Positions 1 to 63,424 of a DNA stretch of 63,424 nucleotides are shown in pieces. This DNA comes from a bacterium (GTDB lineage: Bacteria > Bacillota_I > Bacilli_A > Erysipelotrichales > Erysipelotrichaceae): NCBI GenBank assembly GCA_963605225.1, contig CAVCUC010000001.1, forward strand, positions 1 to 63,424. Direction: 5' to 3'. Under the pieces are notes generated by a model, which made no database searches, was not told where the DNA came from, and worked only from the letters and a program-made list of their open reading frames with translations. How positions within the stretch are numbered: the first letter of the stretch is position 1; each line of letters starts with the position of its first letter. Made by a program: the position numbers and the translations under genes.

Positions 1-1130
1 TTATCAGCATAACCAAGTTGTTTAATAGCAGCTGCACTATCACCACCACCGATAATAGTTGTGCCATCACATTCAGCTAATGCTTTAGCAACAGCATTTG
101 TACCAGCAGCTAATGTTGGGTTTTCGAATACACCCATTGGTCCATTCCAAACAACTGTCTTTGCATTCTTAACTTCGTTAGCAAATAGTTCAGCTGTCTT
201 AGGTCCAATATCTAAACCTTCTTTATCGCAAGGAATAGCATCGCTAGAAACTACTTCTGTTTCGATTGGTCCATCGATTGGATCAGGGAAAGAACCAGCT
301 ACTACTGTATCGATAGGAAGTAATAACTTCTTACCTAACTTGTCAGCTTTTTCCATCATTTCTTTGCAATAGTCAAGTTTTGTATCATCTACTAGAGATT
401 TACCAACTTCTTTACCTTGTGCTTTTAAGAATGTGTATGCCATACCACCACCAATGATTAGAGTATCGCATTTTTCTAGTAAGTTAGAGATAACTGCTAA
501 TTTATCAGCAACTTTAGCTCCACCTAAGATTCCAACGAAAGGTCTTACTGGATTTTCAACAGCATCACCTAAGAATTTTAATTCTTTTTCAATTAAGAAT
601 CCTACTGCACTTGGAAGGTATGTTGGAATACCTACAGTACTTGCATGAGCTCTGTGAACAGAACCGAATGCATCTGAAACATATAATTCTCCTAATGAAG
701 CCCAATATTTGCCTAATTCTTCATCATTCTTAGATTCACCCTTTTCATAACGAGTGTTTTGCATTAATAGAACTTCACCATCTTTTAATTCACTAACAGC
801 TTTTTCAAGTTCAGCACCTCTTGTAGCATCAACAAATACGACTTTAGTATCTGTTAGATACTCTTGAAGTCTCTTTGCAACAGGTGCCATGTTGTTCTTT
901 TTCTTAGCAGCTGCAATCTCCTCATCAGTCTTTTTGTAGTCAATCTTACCAAGATGAGATAATAAGATAACCTTTGCCTTGTTTTCAACTAAATATTTGA
1001 TAGTTGGTAATGCGGCAACGATACGATTATCATCAGTAATTTCTCCGCTCTTTAAAGGTACATTAAAGTCAACTCTGACGATAACTTTCTTTCCAGTTAC
1101 ATCTAAATCAGTAACTAATTTTTTAGCCAT
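1..1130 (-). CDS. pgk: Phosphoglycerate kinase, 3' end runs off the window
   Basis: Not in the ORF track because it is open-ended. Minus-strand translation from ATG 1130 (RBS AGGAGG upstream) gives [47 protein letters not shown]...SHLGK...[12 protein letters not shown]...GGAKVADK...[10 protein letters not shown]...GGGDSAAA. Confidence 0.97.
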
Positions 1131-1245
1131 TTGAATTATCCTCCTTATAGCGAATTAATTATAACATGTGAGTAAAAGAACAAACATGAAAATAAGCTAT
1201 TTTATGCATAATCTTTTCATTTTTTCTAAATTGTATATAAAAATA

Positions 1246-1273
1246 TGCTGTTAATTCATCTAAATTAACAGCA
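1246..1273 (-). terminator. Hairpin downstream of the nucleoside hydrolase
   Basis: Inverted repeat TGCTGTTAATT / AATTAACAGCA, followed by a T-rich tract on the minus strand. Confidence 0.6.
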
Positions 1274-1287
1274 CAATTTATTACTTT

Positions 1288-2220
1288 TTAATATGCTTCA
1301 ATACCTTTTTCAATAATATTCCAGAATTTTTCTACATCGATATCGATTGCCACAAAACTATTTGGTTCTTTATGCAAGTAGTTGAAGTAATCGCAATTCG
1401 TCCTACCATAACTCTGCATGCTTCGAATATCAATTTCTGTATACATTTCTTTTAATGTTAATACTGTAGGATCGATTAAATATGCGATTGTGACTGGATC
1501 ATGTAGTGGTCCACCTTCCCAACCATATACTTCTTTTTGTGTTTTGCTAAAGAACGTCATCAAGCTTACAAATAGTTCACTTGCACAATTATTATGTTTG
1601 CTCATTCGCTCAATGATTGATGGATAACACAATACTTTTCTTGTGACATCTAATCCTACCATGACTATTTTTCTACCACTTGTAAAAACAACATGAGCAG
1701 CATCTGCGTCTGTATAAATATTAAATTCTGCAGCAGGCGTTACATTACCATGTTGATAAGCTCCTCCCATTAGTACAACTTCTTGTATTTTAGAAATAAT
1801 ACTAGGGCAAAGTCTCATAGCCATCGCAAGATTTGTCATAGGGCCAGTTGTTACAACAGTAATATCTCCATTTGAATTTAGTAATGTATCAATTATATAT
1901 TGCACTGCATGTTTTGTTTCTTTTTGTTTTGTTAGTTTAGCAAATGTAGGTCCATCTAATCCTGATTCACCATGAATATCACTTGCGACTTCTGGCTTAC
2001 TACGAATCATCGGTACACCACAACCTTCATAAACAGGAACATCCAGGCCTAAATACTGGCATACATTTAAAGCATTTTTTACTGTTTTCTCTATCGTTTG
2101 ATTTCCTGCTACTACAGTTATTCCTAATAAATCAATGTTTTCATTTTTAGCTGCTAGCATAATCGCTATCGCATCATCATGTCCTGGATCACAATCTAAA
2201 ATTATCTTTCGTTTCATCAT
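1288..2220 (-). CDS. Inosine/uridine-preferring nucleoside hydrolase (RihA/RihB-like)
   Basis: IILDCDPGHDD motif, GNVTPAAEFN and LHDP. Likely start is ATG 2220 or 2217 after GGAG. Confidence 0.93.
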   Translation of the reverse strand: MMKRKIILDCDPGHDDAIAIMLAAKNENIDLLGITVVAGNQTIEKTVKNALNVCQYLGLDVPVYEGCGVPMIRSKPEVASDIHGESGLDGPTFAKLTKQKETKHAVQYIIDTLLNSNGDITVVTTGPMTNLAMAMRLCPSIISKIQEVVLMGGAYQHGNVTPAAEFNIYTDADAAHVVFTSGRKIVMVGLDVTRKVLCYPSIIERMSKHNNCASELFVSLMTFFSKTQKEVYGWEGGPLHDPVTIAYLIDPTVLTLKEMYTEIDIRSMQSYGRTNCDYFNYLHKEPNSFVAIDIDVEKFWNIIEKGIEAY

Positions 2221-2932
2221 AATCTCCATATATTTTTTCTAATTGTTCTTCCATTTGTTTACATTGTGATTTACTAACATATAATTTTCTATTACGTTTA
2301 TTAATTAGATTTTCTTCACATAAACTTTGGATAGAACGAGTTGCTGTACGAAGATTAATTCCTGATCTTTTCGCTAGCTCATCTTGTGTTAATTTAACTT
2401 CACATTCGTTTTCTTGACCATACATATGATATATAGAAACTAGTAAATACATGATTCTTTCTTTGGCAGATAAAAACATAAATGTTCTTTCTTTTTTCGC
2501 TTGATCATTTAGTCGATTCATCATGACTCGAATTAATTTGAGCATGAGTGTTGTATCACTCTCAATCCAACTTCTAAATGTTTCGACAGAAAACGTAATA
2601 AACAAAGAATCTGTTAATGTTTCTAAGTCAGTCACATAATGATTTAATCCCATATAAAATTCCATTGCGCCTAAAAATTCTATTGGTTCAAACCAAGTAT
2701 AATCATAGATAATTTCATCAATATGATAATCAACAGCTTTTACTTGTCCCTTCACTAAGATATAAATTGTATTTGCTTCATCATAAGAATGTATAAATGT
2801 TGTTCCTTTTTCTATTAGCACAACACTAGCTTCATCATAAAAAGTATTAGGAGTATTTCTTAATAATTCTTCTAACTTACTTTTTATATTCTTAGGAAGT
2901 TTTTTGTTTAGTCTAGCATAATCCATCATCAT
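2189..2932 (-). CDS. Crp/Fnr-family transcriptional regulator
   Basis: cNMP-binding-like N-terminus (IYILVKGQVK, FLGAME) and C-terminal HTH (LTQDELAKRSGINLRTATRSIQSL). Confidence 0.9.
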   Translation of the reverse strand: MMMDYARLNKKLPKNIKSKLEELLRNTPNTFYDEASVVLIEKGTTFIHSYDEANTIYILVKGQVKAVDYHIDEIIYDYTWFEPIEFLGAMEFYMGLNHYVTDLETLTDSLFITFSVETFRSWIESDTTLMLKLIRVMMNRLNDQAKKERTFMFLSAKERIMYLLVSIYHMYGQENECEVKLTQDELAKRSGINLRTATRSIQSLCEENLINKRNRKLYVSKSQCKQMEEQLEKIYGDYDETKDNFRL

Positions 2933-3006
2933 TAATCTTCTTTTGCCTAATGAAAGCGAATGTACATTGTTTTCACACTCTTATTTTATCGCTATATCTT
3001 TATAAC

Positions 3007-3026
3007 AATAGGGCAAATGCCCTATT
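3007..3026. promoter_or_regulatory. Palindromic operator candidate upstream of the Crp/Fnr gene
   Basis: AATAGGGCA-AA-TGCCCTATT, a perfect dyad with a 2-nt centre. Confidence 0.5.
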
Positions 3027-3103
3027 TTACAAATAATCCATTAAAAAAGACACATATTTCATAAATCACTTACAAAATATATGTCTTTACTACTTTCTTT
3101 ATA

Positions 3104-4552
3104 TTAGTCCCAACTTGTTAATTGATAATATAGTTGTTCATAGATTTCAGCACTCTTATTCCAACTAACATCTGTTTCTAGAGCTTGGTATACAAGAGTA
3201 GCCCAACCTTCTTTATTGTTATAGTATTGATCTAATGCATAATAGATTGTATTCATCATATCTCCAGCATAAGAACCATAGAAGCTAAATCCATTACCTT
3301 CACCTGTATAACGATTATATGGATGAACTGTATCTTTTAAACCACCAGTCTCACGAACAAGAGGTAAAGCACCATAATGCATTGCGATAAGTTGCCCAAT
3401 ACCACATGGTTCATATAATGAAGGCATTAAGAATAAATCGCATCCTGCATATATTCTATGAGCTAATTCTTCATTGTATCCACAATAATAAACTGCTCTA
3501 CCTTTATATTCATTTTCTAACCATTTGAATGCATTTTCAGCGTTACTTTCACCAGTACCTAAAATAACAAATTGAATGCCTTGGTCCATCATTTCTGTCA
3601 TCTTTTCTGTAATGAGATATACACCTTTTTGGTTTGTTAATCTTGATACGATACCAACTAAGCAAACATCATCATTTTGTTCTAAGCCAAGTTCTCTTTG
3701 TAAAGCACGCTTATTTTCTAACTTACCTTGGAATACATTTGATGCGTCAAAGTTATATGCAAGTAAATGATCTGTAGCAGGGTTCCAAGTCACTGTATCA
3801 ATACCATTTACGATACCCCAAAGATCTTCTCTTCTGTAACGTAACATCGCATCCATTCTTTCACCATAAGTTTTCGTTAGAATTTCAGCAGAATAAGTTG
3901 GTGAAACAGTTGTGATTTTATCTGCATAAACAATTGCGGCCTTCATAAAGCTAATGCCATTATCAAAACGTACTGAACCATTTTCAAAATAATAGTCATC
4001 TAGTCCTAAGCAACTCGCTAACATATCTTTACCAAAGTTTCCTTGGAAAGCTAAGTTATGAATTGTATATACATGTTTGATATTTTGATAACGGTAGTCA
4101 TCTGCATATAATGCATGACACATGAGTGGTAACATACCCGTTTGCCAATCATTTTCATGAATGATATTTGGCCACCAATCTACATAATTTATCATTTCTA
4201 ATACAGCTTTTTGGAAGAAGGCAAATCTTTCCCCATCATCGTCATAGCCATATAGTCCATCACGTTCAAAATATCCTTGGTGTTCAATAAAGTAATAAAC
4301 AACACCATCCACATTACATACATAATAAGTTGCTGGTTGTTTAATCCAACCAGATGTAATTTCAATCGTTCCTAAACGTGTTAGTTTATCATAATGTTTT
4401 TCAATAATCTTCTTATATAGTGGTAGTACTACGCGTACATCATGTCCACGATCACATAGTGATTTAGGAAGACTACCGATAACATCTGCTAAGCCACCAG
4501 TCTTAATGAATGGTAAACCTTCGCCAGCAACAAATAGAATTGATCTTCTCAT
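3104..4552 (-). CDS. glgA: Glycogen synthase
   Basis: KTGGLADV, TIHNLAFQG, MPSLYEPCG and VRETGGLKDTV motifs. Confidence 0.97.
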   Translation of the reverse strand: MRRSILFVAGEGLPFIKTGGLADVIGSLPKSLCDRGHDVRVVLPLYKKIIEKHYDKLTRLGTIEITSGWIKQPATYYVCNVDGVVYYFIEHQGYFERDGLYGYDDDGERFAFFQKAVLEMINYVDWWPNIIHENDWQTGMLPLMCHALYADDYRYQNIKHVYTIHNLAFQGNFGKDMLASCLGLDDYYFENGSVRFDNGISFMKAAIVYADKITTVSPTYSAEILTKTYGERMDAMLRYRREDLWGIVNGIDTVTWNPATDHLLAYNFDASNVFQGKLENKRALQRELGLEQNDDVCLVGIVSRLTNQKGVYLITEKMTEMMDQGIQFVILGTGESNAENAFKWLENEYKGRAVYYCGYNEELAHRIYAGCDLFLMPSLYEPCGIGQLIAMHYGALPLVRETGGLKDTVHPYNRYTGEGNGFSFYGSYAGDMMNTIYYALDQYYNNKEGWATLVYQALETDVSWNKSAEIYEQLYYQLTSWD

Positions 4553-4560
4553 ATATACCT

Positions 4561-5673
4561 CTAGATTCTATCTCTACGTTTTACATATACTGGTGCATCT
4601 TCTGTACCAACTAATTTCTTGATATGATGCACAATTGCATATTTATCAACGACAACATAATCAAGCTTAGCATCTTTATCAATTACCGCATCAGTCATAA
4701 TAATTGAGTTTTTAACAACTGCACCTTCTTTAATTGTGACATTACGCCCAATAATGGAGCCCTCTACTGTTCCTTCAATCAAGCATCCATTTGCGATAAC
4801 ACTGTCTTTAACTTCAGCATCACTAGAATATCTTGTTGGACAAGAATCGTTTGTTTGTGTATAGATTGGACGATCTTCTTTAAATAATAATTCAGAATTA
4901 TTTGGATTCTTTAACTCCATACCTGTTTTATAGTATTCCGTTAATGAACCAATACATGATACATATCCTCTAACACCATATCCTTTGATTACAAGTTCTT
5001 CTACTTGATCACGTAGAATATCTTTGAACCAATATAATGATGATACATTCGCTGCTTGTTTAATTAGTTGAATAAACAATGCTTTAGAAAGAATATAAGC
5101 TTCCATTGAAACTTGTCTACTCTTACTCTTACCACGATTCTTTTCAAAAGAAAGAACACGTTTTTCTTTATCCATTGTGATTACATCACAACTTAAGAAT
5201 CTAGTTTTCGCATCATTTGTAGATGTATATAAAACTGTAATATCTGCACCTGATTCAACATGAGCATTAAATGCTTCATTGAAATCAAAGTTATAAATGA
5301 AATAACTTGGTGCAATTAATACATATGGGTTTGTATCTTCTTCTATATATTGCAAATTCAATAAGAAGTTTGCAACATCAGTATTATATATAGGAGATGT
5401 AAATGGTTTCTCACCATATAAAATACGCATCTTTCCACGTTTAGAGTTGATGTTATACATTGTTCCATCACCTAAGTGATCAAATAAGTTACGTGGTTTT
5501 TCTTTACAATATACTTGTACATTATCAATACCACTATTTGTCATATTACTTAGTATTACATCAATAATACGATATCTTCCCATAAAGGAAACTGCAGGTA
5601 CAGGTCTATAATCTCCTAGACCATCAATTTTTACACTATCGTCTTCAAAGTTGACAATTCCTAGTACATTCAT
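4561..5673 (-). CDS. glgD: Glucose-1-phosphate adenylyltransferase subunit GlgD
   Basis: GlgC-like fold lacking the GGxG motif, GRYRIIDxxLSN, C-terminal hexapeptide repeats; located between glgC and glgA. Confidence 0.92.
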   Translation of the reverse strand: MNVLGIVNFEDDSVKIDGLGDYRPVPAVSFMGRYRIIDVILSNMTNSGIDNVQVYCKEKPRNLFDHLGDGTMYNINSKRGKMRILYGEKPFTSPIYNTDVANFLLNLQYIEEDTNPYVLIAPSYFIYNFDFNEAFNAHVESGADITVLYTSTNDAKTRFLSCDVITMDKEKRVLSFEKNRGKSKSRQVSMEAYILSKALFIQLIKQAANVSSLYWFKDILRDQVEELVIKGYGVRGYVSCIGSLTEYYKTGMELKNPNNSELLFKEDRPIYTQTNDSCPTRYSSDAEVKDSVIANGCLIEGTVEGSIIGRNVTIKEGAVVKNSIIMTDAVIDKDAKLDYVVVDKYAIVHHIKKLVGTEDAPVYVKRRDRI

Positions 5674-5684
5674 AACATTCTCCC

Positions 5685-6812
5685 CTATTTCATATTCTTA
5701 GCAACAAGTTCAATATGTTCACTGTTCTTATCACCAACTGTTACACCAGCACCAATTTCAACATTATCAGCGACGATACAACGTGTTACAGTTGCGCCTT
5801 CACCAATCTTAGCACCTGGCATAATGACACTGTCGCTAACTTTAGCTCCTTTGCCAATCTTACAATTTGATCCAAGAATAGAATGATTTACATCACCTAA
5901 TACTTTAACACCTTGTGTGATATAGCAATTTTCTACATTAGCTTCACTACCAATATATTGAGGAACAGCATTCTTGTTTTCTGTATAAATCTTCCAACTT
6001 TGATCAGATAAATCTAATTCATCTTCTTCTAGAAGGTCCATATTTGCTTCCCATAAGGAATCAATTGTTCCAACATCTTTCCAATAACCTTTAAAACGAT
6101 AAGCAAATAATCTCTTATCATCATTTAGATATGATGGAATGATATCTTTACCAAAGTCATGATTACTGTCAGCTTTCTTTAAATCTGCCACTAAGTATTT
6201 TCTTAATGTCTTGTAGTTAAAGATATAAATACCCATGCTCGCTAGATTACTCTTAGGTTTAGCTGGTTTCTCTTCAAATGCAACAATCTTATCTTCTTCA
6301 TTTGTATTCATGATACCAAAACGACTAGCTTCACGTAGTGGCACTTCTAATACAGCAATTGTAGCATCTGCGTTATTTGCTTTGTGATAATCAAGCATCT
6401 TAGCATAATCCATCTTATAAATATGGTCACCAGATAAAATCAAAATATATTCTGGATCTAGGCTATCCAAGAAATCAATATTTTGTGTAATAGCATCTGC
6501 TGTACCTTTATAAACATCTAAGCCGCTTTGATCTTTTTCGCGTGGTGTCAAAACATAAACGCCACCATCTGTTACATCTAATCCCCAATTGGATTCTTTC
6601 GCAACATATGAGTTTAACAATATAGATTCATATTGTGTTAAAACGCCAACTGTAGATACACCTGAGTTGGCGCAATTACTTAGAGGGAAATCGATTATAC
6701 GGTATTTACCGCCAAAGTGAACTGCTGGTTTCGCTACCTTTTTCGTTAAATCGAAAAGTCGGGTGCCCCTCCCACCCGCAAGAATCATAGCGACCATACT
6801 ATTTGATCTCAT
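5685..6812 (-). CDS. glgC: Glucose-1-phosphate adenylyltransferase
   Basis: [50 protein letters not shown]. Confidence 0.97.
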
Positions 6813-6844
6813 GATATTATCCTCCTGATTTGATTAATGCGATC

Positions 6845-6858
6845 TGAATACGCTTTCA
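6845..6858. promoter_or_regulatory. cre-like (CcpA) site upstream of glgC
   Basis: TGAATACGCTTTCA (reverse TGAAAGCGTATTCA), close to the TGWNANCGNTNWCA consensus. Confidence 0.6.
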
Positions 6859-6883
6859 TTATAGCCCTATTTACTATAAATTT

Positions 6884-7561
6884 CTATATGTTCTGAATTT
6901 GCCAATCAATAATTTTTTCACCATGCATGCATAGGAAGTCATTCGCCTTTCTAAAATGATTACAACCAAAAAAACCGTTGTACGCACTTAATGGTGAAGG
7001 ATGCGCTGCTTCTAGAACTAAATGTCTTGAAGAATCGATTAATTTCGCTTTATTTCTCGCATTTCTTCCCCATAGTAAAAATACAACAGGTTCTTGTCTT
7101 TCATTTATATATCGTATTGTATTGTCAGTGAAAGTTTCCCACCCTTTATTTGCGTGAGATAAAGGATGAGAATCTTCTACTGTTAAAATTGTGTTGAGTA
7201 AAAATACACCTTGTTTAGCCCATGGCATTAAATATCCATTATTAGGAATATAGCATCCATATTCTGTATTTAATTCTTTATACATATTTAATAGACTTGG
7301 TGGAATCTTTACATTTGGATTTACGGAAAAACACATACCATGCGCTTGTCCCTTTTGATGATATGGATCTTGTCCAAGAATGACTACTTTGATATCGTTG
7401 TAATCTGTATTTTCAAACGCACTAAAAACAAGTTGTTTTGGTGGATATACCTTCTTTGTTTCGTATGCGTCATGAACAAATTGAGATAGTTCTTTAAAAT
7501 ATGGTTGCTCAAACTCATGATGTAAAAAACTAGTCCAATGATTGTGTACCAAATTAGTCAC
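6884..7561 (-). CDS. ung: Uracil-DNA glycosylase, family 1
   Basis: VILGQDPYH, PPSL, LLNTILTV and HPSPLS motifs. Confidence 0.97.
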   Translation of the reverse strand: MTNLVHNHWTSFLHHEFEQPYFKELSQFVHDAYETKKVYPPKQLVFSAFENTDYNDIKVVILGQDPYHQKGQAHGMCFSVNPNVKIPPSLLNMYKELNTEYGCYIPNNGYLMPWAKQGVFLLNTILTVEDSHPLSHANKGWETFTDNTIRYINERQEPVVFLLWGRNARNKAKLIDSSRHLVLEAAHPSPLSAYNGFFGCNHFRKANDFLCMHGEKIIDWQIQNI

Positions 7562-9497
7562 CTTCTTTTTTCTTTAAATATACTAATACTCCTATAACTC
7601 CAACTAATACAACAACTCCTCCACCGATTGCTAGTGGTAACCAACTAAGTTTGTTATCTTCAGGGATTGTTGGGTCAATATAATTAGGATCAGCTGTAGA
7701 GTCTTGTCTATCAATTAATGTATCGATATAGTCAGCCATCATTTCATATGTTTCAGGAACTTCAAAACCTTTTAGCTTAATAAAATCATCCACATCTTTT
7801 TCTACTGTTTCAAATGGTCTAGGACCATATGTTAATAAAACAGAATCTAATGTAGTTTCATTGAATTTTTCACCTAATGCTGTATATGTCTTTGCTCTTA
7901 AGGATTGCATCTTCATCATACCAATTCCATATGGAAGAATCATACCTGGCTTTTCAATTACATAGTCATATAGACTTTGCGCAATTGATTCACCACTTAA
8001 TCCCATTTTATCCATGTTATCGGATAAAGTTTGTACATCCCAACCTAATCCATTAACACCTAAGTCAGCATATGCATTAATTACATAACCTAATGCTGTA
8101 TCAAAGAAAGCATATTGTCCAATTTCATAAGAAACAGTGGCATTTAAGAATTCATCACATTCAGCATACATTGCCCATCCTTCACTATATCCTGTCATTG
8201 AAACGACAGAACGAATTGGATGAGGGTTAGTCGCATAGTACCAAGTTGTTTGATATAAATGTCCTGGGAAACCTTCATGAGCGAGAGTTCCATATAATTG
8301 TTCAGCATCTTCACCAACAAGTTCACCATTAATTCTTACAACATTGTCTTTGTAATCATCAATTGTAGGTACTAAGTAATAGGCAAGAACTGAATCATTC
8401 GCAACACTTTCATCTAAATATGAACAAACATAAGATACATCTGGTCCTGTAGGATATTCAGACATATGTTCTTTTAGATATTCTAATGTTTCTTCTGCAG
8501 AGCCAATAGAGAAATCAGCTATTGTATAATTTAGATCAATGTCAGCGTCTATACTGTATAGAAAAATATATAAATTTAATAGTGAATATACATACTCTTC
8601 ACATTCACTCACTAATTCTTCAACACTTTCGTTTGTACTTGTTTTACTGTTTACTAATGCTTGATAATATTCTTTACCATTAGGATAATTCGCTAATGAT
8701 CCTTCATACTTAGCACTACCTCTTAATTTTTCAAGTTCTACAGAAGCATTTTCATAAGCAGGAATAACACTATTTAATACAATTTCTTTGTTTTCGCTCT
8801 TGTACTTTTCTTTTTCTTCACTTGTTAAATCACTAAACGCATCAACTTTTTCATCAAAGACACAAATTAGTGCACTATCTTCTTTTTTATTTGCAAAGTC
8901 ACTAATCCATTCTTCAGCAGCGTCTAGTAATGAATCACTTAAGAAGTAACCATTTTGAGCTTGATATTGTGTAAATTCAATTGCTTCATCAAAGTAGTCA
9001 CTCACTGTACCTAATACTTCTAAGTAATCGGCAAAATCTTCTTTTGTATAAAATGTATATTCAGTTAGATTTGTAATGACATTATCTAATATTCCAGAAT
9101 ATGGATTAAATAAAGAATCAAATAGTGGATAACTATTTAAAGCAATACTATCTTCTAGTGCTTTCTTATATGTATCGTAATCATGTTGTTGATTTACAGA
9201 TAATGTATTGTAGTCAAAAGACTTCAATTTATTTAAAGCTTCTGTATTTGTTTTTACTGCATCTTCATAACTAGCAAGTGTTGCTGTACCGATTGTTCTT
9301 TCTGGTTTTTCAATACCATAAGAAGCATAATCCTTTACAGAATAATGCATCGTCATATAGTCAGACTCTAATGTATCTACAAATTCTTGATCCATGAATT
9401 TTGTAAATTCTTTATTTTCAGGATCACTATCTGCTTGAACAGGAACATATGTAAATAAAGTACATACGCTTAATAATGTTATAAATAGCTTTTTCAT
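7554..9497 (-). CDS. DUF885-family secreted zincin-like protein with C-terminal membrane anchor
   Basis: Signal peptide, AHEGFPGHLYQ and EGWAMYAE motifs, C-terminal hydrophobic helix followed by KKK. Confidence 0.8.
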   Translation of the reverse strand: MKKLFITLLSVCTLFTYVPVQADSDPENKEFTKFMDQEFVDTLESDYMTMHYSVKDYASYGIEKPERTIGTATLASYEDAVKTNTEALNKLKSFDYNTLSVNQQHDYDTYKKALEDSIALNSYPLFDSLFNPYSGILDNVITNLTEYTFYTKEDFADYLEVLGTVSDYFDEAIEFTQYQAQNGYFLSDSLLDAAEEWISDFANKKEDSALICVFDEKVDAFSDLTSEEKEKYKSENKEIVLNSVIPAYENASVELEKLRGSAKYEGSLANYPNGKEYYQALVNSKTSTNESVEELVSECEEYVYSLLNLYIFLYSIDADIDLNYTIADFSIGSAEETLEYLKEHMSEYPTGPDVSYVCSYLDESVANDSVLAYYLVPTIDDYKDNVVRINGELVGEDAEQLYGTLAHEGFPGHLYQTTWYYATNPHPIRSVVSMTGYSEGWAMYAECDEFLNATVSYEIGQYAFFDTALGYVINAYADLGVNGLGWDVQTLSDNMDKMGLSGESIAQSLYDYVIEKPGMILPYGIGMMKMQSLRAKTYTALGEKFNETTLDSVLLTYGPRPFETVEKDVDDFIKLKGFEVPETYEMMADYIDTLIDRQDSTADPNYIDPTIPEDNKLSWLPLAIGGGVVVLVGVIGVLVYLKKKEGD

Positions 9498-11623
9498 ATA
9501 ACGTCCACCTTTTTCAATACTATGATACTACATAATGGTACATGAACACTTGTATAAGTTCCTTCAAGAGAATTTCCATTACTATCAAATATAATGTTCC
9601 ATTCTCCATTTAATTCATATTGATGATGATCTAAAGAAGGATTCACAATAATTTTTAGTGTTTCATCTACTCCTGTAATCTCATAGAATACAATTCCTTC
9701 ATCATGAATTTCAAAATGAACTCTTTTCTCAATTTCTTCTTTTGTTCTAAGTCTTAAACTAGAATGATTTTTTCTTAAAGAAATACATTTCTTTGTGTAA
9801 TCTAAGACATCACTATATTTATCTAATCGTTCATAATGCATACCATTTGCATCATCACCTGCATTATAAGAATCACGGATATTGTTTTTCGTTCCACAGA
9901 ATTCAATACCAGCATGTAAGAATGGTATGCCTTGAGCAATAAAACAGCTAGCAATCATCATACATTGTCTTTTGATTCTTAAGCCACCATCTTCTTCCGA
10001 ACAACATGCATGCATCTTATCCCAACAAGTTAAATTGTCATGTGTTTCTATTGCATTCACTGATTTACTTGGGTTATCAAAACGTAAGAAATAAGGATCA
10101 CTTAATGTATTTCCACTAAATGTACTACAAGCCGCAAATGCTTTACTTAAATCACCTGTAATATATCCTCTATTTTGTTCCGCATATTCCCCATTACATC
10201 CTCTTAGTTCATCACGGAATGTATCATTAAAATGCGCAATGTTTTTCATTTTAAATTGGTTATAGATACGTGCCTTTTCTTCTGGTTCTAATGCTGTAGG
10301 TAAATCCCATCCTTCACCATATAACATGATATCTTTCTTGATTTTTCTTAAAGAAGTATCAATTTCATTCATCGTATCTACATCTAAAATACCCATTAAA
10401 TCAAAACGATATCCATCCACACCATATAGTTGAATAAGAGTCTTTAGAGCATAAACAAATAAATGCTTTGTCATTGGTTGTCTAGATTCAAAATCATTTC
10501 CACAATATGAACCATTACTTAATAATCCTCTTTGTCCATATCTGAAATAATAATATGGCACCACATTTTCTAAAGGATTATTCGTTGTATCGTACATATG
10601 GTTATAGACAATATCTAGATTTACTCTAATGCCTCTATCATGATACGTTTTCACTAAATTTTTAAACTCAATCATTCTAGAGTAAGGGTCATTAGGATTA
10701 GTTGCGTATGAACCTTCTAGACTAATACATTGTGCAGCGTCATAGCCCCAATTGTAGTTTGTTTTAGGATGTGACTCGTCTACTGTTGCATAATCTAAAA
10801 CAGGTTGAAGTTGAATATGTGTTACACCTAAGTCGCAAATATAATCGATACCTGTAGGATAATTTTTATATTTTGTACCCTTTTCATATGCTCCTAGATA
10901 CTTACTTTTATGTTCAATACCACAAGATTTACTACTAGAAATATCTCGGATATTACATTCATAAATAATCGCATCACAATAATTCTCAAAACTAGGTAGT
11001 TTTGCATCATCACAAATAGAAGTAATTTTAGTTGTATCAATTACTGCACTATGCATTCCATTTGCGTTACTACTTAAACCATAAGGATCTAGAGTTTCAA
11101 CCACTTTTCCATTACGTTCAACTAAATATGTATACTCTACACCATTTAAATCTTCATAAACACGTAAGCGATAAACACCTTTATCACTTTTTGTCATCAC
11201 AAATGATTCAGTTTTATTTTTATATAATTTTAAAATGACACTACTTGCTGTAGGAGCCCACACTGCAAAATCAGTATATTCCTCGTGGTAAAAACTACCT
11301 AAGTCTTCTTTATCATAGGCAAATAAATCATTAAATTCTTTTTTATGTGTAATAAAACGATATGCTAAAGGAACTGTTTGACCATGGAATTCTCTTAAGA
11401 AATATTTTTGTCCAACAATAAACTTAGCATCACTCAAAAGAGTATAAACAATTAATTGTTCATACTCTATTCTATCTTTAACAGTACATGAAATTAAATC
11501 TTGATTTTCGTTTAAGATATAAAATCCAAAAGATTCTCCCCCAAAAAAGCTTCTAGGGATAGAGACTGTAACTAAATCAAAATCATCTATATATGCTTTA
11601 ATAGAAGGCATAATTATCCTCAC
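9494..11623 (-). CDS. pulA: Type I pullulanase (GH13 debranching enzyme)
   Basis: FAVWAPTA, YNWGYD, DIVYNH, DGYRFDLMG, YGEGW, HDNLT. Confidence 0.9.
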   Translation of the reverse strand: MRIIMPSIKAYIDDFDLVTVSIPRSFFGGESFGFYILNENQDLISCTVKDRIEYEQLIVYTLLSDAKFIVGQKYFLREFHGQTVPLAYRFITHKKEFNDLFAYDKEDLGSFYHEEYTDFAVWAPTASSVILKLYKNKTESFVMTKSDKGVYRLRVYEDLNGVEYTYLVERNGKVVETLDPYGLSSNANGMHSAVIDTTKITSICDDAKLPSFENYCDAIIYECNIRDISSSKSCGIEHKSKYLGAYEKGTKYKNYPTGIDYICDLGVTHIQLQPVLDYATVDESHPKTNYNWGYDAAQCISLEGSYATNPNDPYSRMIEFKNLVKTYHDRGIRVNLDIVYNHMYDTTNNPLENVVPYYYFRYGQRGLLSNGSYCGNDFESRQPMTKHLFVYALKTLIQLYGVDGYRFDLMGILDVDTMNEIDTSLRKIKKDIMLYGEGWDLPTALEPEEKARIYNQFKMKNIAHFNDTFRDELRGCNGEYAEQNRGYITGDLSKAFAACSTFSGNTLSDPYFLRFDNPSKSVNAIETHDNLTCWDKMHACCSEEDGGLRIKRQCMMIASCFIAQGIPFLHAGIEFCGTKNNIRDSYNAGDDANGMHYERLDKYSDVLDYTKKCISLRKNHSSLRLRTKEEIEKRVHFEIHDEGIVFYEITGVDETLKIIVNPSLDHHQYELNGEWNIIFDSNGNSLEGTYTSVHVPLCSIIVLKKVDVI

Positions 11624-14016
11624 TCAATATCAATAGGTTGAATGTGCCAAATATCTTCTGCGTATTGGCGAATTGTTCTATCGCTAGAGAAATACCATGA
11701 TTTAGCAATATTAATTAAGCATGTTCTAGCCCATGCATTACGGTCAGCATATCTTCTTTCAATTTCTTCTTGTGCTTGTACATAAGAATTAAAATCAGCT
11801 AGGACGAAGAATTCATCATTCTTTGTTAAGATTTCATCATAAATTGTTCTGAAGTCATCTCCCCAAGTACCATCAATTAAAGAATTCATCGCACGGTTGA
11901 TTCGTTCATCATTCATGTAGTAATCCCAAGCTCTATAATCTTCTCTAAAATGAGGAATATCATCTACAGTTAAGCCAAAGATAACATCATTTTCTCTACC
12001 TACTAAGCGGTCAATTTCTACAGTAGCACCATCTAATGTACCTAATGTTACAGCACCATTCATCATGAATTTCATATTACCTGTACCACTAGCTTCTTTA
12101 CCGGCAGTACTAATTTGTTCGCTGACATCAGCACCACACATCATGATTTCTGACATACTTACACAATAGTTAGGTAAGAAAACAACTTTAATCATGCCTT
12201 TTACATCAGGATCATTATTAACAGTCATGCTAATACGATTAATTAGCTTGATTACTTTCTTCGCAAATACATATGAAGGAGCTGCTTTAGCCGCAAAGAT
12301 ATATGTATGAGGAGTCATTGTAAATGAAGGATCACTCTTAATTCTTTGATATAAGTAAATAATATGTAATACATCTAAGAATTGTCTCTTATATGCATGT
12401 AATCTCTTTGCTTGTACATCGAAAATAGATGTAGGATCAACGACGATATCTGTTTGTTTTTCAATATAATTTGCTAAGATTTCTTTACGTTTAGCTTTAA
12501 TTTCTAAGAATTCTCTTTGTACATTTTCATCATCTACATAATCTAGTAAGTGTTCTAGTTCATTAAAGTTTGTATGATAATTTGTTCCAATGAGACGGTC
12601 AACCATACCTGTTAATTCAGGATTAGCATATAAGAACCAACGACGTGGTGTAATACCATTTGTTTTATTTGAGAAACGTTCTGGCCAAATACGATAGAAA
12701 TCTCTAAATAAATCATCTTTTAAAATTTCAGTATGGATTTCCGCAACACCATTTACACTATGACTATAAAGAACAGCTAGTCTAGCCATATGAATAACAC
12801 CATTGTTAATTGGACGAACTCTAGCAACCATGTAGTATTTGTCTGGATATTGTCTAGAAATATATGTAGCAAATCTTCTATCAATTTCTTCGATAATCAT
12901 ATAAATACGAGGAAGTAATCTTCTTACATAGTCAATAGGCCAAGTTTCTAAAGCTTCTTGCATAACTGTATGGTTTGTATAAGAAACAGTATGTAGTGTT
13001 ATATTTTGTGCTTCTTCCCATGTATATTCATATTCATCCATTAATACACGCATTAATTCAGGAATAACTAATACTGGATGCGTATCATTTAATTGGATAG
13101 ATACTTTTTCACCTAAATTTTCTACTGTTCCATATTTCTTTACATGTGATTTAACAATAGAATTAATACCTGCACAAACGAAGAAATATTGTTGTTTTAA
13201 TCTTAAGAATTTACCTTCTTCTGTAGAATCATCAGGATAAACATTTAAGCAAATTTCACTTACATCCGATAAGTATTTTCTAAAATCTACGTCAATAGGT
13301 GCTGTATCTGCAGGTTCAGCAGACCATAAACGTAAAGTATTTGTCATCTTTGTATTCGCACCAATCATTGGCATATCATATGGTACAGCCATAATATGTT
13401 GAGCATTTACATGTTCAAAATGTAATGTACCATCTTCATCCGCATGCATTTCAATATTTCCATAGAATTTAACATCTACTGCATGTTTTGGTTTACGAAT
13501 TTCCCAAGCATTACCAATCTTTAACCACATATCAGGTACTTCTACTTGGTTACCTTCTTCATCTATTTTTTGTCTAAATAAACCATATTGATAACGAATA
13601 CAGTTACCATTGATTGGATATTTTAAAGATGCTGCACTGTCCATAAAACAAGCAGCTAATCTTCCTAAGCCACCATTTCCTAAACCTGCATCACATTCGA
13701 TATCTGCTAAATCTTGGTAATCGATACCTAAATCTTTTAAACCTTCAAAAACCATGTCATAAATACCAAGGTTCTTTAAGTTACTTGTTAGGCTCTTACC
13801 AAGTAAAAATTCCATAGAAAAATAATATACTTGTTTTGCTTGTTGATTATCTGTTGCGACTTTTGTGTCTTTCCAATTGACACTAGCATAGTCACGTGTC
13901 ATTTCTCCTAATACCATGTATCTTTCTGTTGGGTGTGTTAATTCAACAGTTGTTCCATAAGTTTCAATTAGTCTAGTTTTAAATGCTTCTTTAAATTCTT
14001 CTTTATTTGTAAACAT
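11620..14016 (-). CDS. glgP: Glycogen/alpha-glucan phosphorylase
   Basis: GLGNGGLGRLAACF, QLNDTHP, KRLHAYKRQ, EASGTGNMKF. Start reset to ATG 14016 behind GAAGGAAGG. Confidence 0.97.
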   Translation of the reverse strand: MFTNKEEFKEAFKTRLIETYGTTVELTHPTERYMVLGEMTRDYASVNWKDTKVATDNQQAKQVYYFSMEFLLGKSLTSNLKNLGIYDMVFEGLKDLGIDYQDLADIECDAGLGNGGLGRLAACFMDSAASLKYPINGNCIRYQYGLFRQKIDEEGNQVEVPDMWLKIGNAWEIRKPKHAVDVKFYGNIEMHADEDGTLHFEHVNAQHIMAVPYDMPMIGANTKMTNTLRLWSAEPADTAPIDVDFRKYLSDVSEICLNVYPDDSTEEGKFLRLKQQYFFVCAGINSIVKSHVKKYGTVENLGEKVSIQLNDTHPVLVIPELMRVLMDEYEYTWEEAQNITLHTVSYTNHTVMQEALETWPIDYVRRLLPRIYMIIEEIDRRFATYISRQYPDKYYMVARVRPINNGVIHMARLAVLYSHSVNGVAEIHTEILKDDLFRDFYRIWPERFSNKTNGITPRRWFLYANPELTGMVDRLIGTNYHTNFNELEHLLDYVDDENVQREFLEIKAKRKEILANYIEKQTDIVVDPTSIFDVQAKRLHAYKRQFLDVLHIIYLYQRIKSDPSFTMTPHTYIFAAKAAPSYVFAKKVIKLINRISMTVNNDPDVKGMIKVVFLPNYCVSMSEIMMCGADVSEQISTAGKEASGTGNMKFMMNGAVTLGTLDGATVEIDRLVGRENDVIFGLTVDDIPHFREDYRAWDYYMNDERINRAMNSLIDGTWGDDFRTIYDEILTKNDEFFVLADFNSYVQAQEEIERRYADRNAWARTCLINIAKSWYFSSDRTIRQYAEDIWHIQPIDIE

Positions 14017-14058
14017 AAAATTCCAACCTTCCTTCAATATTCTACATGAAAACAGCAT

Positions 14059-14092
14059 AAAAGAGGCTTGTATTTTTTAACAAGTCTCTTTT
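14059..14092 (-). terminator. Intrinsic terminator after pgm
   Basis: AAAAGAGGCTTGT ... ACAAGTCTCTTTT imperfect inverted repeat. Confidence 0.55.
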
Positions 14093-14097
14093 AAATT

Positions 14098-15798
14098 TTA
14101 TGCTGTTAGTTTTTTCATTTCTTCTTCGTATTTCTTTGCTTTATTTAATGCATCAATAGCACTTTCACCTTTAATGCAATAGTAAATTTTTATCTTTGGT
14201 TCTGTTCCACTTGGTCTAACAGCTATCCAAGAACCATCTTCTAAGAAGTATTTTAGAACATTAGACTTTGTAAATCCTGTAAGAGGTTTAACTTCATCAA
14301 GTGTTCCTTCTTCAAATGTGTCAAAATCTTGATAACGTACTACTTTAACACCATTAATTTCTTGAAGTTTTTCTGTTCTTAATCGTGTCATGATTTCTTT
14401 AATCTTAGCAGCACCACTCATTCCTTCTAATGTAATAGAAGTTTGTGATTCATTGTAATAACCATGTTCCTTGTAACAATCTTCTAATACATCACATAGT
14501 GTTTTGCCTTTTTCAGCATAGTAACAAGCAGCTTCTGCTAACATTAAGCAAGCTTGTTGCGCATCTTTATCACGAACAAATGGTTTGATTAAAGAACCAT
14601 ATGATTCTTCATAGCCAAATACATATTCTTTTTCATGTGTAACTTCATATTTCGCTACTTTTTCACCAATGAACTTGAATCCTGTTAGTGTTTTTTCTGT
14701 TTCTACACCATATTTTTTAGCAATCGCTTCACCTAAATCACTAGTCACAACTGTATTAAACATTACAGGATGACTTGGCATAAGTTTCTTTTCTGTTAAT
14801 GTAGATAAAATATATTCAATTAATACAGCTCCACTTTGGTTTCCTGTTAGGATTGTATATCCTTCTTTACTCTTTACACCAACGCCCATTCTATCTGCAT
14901 CAGGGTCACATACTAAGATGATATCAGCATCTTCTTTTTCAGCATATTTAATCGCTAATTCGTATGCTCCACTTTGTTCTGGGTTAGGAGTAGGAGTATT
15001 AGAAAAATCAGGATCAGGTTCACATTGTTCTAATACTGGAATAACATGATATCCACATTCTGTTAAGATAGAACGAACAGGAATATTACTTGTACCATGT
15101 TCTGGTGAGAATACTATCTTAATTAAATCACGATTTACATCTTTGTTTAATTGGATGGATTCTACTGCTTTGTAATATTCTTTATCAATTTCTTCACCTA
15201 CTACAGAAATCAATGTTTTATTTTCTTCACTTACTTCTGCTAGTACTCCTAGTTCATCTTCAACAGCGTTTACTTTAGAAGTTACAGCATCTGCTAGATG
15301 AGGTACTAATTGGCATCCTTTTTCATCATATAATTTATATCCATTATATTTACCTGGATTATGTGATGCTGTAATCATAATTCCACCAAAACAATTCTTA
15401 TATCGCGTTAAGAATGATAATTCAGGTGTAGGTCTCAAGCTATCAAATACATATACTCTAATACCATTACCAGCTAATACATTAGCAGAATCAAACGCAA
15501 ATTCTCTAGAATGATGACGATTATCATAACCAATCGCAATTCCTCTATCCATTGCATCTTGTCCATTTTCTTTAATGTATTCTGCGAATCCCTTTGTTGC
15601 TTTACGAATTGTATGAATGTTAATACGATTTGTACCAGCACCCATTACCCCACGCATTCCTGCTGTACCAAACTCAATGTTTGTATAGAAAGCATCATTA
15701 ATAGCTTCTTCATTCATGCCTTCCATTTCTTTGCGTAAAGCCTCATTTAAATTAGGATTTTTCATCCAACGATCATAATTTTCTTTTGCTATACTCAT
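14098..15798 (-). CDS. pgm: Phosphoglucomutase / phospho-sugar mutase
   Basis: FGTAGMRG, ITASHNP, DPDADR, GYEESYG, RPSGTEPK. Confidence 0.94.
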   Translation of the reverse strand: MSIAKENYDRWMKNPNLNEALRKEMEGMNEEAINDAFYTNIEFGTAGMRGVMGAGTNRINIHTIRKATKGFAEYIKENGQDAMDRGIAIGYDNRHHSREFAFDSANVLAGNGIRVYVFDSLRPTPELSFLTRYKNCFGGIMITASHNPGKYNGYKLYDEKGCQLVPHLADAVTSKVNAVEDELGVLAEVSEENKTLISVVGEEIDKEYYKAVESIQLNKDVNRDLIKIVFSPEHGTSNIPVRSILTECGYHVIPVLEQCEPDPDFSNTPTPNPEQSGAYELAIKYAEKEDADIILVCDPDADRMGVGVKSKEGYTILTGNQSGAVLIEYILSTLTEKKLMPSHPVMFNTVVTSDLGEAIAKKYGVETEKTLTGFKFIGEKVAKYEVTHEKEYVFGYEESYGSLIKPFVRDKDAQQACLMLAEAACYYAEKGKTLCDVLEDCYKEHGYYNESQTSITLEGMSGAAKIKEIMTRLRTEKLQEINGVKVVRYQDFDTFEEGTLDEVKPLTGFTKSNVLKYFLEDGSWIAVRPSGTEPKIKIYYCIKGESAIDALNKAKKYEEEMKKLTA

Positions 15799-15849
15799 TT
15801 AAAATTGTCTCCTCATGAAATAACTAATTTCATTATAAAGCAAAAATGA

Positions 15850-15863
15850 TGAAAGCGTTTACT
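15850..15863. promoter_or_regulatory. cre-like site upstream of pgm
   Basis: TGAAAGCGTTTACT. Confidence 0.5.
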
Positions 15864-16117
15864 AAAATGATTTAGTTTTTTCAGCTAACTCACCCATTTC
15901 TATATCGTGTAATTGTCCCTACACCTATCATTTTCTCCAACGCACGACGCTAGTTTTCTTTATGCGTCACCACTATTTTGTCATGTTTGATACGCTTTTG
16001 AAAACTAACCGGAATTTTGTTCTTCACCCCTTTAAATATGCGTTTTATTTTCCATTACTTACATTTCTTCAAAGTCTAAAAAGGAAAAAATTGCAGTTTC
16101 TTCAAAATGATGCTGTT

Positions 16118-16705
16118 TTATTTTTCAATTTTATCCCATAAAGGTAGTCGATGTAACGCTCTAACAATATTACATTTATCTAATAATGAAGTGTTTTCGT
16201 TATATACCATTGTTGGATACCAATTTTTATTTTTTAAGCTACCATCATATAAATCTTCTAATTTACGAGCATATTGATAATGCAAATGTGGTAGTAATCC
16301 ACCTTTTTGATATTCTTCTTTTGTAGGCATTGGGGCCATTGCTAATAAATACTTAAATGGTGATTCTTTTTCTCCAACAAACAGATAATTTTCTTTATTT
16401 TCTAATCCATGTTCTATCATTTCTTGTAAGTGATAAGTATCTTTATATGTTTTATCCGCAAATATCCATTCTATCTCTAGATTTTCATCTTTTGCTTGTA
16501 TTACCCATTTTTGTATTCTATCTTGATTTTCATCATTTGTAGAAAGACATGCCATTTGCCAAAAAGCTTTTACGCCATGAGAAAACATTGGCATCTTTGC
16601 ACAAAATGTTTCAGCTTCATTCCATGATTTTTGCATATAATCATTTTGATCATCAATGAAAGCTTCAAAGTTAATCCATTCACCACACCATTCATTTTTA
16701 TTCAT
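16118..16705 (-). CDS. ZinT-like (lipocalin-type metal-binding) protein without a signal peptide
   Basis: Colinear ZinT-like motifs WxGxW, YLF, FKY, HLH, NWYPT and a late His. Start likely ATG 16705 after GGAGG. Confidence 0.55.
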   Translation of the reverse strand: MNKNEWCGEWINFEAFIDDQNDYMQKSWNEAETFCAKMPMFSHGVKAFWQMACLSTNDENQDRIQKWVIQAKDENLEIEWIFADKTYKDTYHLQEMIEHGLENKENYLFVGEKESPFKYLLAMAPMPTKEEYQKGGLLPHLHYQYARKLEDLYDGSLKNKNWYPTMVYNENTSLLDKCNIVRALHRLPLWDKIEK

Positions 16706-16706
16706 C

Positions 16707-18110
16707 TTATTGTTCCTCCAAATTAATGATTCGATCACACCATAGAGATGCTAATTCTACATCATGCGTAATGACTAGAATTGTTTTTCCCTGATTCTTT
16801 AAGTCTTGTAGTAATTTTCCTACTTTATCCATATTTGTTCGATCTAGTCCACTTGTTGGCTCATCTAAAATAATGAGTTCTTTACTCGATAACATGCTTG
16901 CCGCAACAACAACTCTTTGTTTTTGACCACCAGATAAACTCATTGGATGCTTGTCTTCTATTTCTTTTAGACCTAACATTTCTACAATTTCTTCATATCG
17001 ATTTAGATTATCTACACCAAGTTGTATTTCTTCTTTTACACTATCTGAAAATAGTTCATAATTCACATCTTGCATAACAAGGAATGTATGATTTATTCGA
17101 TCTTTTAATGTTGTCTCTTTACCATCAATCAATATTTTTCCTTTAACTTGTTTCATTAAACCAGATAATGTTTTCGCTAGTGTACTTTTCCCAATACCAT
17201 TATGTCCCATCAAACCAATGATTTCTGATTTTCCTAAACTAATTTCCGGAAGTTTTTTTATCACATGTTTTGCATCATATCCTATTTCTACACTAACAAG
17301 TTCCACAAACTGTTCATGAGTAGTTTTATTTTGATATTTGCTTTGTAATAATTTTGTATATTTACTTAAATCTTTAGAACGTAATCCTAAATTCAAGATT
17401 TCTTCATCGGTTAAAGATAGAAATTCATTCTTACTATAAGTATGTGTTACTTGCCCATGTTCAAAATAATAATATCGGTCGACTAAATCTGTAATCCATG
17501 CGATTCGATGTTCAGCAATCACAACTGTTACACCTTGTTCTTTGATTTTTGCAATCATATCATGTAATTCTAGAATTGCTTTATCATCCAGATTACTTGT
17601 AGGTTCATCTAGCACAAGTATTTTTGGATATAACATACACGCTGCCGCAAAAGCTATCTTTTGTTTTTCTCCACCGGACAAATAAAATAAGTTCTTATCT
17701 AGAAATTTTTCTATATGATATAAACTTGCAAGTTGATCAATTCTATCTTGTATTTCTTTTGAATCTAAACCGATATTTTCACAAGGGAAAGATAATTCAT
17801 CTGTCGTATTAGAATTGAAATATTGTGTTTTCGGATTTTGAAATACACTACCTACAAGTCTTACATAGTCTTCTATAGTCGCACTTTCTGAAGATAAATT
17901 TAAAACATTACATATTCCACTAAGTTCACCCTCAAAAAACGAAGGAATTAGTCCATTTAATAGTCTTGTAAATGTTGTTTTTCCACATCCACTCTTTCCA
18001 CATAATAAGATACACTCGCCTTTATTTATTTCTAATGAAACATCATTTAAGACTTTCTCATTTGTATTTGCATAAGTAAATGTGATGTTCTTTGTTTCTA
18101 TCATACTCAT
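16707..18110 (-). CDS. ECF transporter duplicated ATPase
   Basis: Two ABC domains: GKSGCGKT/LSGGE/LDEPTS and GHNGIGKS/LSGGQ/LDEPTS; VFQNP Q-loop. Confidence 0.92.
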   Translation of the reverse strand: MSMIETKNITFTYANTNEKVLNDVSLEINKGECILLCGKSGCGKTTFTRLLNGLIPSFFEGELSGICNVLNLSSESATIEDYVRLVGSVFQNPKTQYFNSNTTDELSFPCENIGLDSKEIQDRIDQLASLYHIEKFLDKNLFYLSGGEKQKIAFAAACMLYPKILVLDEPTSNLDDKAILELHDMIAKIKEQGVTVVIAEHRIAWITDLVDRYYYFEHGQVTHTYSKNEFLSLTDEEILNLGLRSKDLSKYTKLLQSKYQNKTTHEQFVELVSVEIGYDAKHVIKKLPEISLGKSEIIGLMGHNGIGKSTLAKTLSGLMKQVKGKILIDGKETTLKDRINHTFLVMQDVNYELFSDSVKEEIQLGVDNLNRYEEIVEMLGLKEIEDKHPMSLSGGQKQRVVVAASMLSSKELIILDEPTSGLDRTNMDKVGKLLQDLKNQGKTILVITHDVELASLWCDRIINLEEQ

Positions 18111-18778
18111 AAAATATTCCCTCCAAGAATCATGATGGATGCGAAAAATAATACAAGATCACTACAAGAAAAATGTATTTCTTTTCTACATGTATGTTTA
18201 CCTTGGATCCCTATTCCTTTTGTAATCGCAGCTATACTTAAATCTTGTGTAACATTATTACTATTCATTAATAAAGGAATAATCATATACTCTAATGAAG
18301 TAAAAGGATGTCTAAGTGAACAATCTATTCCTCTTAATGCCATTGCATTTTTAATATTTTGATAATCTTCTTTTACTGTAGGGAAGAAACGAATGACTAC
18401 CATGCAAGGAATAATAATGGTTTCTGGAATATGCATTTTTCGCATAGCACATACTAGTTCACTAACACTTGTCGTTGTAAAAGCATATAAACCTGTATAA
18501 ATACAAGGTAAAATCATTCTTATGCCTACTGTAACTAAGGAAAGTAAATTGGTTAAAATTCCTTTTCCAACGTGAGGTACTAACACAACTTCTAATAAAA
18601 CTAAAATGTAATAAATAAGTGCTAAACGTATTCCTGTTTTATATTTTTTTGAACAAAGTAATAATACTAAAATCATTGTTGTAAAAATAACTTCACACAC
18701 AAGAGATACATGAAATAGTAACAATAAATTTGATAATACTAGTAAATATAACTTTGTTCGTGGATCTAATTGAATCAT
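18107..18778 (-). CDS. ECF transporter T component (CbiQ/EcfT)
   Basis: LDPRTKL start, hydrophobic helices, IRFFP and AMALRG motifs. Confidence 0.9.
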   Translation of the reverse strand: MIQLDPRTKLYLLVLSNLLLLFHVSLVCEVIFTTMILVLLLCSKKYKTGIRLALIYYILVLLEVVLVPHVGKGILTNLLSLVTVGIRMILPCIYTGLYAFTTTSVSELVCAMRKMHIPETIIIPCMVVIRFFPTVKEDYQNIKNAMALRGIDCSLRHPFTSLEYMIIPLLMNSNNVTQDLSIAAITKGIGIQGKHTCRKEIHFSCSDLVLFFASIMILGGNIL

Positions 18779-19374
18779 TCGATAATTCCTGCTTTAACAA
18801 AGTGCTTCTTCATCATCTTTTGGCCAAATAAGCCACCAACAATTGCACATACTGCAATCGCTACAACACATACAACAAAACTCATTGTATTAATTGGCCC
18901 AAATATTGTACTAATATATGTCGCATCTTTTCCTCTAGCAACTAAGCTAGCAATATATGCATCTTTCATAAACCATAAAGGTAGAATTGGTCCTGTTAAA
19001 CCATAAGAAAATAATACATAGCTGATTAATAATCCTTTTTTACTCTTATAGTTTCCTAGTTTTGCTACATAATCCGCTAGCAAACCAAATATGATATTTG
19101 CCATAAACGACATAATAAAATGACCGGAAATAAAGAAGAATAATCCCATGACTAGTCCCATGATTGATATGGCACCAAATTTTTGTGTTTTCGCTACAAG
19201 TAACATATAAACACTACCTGAAATTAGAGCAGCTAATGCTGGTAAAACAATATTTCCTACTCCAGGTAGTAATGCACAAGTAAAAGTAGCGATTGCAACT
19301 AATACAAAATAGATTGCCGTAAAAACACCAATTGCAATCAAATCTGTAACATTTAAGTTCTTTGTCTTTTTCAT
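18775..19374 (-). CDS. ECF S component, MptD/Trep_Strep family
   Basis: About six transmembrane helices, DLIAIGVFTAIY start and KKHFVKAGII end typical of the family. Start ATG 19374 after GGGAGG. Confidence 0.82.
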   Translation of the reverse strand: MKKTKNLNVTDLIAIGVFTAIYFVLVAIATFTCALLPGVGNIVLPALAALISGSVYMLLVAKTQKFGAISIMGLVMGLFFFISGHFIMSFMANIIFGLLADYVAKLGNYKSKKGLLISYVLFSYGLTGPILPLWFMKDAYIASLVARGKDATYISTIFGPINTMSFVVCVVAIAVCAIVGGLFGQKMMKKHFVKAGIIE

Positions 19375-19433
19375 CTTTTTCCTCCCGTTAGTTTTAACTA
19401 ACCATATTTCTTTAAAAAATACCTTTACAGGTA

Positions 19434-20006
19434 TCAAAATAATTGTTCACAAATTCCTTTTACCATCCAACGTAAAATTGTTGGATAGTCATCGCCTAAT
19501 TCTTTGCGCATATTTGTTGTATAAATTAAGCTTCTTAAGGCATTTATTGCTAGTTCTTCATTTATTTTGCAATTGTATTGGTTCAAAAATGTGTGAAATA
19601 GATTTGTTTCCTCTACTATTTGTTCTTTCATTTCTTCTTTCGATAATGATTGTAAAATCTCTTTAGCATCTTCTTCCCAAAAACGTTTAAATTTTGAATC
19701 ATCTAGCAATTTACAAGCTTCTAAAATAGCATTTGTAAGTACAATGCTAGGATCTTCCGTATTTTCTTGAAGCATTTCTATTGCTGGCCCATATATCTTT
19801 TCATGCATTTGTCTTAATAATGCATAAAAGAGTTTTTCTTTTGAAGAAAAAAACTTATAGAATGCTCCTTTAGATATTCCTACACTTTTTGCTAGTTCAT
19901 CTACAGTAATATCTTTCATCCTTTTCTTTTGAATCAGAATATATGCTTCTTTTAATAGTGAATCATGAATATTCATGCATTCTTCTTCCGTAAACGCAAT
20001 TGCCAT
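19434..20006 (-). CDS. TetR/AcrR-family regulator
   Basis: N-terminal HTH ITVDELAKSVGISKGAFYKFFSSKE. Confidence 0.93.
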   Translation of the reverse strand: MAIAFTEEECMNIHDSLLKEAYILIQKKRMKDITVDELAKSVGISKGAFYKFFSSKEKLFYALLRQMHEKIYGPAIEMLQENTEDPSIVLTNAILEACKLLDDSKFKRFWEEDAKEILQSLSKEEMKEQIVEETNLFHTFLNQYNCKINEELAINALRSLIYTTNMRKELGDDYPTILRWMVKGICEQLF

Positions 20007-20015
20007 ATCGCTCCT

Positions 20016-20040
20016 ATGACCAAATTTATATTTCAGTCAT
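20016..20040. promoter_or_regulatory. Putative TetR operator
   Basis: Imperfect dyad ATGACCAAATTTATATTTCAGTCAT directly upstream of the tetR RBS. Confidence 0.5.
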
Positions 20041-20157
20041 GAGTTAGTCTAACATAACTGTATTATATAGTCAAAGAAAAAGACTACCTTAAGAGATAGC
20101 CTTCAATACCATTTTTCACTTAAAAAGGAAGGTTTTATCCTTCCTCATTATTTCTTC

Positions 20158-20424
20158 TTATGCAATAACTTTTTGTGCACGAAGAACATCTTCGATTGTT
20201 TGTACTGCTACATCTTCATCTTCACCTTCACAAGTGATTGTTACATCAGATTGTGTAGGGATACCTAGAGACATAACACCCATGATAGACTTCATATTAA
20301 CTGAACGTCCTTTGTAAGTGATTTTAACTTCACTCTTGAATTTGCTTGCAGCGTTTACTGCAACTGTAGCAGGACGTGCATGTAGTCCAACTGGGTCAAT
20401 AACAACAACAGAAATCTGTTTCAT
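20158..20424 (-). CDS. ptsH: Phosphocarrier protein HPr
   Basis: GLHARPA (His15) and KSIMGVMSLG (Ser46). Confidence 0.96.
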   Translation of the reverse strand: MKQISVVVIDPVGLHARPATVAVNAASKFKSEVKITYKGRSVNMKSIMGVMSLGIPTQSDVTITCEGEDEDVAVQTIEDVLRAQKVIA

Positions 20425-20481
20425 AGTATATTCTTACCTCCACCAAATACTATCATTATTTTACTCTACTAATTTTTTTCT

Positions 20482-20495
20482 TACAAGCGTTTACA
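20482..20495. promoter_or_regulatory. cre-like site upstream of ptsH
   Basis: Reverse strand reads TGTAAACGCTTGTA. Confidence 0.4.
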
Positions 20496-20520
20496 TAAAA
20501 TTGACGATTTTTTAACTCAA

Positions 20521-22002
<1,482 letters not shown>

Positions 22003-22503
22003 CTATTTACTAATTTTTTGGCCACGTTCTACATGGTCACAATCGATAAATGAAATTTCTTTTTCATTTGGATTTGTAATGATAAGCATTGTTGTCATAT
22101 CATATTTGCCACTTAATGCCTTTAAATCAACTTTAACAAGTGGATCGCCAGCTTTAATTTTGTCACCTTGTTTTGCTAGAACAGTAAAACCTTTACCATT
22201 TTCATTTACTGTATTAATACCAATATGAATTAATACTTCTACACCATCATTTCTTGTAATACCAAATGCATGTCCTGTAGGGAAAGCTACATCTAATGAT
22301 CCATTACATGGTGATACAACTAAACCATCATCTAAATCAAAGGCAATACCGTCACCCATCATCTTTTCCGCAAAAGTAGGATCATTCACTTTTTCAATAG
22401 GGATTAAAACACCATTTGCTAGTGCTACAATCTCATCATCATTTGCTGTTGTAGTATTTGTGTATACTTCTTCTTTTTCTTTCTTTTTAAATAGTGAAAA
22501 CAT
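22003..22503 (-). CDS. PTS glucose-family IIA component
   Basis: DPTFAEKMMGDG, HAFG, VLIHIGINTV. Start ATG 22503 after AGGAG. Confidence 0.93.
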   Translation of the reverse strand: MFSLFKKKEKEEVYTNTTTANDDEIVALANGVLIPIEKVNDPTFAEKMMGDGIAFDLDDGLVVSPCNGSLDVAFPTGHAFGITRNDGVEVLIHIGINTVNENGKGFTVLAKQGDKIKAGDPLVKVDLKALSGKYDMTTMLIITNPNEKEISFIDCDHVERGQKISK

Positions 22504-22517
22504 TTTTAATTTCTCCT

Positions 22518-23366
22518 TTATTGAATACAATCATATATCGCCTCTGCGACTGCATGTTCATCACAACTACAAACTACTTTATATGCTTTATCTAGTATTT
22601 CTTTTGTACTATTACTAGGTGCATAACTATATTTAAAGTTATCGAACATACTTAAATCATTATGTGAATCCCCTATTACCATTACTTCATCATCATGGAT
22701 ATGATACATTTCACAATATTTCTTTAATGCAATCCCCTTTGTGGCTGTAAGATTTGTTACTTCTACATTGTTTTTACCTGTTGATAAATGAGATAAATCC
22801 GTAAACTTTTCTAATTCTTTTTTTACACTCTCTACAGGTTCTGAATCAATATGAAAACCTTCTACCTTTAAAACATGTTTTTCTAAGACAAATGCATCGA
22901 TATCTTGAATTTGCACGAGATTATTACATGGCTTATCTTGATGTGTTGCAAAGATATGTCCATATTCTTCACCCTTAATCGCTGTAATTCTTGTGATGAA
23001 ATTTTCTCTTACAACTTTAGGATCTTTTGTTGTATAAAAACCATCTGTTGCAAATATCATATAATCGACTTCATGTTTATCCATAATGCCGCAAACTTCT
23101 TTTAGATGTTCATTTTTAAAGAAATCTTGAAATAACATATTTTGTTCTTCATCGAATACTTCAGCACCATTGCCTAATATGAGTACTGGAGCATGTGTCA
23201 AAGACTTCGCTATTTCCTTAATACTGTTTAAATCTCTCCCTGTTGCAAAGCAAAACTTTGCCCCTTTTTGATAAGCATATTCAATCGCATTTAAATTTTC
23301 TTGAGAGATTTGATTTGGTTTATCTAAAAGTGTTCCATCTAAATCGGACGCTATTAATTTAATCAT
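22518..23366 (-). CDS. Cof-type HAD phosphatase
   Basis: DLDGTLL, ATGR, GDSHND. Confidence 0.92.
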   Translation of the reverse strand: MIKLIASDLDGTLLDKPNQISQENLNAIEYAYQKGAKFCFATGRDLNSIKEIAKSLTHAPVLILGNGAEVFDEEQNMLFQDFFKNEHLKEVCGIMDKHEVDYMIFATDGFYTTKDPKVVRENFITRITAIKGEEYGHIFATHQDKPCNNLVQIQDIDAFVLEKHVLKVEGFHIDSEPVESVKKELEKFTDLSHLSTGKNNVEVTNLTATKGIALKKYCEMYHIHDDEVMVIGDSHNDLSMFDNFKYSYAPSNSTKEILDKAYKVVCSCDEHAVAEAIYDCIQ

Positions 23367-23389
23367 TCTATTCCCATTTCTAGCAAAAT

Positions 23390-23418
23390 AACTCCTAGCT
23401 AATCCCTAACTAGGAGTT
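23390..23418 (-). terminator. Hairpin after PTS IIBC
   Basis: AACTCCTAG ... CTAGGAGTT. Confidence 0.5.
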
Positions 23419-23440
23419 TTCTTACAAGGCTAGTATATAA

Positions 23441-24802
23441 CTATTCTTCAATTCCTAAAATATATGTAACGATTGCTGCTACGACGATACATACAGCAAC
23501 ACCAGCAAACATAGCGCCAGAAGTTTGTAAGAACATAGGAGCAACAGCTAATAAGTTAGAATAACCATAAACGAATGCTTTAGCACCAAGTAATGCCGCA
23601 ACTACACCACCAGCAGCACCACCTGCCATTACACCATACATTGGTTTCTTATATTTTAAGTTACAGCCATAAATTGCAGGTTCAGTAACACCAGCTACGA
23701 TACAACCAACTGCTAGAGAAATTAATTCAGATCTTTCTTCAGCATCTTTTGTTCTAAATGCTACACCTAAGCAAGCTCCACCTTCAGCCATGTTATGCAA
23801 TACGAATGCAGGACGAATAACAGCATCATAACCAATATCATTGATATTTTGTAACATGAATGGAGAGATTGCATGGTGCATACCAGCCATGATTAACCAT
23901 GGTAAGCAAGCAGCTAATACACCAACACCTAATACTGGAACTTTGTCACCTAAGAATAGGAATACTTTACTTACATAGTCACCAACATAACGTCCAGCAG
24001 GGCCTAATACAACGAATGCTAATGCACCTGTTAACATGATTGTTAATGAGCCAACTAAGATAGACTTGAAGATACCAGGAATAATCTTATTCATTAGTTT
24101 TTCAATATAATATGCTGCAATTGGAATTAATAATGCAGGTAATAATTGTCCACTATAAGATACACCACGAATTGGTAAACCAAATACTGTTAATGCTGTT
24201 CCTTCACTTACTGCAGAAACAAATGCAGGAGTTAATAAAGCAGCTGTAACTAGCATTGCATAGATTTCTGTTCCACCAAGTTTTTTTGCTGCACCATAAG
24301 CAACGAAGATTGGCATGAAATAGAATGGAGCGTTAGCTACCCAACCAAGTACTGTAGCTGTATTAGAACCAGAGAAACTTGGCATTACATAAGGTATTAA
24401 CATGATTAATACTTTTAACATACCACCAGCTACTAAACCCGGAACAAGTGGTGTAACTGCAGCTTGTGTATATTCTAATGCTACTTGAGCAAAGTTCTTC
24501 TTTTCTTTAGGTCCATCTAGATTTTCATCAATTGTAGCACCTTGTGCGAAATGATTTTGTTTTTGAATTTCTTCAAATACAGGTAATAAGTTAGCTCCTA
24601 AAATAACTTGTAATTGTCCACCAGCATATACAACACCAAGTACACCATTAATATTCTTTAGAGCTTCTTGATCAGCTTTCTTTAAATCTTTTAAGATAAA
24701 TCTAGCTCTTGTCATACAATGAGCTACAGAATTAACATTTTCAGCACCGCCGACTTTTTCGACGATTTCTTTTGCGCAAGCAACTGCGTCAACTTTAGCC
24801 AT
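23441..24802 (-). CDS. PTS beta-glucoside/sucrose-family IIBC component
   Basis: HCMTRARF IIB motif, GMHHA, GVTEPAIYG. Confidence 0.93.
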   Translation of the reverse strand: MAKVDAVACAKEIVEKVGGAENVNSVAHCMTRARFILKDLKKADQEALKNINGVLGVVYAGGQLQVILGANLLPVFEEIQKQNHFAQGATIDENLDGPKEKKNFAQVALEYTQAAVTPLVPGLVAGGMLKVLIMLIPYVMPSFSGSNTATVLGWVANAPFYFMPIFVAYGAAKKLGGTEIYAMLVTAALLTPAFVSAVSEGTALTVFGLPIRGVSYSGQLLPALLIPIAAYYIEKLMNKIIPGIFKSILVGSLTIMLTGALAFVVLGPAGRYVGDYVSKVFLFLGDKVPVLGVGVLAACLPWLIMAGMHHAISPFMLQNINDIGYDAVIRPAFVLHNMAEGGACLGVAFRTKDAEERSELISLAVGCIVAGVTEPAIYGCNLKYKKPMYGVMAGGAAGGVVAALLGAKAFVYGYSNLLAVAPMFLQTSGAMFAGVAVCIVVAAIVTYILGIEE

Positions 24803-24819
24803 AATATAATAATCTCCTC

Positions 24820-25674
24820 TTATAAAATTCTTGTGATATGGATGATTAAATACAATTTCTCTGCAGAATCTAATTCATAGTGATAAGATTCTTTTAAATA
24901 TTTTTGTATTTCATCCAAACATTTACTAATGCGTATAAAACGTTCATCATTTTCATTAAATAACGCTGTTTCAAATGTATCTTTTGATGGTTGTTGATCA
25001 ATAATGACACGTTTCATAAAGTACTTAAGATGAATTAATAAACGACTATATCCTTGTTTACTAGGATCTAACTCAATTCCTAAAGAGTCTTCAATAATCT
25101 TTAAGATATCTTTCGTTCCTTGAACAATGACATTAATATCTTCTGCATTTTGATTGGTTGAGCCCATAATCAAGTGATATGCAATTGTTGTCGCTTCACT
25201 AGCTTCTAGATTGATATGATAAAATTCATTAATCATTTCTACTGCATGTTGTGCAACACGATATTCGTCTTGATAAAACATCCTAATTTCTTCTGAAGCT
25301 AAAGTTACTCTAGCTTCATGTTTCTTATTTTGTGTTACTGCAAAATTAATGTGATCTGCAAGTGATAATATGAGTCCATCTTTAAAATTTTGATGTAATT
25401 CTTCACTAGCATAATCAATAATTTTCTCAGTTAATTCAAAGCAATCAAATGGAATCTCTTCAAGTAATTCTTCGAAGCGATTTTTATAAGCATTATTACG
25501 TAACTCGTAGATCTTTAGAATTTTCTTTGTGTCGACTACATCATGTACATGTTTTCCAAAGCCAATTCCTGATCCCATAACAATGATTTCTTTCTTATTC
25601 GCATTTTCGCTAATCACAACATTGTTATTTAATACTTTTTTAATTACATAATACTGCTTATCCATGTCACTCAT
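24820..25674 (-). CDS. BglG/LicT-family PRD transcriptional antiterminator
   Basis: CAT RNA-binding domain (KKVLNNNVV...MGSGIGF) plus two PRDs (LADHINFA, LLIHLKY). Confidence 0.93.
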   Translation of the reverse strand: MSDMDKQYYVIKKVLNNNVVISENANKKEIIVMGSGIGFGKHVHDVVDTKKILKIYELRNNAYKNRFEELLEEIPFDCFELTEKIIDYASEELHQNFKDGLILSLADHINFAVTQNKKHEARVTLASEEIRMFYQDEYRVAQHAVEMINEFYHINLEASEATTIAYHLIMGSTNQNAEDINVIVQGTKDILKIIEDSLGIELDPSKQGYSRLLIHLKYFMKRVIIDQQPSKDTFETALFNENDERFIRISKCLDEIQKYLKESYHYELDSAEKLYLIIHITRIL

Positions 25675-25676
25675 CC

Positions 25677-27238
<1,562 letters not shown>

Positions 27239-27269
27239 AACATATATGTTTTATTTTTTGTACAGAAAA

Positions 27270-27298
27270 ATGATAGCGCATACATTTCTTTCTGTCAA
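27270..27298 (-). promoter_or_regulatory. Sigma-A promoter of the beta-glucoside operon with overlapping cre
   Basis: TTGACA-17 nt-TATCAT. A cre-like TGATAGCGCATACA at 27271-27284 overlaps the -10 box. Confidence 0.7.
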
Positions 27299-27408
27299 TC
27301 ATAAAATTAACATAGCTATTGACCGTTATTCACTAAATTCAGTTTCTTATTTTATAGTCCACGTTAGTTAACCGAAAACAAAGATGCATTTTATAGCTCC
27401 TTAAATCC

Positions 27409-27946
27409 TTAATTAATCGAAATAAATTCAGATTCAACAGAAGGAATTACTCCCTCTATCCATTGATTCAAGAAAAATCATTTTCCTTAGAAAATTCATT
27501 AATCAAATTATGACCGTGCTTTATTTCTATTTCTTCCGAAAATGCAGTATTGTTTTTTTTAATAGATATCTTTATTTTCTAAGTGAAATATAATTGCTCT
27601 TGTCACCCACATTTCATAGTTTTTATTAGAAATCGTTACTTTTTGGTGTTCATTTACCAAAGTGATTTTTCTTATTTTTTCATCAACCGGTGTATCAATT
27701 TGTTTTACATTTTCAAAAAATAAATGAATATCGTTTTGCCCAACTTTTTTAAATGTCCATAAAGCAACATCGTCAATTGAATCAAAATATAATATTGATT
27801 TTTGCTCATTTAAAAGTCCATAAATCAATAATCCCTGGCCCACTACTTGTATATTCAAATGGATCACAACGATATTTTTTGAAAAGTTTTCCAATTAATG
27901 GCTTAAACTTTGATTCTTCTAATCTAAAATCTTGTGCATTGCTCAT
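27409..27946 (-). pseudogene. Frameshifted hypothetical protein, possible orphan immunity gene
   Basis: RBS plus ATG at 27946 gives MSNAQDFRLEESKFKPLIGKLFKKYRCDPFEYTSS. Coding-like sequence continues in the 27559..27894 frame, then in shifted frames as NTAFSEEIEIKHGHNLINEF and NQWIEGVIPSVESEFISIN* ending at 27409. Confidence 0.65.
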
Positions 27947-28066
27947 TTTACTTTTATCCTTTCCTTACAACAAATATGTCATTAACATTTTTAGGTATAC
28001 CAATATTAGAAATATTCATTTCATAGACCAAAAACTAATTTTCAAATGAGCATATAAATCTGTAAT

Positions 28067-28600
28067 TCAGTTAATGATAATGGATAGTTTTTTACCGTCA
28101 AATGGATTTCCCCAACCATTTTTTTCTGTAAATTTAGAGAATGAAACGGCAGTAGGATCTGGCAATTCAATATTATTGTCTTTAAGGATTTTGGCAGCAG
28201 AACAAACCAGTTTAATACTTTCTTTTCCTTCCTCAGGTATAGACATATAAGAATATACCATTGCGATTTTCGTAGGGATAACCATTAATTTTTCCATATT
28301 TTTATCAATATCCTTCAAAAAATCAGAATAATAATTGTAATCTTGTTCTGAAAGATATTCAAACTGTGCGTCTTTATAGTTATCAAACTCATATAAATAT
28401 TCCGGAAGAATCTCCATGAATCGATAATACCATTCATCAAAATAGTCGGAAGTACATTTCCACATCCATGTAAATAAAGGTTTCCAATTCTTTTCCGGAT
28501 ATTTTGCTAGTGCATATCTTTCAGCACACATGATTGTATACGCAATTCTTCCACTTAAAGAAATATCTGAAAAATCAAAATTCATTTTAGATAACATCAT
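28067..28600 (-). CDS. Putative immunity protein for the upstream deaminase toxin
   Basis: Acidic/aromatic 177-aa soluble protein. Its ATG overlaps the toxin stop (ATGA). Function is inferred from position. Confidence 0.6.
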   Translation of the reverse strand: MMLSKMNFDFSDISLSGRIAYTIMCAERYALAKYPEKNWKPLFTWMWKCTSDYFDEWYYRFMEILPEYLYEFDNYKDAQFEYLSEQDYNYYSDFLKDIDKNMEKLMVIPTKIAMVYSYMSIPEEGKESIKLVCSAAKILKDNNIELPDPTAVSFSKFTEKNGWGNPFDGKKLSIIIN

Positions 28601-29103
28601 TTTTTACCATCCTTCCATCCCGTATAGTTTTCTTTAATTTTTCCTCTTAGAGTAAAGGTACAATTTTCACACGCTTCTTTCGGTTTCCCAAAATCGCGTT
28701 TTGTTGTATGAATTGTATACAACTTTAGATTTTTCAAATCAGCTCCATCGTTTAGAGCTTTATTAACAGCGTGCATTTCGGCACAATTACCAAGTGAGAG
28801 TCTATTTAAAGATTCTTTCGGCAATAAACCCGGGTGTATATTATCTCCAAAAAGAACTGTATTTTTCTCTTCGTGATCAATTTCAATACCGTGGTTACGC
28901 CCATTATAATACTTTCCAGTACTTTCATCATAGACAACCGTGGCAGTATTGAACTTTTCACGTTGTCTTTTAGAGATTTTGTTCAAATGCTCAGCCGTAT
29001 CCCTTGCCCAAGAAGTTATATGAGATTGCATTTGCTTTGAGGACCCTTTATATATCCTCTCGCCCTTTGTACCTAGAAATAACCCACTATATCCCTTACT
29101 CAT
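28597..29103 (-). CDS. YwqJ-like nucleic-acid deaminase toxin domain with a short Gly-rich leader
   Basis: Zn-deaminase motifs GNCAEMHAVNKAL and ACENC (CxE...CxxC); N-terminus MSKGYSGLFLGTKG. Confidence 0.78.
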   Translation of the reverse strand: MSKGYSGLFLGTKGERIYKGSSKQMQSHITSWARDTAEHLNKISKRQREKFNTATVVYDESTGKYYNGRNHGIEIDHEEKNTVLFGDNIHPGLLPKESLNRLSLGNCAEMHAVNKALNDGADLKNLKLYTIHTTKRDFGKPKEACENCTFTLRGKIKENYTGWKDGKK

Positions 29104-29821
29104 GATTTAGCCTTTCTTCATAAGCAATAGCTGTACGACTTTTGTAATCGACAATATTAATTCCTTTCTCTCGAAGAACATCAAATATAGGATAATTTGC
29201 AGAGCCATATACAAGAATGGTATGTGGATAAAGATAATCAACCATTGCTAAAATTCCCTCTTCAAAACGATTTCTATCGACCAGTTTTCTAGGGCTACCG
29301 CCGACGGTTCCTATTGCAATAACACTGTTTTTATCAATTCCATCGAAGCTATATGAATAAGTGTTTGAATAACCCCAACGGACATTATTTACAACTTCAA
29401 GTCCATTCTTTCCAATCCAATAACCAAACGCACGCATACGATATGTATTAAAACGATTAATCGGATCAGGAAAATCAACATATGTAGAATAATCAACAGT
29501 TATAATTCCTTTAAAATGTTTCAATATTTGCATAGCTCTTTTTGGGTGCCACCAAACACCAGAAACTAATCCATCAAATTTATAGTCATCAATATAGAAA
29601 CAAACAAACGCGTCCACATAGAAATCCTTTCTTTTACGGATTTTCTTTGCATATATCGTTTTTGCTTCCTCCCAAGTAATAATTTTCCTTGGAATAGAGC
29701 TGAGTATAGTCGGACAATAAGGAATATCATTTTCTTTAGAGAAAATCGCTCCATCGACCATTGTTGAATTCCATAAATCTTTCAGTCCAACACGAATCAA
29801 AGTATTGTTTTTGTTTTTCAT
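29096..29821 (-). CDS. DUF4417-family protein
   Basis: FYIDDYKF, DYSTYVDFP, NTYR, NNVRWG, SFDG, AIGTVG, ILVYG. RBS AGGAGG upstream. Confidence 0.85.
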   Translation of the reverse strand: MKNKNNTLIRVGLKDLWNSTMVDGAIFSKENDIPYCPTILSSIPRKIITWEEAKTIYAKKIRKRKDFYVDAFVCFYIDDYKFDGLVSGVWWHPKRAMQILKHFKGIITVDYSTYVDFPDPINRFNTYRMRAFGYWIGKNGLEVVNNVRWGYSNTYSYSFDGIDKNSVIAIGTVGGSPRKLVDRNRFEEGILAMVDYLYPHTILVYGSANYPIFDVLREKGINIVDYKSRTAIAYEERLNHE

Positions 29822-29850
29822 AGTTTATCATCCTCCTTTTAAACAAAAAC

Positions 29851-29863
29851 TTTATCCATTAGT
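29851..29863 (+). repeat. 13-bp direct repeat, left copy
   Basis: TTTATCCATTAGT, with an identical copy at 31764-31776. Confidence 0.6.
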
Positions 29864-29948
29864 TTTACGATTGGGAGAAGAAGTCTCTAGATGGTAAAAT
29901 TAAAATGGATTTTTACAATGTCAGTCTATTAAGAAAGCTGCGTTCTTA

Positions 29949-29990
29949 CATTGGCGCAACATTGCGAAAATATTGCAAAACATTGCAAAA
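29949..29990 (+). repeat. Helically phased short direct repeats upstream of the macrodomain gene
   Basis: CATTGGCGCAA CATTGCGAAAA TATTGCAAAA CATTGCAAAA; ATTG cores at 29950, 29961, 29972 and 29982. Confidence 0.7.
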
Positions 29991-30003
29991 AGGAGAAATA
30001 TTA

Positions 30004-31125
30004 TTGAACTACGGAAATTTTCTGAAAAGACTAAAACCCTACTGTATAAATAAATCAATAAAAAATGAAACACTTGTTAATGAACCGATAGCAATTATCA
30101 TAGAAAACGCCAGGTTAAAAAAAGAAAAAGGAACATCTAAAGGTGAAACATTTTATTATGAAACAACTGAAGCAAGTAGGATTATTAATAACCGGTTAGA
30201 ACTATCTGATAAAATTAGAAATGCTTTGGAGCTGTATAATATGGAAGAATGTATCATAAAAGAATTTGATGCATTTTATGATACGTATATAAATAAAAGT
30301 AAAGTTCATGATATGGTCGATGAGTATCTAAAAGCCATACGAAATGATTCATCTTTTCAAAAACATGAACTTGAAGATATCGAATGTTGTATAACAAAAC
30401 CAAGCTTGTTTATGGCAAAGATACTTATTAAATCTTTGAAAGAACCAAATTATATAGATAACTCTGAATATTCAACCATTTGGTCATGCAGTAATCGTTG
30501 TATCAATGTAATAAATGGAGATATTTTCACTTATGCTCTTGGAAGGCGTAGGAGAAAAAAGCGCATTGTTGTCATTCCGGTAAATACATCCTTTGATACT
30601 CATGTAACTACTAAATTAGAAAAAGAAGCAAATCCGTTAGTTTCTATCAATACTCTTCACGGAAAACTTCTGATACGGTTGTCCAAAAAAGGTTTATCAG
30701 AAGCCGAAGTTATTGAAAGAGTCAAAAATAATCTTTTGATTAATAATCTTATTTCTGAGAACAGTCAAAATTTAGCTTTACCTATAGGAACAATAGCCAC
30801 TCTAGATTTCGATGAAGCAATATTTTATTTATTAGCTATCTCAAAATTTGACGAAAACAATAATGCGCATAGTTCAAAAGAAGACATTCGAAATGCAATT
30901 CAAAATTTGATTGTTTATTATGATCAAAAAGGACAAGGATATGATTTATATCTCCCTCTCATTGGAACCGGAATGTCCAGAGCAAATTTAAGCTATCAGG
31001 AATCGTATAATCTAATCGTCAGCATCTTTTTAGAAAACAAAGATAGAATATCCGGCAAGATAAATATTGTAATTCAGCCAGAAGTAGAAGTTGTTAAAAA
31101 TCAAATTTTAGAAAGGAATAAATAA
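30004..31125 (+). CDS. Thoeris ThsA-type macrodomain (DUF6430-like) protein with a soluble N-terminal domain
   Basis: C-terminal half has INVINGDIF, VVIPVNTSFDT, TLHG, PIGTIA, FYLLAISKFD and LPLIGTGMSR. The first ~150 aa contain no hydrophobic helix. Probable start TTG 30004, 8 nt after AGGAG (ORF track start 29905). Confidence 0.8.
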   Translation: MNYGNFLKRLKPYCINKSIKNETLVNEPIAIIIENARLKKEKGTSKGETFYYETTEASRIINNRLELSDKIRNALELYNMEECIIKEFDAFYDTYINKSKVHDMVDEYLKAIRNDSSFQKHELEDIECCITKPSLFMAKILIKSLKEPNYIDNSEYSTIWSCSNRCINVINGDIFTYALGRRRRKKRIVVIPVNTSFDTHVTTKLEKEANPLVSINTLHGKLLIRLSKKGLSEAEVIERVKNNLLINNLISENSQNLALPIGTIATLDFDEAIFYLLAISKFDENNNAHSSKEDIRNAIQNLIVYYDQKGQGYDLYLPLIGTGMSRANLSYQESYNLIVSIFLENKDRISGKINIVIQPEVEVVKNQILERNK

Positions 31126-31128
31126 TAT

Positions 31129-31647
31129 ATGGGTTATTACAGAACAAGAATATATCTTGCTGCGGACTGGGATAGTGATAAAGAAGTAATCAATAAATTG
31201 AGAGAATGGAATAATAGCAACTTTTGGAATTTGAATTTTTCTGACGCTCATGATTTGACTCAATCATCAGATAACAGTTTGAATTGCACAATAAAATCTT
31301 CTCTTTCTGATAGAATGAATGCATCCAAAACGTTTGTTCTCGTTATTGGGCGAAAAACTAAGAACTTGCAATCTGGGAATTGTTACCTTTGCAGTTGGTA
31401 TAGTATACACCATCAAACATGCTTAAAAAGATTCTCAATAAGCAATAAAAGTTATATTGAATACGAATGCGATAAGGCTATTAGGGATGGGCTGAAAATA
31501 ATTGTATTATATAATTATTCTTATGTTGATAGAACTAAATGCCCTGATGCCGTAAAATACAAAGGAAAACATATTGCCGCTTACCATTGGGATAACTTTA
31601 TAAAAAAATGGAATTATTCTGAAATCAGAGATGCCATAATGTATTGA
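31129..31647 (+). CDS. Thoeris ThsB-like TIR-domain protein
   Basis: YLAADWD, FSDAHD, RMNASKTFVLVIG, SYIEYE (putative catalytic Glu), IIVLYN; starts 3 nt after the macrodomain gene. Confidence 0.82.
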   Translation: MGYYRTRIYLAADWDSDKEVINKLREWNNSNFWNLNFSDAHDLTQSSDNSLNCTIKSSLSDRMNASKTFVLVIGRKTKNLQSGNCYLCSWYSIHHQTCLKRFSISNKSYIEYECDKAIRDGLKIIVLYNYSYVDRTKCPDAVKYKGKHIAAYHWDNFIKKWNYSEIRDAIMY

Positions 31648-31763
31648 TGCAATTATAAAAACTTTTTAATTATTTTCGTTTTTATAAACCTATTGTTTGT
31701 GTATATTATATTTTTGATGAAATATTCCATTCACTCCTTGTATCTATATCAACATCCTACAGG

Positions 31764-31776
31764 TTTATCCATTAGT
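31764..31776 (+). repeat. 13-bp direct repeat, right copy
   Basis: TTTATCCATTAGT. Confidence 0.6.
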
Positions 31777-31777
31777 C

Positions 31778-31816
31778 AAAAAGAGAGTTAGATTTTATTT
31801 GCCTAATTCTCTTTTT
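31778..31816. terminator. Probable terminator downstream of the TIR gene
   Basis: AAAAAGAGAGTTAG ... CTAATTCTCTTTTT. Confidence 0.6.
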
Positions 31817-32095
31817 AGGAGGAATTTTTTGTATTATTGTCCTTGTAAACTTAGTACACTTAATATATCTTTTATTTTTTAGCTGATATCTTCAACTAAA
31901 TTCTACATTGATTACTTTATTTAACCAAATCACACACTTTGTTTTAATAATTTAGAAATACTTTCAGCACTGTATATTCTTTTCTATAATGTTTACGAAA
32001 ATGTCACTATCTGTCGAATTGAACCAAAATAGTTTTTATGACTAATCAATAGGTTCATATTGCGAACAAAAGAATCTTTACGGCAAATATAAGAT

Positions 32096-32944
32096 TTATC
32101 GAACTATTGATGGTATGTACTTATACAATGCTTTAGCTATACCATCATGTTCATTATCATCTGTTACTTCTGTAGCGATGTTTTTTACTACTTCTTGTCC
32201 ATTAGCCATAGCTACACTAATACCCGCAAACTTAAGCATAGAAATATCATTTTCCGCATCACCAAAGGCAATACATTCTTCCGGTTGAATGCCTAACTTA
32301 TCCATTGCGACTGTTAAAGCACTACCTTTATCTACTCCTTTTGCAGTAAATTCATAGTAGAAATTCGATGTAAACATCATGTTTAATTCATCTTGAAATG
32401 GTTCTGCCATTTCTTTAAAGTGGGCTTGTAGGTAATCTGAATCCCCTGCTGTAAGAATCTTATTTTGTGGACAACTTACATATTCTTCTAAATCATCTAC
32501 TTCCATTAGTTTGTAATTATTCATTCTTGATTCATATTGGATAACATTAAATTCTCTTGTACCATCTTTAATCATGCAATGATATACATCTTCTACTAAC
32601 ATATGTGTATCACTTGTCACAATTGGAATAACATTAAAATTCTTCATATGATGTAATACTCTTTTGGCAGTTTCGACAGGAAAAGTTACATCTACATACG
32701 TTTCTTTTGTTTCACAATCAATCACTTTTGCGCCATTGTAACAAACAAATAAGCCATGGTGCTTAGCCATTTCTAGTTGATCACCATATTGATATATACC
32801 TTTAGCCGGTCTACCACTTGCGATAACTAATCGTATACCTAAATCTTGTGCATCCATTAATGCTTTCTTTGTTAGTGGGGTAATTTCTTTCTTGTGATTT
32901 GTTAATGTACCATCAATATCTAATAAAATTGCTTTTATATTCAT
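32096..32944 (-). CDS. Cof-type HAD phosphatase
   Basis: DIDGTL, ASGRP, FGDAEND. Confidence 0.92.
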   Translation of the reverse strand: MNIKAILLDIDGTLTNHKKEITPLTKKALMDAQDLGIRLVIASGRPAKGIYQYGDQLEMAKHHGLFVCYNGAKVIDCETKETYVDVTFPVETAKRVLHHMKNFNVIPIVTSDTHMLVEDVYHCMIKDGTREFNVIQYESRMNNYKLMEVDDLEEYVSCPQNKILTAGDSDYLQAHFKEMAEPFQDELNMMFTSNFYYEFTAKGVDKGSALTVAMDKLGIQPEECIAFGDAENDISMLKFAGISVAMANGQEVVKNIATEVTDDNEHDGIAKALYKYIPSIVR

Positions 32945-32958
32945 TTCTTTTTTCTCCT

Positions 32959-32991
32959 AAAAAAACAATTGAAGTGTTTAATCTTCAATTG
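32959..32991 (-). terminator. Intrinsic terminator after the DUF4230 gene
   Basis: CAATTGAAG-N8-CTTCAATTG followed by a T-run on the minus strand. Confidence 0.6.
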
Positions 32992-33002
32992 CTTATATTA
33001 CA

Positions 33003-33590
33003 TTAATTAAATTCAATTGTATATTCATCCAAATTATATTGATTTGAGAAGAATGCTTTTAATAATGTTTTAGCATTATCTTTTGCTTTATCATAAATGC
33101 CATTATTGATTGCGTCTTCTTTAGCTTGCTCTTGCATTTCTTGAAGTGCATCGTTGTTATCTTCTAAAGTAATTCTTTTGAAGATACTTTCTTTTTCATA
33201 ATAAACTTTAAAAGAATCTGTTAACACTTCTATACTAAGCAACTTTTCTTCAGGAAGAGTAACGGTAATCGCTTTATTTTCTTCATCTACTTCATAAGTG
33301 ATTGCACTAAAATCATATCCTGCTTTCACTTCAAAATCATAGCTATAGATATAGTGGCTTTGTGTAAAAGGAATTTCCATACCAAATAAAGTTTGTGAAG
33401 CTTGTTCTGTATGAACAATTGTTCCAATCATTTCTTGTGTAGCTAATTCACCAATATCTTCAAAACCTAGTTTTACAATTCTACTATTATCTTCTTGCGT
33501 TGTATTCGCGTTTGAAATTGCAAAATATCCACCAATTGTTAGTGCTACACCTAAGATAATTCCTATTAATACTCCCTGTAATTTTTTCAT
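33003..33590 (-). CDS. DUF4230-family membrane-anchored protein
   Basis: N-terminal transmembrane helix, GELAT, VKAGYD, ITVTLP, A..NA motif. Confidence 0.75.
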   Translation of the reverse strand: MKKLQGVLIGIILGVALTIGGYFAISNANTTQEDNSRIVKLGFEDIGELATQEMIGTIVHTEQASQTLFGMEIPFTQSHYIYSYDFEVKAGYDFSAITYEVDEENKAITVTLPEEKLLSIEVLTDSFKVYYEKESIFKRITLEDNNDALQEMQEQAKEDAINNGIYDKAKDNAKTLLKAFFSNQYNLDEYTIEFN

Positions 33591-33599
33591 AACTCACTC

Positions 33600-34076
33600 C
33601 TATTTATGATATGGTTCATTTCTTCTAATACGATATGCGCGATAAATTTGTTCAATTAAGATTAATCGACAAAGTTGATGCGGAAATGTATTTTCAGATA
33701 ATTTCCATCTAAAGTTTGCACGAGAAATTAAGCCATCTGATACACCAAGAGATCCACCAATCACAAATGTAATCTTACTTTTACCACTTGTATTGAGTTC
33801 ATCCATCTTGTTTGCAAGTTCTACTGAACCTAGTTCTTTCCCTTTCAAGTCTAATAAGATGACATATTCATCATCTTTAATCTTTTTTAGAATCTTTTCA
33901 CCTTCTGTTTGTTTAATCTTATTCACAATTGCACTTGGTGCTTCATCAGGTGTTTTTTCATCATCTACTTCTATGATTTCTATCTTTTCATAAGCAGTAA
34001 TTCTTTTGAAATATTCTTGTATACCATCTTTTAGCCATTTTTCTTTTATATGCCCACAAGCAACAATCTTAATCAT
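33600..34076 (-). CDS. rlmH: 23S rRNA pseudouridine-1915 N3-methyltransferase
   Basis: FVIGGSLG, TFPHQL, EQIYRA, EPYHK. Confidence 0.97.
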   Translation of the reverse strand: MIKIVACGHIKEKWLKDGIQEYFKRITAYEKIEIIEVDDEKTPDEAPSAIVNKIKQTEGEKILKKIKDDEYVILLDLKGKELGSVELANKMDELNTSGKSKITFVIGGSLGVSDGLISRANFRWKLSENTFPHQLCRLILIEQIYRAYRIRRNEPYHK

Positions 34077-35140
34077 TTCAGAACCACCGTTTCTGTAATT
34101 AAACTTCCTTGACGATTAACTGTAATATTCACTGTTTCTTCTTTTTGAATGCCATATAAGAATTCTCTTAAATCTTTTAGACTATGAATTTCTGTTTCAT
34201 TGATACCAACAATAACATCATTCATTTGTATTCCTGATAACATTGCTGGACTATTTTCTAATACTCTAGTCACTAGTACACCATCCACAATATCTAGTTG
34301 TAATGAGAAAGAACTCTTTTCATATGCTTGTATATCTTCAACGTTTCTTCCAATTACACCAAGATATCCTCTTTCTACAGTATCCGTAGAAATCATTTCA
34401 TCGACTACTAGTTTTAATTCATTAACCGATATCGCTGATGCGTACTTTGAATTATTACTAATCATCTTTTTTGATAACATACCAACCATATCGCCATTAA
34501 CGTTAAATAATGGTGCACCAGTAGAAATATCCGTTGTCACAATATCCGTAAGTAATACTTCATTAATATGATTTTCACTACTAGCTTGCGTTTGCATCAA
34601 AGAAGAAATTACACCAAAGCTAACAACTCCAGCATCTGTTTCTTCATCTCTTCCAGATAATGAGAAAACATATTCTCCAGTTTTTAAAATATCACTATCT
34701 CCTAATGTAATCGCTTCTGTATCAAAATCAGGTGTCACTAGTAATACAGCAATATCTGTATCTTCATCTTTACCAAGCACTTCTGCTTTTAAGGAAACAT
34801 TATTATCAAAGCGAACTGTTAAAACATCTTCTTCACCAATTGAAGAACAACTTGTCACAATATATGTTCCATTACTATTAGATGAATAAATTACACCAGA
34901 CATAGATACATTTTTATTGTCTGTAAAGATATTTACAGTAACAATTTTAGCTTGTACCTTTTCTATCGCTTCTGTTAATTCTGTTGTATAGCCATGGACT
35001 GTATGAGAAATTACTGCCGTTTCTGTATTTTCTTCTATTTCTTTAGAGGTATTATTTTTGGCAATAGAAAGTAAACTAAACGTTACGATAACGTTCCATA
35101 CCAATAGCCCTATAACAAGAGCCAAATATATTTTTTTCAT
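34073..35140 (-). CDS. HtrA/DegP-like membrane protein with PDZ domain; catalytic motifs degenerate
   Basis: Transmembrane anchor, trypsin-like layout (SGVIY, DIAVL, LGDSD), RGYLGV PDZ motif; syntenic between walJ and rlmH. Start ATG 35140. Confidence 0.85.
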   Translation of the reverse strand: MKKIYLALVIGLLVWNVIVTFSLLSIAKNNTSKEIEENTETAVISHTVHGYTTELTEAIEKVQAKIVTVNIFTDNKNVSMSGVIYSSNSNGTYIVTSCSSIGEEDVLTVRFDNNVSLKAEVLGKDEDTDIAVLLVTPDFDTEAITLGDSDILKTGEYVFSLSGRDEETDAGVVSFGVISSLMQTQASSENHINEVLLTDIVTTDISTGAPLFNVNGDMVGMLSKKMISNNSKYASAISVNELKLVVDEMISTDTVERGYLGVIGRNVEDIQAYEKSSFSLQLDIVDGVLVTRVLENSPAMLSGIQMNDVIVGINETEIHSLKDLREFLYGIQKEETVNITVNRQGSLITETVVLK

Positions 35141-35885
35141 TGTCTTCACCTCCATGCTCTATTTCAAATTGTCCTGCACTACAAACAACTAAATCTTTAT
35201 TTAATGAACCAGAATGTTTTAGTAATCTCTCACATGTTACTTCTAATGCTTTTTCTCTAGTATTCGCTTCTTGACTGATATGTGCTAAAACAATCATTTT
35301 TGTTTTCTCGCTAACAATCTTATCTAATACATTTGCCGCATCTTCATTACATAAGTGTCCTGAATCTGACGTAATTCTTTGTTTAAGATAATATGGTCTA
35401 GAAGTAGCCATGAGTTGAGCAATATCATGATTACTTTCTAAGATAATATAATCTGCACCTTGTAGTAAGGGAATATACTTATCTTTTATATAACCTGTAT
35501 CTGTAATATAAACAAGTTTTTCTTTCCATGATTCAAAGATATATCCTGTTGTCTTTTCAGCATCATGGGATAAAGCAATAGGACGAATTGTGATATGTTC
35601 TAATTGTATAGGAACATCACTTTCTACGCGAATCGTATCCACTTTATTAATCTCTATTGGTGAATATACAGGATAATCCTTAAACATCTTTATTTGTGAA
35701 ATGTGGTCAGAATGCGTATGAGTAATAAATATCGCATCTAAATCTTTTAAATCAAAACCAATTTCTTCAAAAGCACTCGTTAAATATTTCTTTGTTGATC
35801 CACAATCCACAACAACATTAAAATGCTCATCTTGTAATAAGAAACAATTTCCTTTAGAGCCACTCGCTAACAAATAAAATCTCAT
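35076..35885 (-). CDS. walJ: MBL-fold metallohydrolase, WalJ/YycJ-like
   Basis: LASGSKGN, THTHSDH, SHDA, ESNHD, GHLCN, LAHIS. ATG 35885 overlaps the upstream stop. Confidence 0.85.
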   Translation of the reverse strand: MRFYLLASGSKGNCFLLQDEHFNVVVDCGSTKKYLTSAFEEIGFDLKDLDAIFITHTHSDHISQIKMFKDYPVYSPIEINKVDTIRVESDVPIQLEHITIRPIALSHDAEKTTGYIFESWKEKLVYITDTGYIKDKYIPLLQGADYIILESNHDIAQLMATSRPYYLKQRITSDSGHLCNEDAANVLDKIVSEKTKMIVLAHISQEANTREKALEVTCERLLKHSGSLNKDLVVCSAGQFEIEHGGEDNEKNIFGSCYRAIGMERYRNV

Positions 35886-37411
35886 TGTAATGCTGTACAA
35901 TCAAGGAAACCATCACATGGATTCTTGATTACTCCATTCTGTTCGATATAGAAGTGAACATGTGGTCCTGTAGCTCTACCAGTCATACCAATTTGTCCAA
36001 TATAATCACCTTTATCTACTATCGTACCTACTTCTAGTGGGCTTCTAATAGACATGTGACCGTAATATGTCATTTCACCATTGTTATGATCAATAACGAT
36101 ATAGTTTCCACTAATACCATCATAGTTATTCTTCACGACAATACCACGATCTGCCGCATATATCTTCCCATATAAATCATATAGATTTTGAATATCAATT
36201 GCTTCATGGAAGTGAGGTGAAGTATAACAACCCCAACCACAAGATATTGTAGGATTTTCAATAGGCCAACGATATGTTCCCGTTCCTACTCCTGGCGTTT
36301 CCATAGAACCTACTGCCACAACTTCATCTATTGCTTGAAGAGTCACAACACTAGATTTCAAAGTACCATTTACAAGTACACCATTAATCCATTTTTCTTC
36401 GTATAATGCGTTACGGCTACCACTTACACCACTCTCAATGATTTCTGATTGACCAACACGAACCGTATCATCTTCAACATATACCGTAGAAGGATAAACT
36501 TCTTCTTTACGCATACTTTCTTTTGTGACCACAACATCAATGATTGGTTCAAAGTAAGTTACACAAAGCTCTTCACCTTCTGTTAGGATTTGGTCTACAC
36601 TTGAGATTTTATCTCTATTGATATTCATCACTTGTGTAGCGGATAAACCTTTATTCTTTGAACCAACACCAGCTACTGTGTCATATTCTTGTACTACATA
36701 GTACTCTTTTTCACTTGTATCACCATATTCGATATATTCTAAAATATCTTCTTTAGAAGTTAATACTTCATCCGGCATTGCATAAGAATCTGTAAAAGTA
36801 ATTGTTTGTGAAATGGATAAGCTTGTAGAACGAGTATCATATGAAGTTAATGTTGCTGGTTCTTGACCATTGAGTAATAGTGATAATTCATCACTATCCA
36901 CAAAGTAAGAAAGATATTCCATTAAAGCTTCATTATAAACATCTTTATTTTTAACATATACTTCTGCATATACTCCATTTTCGTCACTAAAACGAACTAG
37001 AGTTGCTTTAATGGAAAATAATTGATTTTCTTTTAAATAATTTAAGATCTCATCATCTTTATTTTCATAGTTAAAATAAGATTGTTCTTCTATCACATAT
37101 ACATTTTTTCCTAAAGATAATTTTGAGTCAGGGAATAATGTCATATAGCTTTCTTCATAAATATCATTCAAAAAGCTATTTAACTTGTTCTCGCTAGACA
37201 AAACTCCAATTAATTTACTAGATTCATATAACTTATAAATCGTTTTAGGACTAGTTGAAACACTAGTAATTGTTTGGTTAATGACATTATCTTCTGCCGC
37301 TTCTGTTTCATAAGAGTTATGCGATAAATAACTAGATTCACCCGGCACAAAAATAACGATTACAATCGCCAAAAATAAACTTATCACTAGTATCACTATA
37401 TTTTTTGCCAT
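35882..37411 (-). CDS. Membrane-anchored LysM/G5/M23 peptidoglycan endopeptidase
   Basis: LysM-like YYVVQEYDT, G5-like segment, M23 motifs HEAID and GPHVHF. Confidence 0.88.
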   Translation of the reverse strand: MAKNIVILVISLFLAIVIVIFVPGESSYLSHNSYETEAAEDNVINQTITSVSTSPKTIYKLYESSKLIGVLSSENKLNSFLNDIYEESYMTLFPDSKLSLGKNVYVIEEQSYFNYENKDDEILNYLKENQLFSIKATLVRFSDENGVYAEVYVKNKDVYNEALMEYLSYFVDSDELSLLLNGQEPATLTSYDTRSTSLSISQTITFTDSYAMPDEVLTSKEDILEYIEYGDTSEKEYYVVQEYDTVAGVGSKNKGLSATQVMNINRDKISSVDQILTEGEELCVTYFEPIIDVVVTKESMRKEEVYPSTVYVEDDTVRVGQSEIIESGVSGSRNALYEEKWINGVLVNGTLKSSVVTLQAIDEVVAVGSMETPGVGTGTYRWPIENPTISCGWGCYTSPHFHEAIDIQNLYDLYGKIYAADRGIVVKNNYDGISGNYIVIDHNNGEMTYYGHMSIRSPLEVGTIVDKGDYIGQIGMTGRATGPHVHFYIEQNGVIKNPCDGFLDCTALQ

Positions 37412-37414
37412 CTT

Positions 37415-38773
37415 TTACTCCGTCATATTTGCATAGTTCATACATGCATTGGTATTTGCTTCAAAAGCCAAATAGAATTTACATGTTTCACCATTTCTAT
37501 GTTTTGCTATATTTACTTCTAATTGTTCCGAATTATTTTCACGTGCTTCTTCTTTGACTTTTTCATCATAGTAAGATTCACGGAATAACATCATAACAAT
37601 ATCCGCATCCTGCTCGATTGCTCCAGATTCACGTAAGTCACTTAACATTGGTCTTTTATCTTGTCTCGTTTCAACAGTACGTGATAATTGGGATAAAGCT
37701 ACTACCGGAACTTTTAATTCTCTTGCTAAAGCTTTTAAACTACGAGAAATATCTGATACTTCTTGTTGTCTAGATACATCTCTTCCACTACTACTTGACG
37801 CAATTAACTGGATATAGTCAATTAACACAAGATCTAAGCCTTGTTCTGCTTGTAATTTACGACATTTACTAAATATTTCTGATACTTTTACCGCTGGTGT
37901 ATCATCCATATATAGCTTTAATCCTTTTAAATCGACAATTGCTTCATTAACTGCATTCCATTCATTATTCGATAAATGGCCTGTTTTAATATGGTCACCT
38001 GGCACACGGCTTTTAGCACTCAATAAACGCATACCTAATTGTTCAATCGGCATTTCTAGTGAGAATATCGCAACCGCACCTTTACCACGATTATGTTCTG
38101 CTGTTTGTAAAGCAAAGTTTAATGCAACAGCTGTTTTACCCATAGATGGACGAGCAGCTAAAATAACTAAATCGCCTCTTTGGAAACCATGTGTTATACG
38201 ATCGAAATCTTTAAATCCTGTTTCTACACCAGTAATTAAAGATTTTTGTTCTGCCATTTGTTGAATCTTCGCTAATACATTGTTGAATATTTCAGGTGAA
38301 GCAGTAAAATCATTTGTTCTACGATTATGAGAAATACTTAGAACAGATTTTTCTGCTGTATCTAGGTATTCATTGATGTCTGTTTGACCGGCATAACCAT
38401 CCTCAGCGATTTTTTCAGCAGTTTCAATCATGTTACGCATGATGGCTTTATCATGAACCATCGTGACATAGTTTTTAGTATTGGCACTAGTTACTGCAGC
38501 ATCAGTTAATCTTGTTAAATAGGAAAAGCCTCCTACATTATCTAATAGACCTAAGTCCTTTAGACGTGTAGAAGTTGTTGTAATATCAATCGCTGCTCCT
38601 TCTTGATACAAGCTATCTATTGCCTTAAAAATACGTTTATTTGCTTCAGCATAGAAATCATCTTCACTTAATCCTTCTTCCATCGCTATACGCGCAGAAC
38701 CAGGATAAATCATCATTGTACCAAGTAGACTCGCTTCCGCTTCAACAGCAGAAGGCATTACTTTTAGTGGCAT
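37415..38773 (-). CDS. dnaB: Replicative DNA helicase
   Basis: AARPSMGKT, IDYIQL, LSQLSR, DLRESGAIEQDAD, KHRNG. Confidence 0.97.
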   Translation of the reverse strand: MPLKVMPSAVEAEASLLGTMMIYPGSARIAMEEGLSEDDFYAEANKRIFKAIDSLYQEGAAIDITTTSTRLKDLGLLDNVGGFSYLTRLTDAAVTSANTKNYVTMVHDKAIMRNMIETAEKIAEDGYAGQTDINEYLDTAEKSVLSISHNRRTNDFTASPEIFNNVLAKIQQMAEQKSLITGVETGFKDFDRITHGFQRGDLVILAARPSMGKTAVALNFALQTAEHNRGKGAVAIFSLEMPIEQLGMRLLSAKSRVPGDHIKTGHLSNNEWNAVNEAIVDLKGLKLYMDDTPAVKVSEIFSKCRKLQAEQGLDLVLIDYIQLIASSSSGRDVSRQQEVSDISRSLKALARELKVPVVALSQLSRTVETRQDKRPMLSDLRESGAIEQDADIVMMLFRESYYDEKVKEEARENNSEQLEVNIAKHRNGETCKFYLAFEANTNACMNYANMTE

Positions 38774-38776
38774 ATA

Positions 38777-39223
38777 CTAGTCTTTTCCTTTTACTTCACA
38801 ATTTACTGTCGCAATAACACCTTTATATAATTCAACTCTAACTTTAGTTACACCTAAGCTAACAATAGGAGCTGTATCTAAAATCTTACGTTTATCTACT
38901 TTATATCCATTCTTATGTAGTTCTTCTACGATTTGTTTTGTACTTACAGAACCAAATACTCTTCCTTCAGCACCAGAATTTACATGGAATGTGAACTTCT
39001 TTGTTTCTAATTCTTTAGCAAGTTCTTCTGCTTCTTTCTTTAAACGAGCATCTTCTTCTTTTTCAGCTTGTTTTTGTTCTGCTAGAATTTCTCTACTTTT
39101 TTCTGTAGAAACTACTGCTAATCCTCTAGCAATTAAATAGTTTCTTCCATAACCATCAGATACTTCAACAATATCGCCTTTTTTACCAACTTTTTTAACA
39201 TCAGTCTTAAGAATCACTTTCAT
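38777..39223 (-). CDS. rplI: 50S ribosomal protein L9
   Basis: MKVIL...GKKGDIVEVSDGYGRNYL, FGSVS. Confidence 0.98.
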   Translation of the reverse strand: MKVILKTDVKKVGKKGDIVEVSDGYGRNYLIARGLAVVSTEKSREILAEQKQAEKEEDARLKKEAEELAKELETKKFTFHVNSGAEGRVFGSVSTKQIVEELHKNGYKVDKRKILDTAPIVSLGVTKVRVELYKGVIATVNCEVKGKD

Positions 39224-41180
39224 CTTTACCTACCTCCTGAAAATAATTTTCTAGCGCATCAGCTAGTTCTTTTTCTAAATCATCCATATTACATTTTGGT
39301 CTTTGCATTGCGGCAGCTGTCATATGACCTCCACCATGCAACGCTTCCATGACCATCTGTACATTTACTTTACCATTACTTCTTGCACTTATCGCAATTT
39401 GATCATCAGATGGGCATGCAATAACAAATACTGCATCCACATTTTGAATTTGTAATAAGGCATCAGCACATTGTGACATTAAGGAACGAGTAACAATCTT
39501 ACCCTTTACTGGAGTAATAATCACGTGATGAGGATAGTTCTTACTCATTGCCATGATAGATGACTTGAGTGAGAATTCACTATATGTATCTTTTAAATAC
39601 TCATTTACTTTTTGAGGATCTGCACCCATTCTTCTTAGAGAACTAGCCGCATCATATGTTCTAGCACCTGTTCTTACAACAAAGTGTCCTGTATCAATCG
39701 TCATACCTGCTAACATAATTGTCGCATCTAATTCAGATATCTCAATATGATGAGAGATATATGGAATTAACTCTGTAATTAACTCACAAGCACTACTAGC
39801 CCCTGCTTCAATATACATAAATATTGGTTTAACACCCATATCTGTACTACGTCTATGGTGGTCAATAATCGCAATATTTTTCGCTTGTTCTAACACCTTA
39901 GCACCATTTGATTGCTTGATATTATGATGGTCAACCATAATAACAAGAGTTTTAGGATGAAGTTGATTTAAAGCTTCATTTTCTGTCACAAATGATACTT
40001 CTTCCGCTAGTTCTTCTTTATTTGCATCTAGAACTGCTTTTAATTTAGCTTCTACACCACCAGTTTTTTCAATAATGCATACTTGTTTACGTAACTTTTT
40101 CGCAAAGTAAGAAACACCTAAAGCACTACCCATGCAATCAAAATCTTGTTCCTTATGTCCAACAATAATGACATTTGAACTTCTACTGATTAATTCTCTT
40201 AAAGAGTGACCCATGACTCTAACACGAACTCTACTTCTTTTTTCGACTGCTTCTGTTGAGCCACCGAAGTACTTCACATCTTCACCAGCTCTTTGTACTG
40301 CAACTTGGTCACCACCACGAGTTTGTGCTAAATCCATTAAGTTAATAACCATTTCATCTAATATTCCATAGTTATCTGTTCCCATCGCAAAAGCCATAGA
40401 TAATGTGATAGATACTTCTTGTTTAACTGCAGCTTTTCTTACTGTATTTAAAATTGAGAAATGGTCTGCAGCTAAATCACTAAATATCTTTTCATTTAAG
40501 ATTAATAAGTAGCGATAGTTATTCACTCTTCTTACTAAGATGCCGTGATCCTTACAATATTCTGTAAAAGGCGTACGAACTGCTACATTGATATTGGATA
40601 CCGCAGCTTCATCTTCATATTGCGTACTTTCTTCATAGTTATCAAGGGATGCCATACCAATTACTGGTCGTTCATCTTCATATGCCAATTGATAATTATG
40701 TTTATCAGTAATGTCTTTAAAAAAGAGAACTGGTTCATCTTCTTTCTTTGTGATTTCATATATTTTTTCATCGAGCTGTACTTCAGCAGTATCGCTATCT
40801 CCATGGATTAAAGACTCAGCTTCAGGAATCCATACAAGTACTTTTTTACCAACACGATTAATCCCACGATTATAGAACAAATCACTCATCCAAGTAATGA
40901 CATGATTATCATCATAGGCAACCATACCAATACCACCATACAAATAAGCTTCTTTCGCTGTATTGCCTAGTATTTCTCTAACACCAACTGTTTGTTCTTC
41001 TTTTAGTTTATCAAAACGATCAGTCAAATAGATATACATGAAAATTTGAACGATTGCCATGGCAATAGAAATAAAATACCAGAAATCATAGCCAAGAAAC
41101 GAAAATGCAATGATTATAGCAAGTTCAATAAATACTAAAATAATTAAAGCTCTTCTAACTCTATTTATCTTTTTTAGCAT
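39207..41180 (-). CDS. gdpP: Cyclic-di-AMP phosphodiesterase (GdpP/YybT)
   Basis: Two transmembrane helices, degenerate GGDEF (RGGDQV), DHH motifs, DHHA1 GGGH; yybS-gdpP-rplI synteny. Confidence 0.92.
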   Translation of the reverse strand: MLKKINRVRRALIILVFIELAIIIAFSFLGYDFWYFISIAMAIVQIFMYIYLTDRFDKLKEEQTVGVREILGNTAKEAYLYGGIGMVAYDDNHVITWMSDLFYNRGINRVGKKVLVWIPEAESLIHGDSDTAEVQLDEKIYEITKKEDEPVLFFKDITDKHNYQLAYEDERPVIGMASLDNYEESTQYEDEAAVSNINVAVRTPFTEYCKDHGILVRRVNNYRYLLILNEKIFSDLAADHFSILNTVRKAAVKQEVSITLSMAFAMGTDNYGILDEMVINLMDLAQTRGGDQVAVQRAGEDVKYFGGSTEAVEKRSRVRVRVMGHSLRELISRSSNVIIVGHKEQDFDCMGSALGVSYFAKKLRKQVCIIEKTGGVEAKLKAVLDANKEELAEEVSFVTENEALNQLHPKTLVIMVDHHNIKQSNGAKVLEQAKNIAIIDHHRRSTDMGVKPIFMYIEAGASSACELITELIPYISHHIEISELDATIMLAGMTIDTGHFVVRTGARTYDAASSLRRMGADPQKVNEYLKDTYSEFSLKSSIMAMSKNYPHHVIITPVKGKIVTRSLMSQCADALLQIQNVDAVFVIACPSDDQIAISARSNGKVNVQMVMEALHGGGHMTAAAMQRPKCNMDDLEKELADALENYFQEVGKDESDS

Positions 41181-42105
41181 ATGTAGCTCTCCTTAGCATA
41201 TTTGTATGCCAATCTGTTGTAATATACATAAAACCAATTAATGCCATTGGTAACATAAATATCATTGTTAAAAAGAAAGAAATAATTACAAATAAACCTG
41301 CTAATTTTGGATTACTTAATCCTGCTTGAACAATCAAACATACCGCACCCATAAAGCATAAATATACTACGGCACATAAACATACACCTTGAATTAGTGT
41401 TTGTAAGCCTTCATTACTTAATGGTTTATAAACTGTATAGTAATAACCAACTAGTCCTAATAGTCCTAAATAACCAGACCACTTCTTTGGATAATATAAA
41501 GCAAGTGGTGTTGAAGGTGGAATTGTAAAACGTAGTCTTTTTAATAATAATCTAGAAAATACATGTGTGATAATTCCTTGTAATAGACCTGTTAATACTA
41601 CTGAAACAAGTAATACTGTTGTTAACATTTGTTTTAAATTCAACGTTGCAGGAACAGCCATTCCTGTTTCATTCATTGCGTTTGTAATGATGGATTCATA
41701 TTCTGTAAGTTCTGCGCCTAAATCATATCCAAAAAAGCTTGCATAGATAATTGTTGTAATAATATTTACCACAACACTAATCGCAATAGAAATAAACATT
41801 AACTTACGACTATCTTTTTTATCATGAATTCCTGATCCATATACAAGACCTAATAAAGACTCACTAACAACATAGAAGATTGTTTGTGGTGTTCCAATAA
41901 TCGCTGTTAATAATGCAATAGCGACTAAAACAACCCAAGAATCTTTCATCCCATATTTAGCACTATAGAACACCATAGGTAATGGGAAAAAGAATAAAAA
42001 CATTTCTTCAAATAAACCAGCAAATTGCCTATTTACTACTAATATTAATCCAACGATGGCACACATCATTGCCCCATCTGTTATTTTTCTTACACCGTTA
42101 TTCAT
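41161..42105 (-). CDS. YybS/DUF2232 membrane protein
   Basis: Polytopic membrane protein directly upstream of gdpP. Confidence 0.8.
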   Translation of the reverse strand: MNNGVRKITDGAMMCAIVGLILVVNRQFAGLFEEMFLFFFPLPMVFYSAKYGMKDSWVVLVAIALLTAIIGTPQTIFYVVSESLLGLVYGSGIHDKKDSRKLMFISIAISVVVNIITTIIYASFFGYDLGAELTEYESIITNAMNETGMAVPATLNLKQMLTTVLLVSVVLTGLLQGIITHVFSRLLLKRLRFTIPPSTPLALYYPKKWSGYLGLLGLVGYYYTVYKPLSNEGLQTLIQGVCLCAVVYLCFMGAVCLIVQAGLSNPKLAGLFVIISFFLTMIFMLPMALIGFMYITTDWHTNMLRRATYAKKDK

Positions 42106-42174
42106 TTATACCTCTATTTATATAGTAGGAATTATAACATGAAACACGATATTTGAATGCGTTTCGTATAAAGA

Positions 42175-42204
42175 TGTTGACAAGTCAACAAATTCCTGTA
42201 AAAT
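42175..42204 (+). promoter_or_regulatory. marR promoter with a palindromic operator over the -35 box
   Basis: TGTTGAC-AA-GTCAACA (42175-42190) contains TTGACA; TAAAAT at 42199-42204. Confidence 0.65.
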
Positions 42205-42211
42205 ACTTTTC

Positions 42212-42649
42212 ATGAACAAGAGATACGAAAACTTAGATACAGATATATCTAGAATTGATAAAGCACTTCAAAAGATTAAAGAAAAAGAAATGAAGTCATT
42301 TAATTTAAAAGGATCATCTGTACGCATATTGATGATTTTAAATCAATCCACAAATAGCTTAACAGCTTCTAGTCTTTCTAAAGCTAGTGGCTTTGATAAA
42401 GCACATATTTCCCGGGTATTAAAAGGTTTATTAGAACAGGGATTAATTTCTCATTCTAATCAAAAGTATGCCTCAAAAATTAATTTGACCGAAAAAGGTA
42501 AAGAAATATGTGCATCCATTAATACTAAGATTGATGACTATGTTCAAAGAGCCGGGTATAACCTAGACGAGCAAGAAAGACAGATTTTTTATAAAGTACT
42601 ATCCGCTATCGCAGGAAATTTAGAAAAAGCAAGCACACAAGGAGAATAA
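42212..42649 (+). CDS. MarR-family regulator
   Basis: Winged HTH LTASSLSKASGFDKAHISRVLKGL...LTEKG. Confidence 0.9.
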   Translation: MNKRYENLDTDISRIDKALQKIKEKEMKSFNLKGSSVRILMILNQSTNSLTASSLSKASGFDKAHISRVLKGLLEQGLISHSNQKYASKINLTEKGKEICASINTKIDDYVQRAGYNLDEQERQIFYKVLSAIAGNLEKASTQGE

Positions 42650-42652
42650 CAA

Positions 42653-43510
42653 ATGATACAAATTATTACTGATTCAACAAGTGATATCACATTAGAAGAA
42701 GCGAAAAAATATAACATTACAGTATTACCATTAACTGTTCGTTTTGGTACAGAAGAATTCTTAGATGGTCAAACGATTACACCAAAAGAATTCTATGAAA
42801 AGATGATTGAAAGTGATGAACTACCTAAAACTAGTCAAGTTACACCATATGTTTATGAACAAGAATATCTAAAAGCTTATAACAACGGTGATGATATTTT
42901 AGTCATTACTGTAAGTAGTAAACTATCTGGGTGCTACCAAAGTGCAATTAATGCCTCTCTCGCTTTTGGAGAACATGTTTCTATTGTCGATTCAGAACTC
43001 GCTACAATCGGTGAAAAAGCTTTAGTTCTTAAAGCTATCAAACTACGTGATGAAGGTTATTCTCTAAAAGAAATTAGTGAAAAACTAGTAGAAGCGAAAA
43101 AACACCTTCACTTCATAGCCCTATTAAATACACTAGAATATCTAAGAAAAGGCGGAAGAATTTCTGCTGCAGCTGCTATTGCCGGTATGATTATCGGTAT
43201 TAAGCCTGTTATTAGCTTTAAGGATGGCGCAATAGAAGTAATTGGTAAAGCTAGAGGTTCTAAAACAGGAAATAACATGTTAATTAAGTTTGTTCAAGAA
43301 CATGGTCCTATTAACTTTAATGAACCTTTCTGTTTAGGCTATACAGGAAACGATTCTCACCCACTAGATAAATATAAGGAAGATAGTGCTAGTTTATATA
43401 CTGAATTTACAGGTGAATTCGATATTACTACGATTGGTAGTGCAATTGGTACTTATGCTGGTCCTGGTTGTATCGCATTTGCTTTCTTCGATAAAGAAGA
43501 AAACGCCTAA
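42653..43510 (+). CDS. DegV/FakB fatty-acid-binding protein
   Basis: IITDSTSD, PKTSQ, SSKLSG, LRKGGRI, GIKPVI. Confidence 0.93.
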   Translation: MIQIITDSTSDITLEEAKKYNITVLPLTVRFGTEEFLDGQTITPKEFYEKMIESDELPKTSQVTPYVYEQEYLKAYNNGDDILVITVSSKLSGCYQSAINASLAFGEHVSIVDSELATIGEKALVLKAIKLRDEGYSLKEISEKLVEAKKHLHFIALLNTLEYLRKGGRISAAAAIAGMIIGIKPVISFKDGAIEVIGKARGSKTGNNMLIKFVQEHGPINFNEPFCLGYTGNDSHPLDKYKEDSASLYTEFTGEFDITTIGSAIGTYAGPGCIAFAFFDKEENA

Positions 43511-43523
43511 ACTCGTTTGTACT

Positions 43524-43553
43524 AAGAAGAATCATACAGGTTCTTCTTTTTTT
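43524..43553 (+). terminator. Intrinsic terminator after degV
   Basis: AAGAAGAA-N9-TTCTTCTT plus T-run. Confidence 0.65.
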
Positions 43554-43591
43554 CGTTCAAATCCATTATCATTACAAAGCGAGGTGAATCT

Positions 43592-44374
43592 ATGCAAGCA
43601 ATTTGTTTTTTTGATATTGATAACACATTAGTTCCTTTTGGACAAAATGATATAAGAAAAGAAGAAAAAGATGTATTAGACAAGTTAAAAGAAAATGGCC
43701 ATTATGTTTTTATTAACTCTGGTCGCTCTTTAGCTTTTACTCCTAAGTATATTCTTGACTATCCTTTCTCTGGTTATGCTTTAGGATGTGGTACATACTT
43801 AGAAATTGACCATAAACTAATATCTTATTTTGAATTTGATTCTTCTTTATGTAAATCCATTATCGAAGATGTACAAAAATATAATTTATCTGTTGTATTT
43901 GAAGGACATCATGGTCACGCCTTTTATACCACAACAAGTCATCCTATCGTCACGAAGTTATATCAATCTTGTATCACACAAAATACACCAATGTTTGATA
44001 TTACAGACGCAAACTACAAATACTCTAAATTCTGTATTTTTCAAACAAATGCAGAAAATGAAAATGCGTTCATCAAAAAATATCAAAATCAATTAGACTT
44101 CATACAGCGTTCAGAAAACTTTTTAGAAGTAGTACCAAAAGGATATTCTAAAGGTGAAGCTGTCATACAAATCGCAAAACATCTAAATATCCCACTAGAA
44201 AACTGTTGGTGCTTTGGTGATAGTACAAACGATTTAAGTATGTTACAAGTAGTCAAACATCCTGTAGTTATGGGTAATGGTGATGAAGAAGTTAAAAAAG
44301 TCGCAGAATTCATCACTCATGATTGTAAAGATGATGGTATTGAATTTGCTTGCAAACATTACAATCTGATATAA
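43592..44374 (+). CDS. Cof-type HAD phosphatase
   Basis: FDIDNTL, NSGRS, FGDSTND. Confidence 0.9.
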   Translation: MQAICFFDIDNTLVPFGQNDIRKEEKDVLDKLKENGHYVFINSGRSLAFTPKYILDYPFSGYALGCGTYLEIDHKLISYFEFDSSLCKSIIEDVQKYNLSVVFEGHHGHAFYTTTSHPIVTKLYQSCITQNTPMFDITDANYKYSKFCIFQTNAENENAFIKKYQNQLDFIQRSENFLEVVPKGYSKGEAVIQIAKHLNIPLENCWCFGDSTNDLSMLQVVKHPVVMGNGDEEVKKVAEFITHDCKDDGIEFACKHYNLI

Positions 44375-44443
44375 AAGTACAAATTTTTGTTTTTAAAATA
44401 GATGAGCATACATTGTTCATCTGTTTTTTGTTTGTGTTTACAA

Positions 44444-44528
44444 ATAAAAACGTGAAATCCGTTTTTATCTTTCAAAAGATACTGTATAATAATGTTGCAA
44501 GAAAATAAAAACGAAAATTCCGTTTTTA
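44444..44528 (+). promoter_or_regulatory. Promoter flanked by twin TAAAAACG-N7-CGTTTTTA palindromes
   Basis: Copies at 44445-44467 and 44506-44528, with TATAAT at 44485-44490 between them. Confidence 0.75.
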
Positions 44529-44541
44529 ACTGAGGTGGCTT

Positions 44542-45693
44542 ATGAAAATACTCCGTATCACTGCACAAGGACTTCCATTATTCAAAAAAGACCTAGATAT
44601 TTACTTTTATACACAACAACGAGTTTCAAAAGAAGATAAAGATAGTCTTTATCATTTAAAAGACAACTACTATCTGCACTCTGCTTGTGCTTTCATTGGC
44701 ATTAATGCGTCTGGTAAAACTTCTGTTTTAAAAGTCATCAGTTTAGCCTTAAATATTATCAAAAATGAGCCTATCAATCATATAGAAGCAAGAACTATTC
44801 TTTCTAATGCAAAGAAAGCTACAATTCGTACATATTTTTACGACAAACGCAATTATGTATGCTGTTTAGAAACTGTAATTACAGCAAATAAAACAAAAAC
44901 AGGTGAATATGTATATTCAATTTTATCTGAACACATTTGGGAAAAACCAATTTCCACCATTAAGTCAAAAAAGAATCTAACTGATTTTGTAGGAATAAAA
45001 CCTGTAGCTGAGCGTAACAAAGATGAAGCATATCTTCCTGATGATGTTAGCTTTATCATTGCACATAATAAAAAAATGAATGATACAGTAGAATTATTTA
45101 GCTTATTATCTTATACGAATGTAAATGTGCTTCCTTTTACAGAGGATATCCCACTAGAAGTTATAACTTTCCTTGATCCTACCATTGATAAATTGTCTTT
45201 TGAACAAATGGAAGGAAAAACATTCATCCATTTAAAATTCAAAGAGGAAGAAGAAATAATCCTAAATAATGCGTCAGACCTTGAGCAATATTTGTCATCT
45301 GGCACAATTAAAGGAATTATTACATTCTCTATGGTAAAAGAAGTTCTTCAATCGGGCGGTTATCTTCTAGTAGATGAAATTGAAAATCATTTCAATAAAG
45401 AAATAGTAACAACTCTAGTTCGTTTCTTTATGGATAGTAAACTAAATAAAAATGGTGGAACACTTGTTTTCACCACTCACTACCCTGAGCTACTAGATGA
45501 ATATGATCGTAACGATGGAATTTATATCATCCGGAATAGAAATGGCATTACAGCAGAAAATTTAAGTTGCATATTAAAACGTAATGACATCAAGAAAAGT
45601 GACGCTTATCAAAGTGGATTTCTTGAAGGAACAACACCCGCATATGAAGCTTATATGCGCTTAAAGAAAAACTTAATCTCTTCAATCGATTAA
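44542..45693 (+). CDS. ABC-type (AAA_21-like) ATPase, AbiLi/RloA-like, putative defence protein
   Basis: Walker A GINASGKT, signature LSSGT, Walker B LLVDEIENH, H-loop FTTH; no permease partner. Confidence 0.8.
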   Translation: MKILRITAQGLPLFKKDLDIYFYTQQRVSKEDKDSLYHLKDNYYLHSACAFIGINASGKTSVLKVISLALNIIKNEPINHIEARTILSNAKKATIRTYFYDKRNYVCCLETVITANKTKTGEYVYSILSEHIWEKPISTIKSKKNLTDFVGIKPVAERNKDEAYLPDDVSFIIAHNKKMNDTVELFSLLSYTNVNVLPFTEDIPLEVITFLDPTIDKLSFEQMEGKTFIHLKFKEEEEIILNNASDLEQYLSSGTIKGIITFSMVKEVLQSGGYLLVDEIENHFNKEIVTTLVRFFMDSKLNKNGGTLVFTTHYPELLDEYDRNDGIYIIRNRNGITAENLSCILKRNDIKKSDAYQSGFLEGTTPAYEAYMRLKKNLISSID

Positions 45694-45705
45694 GGAGCTA
45701 GCAAA

Positions 45706-46224
45706 ATGAAATTAGCGAAATATAAAGCATGTATATGCGAAGGTTCTGCAGAAGAAGCGATTATTGATATCTTAGTTGATAATAATCTTTTGATTTTCAC
45801 TAGAGAAGAAATGCTAGAAGAATGCGTAATACGTTGTCGAAATGCCAAAAGATTTGAAGAACGATTCTTAAGAAAAGGATTCGATGATCAGATTTCAATT
45901 ATACGAGTTTTAGATTCCCGAAGAGAAGAATTTCGGTTAAGTAAAGCCTACAAGTATAAAGTTGATGTAATCAATGTCATTACTGCCCCAGAAATTGAAA
46001 TGTTAATCATTCATGCAGAAGGTGCATATCATCAATTTAAAAATTCTGGAATGAAGCCTAGTGATTTCTGCAAATCTAATCTTTCTATGCATGATGTAAA
46101 ATCATATGAATTTGTTAAAAATTATTTCAATAACCCTGCAACATTAGTGAATGCTATAAAAGAATATCGTAGAACTGCAAATATTCCTAAAGGAGAATAT
46201 TGTTTGTCGGATTTATTGAAATAA
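45706..46224 (+). CDS. TOPRIM-like partner protein, AbiLii/RloB-like
   Basis: CICEGSAE, VLDS and TAPEIE acidic motifs; 12 nt downstream of the ATPase, with its own RBS. Confidence 0.6.
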   Translation: MKLAKYKACICEGSAEEAIIDILVDNNLLIFTREEMLEECVIRCRNAKRFEERFLRKGFDDQISIIRVLDSRREEFRLSKAYKYKVDVINVITAPEIEMLIIHAEGAYHQFKNSGMKPSDFCKSNLSMHDVKSYEFVKNYFNNPATLVNAIKEYRRTANIPKGEYCLSDLLK

Positions 46225-46250
46225 GACTAAAGATGCAAAAATACCATATT

Positions 46251-46283
46251 AAAAGCAGAAGATGCTCATTCTTCTGCTATTTT
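46251..46283. terminator. Bidirectional terminator between convergent genes
   Basis: AAAAGCAGAAGA-TGCTCAT-TCTTCTGCTATTTT. Confidence 0.6.
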
Positions 46284-46984
46284 ATTTCTTGCAAGTCACT
46301 GTTCGCATTTGCTTTTTTATTTGTGTCGTAATAAACGTAATATGTTTTTGTACTAGAAATATAGATGATATCTCCTTTAGAAATATTTTCGATACTACCT
46401 AATGCTTCATCTGTTTTTGATTCTACTGTATGGATGGTATTTATATTCACTTTAAATAATCCATGTGAATTATCGCTAGGTACTTTTTCCATTTCTCCAT
46501 CTTTTACAGCGATAAAATAAGTACCATTATATTCGTATAATGTTCCTTGGACAGTTCTTTGTTTATCACTAATCTCTGTTGGATATGGAACAGCTTTATT
46601 TTTCACATCACTTGTTGAATCAGAATTAGAGTCATGAGAAGAATCACGATTACCATAATTAATATAAGCTTTGTTATCTTTATATTCTAATGTAGCTGTA
46701 CCACCTTTTTTAGGCACACCGATTTCTGTTGCCGGAAAGTCAAAATGATTTTGCCATTCATCTTGTTGTTGCTTCAAAGTTACTGTATAAGTTGCACTTG
46801 TATCATCATTAGAGATGATATTTGTCATCATTTCAGCATATTGATTACGGATATTTGCTGCATCAGTCGCTTCTCTAGCTTTTTCTAGTTGTGATAAAAA
46901 AATTGGAATAGCAATCGCAACAAGTACTGCAACAATTGCCACTACAATTAATAATTCAGCTAATGTAAATCCCTTCTTATTCAT
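46277..46984 (-). CDS. Type IV pilin-like protein with prepilin cleavage/methylation motif
   Basis: MNKKG/FTLAELLIVVAIVAVLVAIAIP class III signal with Glu at +5. Confidence 0.88.
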   Translation of the reverse strand: MNKKGFTLAELLIVVAIVAVLVAIAIPIFLSQLEKAREATDAANIRNQYAEMMTNIISNDDTSATYTVTLKQQQDEWQNHFDFPATEIGVPKKGGTATLEYKDNKAYINYGNRDSSHDSNSDSTSDVKNKAVPYPTEISDKQRTVQGTLYEYNGTYFIAVKDGEMEKVPSDNSHGLFKVNINTIHTVESKTDEALGSIENISKGDIIYISSTKTYYVYYDTNKKANANSDLQEIK

Positions 46985-46996
46985 ATCTCTATCTTC

Positions 46997-47821
46997 CTAT
47001 TTAATTGGGAACCAAGCAATATCATATCTTGTTTTATGATCTTTTTCCCCAGTCACTAGTAACATACTTGTTAAGACATCCCCATCCAAAGTATATCCTT
47101 GCTGTTTAATATAACATAAAGTATCTTCTAACCATACTTTAGAGTCAATATCACTTGCATTACCATGAATAATTGTTTTGATACATTTACATGGTTCAAA
47201 ACGCGTAACGTGACTTGTTTTCTCTAAAGCAAGAAATTCTAAATCTTTTGCCGAAATCACATTTGCAATATTCACGTTCATTTCTTTATCATCACTTAAT
47301 AGCTTTTCTTTTGTATAAAGTAATGAGGCAGTACTAATAGGAATATATTTATTCCATTGAGCAAATTCATTCGATGATTTTTTATTTGTAATGTGACGTG
47401 CATCAAATGTTCTCACAAATAAACGATAGAATTCTTCACGTATTACTACTTCAAAAGATTGACCATTTCTTTGATATTCTGTTAATTCATGAGTAATTTC
47501 TAATACTCTTTCTTGAATTCTTTTTTCAATTGCGATACGTCTTAATTCCTCATTAGCCGAAGTATTTAGTGTTTCAATGATTTCATCTAAAGAACCACTT
47601 TTTTCAATATTTACCATTTCTTTTAGTGATAAACCATTATTTTTATATAACTTTGAATGATATAAGCTATAACAATCCTCTAACGTAAATATCCGATAAG
47701 AACTATCTTCTTTTCTTTTAGGATGGATGATTCCCTGTTCCTCATAATAAGCTAGACCTTTAGGAGTCAAATCGTAAAATTGTGATATATCAGATGTTGA
47801 ATAAATATATTTATTTTCCAT
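46997..47821 (-). CDS. MerR-family regulator with C-terminal effector domain
   Basis: YSTSDISQFYDLTPKGLAYYEEQGIIHPKR...YRIF...GLSLKEM. Confidence 0.88.
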   Translation of the reverse strand: MENKYIYSTSDISQFYDLTPKGLAYYEEQGIIHPKRKEDSSYRIFTLEDCYSLYHSKLYKNNGLSLKEMVNIEKSGSLDEIIETLNTSANEELRRIAIEKRIQERVLEITHELTEYQRNGQSFEVVIREEFYRLFVRTFDARHITNKKSSNEFAQWNKYIPISTASLLYTKEKLLSDDKEMNVNIANVISAKDLEFLALEKTSHVTRFEPCKCIKTIIHGNASDIDSKVWLEDTLCYIKQQGYTLDGDVLTSMLLVTGEKDHKTRYDIAWFPIK

Positions 47822-47890
47822 GTATAAATTCTATCATAAAAGCTCTACAAATCTTGTTGTAGAGCCCTTAAATCAAAGTATTTATTTAGC

Positions 47891-50023
47891 TTATTTTTGT
47901 AGTAAAGATACAGCATATTTCGCTGCAGCTCTACCAAATGTAGTACATGTTAATAAGCTTGTACCACAACCATAGTAGTTTACAGAAGTCACTTGACCAT
48001 CCGCACAAGATCCTGCCGCAAATAATCCTTGAATAGGATTTCCTGTAGTGTCTAGTACTTGACCATTTTCGTTAATTCTAGCACCTGTATAACCATCAGT
48101 TGTAATTTGTGGTAAACGAATAATATATAAAGTTCCTTCTAATTTATTCATATATTTAGAATCTTTATTGAAATCTTCATCTACGCCCTTATCACATAGT
48201 TCATTATAACGGTCGATTGTTGCTTGTAATGTATCCGCATCTAGTCCTAGAGGTTCAGCTAATTCTTTTGCTGTAGTACCACTATAAGAGAATGGTTTGT
48301 TATCAGATGGTACATTCTTTGTAGTCATTTGTTCATAGAATATTGGATATTGATCCATGAATTCTTGATCAACGATGGCATAACCTTCGTTATATCCTAA
48401 ATTCCAGTTTTCTTTTGTGAATTCAAAACAGAAATTATCTTCAGCTGTTAATCTCTTTGCATTACCACCAACTAATAGGATGTCATATACAGGACTATCT
48501 GGGGAGTTTGGAATAACTTCAGGCATTGCATCTAATGTAGTTGCGTATGCATAATACATAAATTGTGTATATTCTACATTAACAATATCTGCACCAACTT
48601 CTTTAAACCAATTGTATGCATCACCTTCACCAGAACCACATGCGTAACCAATATTATTAATACGTGGATTTAACTCGTTGAATAACTCCTCGTTATTTGT
48701 ATAAGAACCAGCACATACAATTGTACTAGACGCATTAATTGTAATGTCATCACCATAAGAATTTGTTGCTTTAGCACCTGTAATTGAACCATCTTCAGCT
48801 TGAATTAAACTTGTAGCAGGAGTACCTAACATCATTGTTACACCAGCCTCAACAGCCGCATTCACTAATGCACTAGTCACATATCCTCCACCTTTAGTTG
48901 TATGAATTCTAGGTGTAGCACGTTCACCTTTTTCAGATTTACGAATCACTGTATCAAAAGTTACTCCTTCATCTTCTAACCAACTAATTTGTTCACCAGA
49001 ATGTAATGCCATGTTTTTAAGCATATCAGCATCTAATGTTTCTTCATCTTGATATAAAGCATAGATATCTTCCGCAAACTTTTCACCATTATCTTCGATA
49101 CCACTTGCTTCTTGTACATCTGTTCCAGCACCAATGACATAACCTACTGAACGAGTTGTAGAAGAACTATATACTTTATTCTTTTCTAATAGAATGACAT
49201 TAGCTCCATCATTAGCTGCTTCAATCGCTGCTGTTAAACCAGCCATACCAGCACCAATAACTAAAATATCTGTATCATAATTAGAAGTGATTGCTTCACG
49301 TTTTTCTACTTCAACAGCCTCTAATGCTTTAACAGCGTTATCACCACCAGATTGTATAATGCAATCTTTTAAAGCTGTCATAAATGCATTAGATGATACT
49401 GTAGCACCACTTACAGAATCTACTGCTAAACTTTGTGATGATACAACTTCTTCACTTAGAATAGGGAATGCCATTTGTCCAATAACATCTGTATCTGTAC
49501 TTTCAGGTACTTCAATTGATTCAATCTTATTGTCTTTGATTGTGACATTCATTGTCATTGAACCAGTTGTTGCTAAACCATTTGCTTCAGCATAAGAAGT
49601 AGTTGTTGCTGTAAAAGTACCATCTGTTAGCTCTAGGGCTCCTACTTCTGTAGTTTCTCCTCTAGCTTCACTAAGAGCACTCGCTACAGCTTCTTTAACT
49701 GCATTAGATGTTAATGTAGCACCTGTTACACCATCAATTTCACTTGTTCCTGCTTCTTTTACTTGAGTCGTTAACTCTTCTAAAGCAGCTCCACCTACTG
49801 TAGGAGTTTCATCATCCCCAACAATTGAAACATCTGTGATTGAACTAGAATCTACTGTTACTGTTACAGTAACGTCTCCTCCAAATCCTTTAGCACTTGC
49901 TGTATAAGTACCTGGAGTATAGATTCCTGTAGAATCAGTACTTGTTTTTGTACTACAGCTTGCTAATGAGCAAAGCAAAGCTATAGACAAAATAGAATTA
50001 AATAATTTTTTCATTTTCTTCAT
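47891..50023 (-). CDS. Lipoprotein flavinylated reductase (two FMN-binding domains plus a flavocytochrome c-type FAD domain)
   Basis: Lipobox LASC, FMNylation motifs DGVTGAT and DSVSGAT, Rossmann motif VIGAGMAGL, GLFAAG. True start may be ATG 50014. Confidence 0.88.
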   Translation of the reverse strand: MKKMKKLFNSILSIALLCSLASCSTKTSTDSTGIYTPGTYTASAKGFGGDVTVTVTVDSSSITDVSIVGDDETPTVGGAALEELTTQVKEAGTSEIDGVTGATLTSNAVKEAVASALSEARGETTEVGALELTDGTFTATTTSYAEANGLATTGSMTMNVTIKDNKIESIEVPESTDTDVIGQMAFPILSEEVVSSQSLAVDSVSGATVSSNAFMTALKDCIIQSGGDNAVKALEAVEVEKREAITSNYDTDILVIGAGMAGLTAAIEAANDGANVILLEKNKVYSSSTTRSVGYVIGAGTDVQEASGIEDNGEKFAEDIYALYQDEETLDADMLKNMALHSGEQISWLEDEGVTFDTVIRKSEKGERATPRIHTTKGGGYVTSALVNAAVEAGVTMMLGTPATSLIQAEDGSITGAKATNSYGDDITINASSTIVCAGSYTNNEELFNELNPRINNIGYACGSGEGDAYNWFKEVGADIVNVEYTQFMYYAYATTLDAMPEVIPNSPDSPVYDILLVGGNAKRLTAEDNFCFEFTKENWNLGYNEGYAIVDQEFMDQYPIFYEQMTTKNVPSDNKPFSYSGTTAKELAEPLGLDADTLQATIDRYNELCDKGVDEDFNKDSKYMNKLEGTLYIIRLPQITTDGYTGARINENGQVLDTTGNPIQGLFAAGSCADGQVTSVNYYGCGTSLLTCTTFGRAAAKYAVSLLQK

Positions 50024-50035
50024 CCTCCATTTAGA

Positions 50036-50066
50036 AGGATAAAGTACGAAGTAACTTCCTAGTCAA
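50036..50066 (-). promoter_or_regulatory. MerR-type promoter with 19-bp spacer and central dyad
   Basis: TTGACT-19 nt-TATCCT; the spacer contains the dyad GAAGT-N-ACTTC (50048-50058). Confidence 0.75.
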
Positions 50067-50156
50067 CACTTTTGTTAAAATTTTCTCAAGTTATTTCACC
50101 CAAACAAAAAGCATATATTCACTATGTCCTAATGCAAATATATGCTCTTTCTTAAT

Positions 50157-51338
50157 TTATTTTTTTAAAAACTCAGCTATGAATTGACCATCAATCATAT
50201 CTAATAGTTTTAATTCATCTCCTGTAATTTTACCTACAAGATTTCTTGTACCATCATTTTCTATTGTATCTAATACAATTTGCATCTCACCACAATAGTG
50301 TTTGTAATTGTCATTTACAACTACTACATCCCCTCTAGAGAATGTTTTTGAGGTAATCGGTTTAGGTTTAATCGAATATTCAGGCTTAGAATACTTAAAT
50401 CTAGATAAACGTGAATGTGTTAACCACTCGCTACTATCCCCCATTAGATGAGGATAGAACTTAAATAACAAATCATGTTCATCTACACTATTATCTTGTT
50501 CTTCTTCAACACGAAATTTAGTCACAACCGCTTTATTTGCATCTAAGATTCCATAATCTAAGAATAGTTTCAAGAAAGCATTCGTTTTCGCTTCTTCTTG
50601 CATGTCTTTAACTGCGAATACTTCTTGTAAAGCTTTAAATTCTTCAACACTAGCAAAAGCATTTCCAATTAATACATCATCTACATCTTTTGTCGCAAGT
50701 AAGATTCTAGCTTGTAAGTCAATTGGTAAACTACGTGTCATTTCTACAGTAGGTAAACCATTGATTGCGCCCCAAACACCATGAGTATTTTGATTGTTAG
50801 AAGAGATGAAAGCACCAACTGTAACACTTCTAGAAGCACTCTTAATCATCTTATTTGTACTTCTAAATTTATCCATTCTCATTGCCGTATATTTTTGTGG
50901 ATAAAAGTTATGACATAAATGTAATTTGCTTGGTTCTACACCAGCATCAATATAAACTTTTGGATTGATAAATCCTGCATTGAGTTCTATTTCGATACCA
51001 CAATCATTATTTAGTAACTTAATATCATTCTCTAAGCCAAAGCTTAAATCCATTCTTAATATATCCGCATTGATACTTTTAAATACAGATAAATCGTCAA
51101 ATGTAGCACCCATTCTTTTAAAGCATTCTGGATTAACATCTAGTGATACTCTTAAATTTACTTTATGTGCTTCATCGATTAACTCTTTAAAATAAGCTAA
51201 TACTTCTTCTTTTGTTCCTTCTACTGAAAACATGGAACTAAACACTTTTGTCGCACCATATTTAGAAGCTAATGCAAAGTAAGAACGTATTTCATCCATG
51301 GATTCAATATCAGGATATACACTAATACCAAACGCCAT
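50157..51338 (-). CDS. MupG/DUF871-family phospho-sugar glycosidase
   Basis: GISVYP, LRMD, IELNA, CHNFYPQ, GLPTVE. Confidence 0.88.
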   Translation of the reverse strand: MAFGISVYPDIESMDEIRSYFALASKYGATKVFSSMFSVEGTKEEVLAYFKELIDEAHKVNLRVSLDVNPECFKRMGATFDDLSVFKSINADILRMDLSFGLENDIKLLNNDCGIEIELNAGFINPKVYIDAGVEPSKLHLCHNFYPQKYTAMRMDKFRSTNKMIKSASRSVTVGAFISSNNQNTHGVWGAINGLPTVEMTRSLPIDLQARILLATKDVDDVLIGNAFASVEEFKALQEVFAVKDMQEEAKTNAFLKLFLDYGILDANKAVVTKFRVEEEQDNSVDEHDLLFKFYPHLMGDSSEWLTHSRLSRFKYSKPEYSIKPKPITSKTFSRGDVVVVNDNYKHYCGEMQIVLDTIENDGTRNLVGKITGDELKLLDMIDGQFIAEFLKK

Positions 51339-51340
51339 AA

Positions 51341-52507
51341 TTATTCACCTTTAGAGAAACAGAAGATGTCTCCCTTTTTCATCAAATCTAAGATACATAA
51401 TGCATCTTTAGAAATATGACCAATAAGATTTCTTTGACCATCATTCTTCATTGGTTTCATACAGATTTGTATTTCAGCTTTATAGTAATCTAAATTGTTA
51501 TTTACAATTAATACATCACCTTTTTCAAAGTATTCTTTATCACAAGATCTTAGAGGAATATCTGCTTTCTTATAGAAAATACGAGTCCATCTATCACGAA
51601 TCATATAGTTAATATACTCACCTACTTGATGCGCATTATAATAAAGGATTTCTTTTTCTATATCTGTTACACCTTCTTCAAATTCAATTCCTAGAGGTAA
51701 ACGTTTTAAATCACCATGAGGAAGAATTCTTTCTAGCATTTCACCATATTCTTTAAATGGTTCTACATGGATAAATACTTCTTTCATCACATCAGCCACT
51801 TCTTTGAATTCTTCTTCTGTCGCAAAAGCATTACCAAATAAGATTTCATCTACATTATCCATGGCTAAAATATGTCTTACTTGATCACTAACACTCATAA
51901 AACGATGTTCTTCAACAGTAACTAAACCATCATGAACTGGCCAAGGACCATGAGCTTCTTTTAAGTGAGAAGTAATGAATATCGCTACTTTTACTTTCTT
52001 TTCTTTCCAATGTTCATTAATACGCATTGTTGATTCTAAATCAGCACCAGTATATGTTTGTGGATAGAAATTATGACAAACAGATAAATTTTCAGGATTA
52101 GCACCTTTATCTAATGCCGCATCGATTGCCGAAATAAATCCCGCACTCATTTCTACTCCAACACCATAATGGTTATTGATTAAAGTCACATCACGTTCAT
52201 CCATATAGCACATGTCCATACGTAAGATATCAATGCCCATTTCATTAATCACTTCTAAGTGAGATTCATCCGCACCTAATTTCTTTAAGCAATCTGTATT
52301 TGCATCACCACATACTTTCATGCCATATTGATGAGCAATTTTAGTAAAGTTTTTAAAATAATCTATTACTTCTTCACGAGTTCCAGGAACCGAAAAGATG
52401 GATGTAAAGATTTTAGTAAAGCCATATTTTGAAGCTAGTTTGATGTAGCTTTCAATTTCTTCTAATGTTTCTTGTTCTGGGTATAAAGATATACCTAATG
52501 TAATCAT
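51341..52507 (-). CDS. MupG/DUF871-family phospho-sugar glycosidase (paralog)
   Basis: GISLYP, LRMD, CHNFYPQTYTG, GPWPVHDGLVTVEEHR. Confidence 0.88.
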   Translation of the reverse strand: MITLGISLYPEQETLEEIESYIKLASKYGFTKIFTSIFSVPGTREEVIDYFKNFTKIAHQYGMKVCGDANTDCLKKLGADESHLEVINEMGIDILRMDMCYMDERDVTLINNHYGVGVEMSAGFISAIDAALDKGANPENLSVCHNFYPQTYTGADLESTMRINEHWKEKKVKVAIFITSHLKEAHGPWPVHDGLVTVEEHRFMSVSDQVRHILAMDNVDEILFGNAFATEEEFKEVADVMKEVFIHVEPFKEYGEMLERILPHGDLKRLPLGIEFEEGVTDIEKEILYYNAHQVGEYINYMIRDRWTRIFYKKADIPLRSCDKEYFEKGDVLIVNNNLDYYKAEIQICMKPMKNDGQRNLIGHISKDALCILDLMKKGDIFCFSKGE

Positions 52508-52509
52508 AC

Positions 52510-54884
<2,375 letters not shown>

Positions 54885-54888
54885 TTAC

Positions 54889-56181
54889 TTAAGCTTCAGC
54901 TTCATTAGCAGCTTCTTGTTCACACATTTGTTTTTCGTAAACTTTGAAGAATGGTAGCCATAATAAGTAACATACAGGGAATAGTAATAAGCAGAAGATT
55001 ACATTTCTAAAATCTAATGTAGATAAGAATGTACTTAATACTACTGGTAATGTTGTCATAATTAATACTTGTGGATAACCGATAAGTTGTAACTTATAAG
55101 CGATTAAGTATAGAAGACCACATACTAATGGTTGTAAGATAAATGGAATCATTAGTGTAGCGTTATACATAATTGGCATACCGAAGATTACTGGTTCGTT
55201 AATATTACAAATATTAGGAATCAAAGCAGCTTTAGATACAGCTTGAATTGTCTTTGATTTAGACTTTAAGCCCATGATTACTAGTGGAAGTGTATTACCT
55301 GCACCACCCCAGATACTCATTGCGGCATATAAGAACATTGGACTATAAACTAATGGTTGACCAGCAGCAGCTAATGCAGCATTTGTCATATATGCTTGAT
55401 ACCAAGGAACCATAATTACAGCGAAGATTACTGTTGTACCATGGATACCGAAGAACCAGAAGATTTGTGCTAGTAACATGATGACAAACATACCAGGTGT
55501 AGATACTAATACACTCATTGGGATAGCTAAGATACCAATAATTAAGTTTGATAATGTTGTACTTGTAAATTTAGCAATTACATAAGATAAGATGTACCAG
55601 AATAATACACACATTCCCATAGGAATAGCTGCTTTAAATGAGTTACCAATTCCTTCTGGAACAGAATCAGGAAGTTTAATACGTAAATCTTTATCCTGTG
55701 CAAATTTCATGATACGTGCACAAACTAAACCAATAATTAACGCAACGAATAAGTTTGTTGATCCTAAGTTAGCGATATTGATGTAGTAAGCTCCATCCAT
55801 TTCTGTTAATGGGCAACATACAATGAAGTAACATGCCATTGCTGTAAAACCAGACATCATTTGGTTTACGCCTAATTGTTTAGAGTAACTAGCCGCAACG
55901 CAATATGTCATAAAGAATGCTAGGATACCCATTGTCCAACGGTATGGAGTATAGAAGAAGTTATATAATTCTCCTGCTGTATCCCAACCTAAGAATGATG
56001 AACCAAGTACACAAATGATTTGGAATACGGCACCAGTCATTAATAGACCCATTGTGCCTCCCATACCACCTGCGATAGAACTAAATAATTTTGAACCTGA
56101 TAGTTTCATTGAGACATCTTCTAATTTATGCATGAAATTAGATTCGGCGATTTTCTCAACAAAGTTTTGTTTTTCTGCCAT
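54889..56181 (-). CDS. PTS lactose/cellobiose-family IIC
   Basis: IKLPDSVP, WFFGIHG, NINEPVIFGMPI, PFFKVY. Confidence 0.93.
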   Translation of the reverse strand: MAEKQNFVEKIAESNFMHKLEDVSMKLSGSKLFSSIAGGMGGTMGLLMTGAVFQIICVLGSSFLGWDTAGELYNFFYTPYRWTMGILAFFMTYCVAASYSKQLGVNQMMSGFTAMACYFIVCCPLTEMDGAYYINIANLGSTNLFVALIIGLVCARIMKFAQDKDLRIKLPDSVPEGIGNSFKAAIPMGMCVLFWYILSYVIAKFTSTTLSNLIIGILAIPMSVLVSTPGMFVIMLLAQIFWFFGIHGTTVIFAVIMVPWYQAYMTNAALAAAGQPLVYSPMFLYAAMSIWGGAGNTLPLVIMGLKSKSKTIQAVSKAALIPNICNINEPVIFGMPIMYNATLMIPFILQPLVCGLLYLIAYKLQLIGYPQVLIMTTLPVVLSTFLSTLDFRNVIFCLLLFPVCYLLWLPFFKVYEKQMCEQEAANEAEA

Positions 56182-56200
56182 GTAATATTATCCCCTTTCT

Positions 56201-56506
56201 TTATCCAAGTAATTTCTTTACTTGTTTATAAATATTTTCAGCATTAGCTAGTGCATAATCTTGTGGTGCCATTAATGCACATGGAATTCCTGCTTTATCA
56301 GCAGACGCTTGTAGTTCGCGGGCACGGTTACGAACTTGTGGTGCATAAAGTAGAACTTGATAACCATTCTTAATGATTTCATCTACTTCACTCGTACCTA
56401 CTGCATGAACTTCGATTTCTTCACCAATCTTTGTTCCATAATCTCTCATCTTCTTCTCAACAATGCTAGATGAGAAGCCACCAGCACAACAAATTAAAAT
56501 TTTCAT
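56201..56506 (-). CDS. PTS lactose/cellobiose-family IIB
   Basis: CCAGGFSSS, APQVR. Confidence 0.92.
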   Translation of the reverse strand: MKILICCAGGFSSSIVEKKMRDYGTKIGEEIEVHAVGTSEVDEIIKNGYQVLLYAPQVRNRARELQASADKAGIPCALMAPQDYALANAENIYKQVKKLLG

Positions 56507-56508
56507 AA

Positions 56509-56856
56509 TTATTTACCCTCCTTTAATTGTTGAACCTCTTTTTCAAGGCTATCTACTCTTTTATAAAGAGTAATGAGTTCTTTGATTAAATCTTGTGCAA
56601 GCTCAGAATTCATTAAATGATCCTGTGCATGGATAAGTAGTACATTAATTGGTACATCCTCACCATTAGCTGTTGCTGTAATTAATTGCATTTGTTCTTT
56701 ATGAACGGGAAGAGTAGCTGCTGTAGCTTCTTTTAGAAGTTCATCTGCTCTCTCAAAGTTTCCATCATTTGCTTCAGTTAATGCTTCAAAAGCACATCCC
56801 TTAGCATCTCCAGCAGCTGCAATTAGCTGCATAGAAATTGACTCTATATCAATCAT
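56509..56856 (-). CDS. PTS lactose/cellobiose-family IIA
   Basis: AGDAK, IHAQDHLM. Confidence 0.93.
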   Translation of the reverse strand: MIDIESISMQLIAAAGDAKGCAFEALTEANDGNFERADELLKEATAATLPVHKEQMQLITATANGEDVPINVLLIHAQDHLMNSELAQDLIKELITLYKRVDSLEKEVQQLKEGK

Positions 56857-57091
56857 TTTTGTATCTCCTTCTTTGTTGATTCTATTAAATCCAAAAAGGA
56901 TGAATGTTTCAAAACGCTATTTTTTAGTTTCAAACAGTATTTTTAAACACTAATTCATTTTTTAAACTGAAAGTGCTTTCTTTTTGTGGATATATGTGAA
57001 ATATCTCGACCTTTCCGCTTTTTAGCAAAGAAAAAACAGTCCCATACAAATAGAACTGTTTAAATTTATTAATTATTTTCAAACGATAAAA

Positions 57092-59698
57092 TTATTTTAA
57101 TATTTCAATAATCGTTGCGATTTCATCATCACTAATGATTACTTCTGCATCTTCCTCTAAATCAACTAGGATATCTTTGATATCGTTATACATTCTCTTA
57201 TTTTTTGATAACAATACATCACGATGAATATTGATTGGCATTTCTGTACCACTTTTAATACGATTAATCATACAAGCTAAATGCAAGAATAATCCCATTT
57301 CTTCATCTGGCGCTAAAACTCTTGTTTTCTTCATCATCCTCTTAATGGTTTTATGAATCGTTGTTTTCAGCTTATTAATATTGATATATTCAAGTTGTTT
57401 ACTGAGATAATCGTATAATTCTTGATATTCTACTAGCTGTTCTTCTTGGATAGGATCTACAGTTAATAACAAATCTAGTTTTTCTATTGGTGTATTAAAT
57501 AACTTCGCTACAGAAACAAATGGAATATTATATAGCCCTGGATCATATGTACCAACAACACATAATATTTCACTACTCTTACGATAGTTATTGATATTAT
57601 CTAGCATCACTTTACGATCACTTGCTGCTAAGGCAATCACTTGTATGCCATCTAAATTCATATTCTTTTCGATATATTGTTTCATTTGTATTGCGGAACC
57701 TGACCCTGAAGCACATAGTGTCACAATAACTTTCTTATTTAAATGATCATATCTTTCATATTCTTCTTTTAATTTAGCAAATGAACCAAAACCATTATTT
57801 AAGATTGCTTTATAGACATCATCTAGTTTCTCTTCACCATCTAGTTTAATAATCGCATCTAGTGCAAATAAGGTCATTGGTAGTTCTACTAGTCGCATCG
57901 TTAACCCTGTTTCACTAGCAATCATTTCCATAATCTTCTTTAATGAACCCATATCATAAAGGACTAGTATTCCTTTAGAATTTCCAATTTTTAAACACAA
58001 AGATTTAATGTTTTCATACGCTTCATCTATACTTTGTTCTAGTAGTAAATCATAACTATATAAATTATCTGTTTTATATAATCCTTCTATTGTTTTTTCT
58101 ATCGCCGAAGCGACTTTACCATGCATCACAAGTAATACTGTTGGTTTATCATGATTACTTTCGTGAAGTCTTCGATTACTAAAATAAATTGTTAGTAGTA
58201 CCGTATCATCAATATTGATAGGAATATGAAATTCTTTATTAATTTTAGATGTTACTCTAGCCGCAAAAGCATACTCTTCAGGATATTTTTCCACAACTTC
58301 TGTAATCTTCTCATTTGAGATTCTTTTTTTTACATTTTTTTGTTGGACTAATTCTTGAATTTGAAAACACATTGCCTGAAATATCGTTGAAGGGTAAACA
58401 CGACTAAATAAAGAACTCGCTTCTTTTAAACTATTATCTACCAACTCAATGATTACGGGATCAATAATCTTTTCTAGTGCTTTACGGTCATATTGTGTAT
58501 CACTTAGTGACATGTGATTAGAAATATCTGTTTCAATATCAGCAGATACAATTGTCATAATATCTTCTTCTGGGATACTTCTACTTTTTAATTCTTTGAT
58601 TTTTTCATCAATCAAATCATAGATAGATTCTTTCTTTTGACGCGTTGATTCTTGTTTCTTACTACTATTTTCTCCACTAAATGTATAGGTATAGTTTTCT
58701 GGTATTAGTTTTTCAATTACTTCGCGATTATCTTTATATTGTAAAAATCCTCTTCTCACATAAGGATTACAATCACTCAAATAAACATTTAATGTGTCTG
58801 TATCTTTGCCGGCATTTCTAACAAATGCATTTGCACATCCTATACGAATATCTTCTTTTAATTGTTTAACATTTCCTTCGCATTTATATAGTAAAAAACA
58901 TCTTAGCAGTTCTGAATTAATGACAATTTCTTTCTTTACTTTTTCACTTTCTTTTTTAAAGAAGGCTTCAATTAATTCAAGTCTTTCTTCAAATCCTCTT
59001 TCTGTAAGTGATGGTAAATCAATCCTAAAAGCAAAATCATTCCGTGCATCTTTATCTAGTGATGTTAATTCTTGAGAAAGTATCGTGATAACTTTAGTAT
59101 TTTCTTCTAAAGTTCTAGCTTGTTCTAATCCTTTACGACTTTCATCATTTATCTTTTCATAGTGGGTAATCAAAATAAATCCACCATATTTTTTCATCAC
59201 ATCATGATATTTACTTTGTATATCTTTGAAACAATTATAGGCACTTTCTTTTGTTTTATAATTTGCAAGATTCACTTCAACAAATGGTGTATCTTCACTC
59301 AATAAATTTTGTGATATCGCAAATTCATACATCTTTTTTGCGAAAAGTACGTTTTCCGTTCCTGGCTCTCCTGATATTAGTGCACGCACTTCTTTTTCAG
59401 GATATAAGATACATGCTTTAGCTAATTTAATTTGATTCTTCATTGAACCATTAGCCCCAATAAAATTCTTGAAGCAATCTTCTTCATGTGTTTTCTTTTG
59501 TAAAAGATGATATTTTACTGGTCTTCCATTTTCTTTCTCTAATTCATTTTCTAAACACAATTGATTTAAAGCTGTTGAAATGTTTGCTCTGGAGATATCA
59601 AATATCTCTGATAATTCTTGAGCAGTAAAAGAAATATCTTCTTTTTCGTTCGTCTTTTCTTTAATAAATTCTAGTATTTTCTGTTTATTTGTTTTCAT
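57092..59698 (-). CDS. LevR/CelR/DgaR-type PRD regulator with a degenerate AAA+ domain
   Basis: N-terminal HTH (SRANISTALNQL, GRPVKY), AAA+ remnant (LPSLTER, GNVKQLK), PRD, IIA-Man-like (MHG, LYDMGSL), IIB-like (CASGSGSA), second PRD. Confidence 0.88.
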   Translation of the reverse strand: MKTNKQKILEFIKEKTNEKEDISFTAQELSEIFDISRANISTALNQLCLENELEKENGRPVKYHLLQKKTHEEDCFKNFIGANGSMKNQIKLAKACILYPEKEVRALISGEPGTENVLFAKKMYEFAISQNLLSEDTPFVEVNLANYKTKESAYNCFKDIQSKYHDVMKKYGGFILITHYEKINDESRKGLEQARTLEENTKVITILSQELTSLDKDARNDFAFRIDLPSLTERGFEERLELIEAFFKKESEKVKKEIVINSELLRCFLLYKCEGNVKQLKEDIRIGCANAFVRNAGKDTDTLNVYLSDCNPYVRRGFLQYKDNREVIEKLIPENYTYTFSGENSSKKQESTRQKKESIYDLIDEKIKELKSRSIPEEDIMTIVSADIETDISNHMSLSDTQYDRKALEKIIDPVIIELVDNSLKEASSLFSRVYPSTIFQAMCFQIQELVQQKNVKKRISNEKITEVVEKYPEEYAFAARVTSKINKEFHIPINIDDTVLLTIYFSNRRLHESNHDKPTVLLVMHGKVASAIEKTIEGLYKTDNLYSYDLLLEQSIDEAYENIKSLCLKIGNSKGILVLYDMGSLKKIMEMIASETGLTMRLVELPMTLFALDAIIKLDGEEKLDDVYKAILNNGFGSFAKLKEEYERYDHLNKKVIVTLCASGSGSAIQMKQYIEKNMNLDGIQVIALAASDRKVMLDNINNYRKSSEILCVVGTYDPGLYNIPFVSVAKLFNTPIEKLDLLLTVDPIQEEQLVEYQELYDYLSKQLEYININKLKTTIHKTIKRMMKKTRVLAPDEEMGLFLHLACMINRIKSGTEMPINIHRDVLLSKNKRMYNDIKDILVDLEEDAEVIISDDEIATIIEILK

Positions 59699-59818
59699 AT
59701 TAAAACCAACCTATTTATATTATTAAACACTACCCTTATTTTTAAAACACTAATTTTTTCTTTATTTTTCTTTCATTTTAGTTTCTTATCATTACAATTA
59801 AGTTAAACGAGGTTATAT

Positions 59819-60268
59819 ATGAAAAGAAGAATTGTATTAAATGCTCCAATTGATAAACTATTTCCAGCTCTAATCTCTCCAACATTAGAAGGCTATAGAA
59901 CAGTAAAAAATAAACTTCCAACAGATGAAGAATTAAAACATGGTCTAACATATCAAATCGAAGTACAAGGTGCTAAACCAAAGCGTTACGCTACAGTTAA
60001 AGTTTTAAAATATGAAAAGCCACATATTTTCTCTATGGAATATACAAGTTCTGCATTCCATAAAATTGATACAGTATGGTTAAATGAAACAACAGATGGT
60101 AAGACAGAATTAATCAGTGAACATATGGAAGAAAGAATCAAGGATGGTAAAGTTATTTCTTCTAAAGGAAAAGATGATTCTAATGTCATTAAACCTGTAT
60201 CATTTTGGGATAGAGGTAAGTATAAAAAACTTGCTTATGCCGTAAAGAAAGGTTTAATCAATTATTAA
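59819..60268 (+). CDS. DUF3284-like protein
   Basis: Size, pattern (GLTY, VKVLKYEKP) and location beside a cellobiose-type PTS operon. RBS GAGG. Confidence 0.55.
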   Translation: MKRRIVLNAPIDKLFPALISPTLEGYRTVKNKLPTDEELKHGLTYQIEVQGAKPKRYATVKVLKYEKPHIFSMEYTSSAFHKIDTVWLNETTDGKTELISEHMEERIKDGKVISSKGKDDSNVIKPVSFWDRGKYKKLAYAVKKGLINY

Positions 60269-60315
60269 CCAAAACGTAATAATTCATTTCTTTATGAATT
60301 CTATAATGTGTACAT

Positions 60316-61893
60316 ATGAGTACACATCTAACTAAATTTGTATATAAAGTAACGAGTATTCTATCTTTTATGATATTTGGAATACTCCTTTATTTTGCAT
60401 TTACTGAGACAGGTACAATTAACTATGATATGAATGAATACAATTATTTTGTTAAAGATAATTTGTGTTTAAACCTTTTATTACTTGTCTTATTAATCTA
60501 TTTCATTCATAAAATCGCAATTATTTTATGCAAGTTTCGTATAAGACATTTAATGATCCTGTTCATGTCATTGATCACAATCCTATTAGTTTATTTAATT
60601 GCACATGTAAATTTAAAACCAACATGGGATAGTGCTAGAACCATTCAAGCTGCTGTAGGACTCATTCATCATGACTATTCAATGTTTACTTATGGTCATT
60701 ATATTTCACAATATCCATTTCAAGTTCCATTAGTACTTTATTATGCATTTTTCATTAAACTATTTGGTGAAAACTATATTATCTTACAATTTATGAATAT
60801 CTTCTTTTTGTTATGGACATATTTCTTCATCATCAAAATATCGTTCTTGATTAGTCATAACAAAGTAGTAACAATCACAACACTATTATTAATTGTTACA
60901 TTTATCCCCTTACAAATGTATGTAATGTTTTTATACTCTAATATTCCTTCTTTATTTTGTATGACTGCTGGGATATATTTCTTTTTATGCCACTATCAAA
61001 ATCATGAATACAAAAATATTGTCATCTCTTTTATATTTTTATGCTTAGCCACATTATTTAAAGGAACAGCATATATTGTCGTCATTGCGGTAATCATCAT
61101 GTATGTATTAGAACTATTACATTCATTCAACATAAAAAAGACGCTACTCATTATCATTTCTACACTAGTTCTACTCATTACACCTACACAAATAAACAAT
61201 GCTGTCTCGATGCTTGATCCTTCTATTTCTTTATCCAGCACTGCTTATAAAGAAATAGCCTTAGTTATGGGTACATCATATGGGCCTAGAGGAGCTGGTT
61301 GGCACAATGGTTGGTATGAGCCAAAGCTATATAAAATGTATGGGAATGACATTCAAGCAATGAAAAAAGATGGTCAAAAACGTACTATGAATAATTTAAA
61401 AGAATTAGTTCAAGACAATAAACTATTATCTTTTTATCATGATAAGGTATGTTCAATGTATATTAATCCTGATTATCAAGGATTTTGGACAATTGTCGCA
61501 AATAAAACTCAACAATTTGGTAAAGGAAGTCACTCAAAACAATCTTTTTTATTCATCAAATATAATCCTAGGAAAGATCGTTATTCTCATTTTACGCGTT
61601 CCTTTATGACAGGAAAAATTAATCGAGTCATCATTGCCTATGAAAATATTTTGATGAATGCCATTTATCTAGGTTGTGTATGCTTTATCTTCTTTAATCG
61701 TAAGCGCATGACAAAAGAAAAGATATTTATCCCTATGATATTTGTAGGTTGTTTCTTATTCTTTTTGGCTTGGGAAGCGAAAGCACAATATAGTGTATTA
61801 TTTTATGTATTACTCTTTCCTATAGCAGCTGAAGGATTAACTTGTTTATCATCATTATTCAAAAATGATATTTTCAATAGCGTAAAGCGGTAA
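60316..61893 (+). CDS. Polytopic membrane protein, probable GT-C (GT39/PMT-like) glycosyltransferase
   Basis: Many transmembrane helices, PTWD, YISQYPFQ, YSNIPSL, WEAKAQY. Confidence 0.65.
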   Translation: MSTHLTKFVYKVTSILSFMIFGILLYFAFTETGTINYDMNEYNYFVKDNLCLNLLLLVLLIYFIHKIAIILCKFRIRHLMILFMSLITILLVYLIAHVNLKPTWDSARTIQAAVGLIHHDYSMFTYGHYISQYPFQVPLVLYYAFFIKLFGENYIILQFMNIFFLLWTYFFIIKISFLISHNKVVTITTLLLIVTFIPLQMYVMFLYSNIPSLFCMTAGIYFFLCHYQNHEYKNIVISFIFLCLATLFKGTAYIVVIAVIIMYVLELLHSFNIKKTLLIIISTLVLLITPTQINNAVSMLDPSISLSSTAYKEIALVMGTSYGPRGAGWHNGWYEPKLYKMYGNDIQAMKKDGQKRTMNNLKELVQDNKLLSFYHDKVCSMYINPDYQGFWTIVANKTQQFGKGSHSKQSFLFIKYNPRKDRYSHFTRSFMTGKINRVIIAYENILMNAIYLGCVCFIFFNRKRMTKEKIFIPMIFVGCFLFFLAWEAKAQYSVLFYVLLFPIAAEGLTCLSSLFKNDIFNSVKR

Positions 61894-63153
61894 ATTTAAA
61901 AGCCAATCTTCTTTTTTGTAGTCACTCATAGAAGTGCGAATCGATAATTCAGGGTTATATTTTTCACGATATGTTTTAAGACTTTTCGCTTTAAGATTTG
62001 TTTCAGCTTTCACTTCAACTGGAACAATCTTTTCACCTGTATCCACAACAAAATCTATTTCACAAGTTCCTCTGTCATTTGTGTAATAATAAACCCCTAA
62101 ATCCTCTATTGTTTTTAACTGTTGGCAAACATATTGTTCCGTTAAAGCTCCTTTGAATTCGATAAAAAGGTCATTACCTTCAATTAATGTGCTTTGTCGA
62201 AGTCCTACCATACAGCTAAGTAAGCCAACATCTACAATAAATAGTTTGAATGCTTTTAGATCTTCATAAGCTTTTAGTGGAATACCTGCCGCATTTACAC
62301 GACTTACTTTGTGTACAAGACCACAATCTGAAAGCCACATAATTGCTGTTTCATAATCTCTAGCTCTACCACCTTCACGCACAAGACCATAAACAAATTT
62401 TTTATTTTCTTTAGCAAGTTGCGATGGAATACTATTCCACACCATACGAAGTTTTGGGACAATTTCATTAGGTGCATGTTTTGAAAAATCCTGTTCATAT
62501 GCAGTAAGAATTCTTTTTTGAATCTCACGAACTACATTGAAATCTTTGTTTTCCGCAAAATTTAAAACTGCTTCTGGCATACCACCAACAAAATAGTAAA
62601 GTTTCAGTGCTTCTATATATGTTTGTTTGAACTTAGTAATCATTTCATAATCTTGACTTTTCAAAAGTTCCGCAAAGCGTTCATTACCAGTAGCCATTAA
62701 AAATTCGCTAAAAGAAAGAGGATAAAGCTTTAAGAAATCAACTTTACCTACAGGAAATGATGTGCCTTGATGTAACGCAATTCCTAATAAAGAACCAGCA
62801 CATACAATATGATACTGTGGAGCATTTTCATAAAAATATTTAAGTGAAGTAAGAGCTCTAGGCACTTCTTGAACTTCATCAAAAATAAGTAAAGTATTAT
62901 CAGGATTTATTTTTTTGCCAGAATATAGCTCAATTCCTAAAATTAAACGTTCTGTATCTAAATCAGTTGCAAATAAATCAGCCATCTTTGAATTTGAATC
63001 AAAGTTTATATATATCGTATTTTCATAAGCTTGTTCACCAAACTCTTTCATTAACCAAGTTTTACCAACTTGTCGTGCTCCTTCAATAATTAGAGGTTTA
63101 CGATACTTGCTAGTTTTCCATTTATATAATTTTTCAATTGCACTTCGATACAT
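61855..63153 (-). CDS. AAA_14 ATPase with DUF4143 (PD-(D/E)xK-like) C-terminus
   Basis: GARQVGKT, IFDEVQ, GGMPE, EIDFVV...PVEVKA. Confidence 0.9.
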   Translation of the reverse strand: MYRSAIEKLYKWKTSKYRKPLIIEGARQVGKTWLMKEFGEQAYENTIYINFDSNSKMADLFATDLDTERLILGIELYSGKKINPDNTLLIFDEVQEVPRALTSLKYFYENAPQYHIVCAGSLLGIALHQGTSFPVGKVDFLKLYPLSFSEFLMATGNERFAELLKSQDYEMITKFKQTYIEALKLYYFVGGMPEAVLNFAENKDFNVVREIQKRILTAYEQDFSKHAPNEIVPKLRMVWNSIPSQLAKENKKFVYGLVREGGRARDYETAIMWLSDCGLVHKVSRVNAAGIPLKAYEDLKAFKLFIVDVGLLSCMVGLRQSTLIEGNDLFIEFKGALTEQYVCQQLKTIEDLGVYYYTNDRGTCEIDFVVDTGEKIVPVEVKAETNLKAKSLKTYREKYNPELSIRTSMSDYKKEDWLLNLPLYAIENIIFE

Positions 63154-63202
63154 ACTTCACCTCCACAATTTATTCATAGATTAATACTAGTATAACAGTT
63201 GA

Positions 63203-63286
63203 TGCCAAAAATTACAGCGAAAAAGTGGTGAGGATTGCCACTTTTTACAGCGAATTATGTGCATGTATGCCAATAAATGCAATGAA
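63203..63286 (+). repeat. Three imperfect ~33-bp tandem units upstream of the AAA_14/DUF4143 gene
   Basis: TGCCAAAAATTACAGCGAA (63203), TGCCACTTTTTACAGCGAA (63236), TGCCAATAAATGCAATGAA (63268). Confidence 0.7.
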
Positions 63287-63394
63287 ACATGGTGATGCCT
63301 TCTAAATCTGCCCCGTTTTATTTTTAAGTATCCTAAAAATAAAATCATCATTAAAAATAATTCGAAATTTTTAAGATAAATTGCATTAAATTTG

Positions 63395-63423
63395 TTGACA
63401 GAGATTTTAAGTATTGGTATATT
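63395..63423 (+). promoter_or_regulatory. Near-consensus sigma-A promoter firing out of the window
   Basis: TTGACA-17 nt-TATATT with extended -10 TG and an AT-rich upstream region. Confidence 0.7.
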
Positions 63424-63424
63424 A

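Follow-up and report, generated by a model that had tools for sequence, protein, structure and literature searches.

Five genes at positions 28067-31647 of the window, by which we mean the complete stretch of 63,424 nucleotides analysed here, from a bacterium of the Erysipelotrichaceae, form two divergent arms. One encodes a macrodomain protein and a TIR protein of Thoeris families, the other a DUF4417 protein, a deaminase toxin and a putative immunity protein. The locus thus raises the question whether the TIR signal controls the toxin operon, which would make the arms a single defence cassette, or whether two modules share an insertion site.

All five open reading frames are present and uninterrupted; neighbouring genes of the left arm overlap by 4 and 8 bp, and those of the right arm are 3 bp apart, which agrees with the five intact, tightly coupled genes of the sequence-only reading. 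Pfam families matched above cut-off are YwqJ-deaminase, DUF4417, ThsA_Macro and ThsB_TIR. The minus strand carries the putative immunity gene (28067..28600, 177 aa), the YwqJ-like deaminase toxin (28597..29103, 168 aa; PF14431, 27.4 bits versus a cut-off of 25.9) and the DUF4417 gene (29096..29821, 241 aa; PF14386, E 4e-35). On the plus strand follow a gene encoding a soluble helical N-terminal domain of about 150 aa (NTD, 30004..30453) and a type II Thoeris-family macrodomain (30454..31125; PF20016, PADLOC ThsA), and the gene of a ThsB-type TIR protein (31129..31647, 172 aa; Pfam ThsB_TIR, PADLOC ThsB with E 5e-71). Intact sugar-uptake and housekeeping genes flank the cassette on both sides. 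The decayed island of the earlier reading is small: a large one was rejected, and what stands of it is one frameshifted orphan immunity-like gene on the minus strand (27415..27946). This orphan matches the partner at L059 in three pieces, with 62% identity over 91 aa, and members of its family elsewhere follow other DUF4417-linked toxins.

The right arm resembles Thoeris in both its families. The best Foldseek matches of the full-length receptor model are the ThsA macro structures 8R66, 8V6Q and 8V6R; the macrodomain of this model is poor (pLDDT 66) and its fold searches probed the macro part alone. In an HMMER alignment to 8R66, with the offset fixed on the GD motif, D173, S280 and R326 of the pocket correspond to ThsA residues D100, S194 and R240, the last of which binds histidine; across 66 sequences each shows at least 90% conservation. 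The other three of the six residues named for this pocket are exchanged (N133 to H219, Q135 to K221 and Y277 to Q358), and a quick tree of 41 rows places the macro sequences outside the clade with transmembrane (TM) helices (SH 95). The macrodomain is predicted to be the receptor of an ADP-ribose-derived signal. Glu113 of the TIR protein, the putative catalytic glutamate by its motif, is invariant in 15/15 aligned sequences, and the protein has a Cys-rich insert. It is about 50% identical to TIRs adjoining TM-type ThsA (L012). Scans of viral contigs returned one macro-only locus and nothing more, and plasmids one macro-only match.

Are the two arms linked? Of the 20 NTD-macro copies that have at least 1 kb upstream, the window's copy included, 18 are followed by a TIR gene and preceded by a divergently transcribed DUF4417 gene, an arrangement seen at none of the 17 macro genes without an NTD; the linked loci share one ancestral coupling, so that 18/20 does not stand for 18 independent events. 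Pairwise identity among linked copies falls as low as 28% for the macro protein and 42% for DUF4417, and the two sets of identities correlate (Spearman 0.71; the 136 pairs are not independent). In the tree, all 17 linked DUF4417 proteins belong to one clade of 20 rows with support 97/97. Clade members L104 and L134 have neither NTD-macro nor Xre alongside, and L136 has a different divergent gene. Even in L036, which is rearranged, toxin-immunity pairs are interleaved with TIR and NTD-macro copies. A DNA search for relatives left the cassette unmatched among the matches listed.

These data bear on the idea that two independent cargo modules share an insertion hotspot by chance, which the earlier reading had kept as its alternative. 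It can point to 72 DUF4417-toxin-immunity loci, found by DUF4417 searches only, that are without a macro-TIR pair, and to two further such triplets in the same genome (C5, C67). It is largely excluded, because the divergent arrangement is conserved in 18/20 copies versus 0/17 other macro genes with a toxin arm; orientation and short spacer are moreover constant across unrelated insertion sites in Bacilli and Clostridia hosts, the DUF4417 genes come from a single clade and the identities of the two arms vary together. We regard it as very improbable. The earlier reading had named absent co-occurrence of the arms in other genomes as a refutation, and this check came out for it.

The control region common to both arms depends on where the macro gene starts. 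Although its reading frame extends back to ATG 29905 without a stop, similarity to homologues sets in at TTG 30004, after an AAGGAG ribosome site, and a 1-bp indel in L016 puts the frame upstream of the TTG out of register. We therefore rejected a 406-aa product starting at ATG 29905, and the divergent region spans 182 bp (29822..30003), as first described. It does carry phased repeats: three direct repeats on the plus strand (29957..29991), whose ATTGC cores (with TTGC in common) lie at 29961, 29972 and 29982, spaced by 11 and then 10 bp (p=0.002, 400 shuffles). They are absent from the top families listed by a generic repeat finder. Phased repeats precede the start in 16/19 NTD-macro upstream regions, 2/8 other NTD-like genes and 0/40 controls, by a 10/11-spacing rule that was picked after seeing the data; an earlier test at lag 11 alone gave a weaker 9/19 and was replaced as the spacing is 11 then 10. 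No repeats were seen in L089 and L036, and the case of L088 is borderline (p=0.057).

The repeats run up to the macro-gene ribosome site, and 140-170 bp separate them from the start of DUF4417. Invariant spacer columns fall mostly within the repeats in one clade, and in the other the repeats contain an unbroken stretch of such columns. The repeat sequence, of TTGC type in one clade and GTTTTGA type in the other, differs in step with the putative recognition helix of the NTD. A promoter-like site with an extended -10 (29871..29900, plus strand) matches the consensus and is a candidate promoter of the macro-TIR arm; its -10 motif recurs upstream in L016, L017, L018, L030, L031 and L039. Across the whole spacer, consensus matches are fewer than in its shuffles, and no clear minus-strand promoter was called within it. 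The repeats at 29957-29991 are a predicted operator.

The domain that would bind them occupies the place of the ThsA membrane helices. Its maximum 19-residue hydropathy is 0.95, and 78 of the 79 NTD-type representatives (among the best 150 clusters) stay below 1.9, the 35 TM-type representatives being defined by values of at least 1.9. The Thoeris-like arm is thus indeed without the usual killing part, as the sequence-only reading had it. The NTD-only structure model has a pLDDT of 92. A wide fold search with VIA gave it no clear match (best Z 4.0), scattered CARD-like matches near Z 3 being at noise level, and Foldseek against PDB and viral structures gave nothing at E<=0.001; the lack of a match does not establish that the fold is new. 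Sequence searches of PDB returned chance-level matches only, and those in the ESM Atlas stayed below 0.8, one being an ABC-three-component CTD6 cluster. No Pfam HTH_3-type match was found in 66 NTD-macro members. A first profile comparison of the NTD with Xre gave a probability of 3%. By hhalign the values were P 6e-4 and a probability of 29%, with a score of 22.5 versus 19.2 for an unrelated TIR in the same test. The alignment is collinear over helix 1 and the recognition helix, and its score exceeds those of 40/40 column shuffles (maximum 14.8). We predict that the NTD is a DNA-binding, Xre-like domain with an insertion.

A homologous NTD is found in the effector position of Lamassu LmuA (L081, L098, L102) and fused at the N-terminus of HamA of Hachiman (L099). 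Unlike the cassette, these loci have different sensor modules and no DUF4417 within 1.5 kb, and the repeats are mostly absent. Given its place in the LmuA effector slot, the NTD could be an effector itself. The macro-TIR pair would then be a self-sufficient Thoeris variant, in which the NTD, having replaced the ThsA killing domain, is toxic when oligomerised, for instance as an adaptor or by coating DNA; the toxin arm would have accompanied the pair for a long time under control of its own. That the NTD fold matches no solved regulator speaks for this account. It leaves unexplained the near-absence of NTD-macro without a toxin arm, the repeats that track the NTD-macro gene and the interleaved copies of L036, and we consider it rather unlikely.

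What the left arm would deliver is indicated by its toxin, which consists of a conserved N-terminal tag (MSKGxSGLFxGT) and a deaminase, and nothing else. The deaminase motifs are intact (C107-A-E109 and C145xxC148) and invariant in 14/14 aligned sequences. No trafficking domain was found in Pfam, NCBIfam or PHROGs, so that the toxin described earlier as having no export carrier does lack a known export domain, yet it possesses the conserved tag. Toxin domains are swapped behind DUF4417 while the short tag is kept: YwqJ, Tox-GHH and AHH toxins (above cut-off) and PBECR1 (below cut-off) occur in NTD-macro cassettes, LHH and EndoU toxins at other DUF4417 loci. The tag type matches the clade of the upstream DUF4417. 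Phage hypermutation, one of the purposes first suggested, is unlikely as a general one, because nuclease-type toxins take the deaminase's place in four cassettes (L022, L031, L088, L091).

The protein encoded at 28067-28600 has no family match above the Pfam cut-off. Its identity to the protein paired with the same deaminase is 62% in L045 and 36% in L089/L155, and toxins of other types have unrelated partners; position and co-variation with the toxin mark it as a putative immunity protein. Interchangeable toxin domains, a constant N-terminus, co-varying immunity and orphan immunity remnants characterise polymorphic toxin systems and phage MuF toxins. The cassette shares swapped toxins behind a constant N-terminus, a co-varying immunity gene and an orphan immunity remnant with them; unlike polymorphic toxins, its toxin has no known trafficking domain, and what stays constant is a tag of 12 residues whose type matches the DUF4417 clade.

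DUF4417 likely reads or modifies this tag. Complex prediction for DUF4417 and the toxin scored 0.46 versus 0.00 for the best control, with at least 88% contact agreement between runs and a partner pLDDT of at least 87. This supports the pairing weakly: the mark for a complex was reached by 116/157 solved and 2/215 mismatched pairs, and at 0.60 or under lay 18 of the solved pairs and both mismatches. A PDB sequence search with DUF4417 gave chance-level matches only, nothing significant, and the ESM Atlas returned DUF4417 clusters only. The family occurs in 26/301 and 34/300 genomes sampled, prophage types counted in. Prophage DUF4417 genes lie beside tagged small proteins and directly ahead of packaging genes.

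Other DUF4417 loci show what else can occupy the position of the NTD-macro gene. At 25 of the 72 DUF4417-toxin-immunity loci, Xre and ImmA/IrrE genes are both directly upstream (a Pfam Peptidase_M78 match was obtained for two of the 25). In L045 and L046, which belong to the linked clade, the deaminase and immunity families are kept and a divergent HTH_3 protein replaces NTD-macro and TIR. The phased repeats, this regulator slot and the modest Xre similarity are circumstantial evidence for transcriptional control of the toxin arm, but autoregulation alone could also explain the repeats, given their position next to the macro gene.

Coupling might then act at the protein level, with signal-bound NTD-macro, or the signal itself, freeing the toxin from immunity or activating DUF4417, and the repeats serving autoregulation only. 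Besides repeats that abut the macro-gene ribosome site, such a scheme has in its favour that killing by induction alone would be blunted, since toxin and immunity gene share an operon; this is also a difficulty for simple abortive infection through induced transcription, as first suggested, and for the transcriptional reading in general. The folds of toxin and immunity protein are swapped while NTD-macro is kept, so that only DUF4417 or the tag could offer a constant contact, and ordinary transcription regulators occupy the same slot elsewhere. We think this scheme quite unlikely.

Alternatively, the wiring may be transcriptional with general stress or DNA damage as the trigger, and competition or maintenance of the element, rather than defence against phage, as the purpose. 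The commonest alternative regulator, Xre/ImmA, resembles CapH+CapP, which is activated by DNA damage (PMC13373217). Conflict between cells typically leaves orphan immunity genes and swapped toxins, and the copies in L031, L034 and L016 adjoin relaxase, coupling-protein or recombinase genes. Set against this are the Thoeris families of the TIR and macro domains, the similarity of the TIR to those linked to TM-ThsA, and the copies in L157, L017 and L155, which sit amid restriction or AbiE genes. This trigger seems to us improbable.

The reading that we prefer, and to which we give an even chance, is that of one five-gene cassette in which the TIR signal acts through the macro-NTD protein on the repeats to switch on transcription of the toxin arm. 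By analogy with Thoeris, infection would activate the TIR protein, which would make an ADP-ribose-derived, His-ADPR-like alarm signal to be bound by the macrodomain. The ligand may cause a change from dimer to oligomer as in ThsA macrodomains, for which PMC11204291 describes ligand-induced oligomers with the N-termini on one side; N-termini lined up in this manner would suit three DNA sites on the same face. The altered occupancy of the repeats would change transcription of the receptor's own arm and the toxin arm, DUF4417 would engage the tag and thereby activate, modify or load the toxin, and the outcome would be nucleic-acid damage in the infected cell or a later recipient.

In a bolder and improbable version, the TIR alarm would be turned into expression of a protein-loading system of phage origin. 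DUF4417 would attach the tagged toxin to DNA or to progeny virions made in the infected cell, or load it onto them; the target of the toxin would be the next cell or the phage genome, and the immunity gene would protect carriers. If true, this would explain the co-induction of toxin and immunity and the accumulation of orphan immunity genes, and would link Thoeris signalling to a new transcription factor gated by the signal and to a so far unrecognised route by which polymorphic toxins are delivered.

How would such a cassette relate to known systems? Type II Thoeris combines a TM-macro ThsA/ThsC with the TIR protein ThsB and a His-ADPR signal (10.1101/2024.01.03.573942, PMC11204291). The cassette has its macro and TIR families, gene order, adenine-binding Asp and histidine-binding Arg, and differs by a soluble NTD in place of membrane helices and by the fixed divergent toxin operon. 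The closest precedent for how it would work is Csa3, a CARF-wHTH transcription factor that binds cA4 (PMC8844856), in which an immune second-messenger receptor is likewise joined to a DNA-binding domain (predicted here). Signal, receptor fold and target are different; the cassette's signal enzyme shares an operon with the receptor, and a toxin operon would be the target. CapH+CapP, CapW/BrxR and CapK+CapS are regulators of adjacent immune operons that respond to single-stranded DNA (PMC13373217), and CapH/CapP-type Xre/ImmA pairs hold the same slot at other DUF4417 loci. Here too the regulator adjoins the operon that it is proposed to control, but it would respond to a TIR-made nucleotide, not single-stranded DNA. 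In type IV CBASS Cap10 and QatBC, which involve N-terminal tagging, an accessory protein recognises its partner's N-terminus (10.1101/2025.04.06.647259), a role predicted here for DUF4417. Unlike those systems, the cassette has no QueC-like gene, the tag begins with Met-Ser-Lys, not Met-Gly, and the partner is a toxin.

In the literature searched, we found no description of the NTD-macro architecture (a TIR survey, 10.64898/2025.12.03.692087, may list it) or of DUF4417-toxin-immunity triplets, and no TIR/macro receptor wired as a toxin gene switch. Thoeris effectors in that literature kill directly, as NADase, pore, protease or other enzymes. If the preferred reading is true, conversion of a TIR signal into gene expression would be a new output layer of bacterial nucleotide immunity, with a logic nearer to that of plant and animal TIR pathways, and the cassette would provide a genetically encoded reporter for His-ADPR-like signals. 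The locus also exposes a widespread family of DUF4417-tagged toxin-immunity genes and offers a small handle on the role of DUF4417.

In the window, all five genes of the cassette (28067..31647) are present as intact ORFs, as the sequence-only reading had it, with Pfam matches above cut-off to YwqJ-deaminase, DUF4417, ThsA_Macro and ThsB_TIR; the final left-arm gene gave no Pfam match above cut-off. TTG 30004 is the start codon of the macro gene: homology sets in at this codon in 14 of 14 aligned sequences, and the frame upstream of it is interrupted by an indel in locus L016, so that the proposed shared intergenic region indeed measures 182 bp (29822-30003). The claimed decay of the surrounding island was recovered only as a frameshifted orphan immunity-like gene (27415-27946): the flanks, carrying an intact sugar-uptake cluster and housekeeping genes, showed no further decay. 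The gene rlmH (33600-34076), known as an integration hotspot, lies 2 kb from the cassette, separated by two intact genes. Possible further defence or mobile cargo comprises a plus-strand gene pair that is RloA/RloB-like by eye (44542-46224) and an AAA ATPase close to the window end (61855-63153).

Family matches and structure comparison place the macrodomain in the type II Thoeris family. It keeps three of the six ligand contacts named for solved ThsA in 10.1101/2024.01.03.573942, one of them the Arg contacting the His-ADPR histidine, and the TIR retains its putative catalytic Glu. The macro protein lacks membrane helices; in their position stands a soluble helical N-terminal domain (NTD) of ~150 residues, which no Pfam family covers. 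This NTD-macro architecture defines a family, since of the 150 best-ranking representatives (50% identity) 79 have the NTD and 35 have membrane helices (TM-type). The TM-type sequences group separately, as one clade, when 41 macrodomains (the window's, 22 of the 79 NTD-type and 18 of the 35 TM-type) are placed in a quick tree.

Loci were collected by macro-protein searches, identical copies being merged, and 20 NTD-macro copies with at least 1 kb upstream were counted for linkage. The window included, 18 of these have the TIR gene downstream and DUF4417 divergent, whereas the left arm was found beside none of 17 macro genes that lack the NTD and have enough flank (0/21 overall). Both unlinked copies reside in the rearranged tandem array L036, where deaminase-immunity pairs are still interleaved with TIR and NTD-macro copies and all four toxins lack the N-terminal tag described below; in a 21st copy, L018, the contig end falls at the divergent start codon. 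Cassettes occur in Bacilli and Clostridia at unrelated sites, next to recombinase, relaxase, coupling-protein, restriction or housekeeping genes. All 17 linked DUF4417 proteins that the tree includes fall within a single clade (97/97), and their pairwise identities correlate with those among the macro proteins. The alternative of two independent cargo modules sharing a hotspot is not borne out by these counts, the one clade and the tracking identities: the linkage is not chance and represents one old coupling rather than many independent events. The L036 array (1761-13061) contains no DUF4417; it is built of three TIR genes, two NTD-macro genes, of which one is broken, and four pairs of deaminase and immunity genes. 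Elsewhere in its genome a type I restriction locus (L088/L157) harbours a cassette that is complete. L028 (664-1978) is a deleted cassette, a macro fragment abutting a 5'-truncated DUF4417.

The gene after DUF4417 is short and its domain varies among loci: two deaminase subtypes, Tox-GHH, AHH and PBECR1-like in NTD-macro cassettes, LHH and EndoU at other DUF4417 loci. The gene behind the toxin changes in step with it. The constant toxin part is an N-terminal tag of ~12 residues (MSK-type in the window, MGAG-type and MGGRG-type elsewhere) that matches the DUF4417 clade. Complex prediction weakly supports a DUF4417-deaminase pairing (0.46 versus 0.00 for the best control; at least 88% of contacts agreeing between runs, partner pLDDT at least 87). 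Of 157 solved pairs 116 attained the mark, as did 2 of 215 mismatched ones, but with scores at or below 0.60, the range holding this value, just 18 of the solved pairs did so, along with both of the mismatched. At prophage-like loci DUF4417, in some cases with an N-terminal extension read as ParB-like, is followed by a small tagged protein and by genes read as terminase subunits; a ParB fusion appears in 10.1101/2025.10.10.680097. The window's genome has two further triplets of DUF4417, tagged gene and partner (C5:1111-3782 and C67:8-2510), each behind an Xre and ImmA-like pair. In the MGAG/MGGG-tagged proteins of L107, L108, L109, L111, L114 and L115 the tag is followed by a common hydrophobic segment that is pre-toxin-like, and L107 has a second tagged cassette downstream. 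DUF4417-toxin-immunity arms are divergent from unknown helical proteins in L161 (3022-6399; 528 aa) and L159 (1953-4776; 116 aa and 231 aa), the latter having its DUF4417 split and short repeats in the upstream sequence.

The phased repeats noted in the spacer held up. Sets of three 7-mers at 10- or 11-bp intervals, at most 75 bp from the start, were found in 16 of 19 NTD-macro loci and 2 of 8 other NTD-like genes, versus 0 of 40 controls (6 TM-ThsA, 10 Xre-slot, 12 DUF4417, 12 housekeeping), by a test refined after a weaker lag-11 version (9/19). They are the best-kept block of the spacer, and their sequence differs between clades in step with a putative recognition helix, a co-variation confounded by descent. 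Spacing by one turn fits an oligomer on one DNA face; ThsA macrodomains form ligand-induced linear oligomers with N-termini along one side (PMC11204291). The repeats lie right against the macro gene, so that their control over the opposite arm is a prediction.

The NTD is collinear with Xre in a profile alignment, apart from ~22 residues inserted ahead of the recognition helix. This alignment outscored 40 of 40 shuffles (P 6e-4, probability 29%), but one to an unrelated TIR scored nearly as high, and three fold searches gave no match; on sequence it is a candidate DNA-binding domain, not a proven one. That the NTD is itself the effector is a reading kept alive by LmuA and HamA proteins, which have the same domain as their N-terminus. 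In Firmicutes loci L081, L098, L100, L102, L099 and L082 the same unannotated domain heads LmuA-type, HamA and ATPase-like proteins, and in L158 (4255-6279) it is fused to an unknown domain, divergent from DUF6883 and DUF4926 genes, without DUF4417.

A regulatory role for NTD-macro and TIR finds its best indirect sign, by analogy, in the slot upstream of DUF4417, often filled by a stress-sensing regulator. Among 72 distinct loci without NTD-macro, from DUF4417-driven searches, it held Xre plus ImmA/IrrE in 25 and a weak ImmA match only in 2 (by profiles built from this same set, Pfam confirming two ImmA and one HTH_3), RloA/B-type genes in 8, a divergent Xre fusion in 2 and something else, including prophage types, in 30, with too little flank in 5. 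Besides the window and the search centre these searches returned one NTD-macro locus (L135), making NTD-macro a rare occupant. The Xre-fusion loci (L045, L046) nest within the linked DUF4417 clade, and their toxin and immunity genes are of the same families as in the window. The RloA/RloB-type genes lie directly 5' of DUF4417-toxin-immunity triplets (L049, L051, L071, L072, L111, L112, L114, L152).

In the proposed mechanism the TIR would make a signal, the macrodomain would bind it and oligomerise, the NTD would act at the repeats and the tagged-toxin arm would be induced, a chain to which we give an even chance of holding as a whole. Toxin and immunity genes are co-transcribed, and induction alone therefore may not kill; a further step is needed, which probably engages DUF4417 together with the tag, or else the toxin would have to act in a different cell. 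Such a chain would work like Csa3 (PMC8844856) or the Cap regulators (PMC13373217), but with type II Thoeris parts. Because the membrane effector is absent, the cassette is not itself a type II Thoeris member. A recent TIR survey reports 29 effector types, and a word search of its main text gave no HTH, transcription, DUF4417 or deaminase (10.64898/2025.12.03.692087); neither arm's architecture was found described in the literature searched, whose coverage excludes most subscription journals. The cassette is thus a real, conserved five-gene system, assembled from known parts, with a specific predicted mechanism.

What the first reader, a model, noticed from the sequence alone, without database searches (positions are those of the whole stretch)
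30004..31647. Thoeris type II-like pair in which the ThsA transmembrane effector is replaced by a soluble N-terminal domain
Seen: a ThsA-type macrodomain gene (GDIF, IPVNTSFD, TLHG, PLIGTG) followed 3 nt later by a ThsB-like TIR gene with a YIEYE glutamate. The first ~150 aa (NYGNFLKRLKPYC...EASRIINNR...FMAKILIKSLKEPN) have no hydrophobic helix and no SIR2, SLOG or caspase motif. Established: type II Thoeris couples a TIR-made His-ADPR signal to a transmembrane-macrodomain ThsA, while type I uses SIR2-SLOG. Inference: the sensor is kept but the output module differs. The soluble helical region may be an HTH-like DNA-binding domain, making this a signal-sensing transcription regulator or a new effector class.
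Basis: partly seen in the sequence, partly recalled or inferred. Interest (0 to 1): 0.88.

Follow-up and report, generated by a model that had tools for sequence, protein, structure and literature searches.

The report
Thoeris signal receptor turned gene switch
A bacterial anti-virus alarm pair keeps its alarm-making enzyme and alarm-binding pocket, but the usual membrane-piercing part is replaced by a probable DNA-binding domain next to a toxin gene set, suggesting an alarm that switches genes rather than puncturing the cell.

Summary
30004-31125 encodes a ThsA-type Macro domain (PF20016, E 2.6e-30) behind a soluble 150-residue domain; a type II-like TIR gene follows 3 nt later. The arrangement is a conserved Bacillota family: 78 of the 150 best N-domain hits carry the Macro domain, all parts are under purifying selection, and the His-ADPR pocket and TIR Tyr/Glu are kept. 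The N domain is a mobile module also fused to Lamassu LmuA, Hachiman HamA and STAND ATPases. It has no family or fold match, only a weak XRE-HTH likeness. New here: (1) 10-11 bp tandem repeats sit just upstream of 15 of 21 N-Macro genes and 0 of 26 membrane ThsA genes; (2) 18 of 20 N-Macro genes lie head-to-head with a DUF4417 + variable toxin + matched immunity-like operon (0 of 25 membrane ThsA); (3) elsewhere that cassette often lies behind IrrE/ImmA-type regulators (23 of 57). Best reading (0.5): a TIR signal switches a Macro-gated transcription factor that controls itself and the toxin cassette. DNA binding, the signal and defence are untested. It works like type II Thoeris in sensing but is not a member (no transmembrane helices).

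The parts
30004..31125 (+). N-domain + ThsA-type Macro gene (373 aa from TTG; 406 aa from ATG 29905)
30004..30450 (+). Soluble all-helical N domain; first about 75 residues XRE-HTH-like with a hairpin insert and a near-invariant Ser58, net charge +5; second half acidic (-5)
30502..31077 (+). Macro domain with retained His-ADPR pocket residues (D206, H252, S313, R359 on the 406-aa ORF)
31129..31647 (+). ThsB-type TIR gene with active-site Tyr9 and Glu113 and a Cys-rich insert
29948..29990 (+). Four tandem direct repeats, 10-11 bp period (TTG cores at 29951, 29962, 29973, 29983); candidate operator; the only such repeat in the 63-kb window
29871..29900 (+). Candidate sigma-70 promoter with extended -10 for the N-Macro/TIR operon (consensus match only; such matches are not above chance in this region)
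29991..29995 (+). Ribosome-binding site directly after the repeats
29096..29821 (-). DUF4417 gene, first gene of the divergent operon
   Evidence: (E 4.1e-35)
28597..29103 (-). Polymorphic toxin-like gene: conserved short N-terminal leader plus YwqJ-like deaminase domain
   Evidence: (PF14431 E 4.5e-6)
28067..28600 (-). Immunity-like gene whose family changes together with the toxin type (inferred; no family match)
27559..27894 (-). Small unannotated ORF at the end of the divergent operon; similar DNA lies beside a DUF4417 gene in same-genus genome G197

Best explanation
A Thoeris-derived signalling switch with a transcriptional output. (1) On phage infection the TIR makes His-ADPR or a close relative from NAD+ (inferred from family, Tyr9/Glu113). 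(2) The Macro domain binds it (pocket residues conserved: shown; binding: inferred) and changes its oligomeric state, as type II ThsA Macro domains do (known, PMC11204291). (3) The fused N domain, a degenerate XRE-type HTH, binds the 10-11 bp repeats between the two operons (inferred from co-occurrence). There it represses its own gene, since the repeats lie between promoter and ribosome-binding site, and controls the divergent DUF4417-toxin-immunity operon. (4) The signal flips that switch, so the toxin cassette is the real effector arm; whether the outcome is self-arrest, attack on phage nucleic acid or attack on neighbours, and whether the switch de-represses or activates, is open. Step odds: DNA binding at the repeats about 0.75; signal-dependent control of the divergent cassette about 0.5.
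For: Repeats within 80 nt of the start in 15 of 21 N-Macro genes (shuffle p<=0.05) vs 0 of 26 TM-Macro genes; one such repeat in the 63-kb window and 26 in the 2.15-Mb genome. Repeats follow the N domain rather than Macro/TIR: 7 hits in 138 kb of 14 loci with other N fusions, 6 of them in the intergenic flank of the N gene or its operon, vs 2 hits in 269 kb of 39 TM-Macro loci. Repeat core differs between clades along with the putative recognition helix (kin, not independent). N(1-78) vs an XRE profile: P 7.6e-4, reached by 0 of 44 control profiles. DUF4417 divergent in 18 of 20 N-Macro genes with >=500 nt upstream, 0 of 25 TM-Macro. Three toxin types each with its own downstream gene. In 57 DUF4417 loci picked by DUF4417 alone, the longest upstream ORF is an IrrE/ImmA peptidase in 23, a divergent HTH_3 protein in 2 and a divergent N-domain protein in 2. 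Pocket in 100 soluble rows: D206 94, H252 100, S313 94, R359 99; TIR Y9 and E113 in 19 of 19. dN/dS 0.05-0.19 where dS was measurable; HTH-like half as conserved as Macro. N domain also rides on proteins that already have a nuclease (HamA; HNH-like LmuA), as a regulator would.
Against: No HTH hit in Pfam or PHROGs and no fold match: Foldseek none at E<=0.001, VIA best Z 3.8 with no XRE chain listed and several CARD/death-like chains at Z 2.7-3.1 on the C-terminal half. HHalign probability only 25% over 26 columns; controls were not matched for helical content. The fixed 80-nt test finds repeats at only 1 of 11 other N fusions; the wider count was made afterwards, partly by inspection. An immunity gene co-transcribed with the toxin argues against simple suicide. 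The adenine-stacking Tyr277 position is Tyr in 17 of 100 soluble rows vs 25 of 30 TM rows and Gln here, so the ligand may differ. L011 holds two N-Macro copies without DUF4417 or clear repeats. Most DUF4417 cassettes have no N gene. All N-Macro loci are kin, so the counts are not independent events. No leftward promoter was identified.
Confidence: 0.5

Rival explanations
1. N-Macro is itself the killing effector: the signal polymerises the Macro domains into a DNA-binding filament that blocks host or phage DNA; the repeats serve only autoregulation and the toxin cassette is a linked passenger.
For: The N domain stands alone in the effector slot of LmuA-CTD6/CTD11 and STAND proteins, all activated by oligomerisation; ThsA Macro forms open-ended oligomers on ligand binding (PMC11204291); L011 lacks the cassette.
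Against: The cassette is kept head-to-head in 18 of 20 loci across families while toxin types are swapped; the same domain sits on HamA and HNH-like LmuA, which already have nucleases.
Confidence: 0.2
2. The TIR is the effector (NAD+ depletion) or serves another effector in trans, and N-Macro is only a feedback controller that reads the TIR product to tune its own operon.
For: Repeats lie between the rightward promoter and ribosome-binding site; controllers fused or adjacent to defence operons are known (RptR, CapH/CapP, CapK/CapS).
Against: The TIRs are single-domain and fall among TIRs partnered with membrane ThsA, a class described as signal makers; this does not explain the fixed divergent cassette.
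Confidence: 0.15
3. The N domain is a protein-interaction or oligomerisation adaptor (death-like or effector-associated domain), and the repeats are bound by another factor of the mobile element.
For: Several CARD/death-like chains among the weak VIA rows, Z 2.7-3.1; no HTH family match; in prophage-like loci the repeats precede sigma-like genes.
Against: Z under 4 is background for helical models (tool note); N-Macro loci have repeats but I saw no sigma-like gene or other regulator beside them; conservation peaks in the basic, XRE-like helix.
Confidence: 0.1
4. A decaying or accidental fusion left from a type II Thoeris that lost its membrane anchor.
For: A few loci are frameshifted or truncated (L089, first copy in L011); the family is rare.
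Against: 65 full-length clusters at 50% identity among the top 150 hits, one side of a branch in the Macro tree (SH-aLRT 87, quick tree), intact pocket and purifying selection.
Confidence: 0.03

Closest known systems
Type II Thoeris (B. amyloliquefaciens Y2 ThsA/ThsC + ThsB, His-ADPR; PDB 8R66; E. coli CFT073 8V6Q/8V6T; bioRxiv 10.1101/2024.01.03.573942, PMC11204291)
   Same: ThsA-type Macro domain with the ribose- and His-carboxylate-binding residues; adjacent TIR with Tyr/Glu active site; two-gene operon.
   Different: No transmembrane helices; a 150-aa soluble domain instead; operator-like repeats; fixed divergent DUF4417-toxin-immunity operon; adenine-stacking Tyr position variable.
CapH+CapP, CapW/BrxR, CapK+CapS and RptR controllers of defence operons (PMC13373217, PMC12255303; passages)
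   Same: DNA-binding control of an adjacent defence operon; RptR also binds three direct repeats in its own promoter; IrrE/ImmA modules fill the same slot before DUF4417 cassettes.
   Different: CapP, CapW and CapK respond to single-stranded DNA; here the input would be a TIR-made nucleotide read by a fused Macro domain. RptR repeats contain palindromes; these do not evidently.
Lamassu LmuA (PADLOC PDLC03857) and Hachiman HamA (PDLC00164) forms that carry the same N domain
   Same: Homologous N-terminal domain.
   Different: Different sensors (SMC ATPase, helicase); the domain is unnamed in those models. A Lamassu clade said to have lost its effector is mentioned in bioRxiv 10.1101/2025.04.02.646746; whether it is this form was not tested.
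Csa3 (CARF-HTH, type III CRISPR) and NrtR (ADP-ribose-sensing Nudix-HTH repressor); both recalled, not looked up here
   Same: A nucleotide-binding domain gating an HTH transcription factor.
   Different: Different sensor folds and signals; not linked to TIR enzymes.

Membership tests
Type II Thoeris | TIR (ThsB) gene with catalytic glutamate next to the effector gene | tested here: met
   PF08937, PDLC00427; E113 in 19 of 19 partner TIRs; TIR within 30 nt in 18 of 22 unique loci
Type II Thoeris | Active-site tyrosine reported only in ThsB of TM-Macro systems | tested here: met
   Y9 aligns with EcThsB2 (8V6T, E 1.1e-5; PMC11204291 section 11); 19 of 19
Type II Thoeris | ThsA-type Macro domain | tested here: met
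   PF20016 E 2.6e-30; Foldseek 8V6Q, 8R66 E<=3.5e-10
Type II Thoeris | His-ADPR pocket residues (BaThsA D100, N133, S194, R240, Y277) | tested here: inconclusive
   S194~S313 and R240~R359 kept, N133~H252 as in 28 of 30 TM homologs, D100~D206 by motif position; Y277 position is Gln here and Tyr in only 17 of 100 soluble rows
Type II Thoeris | Two N-terminal transmembrane helices in the effector | tested here: not met
   KD19 maximum 0.95; 0.37-1.95 in 79 relatives, 2 of them >=1.6; globular helical model
Type II Thoeris | His-ADPR made on infection, bound by Macro, and phage defence | not testable with these tools
   needs LC-MS, binding and plaque assays
Type I / type IV Thoeris | SIR2-SLOG or caspase-like effector | tested here: not met
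   only ThsA_Macro matched in Pfam at E<=1; only Macro ThsA models in PADLOC
XRE / Cro-C1 HTH regulators | Match to HTH_3-type sequence profiles | tested here: not met
   no HTH family among 10 and 37 members scanned or in distant members
XRE / Cro-C1 HTH regulators | Profile-profile or fold likeness to the XRE helix bundle | tested here: inconclusive
   HHalign P 7.6e-4, probability 25%, 0 of 44 controls; no XRE chain listed by Foldseek or VIA
XRE / Cro-C1 HTH regulators | Sequence-specific binding to an operator near its own gene | not testable with these tools
   only a correlate was tested: repeats at 15 of 21 vs 0 of 26 genes
CapH+CapP / ImmR+ImmA switch | Zinc peptidase partner that cleaves the repressor | tested here: not met
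   no Peptidase_M78 among the ORFs of the cassette; it is the slot, not the parts, that is shared
Polymorphic toxin-immunity cassette (divergent operon) | Constant N-terminal leader, exchangeable toxin domain, downstream gene that changes with the toxin | tested here: met
   three toxin types, each with its own downstream family
Polymorphic toxin-immunity cassette (divergent operon) | Immunity protein binds and neutralises the toxin | not tested

The most novel reading that the evidence does not exclude
The first TIR/Thoeris system whose signal receptor is a transcription factor: His-ADPR switches a Macro-gated HTH that turns on a swappable toxin cassette. The same unnamed HTH module, fused to Lamassu, Hachiman and STAND sensors and paired with its own repeats, would wire several phage sensors to gene expression of toxin cassettes or prophage-like elements in Bacillota.
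Probability: 0.45. Interest if true: 0.9.

Novelty: new variant of a known kind. Interest (0 to 1): 0.8.

Why it matters
Characterised Thoeris effectors that I read about act directly (NADase, membrane pore, protease, channel, hydrolase). A receptor that converts a TIR signal into transcription would add a new output class, parallel to TIR signalling that reprogrammes transcription in plants and animals (recalled). It offers a soluble His-ADPR receptor with a short operator: the Yirmiya preprint notes there is no enzyme-based assay for His-ADPR, so a reporter would be a useful tool. It would also give a trigger for the uncharacterised DUF4417-toxin cassettes and a function for an unnamed domain in Lamassu and Hachiman variants.

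Tried and rejected
Transmembrane or known effector fold in the N domain: none. Fold searches of the N model in PDB (Foldseek, VIA wide) and viral models gave nothing clear; absence does not exclude a family. Sequence searches of solved structures with N profiles gave only noise. ESM Atlas: no usable hit for the window's N domain; for P0107 the nearest model was a CTD11 cluster, TM 0.54, from a low-confidence model. Start at ATG 29905 rejected in favour of TTG 30004. G150 hit lies across stops in an unrelated ORF and was dropped; G417 was weak and not followed; G319 and G363 were not scored. Promoter scan found fewer sites than shuffles (15 vs 30.2), so promoter calls are weak. Viral contigs gave 1 locus, of the membrane type. 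No sequencing run was listed: no evidence on expression. DUF4417 profile found no solved relative by sequence. The careful Macro tree did not finish; only quick trees are cited; no root or one-clade test was run. The ABC-3C classification paper (Krishnan et al. 2020, recalled) was not held, so it may already annotate this N domain. Earlier-finding look-ups by sequence and place were empty.

Full report
1. Observation. The two ORFs, their 3-nt gap and all quoted motifs are real. The first gene most likely starts at TTG 30004: 9 of 12 aligned homologs begin there and an AGGAG sits at 29991. Its C-terminal half is a ThsA Macro domain (Pfam E 2.6e-30; PADLOC E 2.2e-58 from profile position 75 on; best Foldseek hits 8V6Q, 8R66, 8V6R, 8V6S). 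The second gene is a ThsB TIR. The N-terminal 160 residues are hydrophilic (KD19 maximum 0.95) and fold confidently as a helical domain with one hairpin (pLDDT 90.6). Macro residues are numbered on the 406-aa ORF, N-domain residues on the 373-aa product.

2. It is a family. A profile of 10 N domains found 379 clusters at E<=0.001 (141 at 1e-10) among 1.84 billion 50%-identity representatives. Of the 150 listed, 78 carry the Macro domain, 65 of the 91 that are at least 300 aa; many of the rest are fragments. Named loci are Erysipelotrichaceae, Lachnospiraceae and Clostridiales. It is rare: 3 of 301 genomes of the window's family matched, one spuriously; the N domain in any fusion matched 6 of 399 and 11 of 401 genomes in two wider samples. 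N-terminal hydropathy was 0.37-1.95 in 79 soluble proteins (2 at 1.6 or more; near-copies included); the 30 membrane controls were chosen by hydropathy of 1.8 or more, so their range is not a test. In a quick Macro tree the 100 soluble rows form one side of a branch (SH-aLRT 87) among membrane forms, midpoint root only. dN/dS in 7 pairs was 0.05-0.19 wherever dS was finite; dS is near saturation, so these are rough.

3. The sensing arm looks intact. BaThsA contacts His-ADPR through D100, N133, Q135, S194, R240 and Y277 (bioRxiv 10.1101/2024.01.03.573942, passages). Through the alignment to 8R66 (residues 223-360) N133, S194 and R240 map to H252, S313 and R359; D206 and Q391 lie outside it and are placed by motif and by column. 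In 100 soluble rows: D206 94, H252 100, S313 94, R359 99; the Y277 column is Tyr in 17 (25 of 30 membrane rows). The TIR keeps Y9 and E113 in 19 of 19 soluble-system TIRs and 26 of 26 membrane-system TIRs; the tyrosine marks ThsB of TM-Macro systems (PMC11204291 section 11). A TIR starts within 30 nt in 18 of 22 unique N-Macro ORFs; the misses are a contig end (L061), a frameshifted gene (L089) and two copies in L011 with TIRs over 1.3 kb away.

4. The N domain is a mobile module. It is fused to ABC-3C/Lamassu CTD6 (8 of 150) and CTD11 (4 of 150), to Hachiman HamA before a HamB helicase (L039, L040, L049), to NACHT and STAND ATPases (L043, L048, L052) and to unknown cargo. Some of these already have a nuclease, others have no other output domain. 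No family or fold was found. Its most conserved stretch (Ser58 in 99% of 144 rows) resembles an XRE recognition helix: HHalign against a 17-sequence XRE profile gave P 7.6e-4, probability 25%, 26 columns; masking the hairpin columns gave P 3.4e-4, probability 38%; 0 of 44 control profiles did as well (best 0.036). This is a lead, not an assignment.

5. Operator-like repeats. Four direct repeats of 10-11 bp period lie at 29948-29990, between a candidate extended -10 promoter and the ribosome-binding site. They are the only such repeat in the window; the genome has 26 in 2.15 Mb. Within 80 nt of the start they are significant in 15 of 21 N-Macro genes, 0 of 26 membrane ThsA genes and 1 of 11 other N fusions. 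Whole-locus scans then gave 13 hits in 186 kb (N-Macro), 7 in 138 kb (other N fusions) and 2 in 269 kb (membrane ThsA). Of the 7, three lie directly before the N gene (L116, L118, L124), one before its operon (L119), two just after the Lamassu operon and before the next operon (L117, L120), one elsewhere (L121). The repeat core changes between clades together with the putative recognition helix, but kin share both.

6. The divergent operon. DUF4417 lies head-to-head in 18 of 20 N-Macro genes with at least 500 nt upstream and near 0 of 25 membrane ThsA genes. It is followed by a small protein with a constant leader and one of three toxin-like domains (two deaminase-like types, one PBECR nuclease-like), then a gene whose family changes with the toxin. 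I then took 60 loci chosen by DUF4417 alone (the best 30 from each of two searches, in which 32 of 301 and 34 of 301 genomes matched). In the 57 with an upstream ORF of 100 aa or more, that ORF was an IrrE/ImmA peptidase in 23, a divergent HTH_3 protein in 2, a divergent N-domain protein in 2 (L152, an N-Macro locus already known; L183, an N-LmuA behind a small HTH gene, E 4e-9), Fic in 3, and phage, housekeeping or unmatched in the rest. L147 adds repeats and a weakly N-like ORF (E 0.026, not significant). So the cassette commonly sits under stress-sensing switches of the CapH/CapP kind (PMC13373217, passages), and here N-Macro plus TIR fills that slot. The locus lies about 2 kb downstream of rlmH in a variable region; GC is like the flanks.

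7. Mechanism. Best reading (0.5): infection activates the TIR, the nucleotide binds Macro, oligomerisation changes the grip of the HTH-like domain on the repeats, and transcription of the toxin cassette and of the pair itself changes. Shown here: domain make-up, conservation, gene context, repeats. Inferred: DNA binding, ligand, direction of the switch, defence. Rivals: a DNA-binding filament as direct effector (0.2), TIR as effector with a feedback controller (0.15), an adaptor domain (0.1), decay (0.03). The co-transcribed immunity-like gene is unexplained under a suicide model.

8. Known versus new. It senses like type II Thoeris but fails its defining membrane effector, so it is not filed there. 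The broadest survey I found (bioRxiv 10.64898/2025.12.03.692087; abstract, sections 5 and 14, passages) lists 29 putative types and mentions Macro only as the type II pore, with no occurrence of HTH in the main text; its Fig. 1C and Table S1 could not be seen and may include this form. Searches listed no paper describing a soluble HTH-Macro ThsA, judged from listings and abstract starts; subscription papers are largely missing. Other papers seen as passages only: PMC11204291, 10.1101/2025.04.02.646746, 10.1101/2025.03.14.643221, PMC9503650, 10.1101/2025.10.10.680097, PMC12255303. Earlier scan notes describe DUF4417 as a transglycosylase-like barrel paired with glycine-tagged proteins; I saw the pairing but did not test the fold.

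9. Verdict. Real, conserved and apparently undescribed: a new variant of TIR-Macro signalling with a probable transcriptional output. Interest 0.8.

Noticed in passing
L038:6216-9443, L117:2577-5801, L120:167-3457: Lamassu operons whose LmuA is only N domain + CTD6, with no enzyme; tandem repeats lie just after lmuB, before the next operon, which in L038 and L120 leads to a sigma-like gene. The N domain may control a prophage-like element.
   Followed up: partly
L039:3217-4677, L040:5290-6825, L122:5225-6724: Hachiman HamA with the N domain in front; weak 11-bp repeats after hamB in L039 and L122; in L040 another element is inserted at that point.
   Followed up: partly
L126-L185; G000:C5:1978-2454, G000:C67:1069-1563: DUF4417 + leader-tagged toxin + immunity cassettes are common (about 1 in 10 genomes searched) and often follow XRE + IrrE/ImmA modules; this genome has three DUF4417 genes.
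   Followed up: partly
L073:3773-5179: A 468-aa ORF joining membrane ThsA and TIR in one frame; may be a fusion or a lost stop.
   Followed up: no
L011:1756-9061: Two N-Macro and two TIR copies in a duplicated block with immunity-like genes but no DUF4417; the first N-Macro lacks most of the HTH-like half.
   Followed up: partly
window 31129-31647: The TIR has five cysteines (85, 88, 98, 114, 138) invariant in 19 of 19 soluble-system TIRs and present in 11-13 of 26 membrane-system TIRs; possible zinc site.
   Followed up: no
L026:814-1806 (G000:C33): A 330-aa protein of this genome with a Macro-like start (by eye) and a C-terminal HTH_3 match: a second, unrelated Macro-HTH fusion.
   Followed up: no
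window 27174-33590: The cassette and a beta-glucoside PTS operon lie downstream of rlmH and a DUF4230 gene; same-genus genome G042 has a different gene there, so this is a variable region.
   Followed up: partly
L186:1953-3010: A 116-aa weakly N-like ORF plus a 231-aa ORF homologous to the cargo of N fusion P0109 (PADLOC PDC-S50-like), divergent from a DUF4417 cassette, with strong repeats between them.
   Followed up: partly
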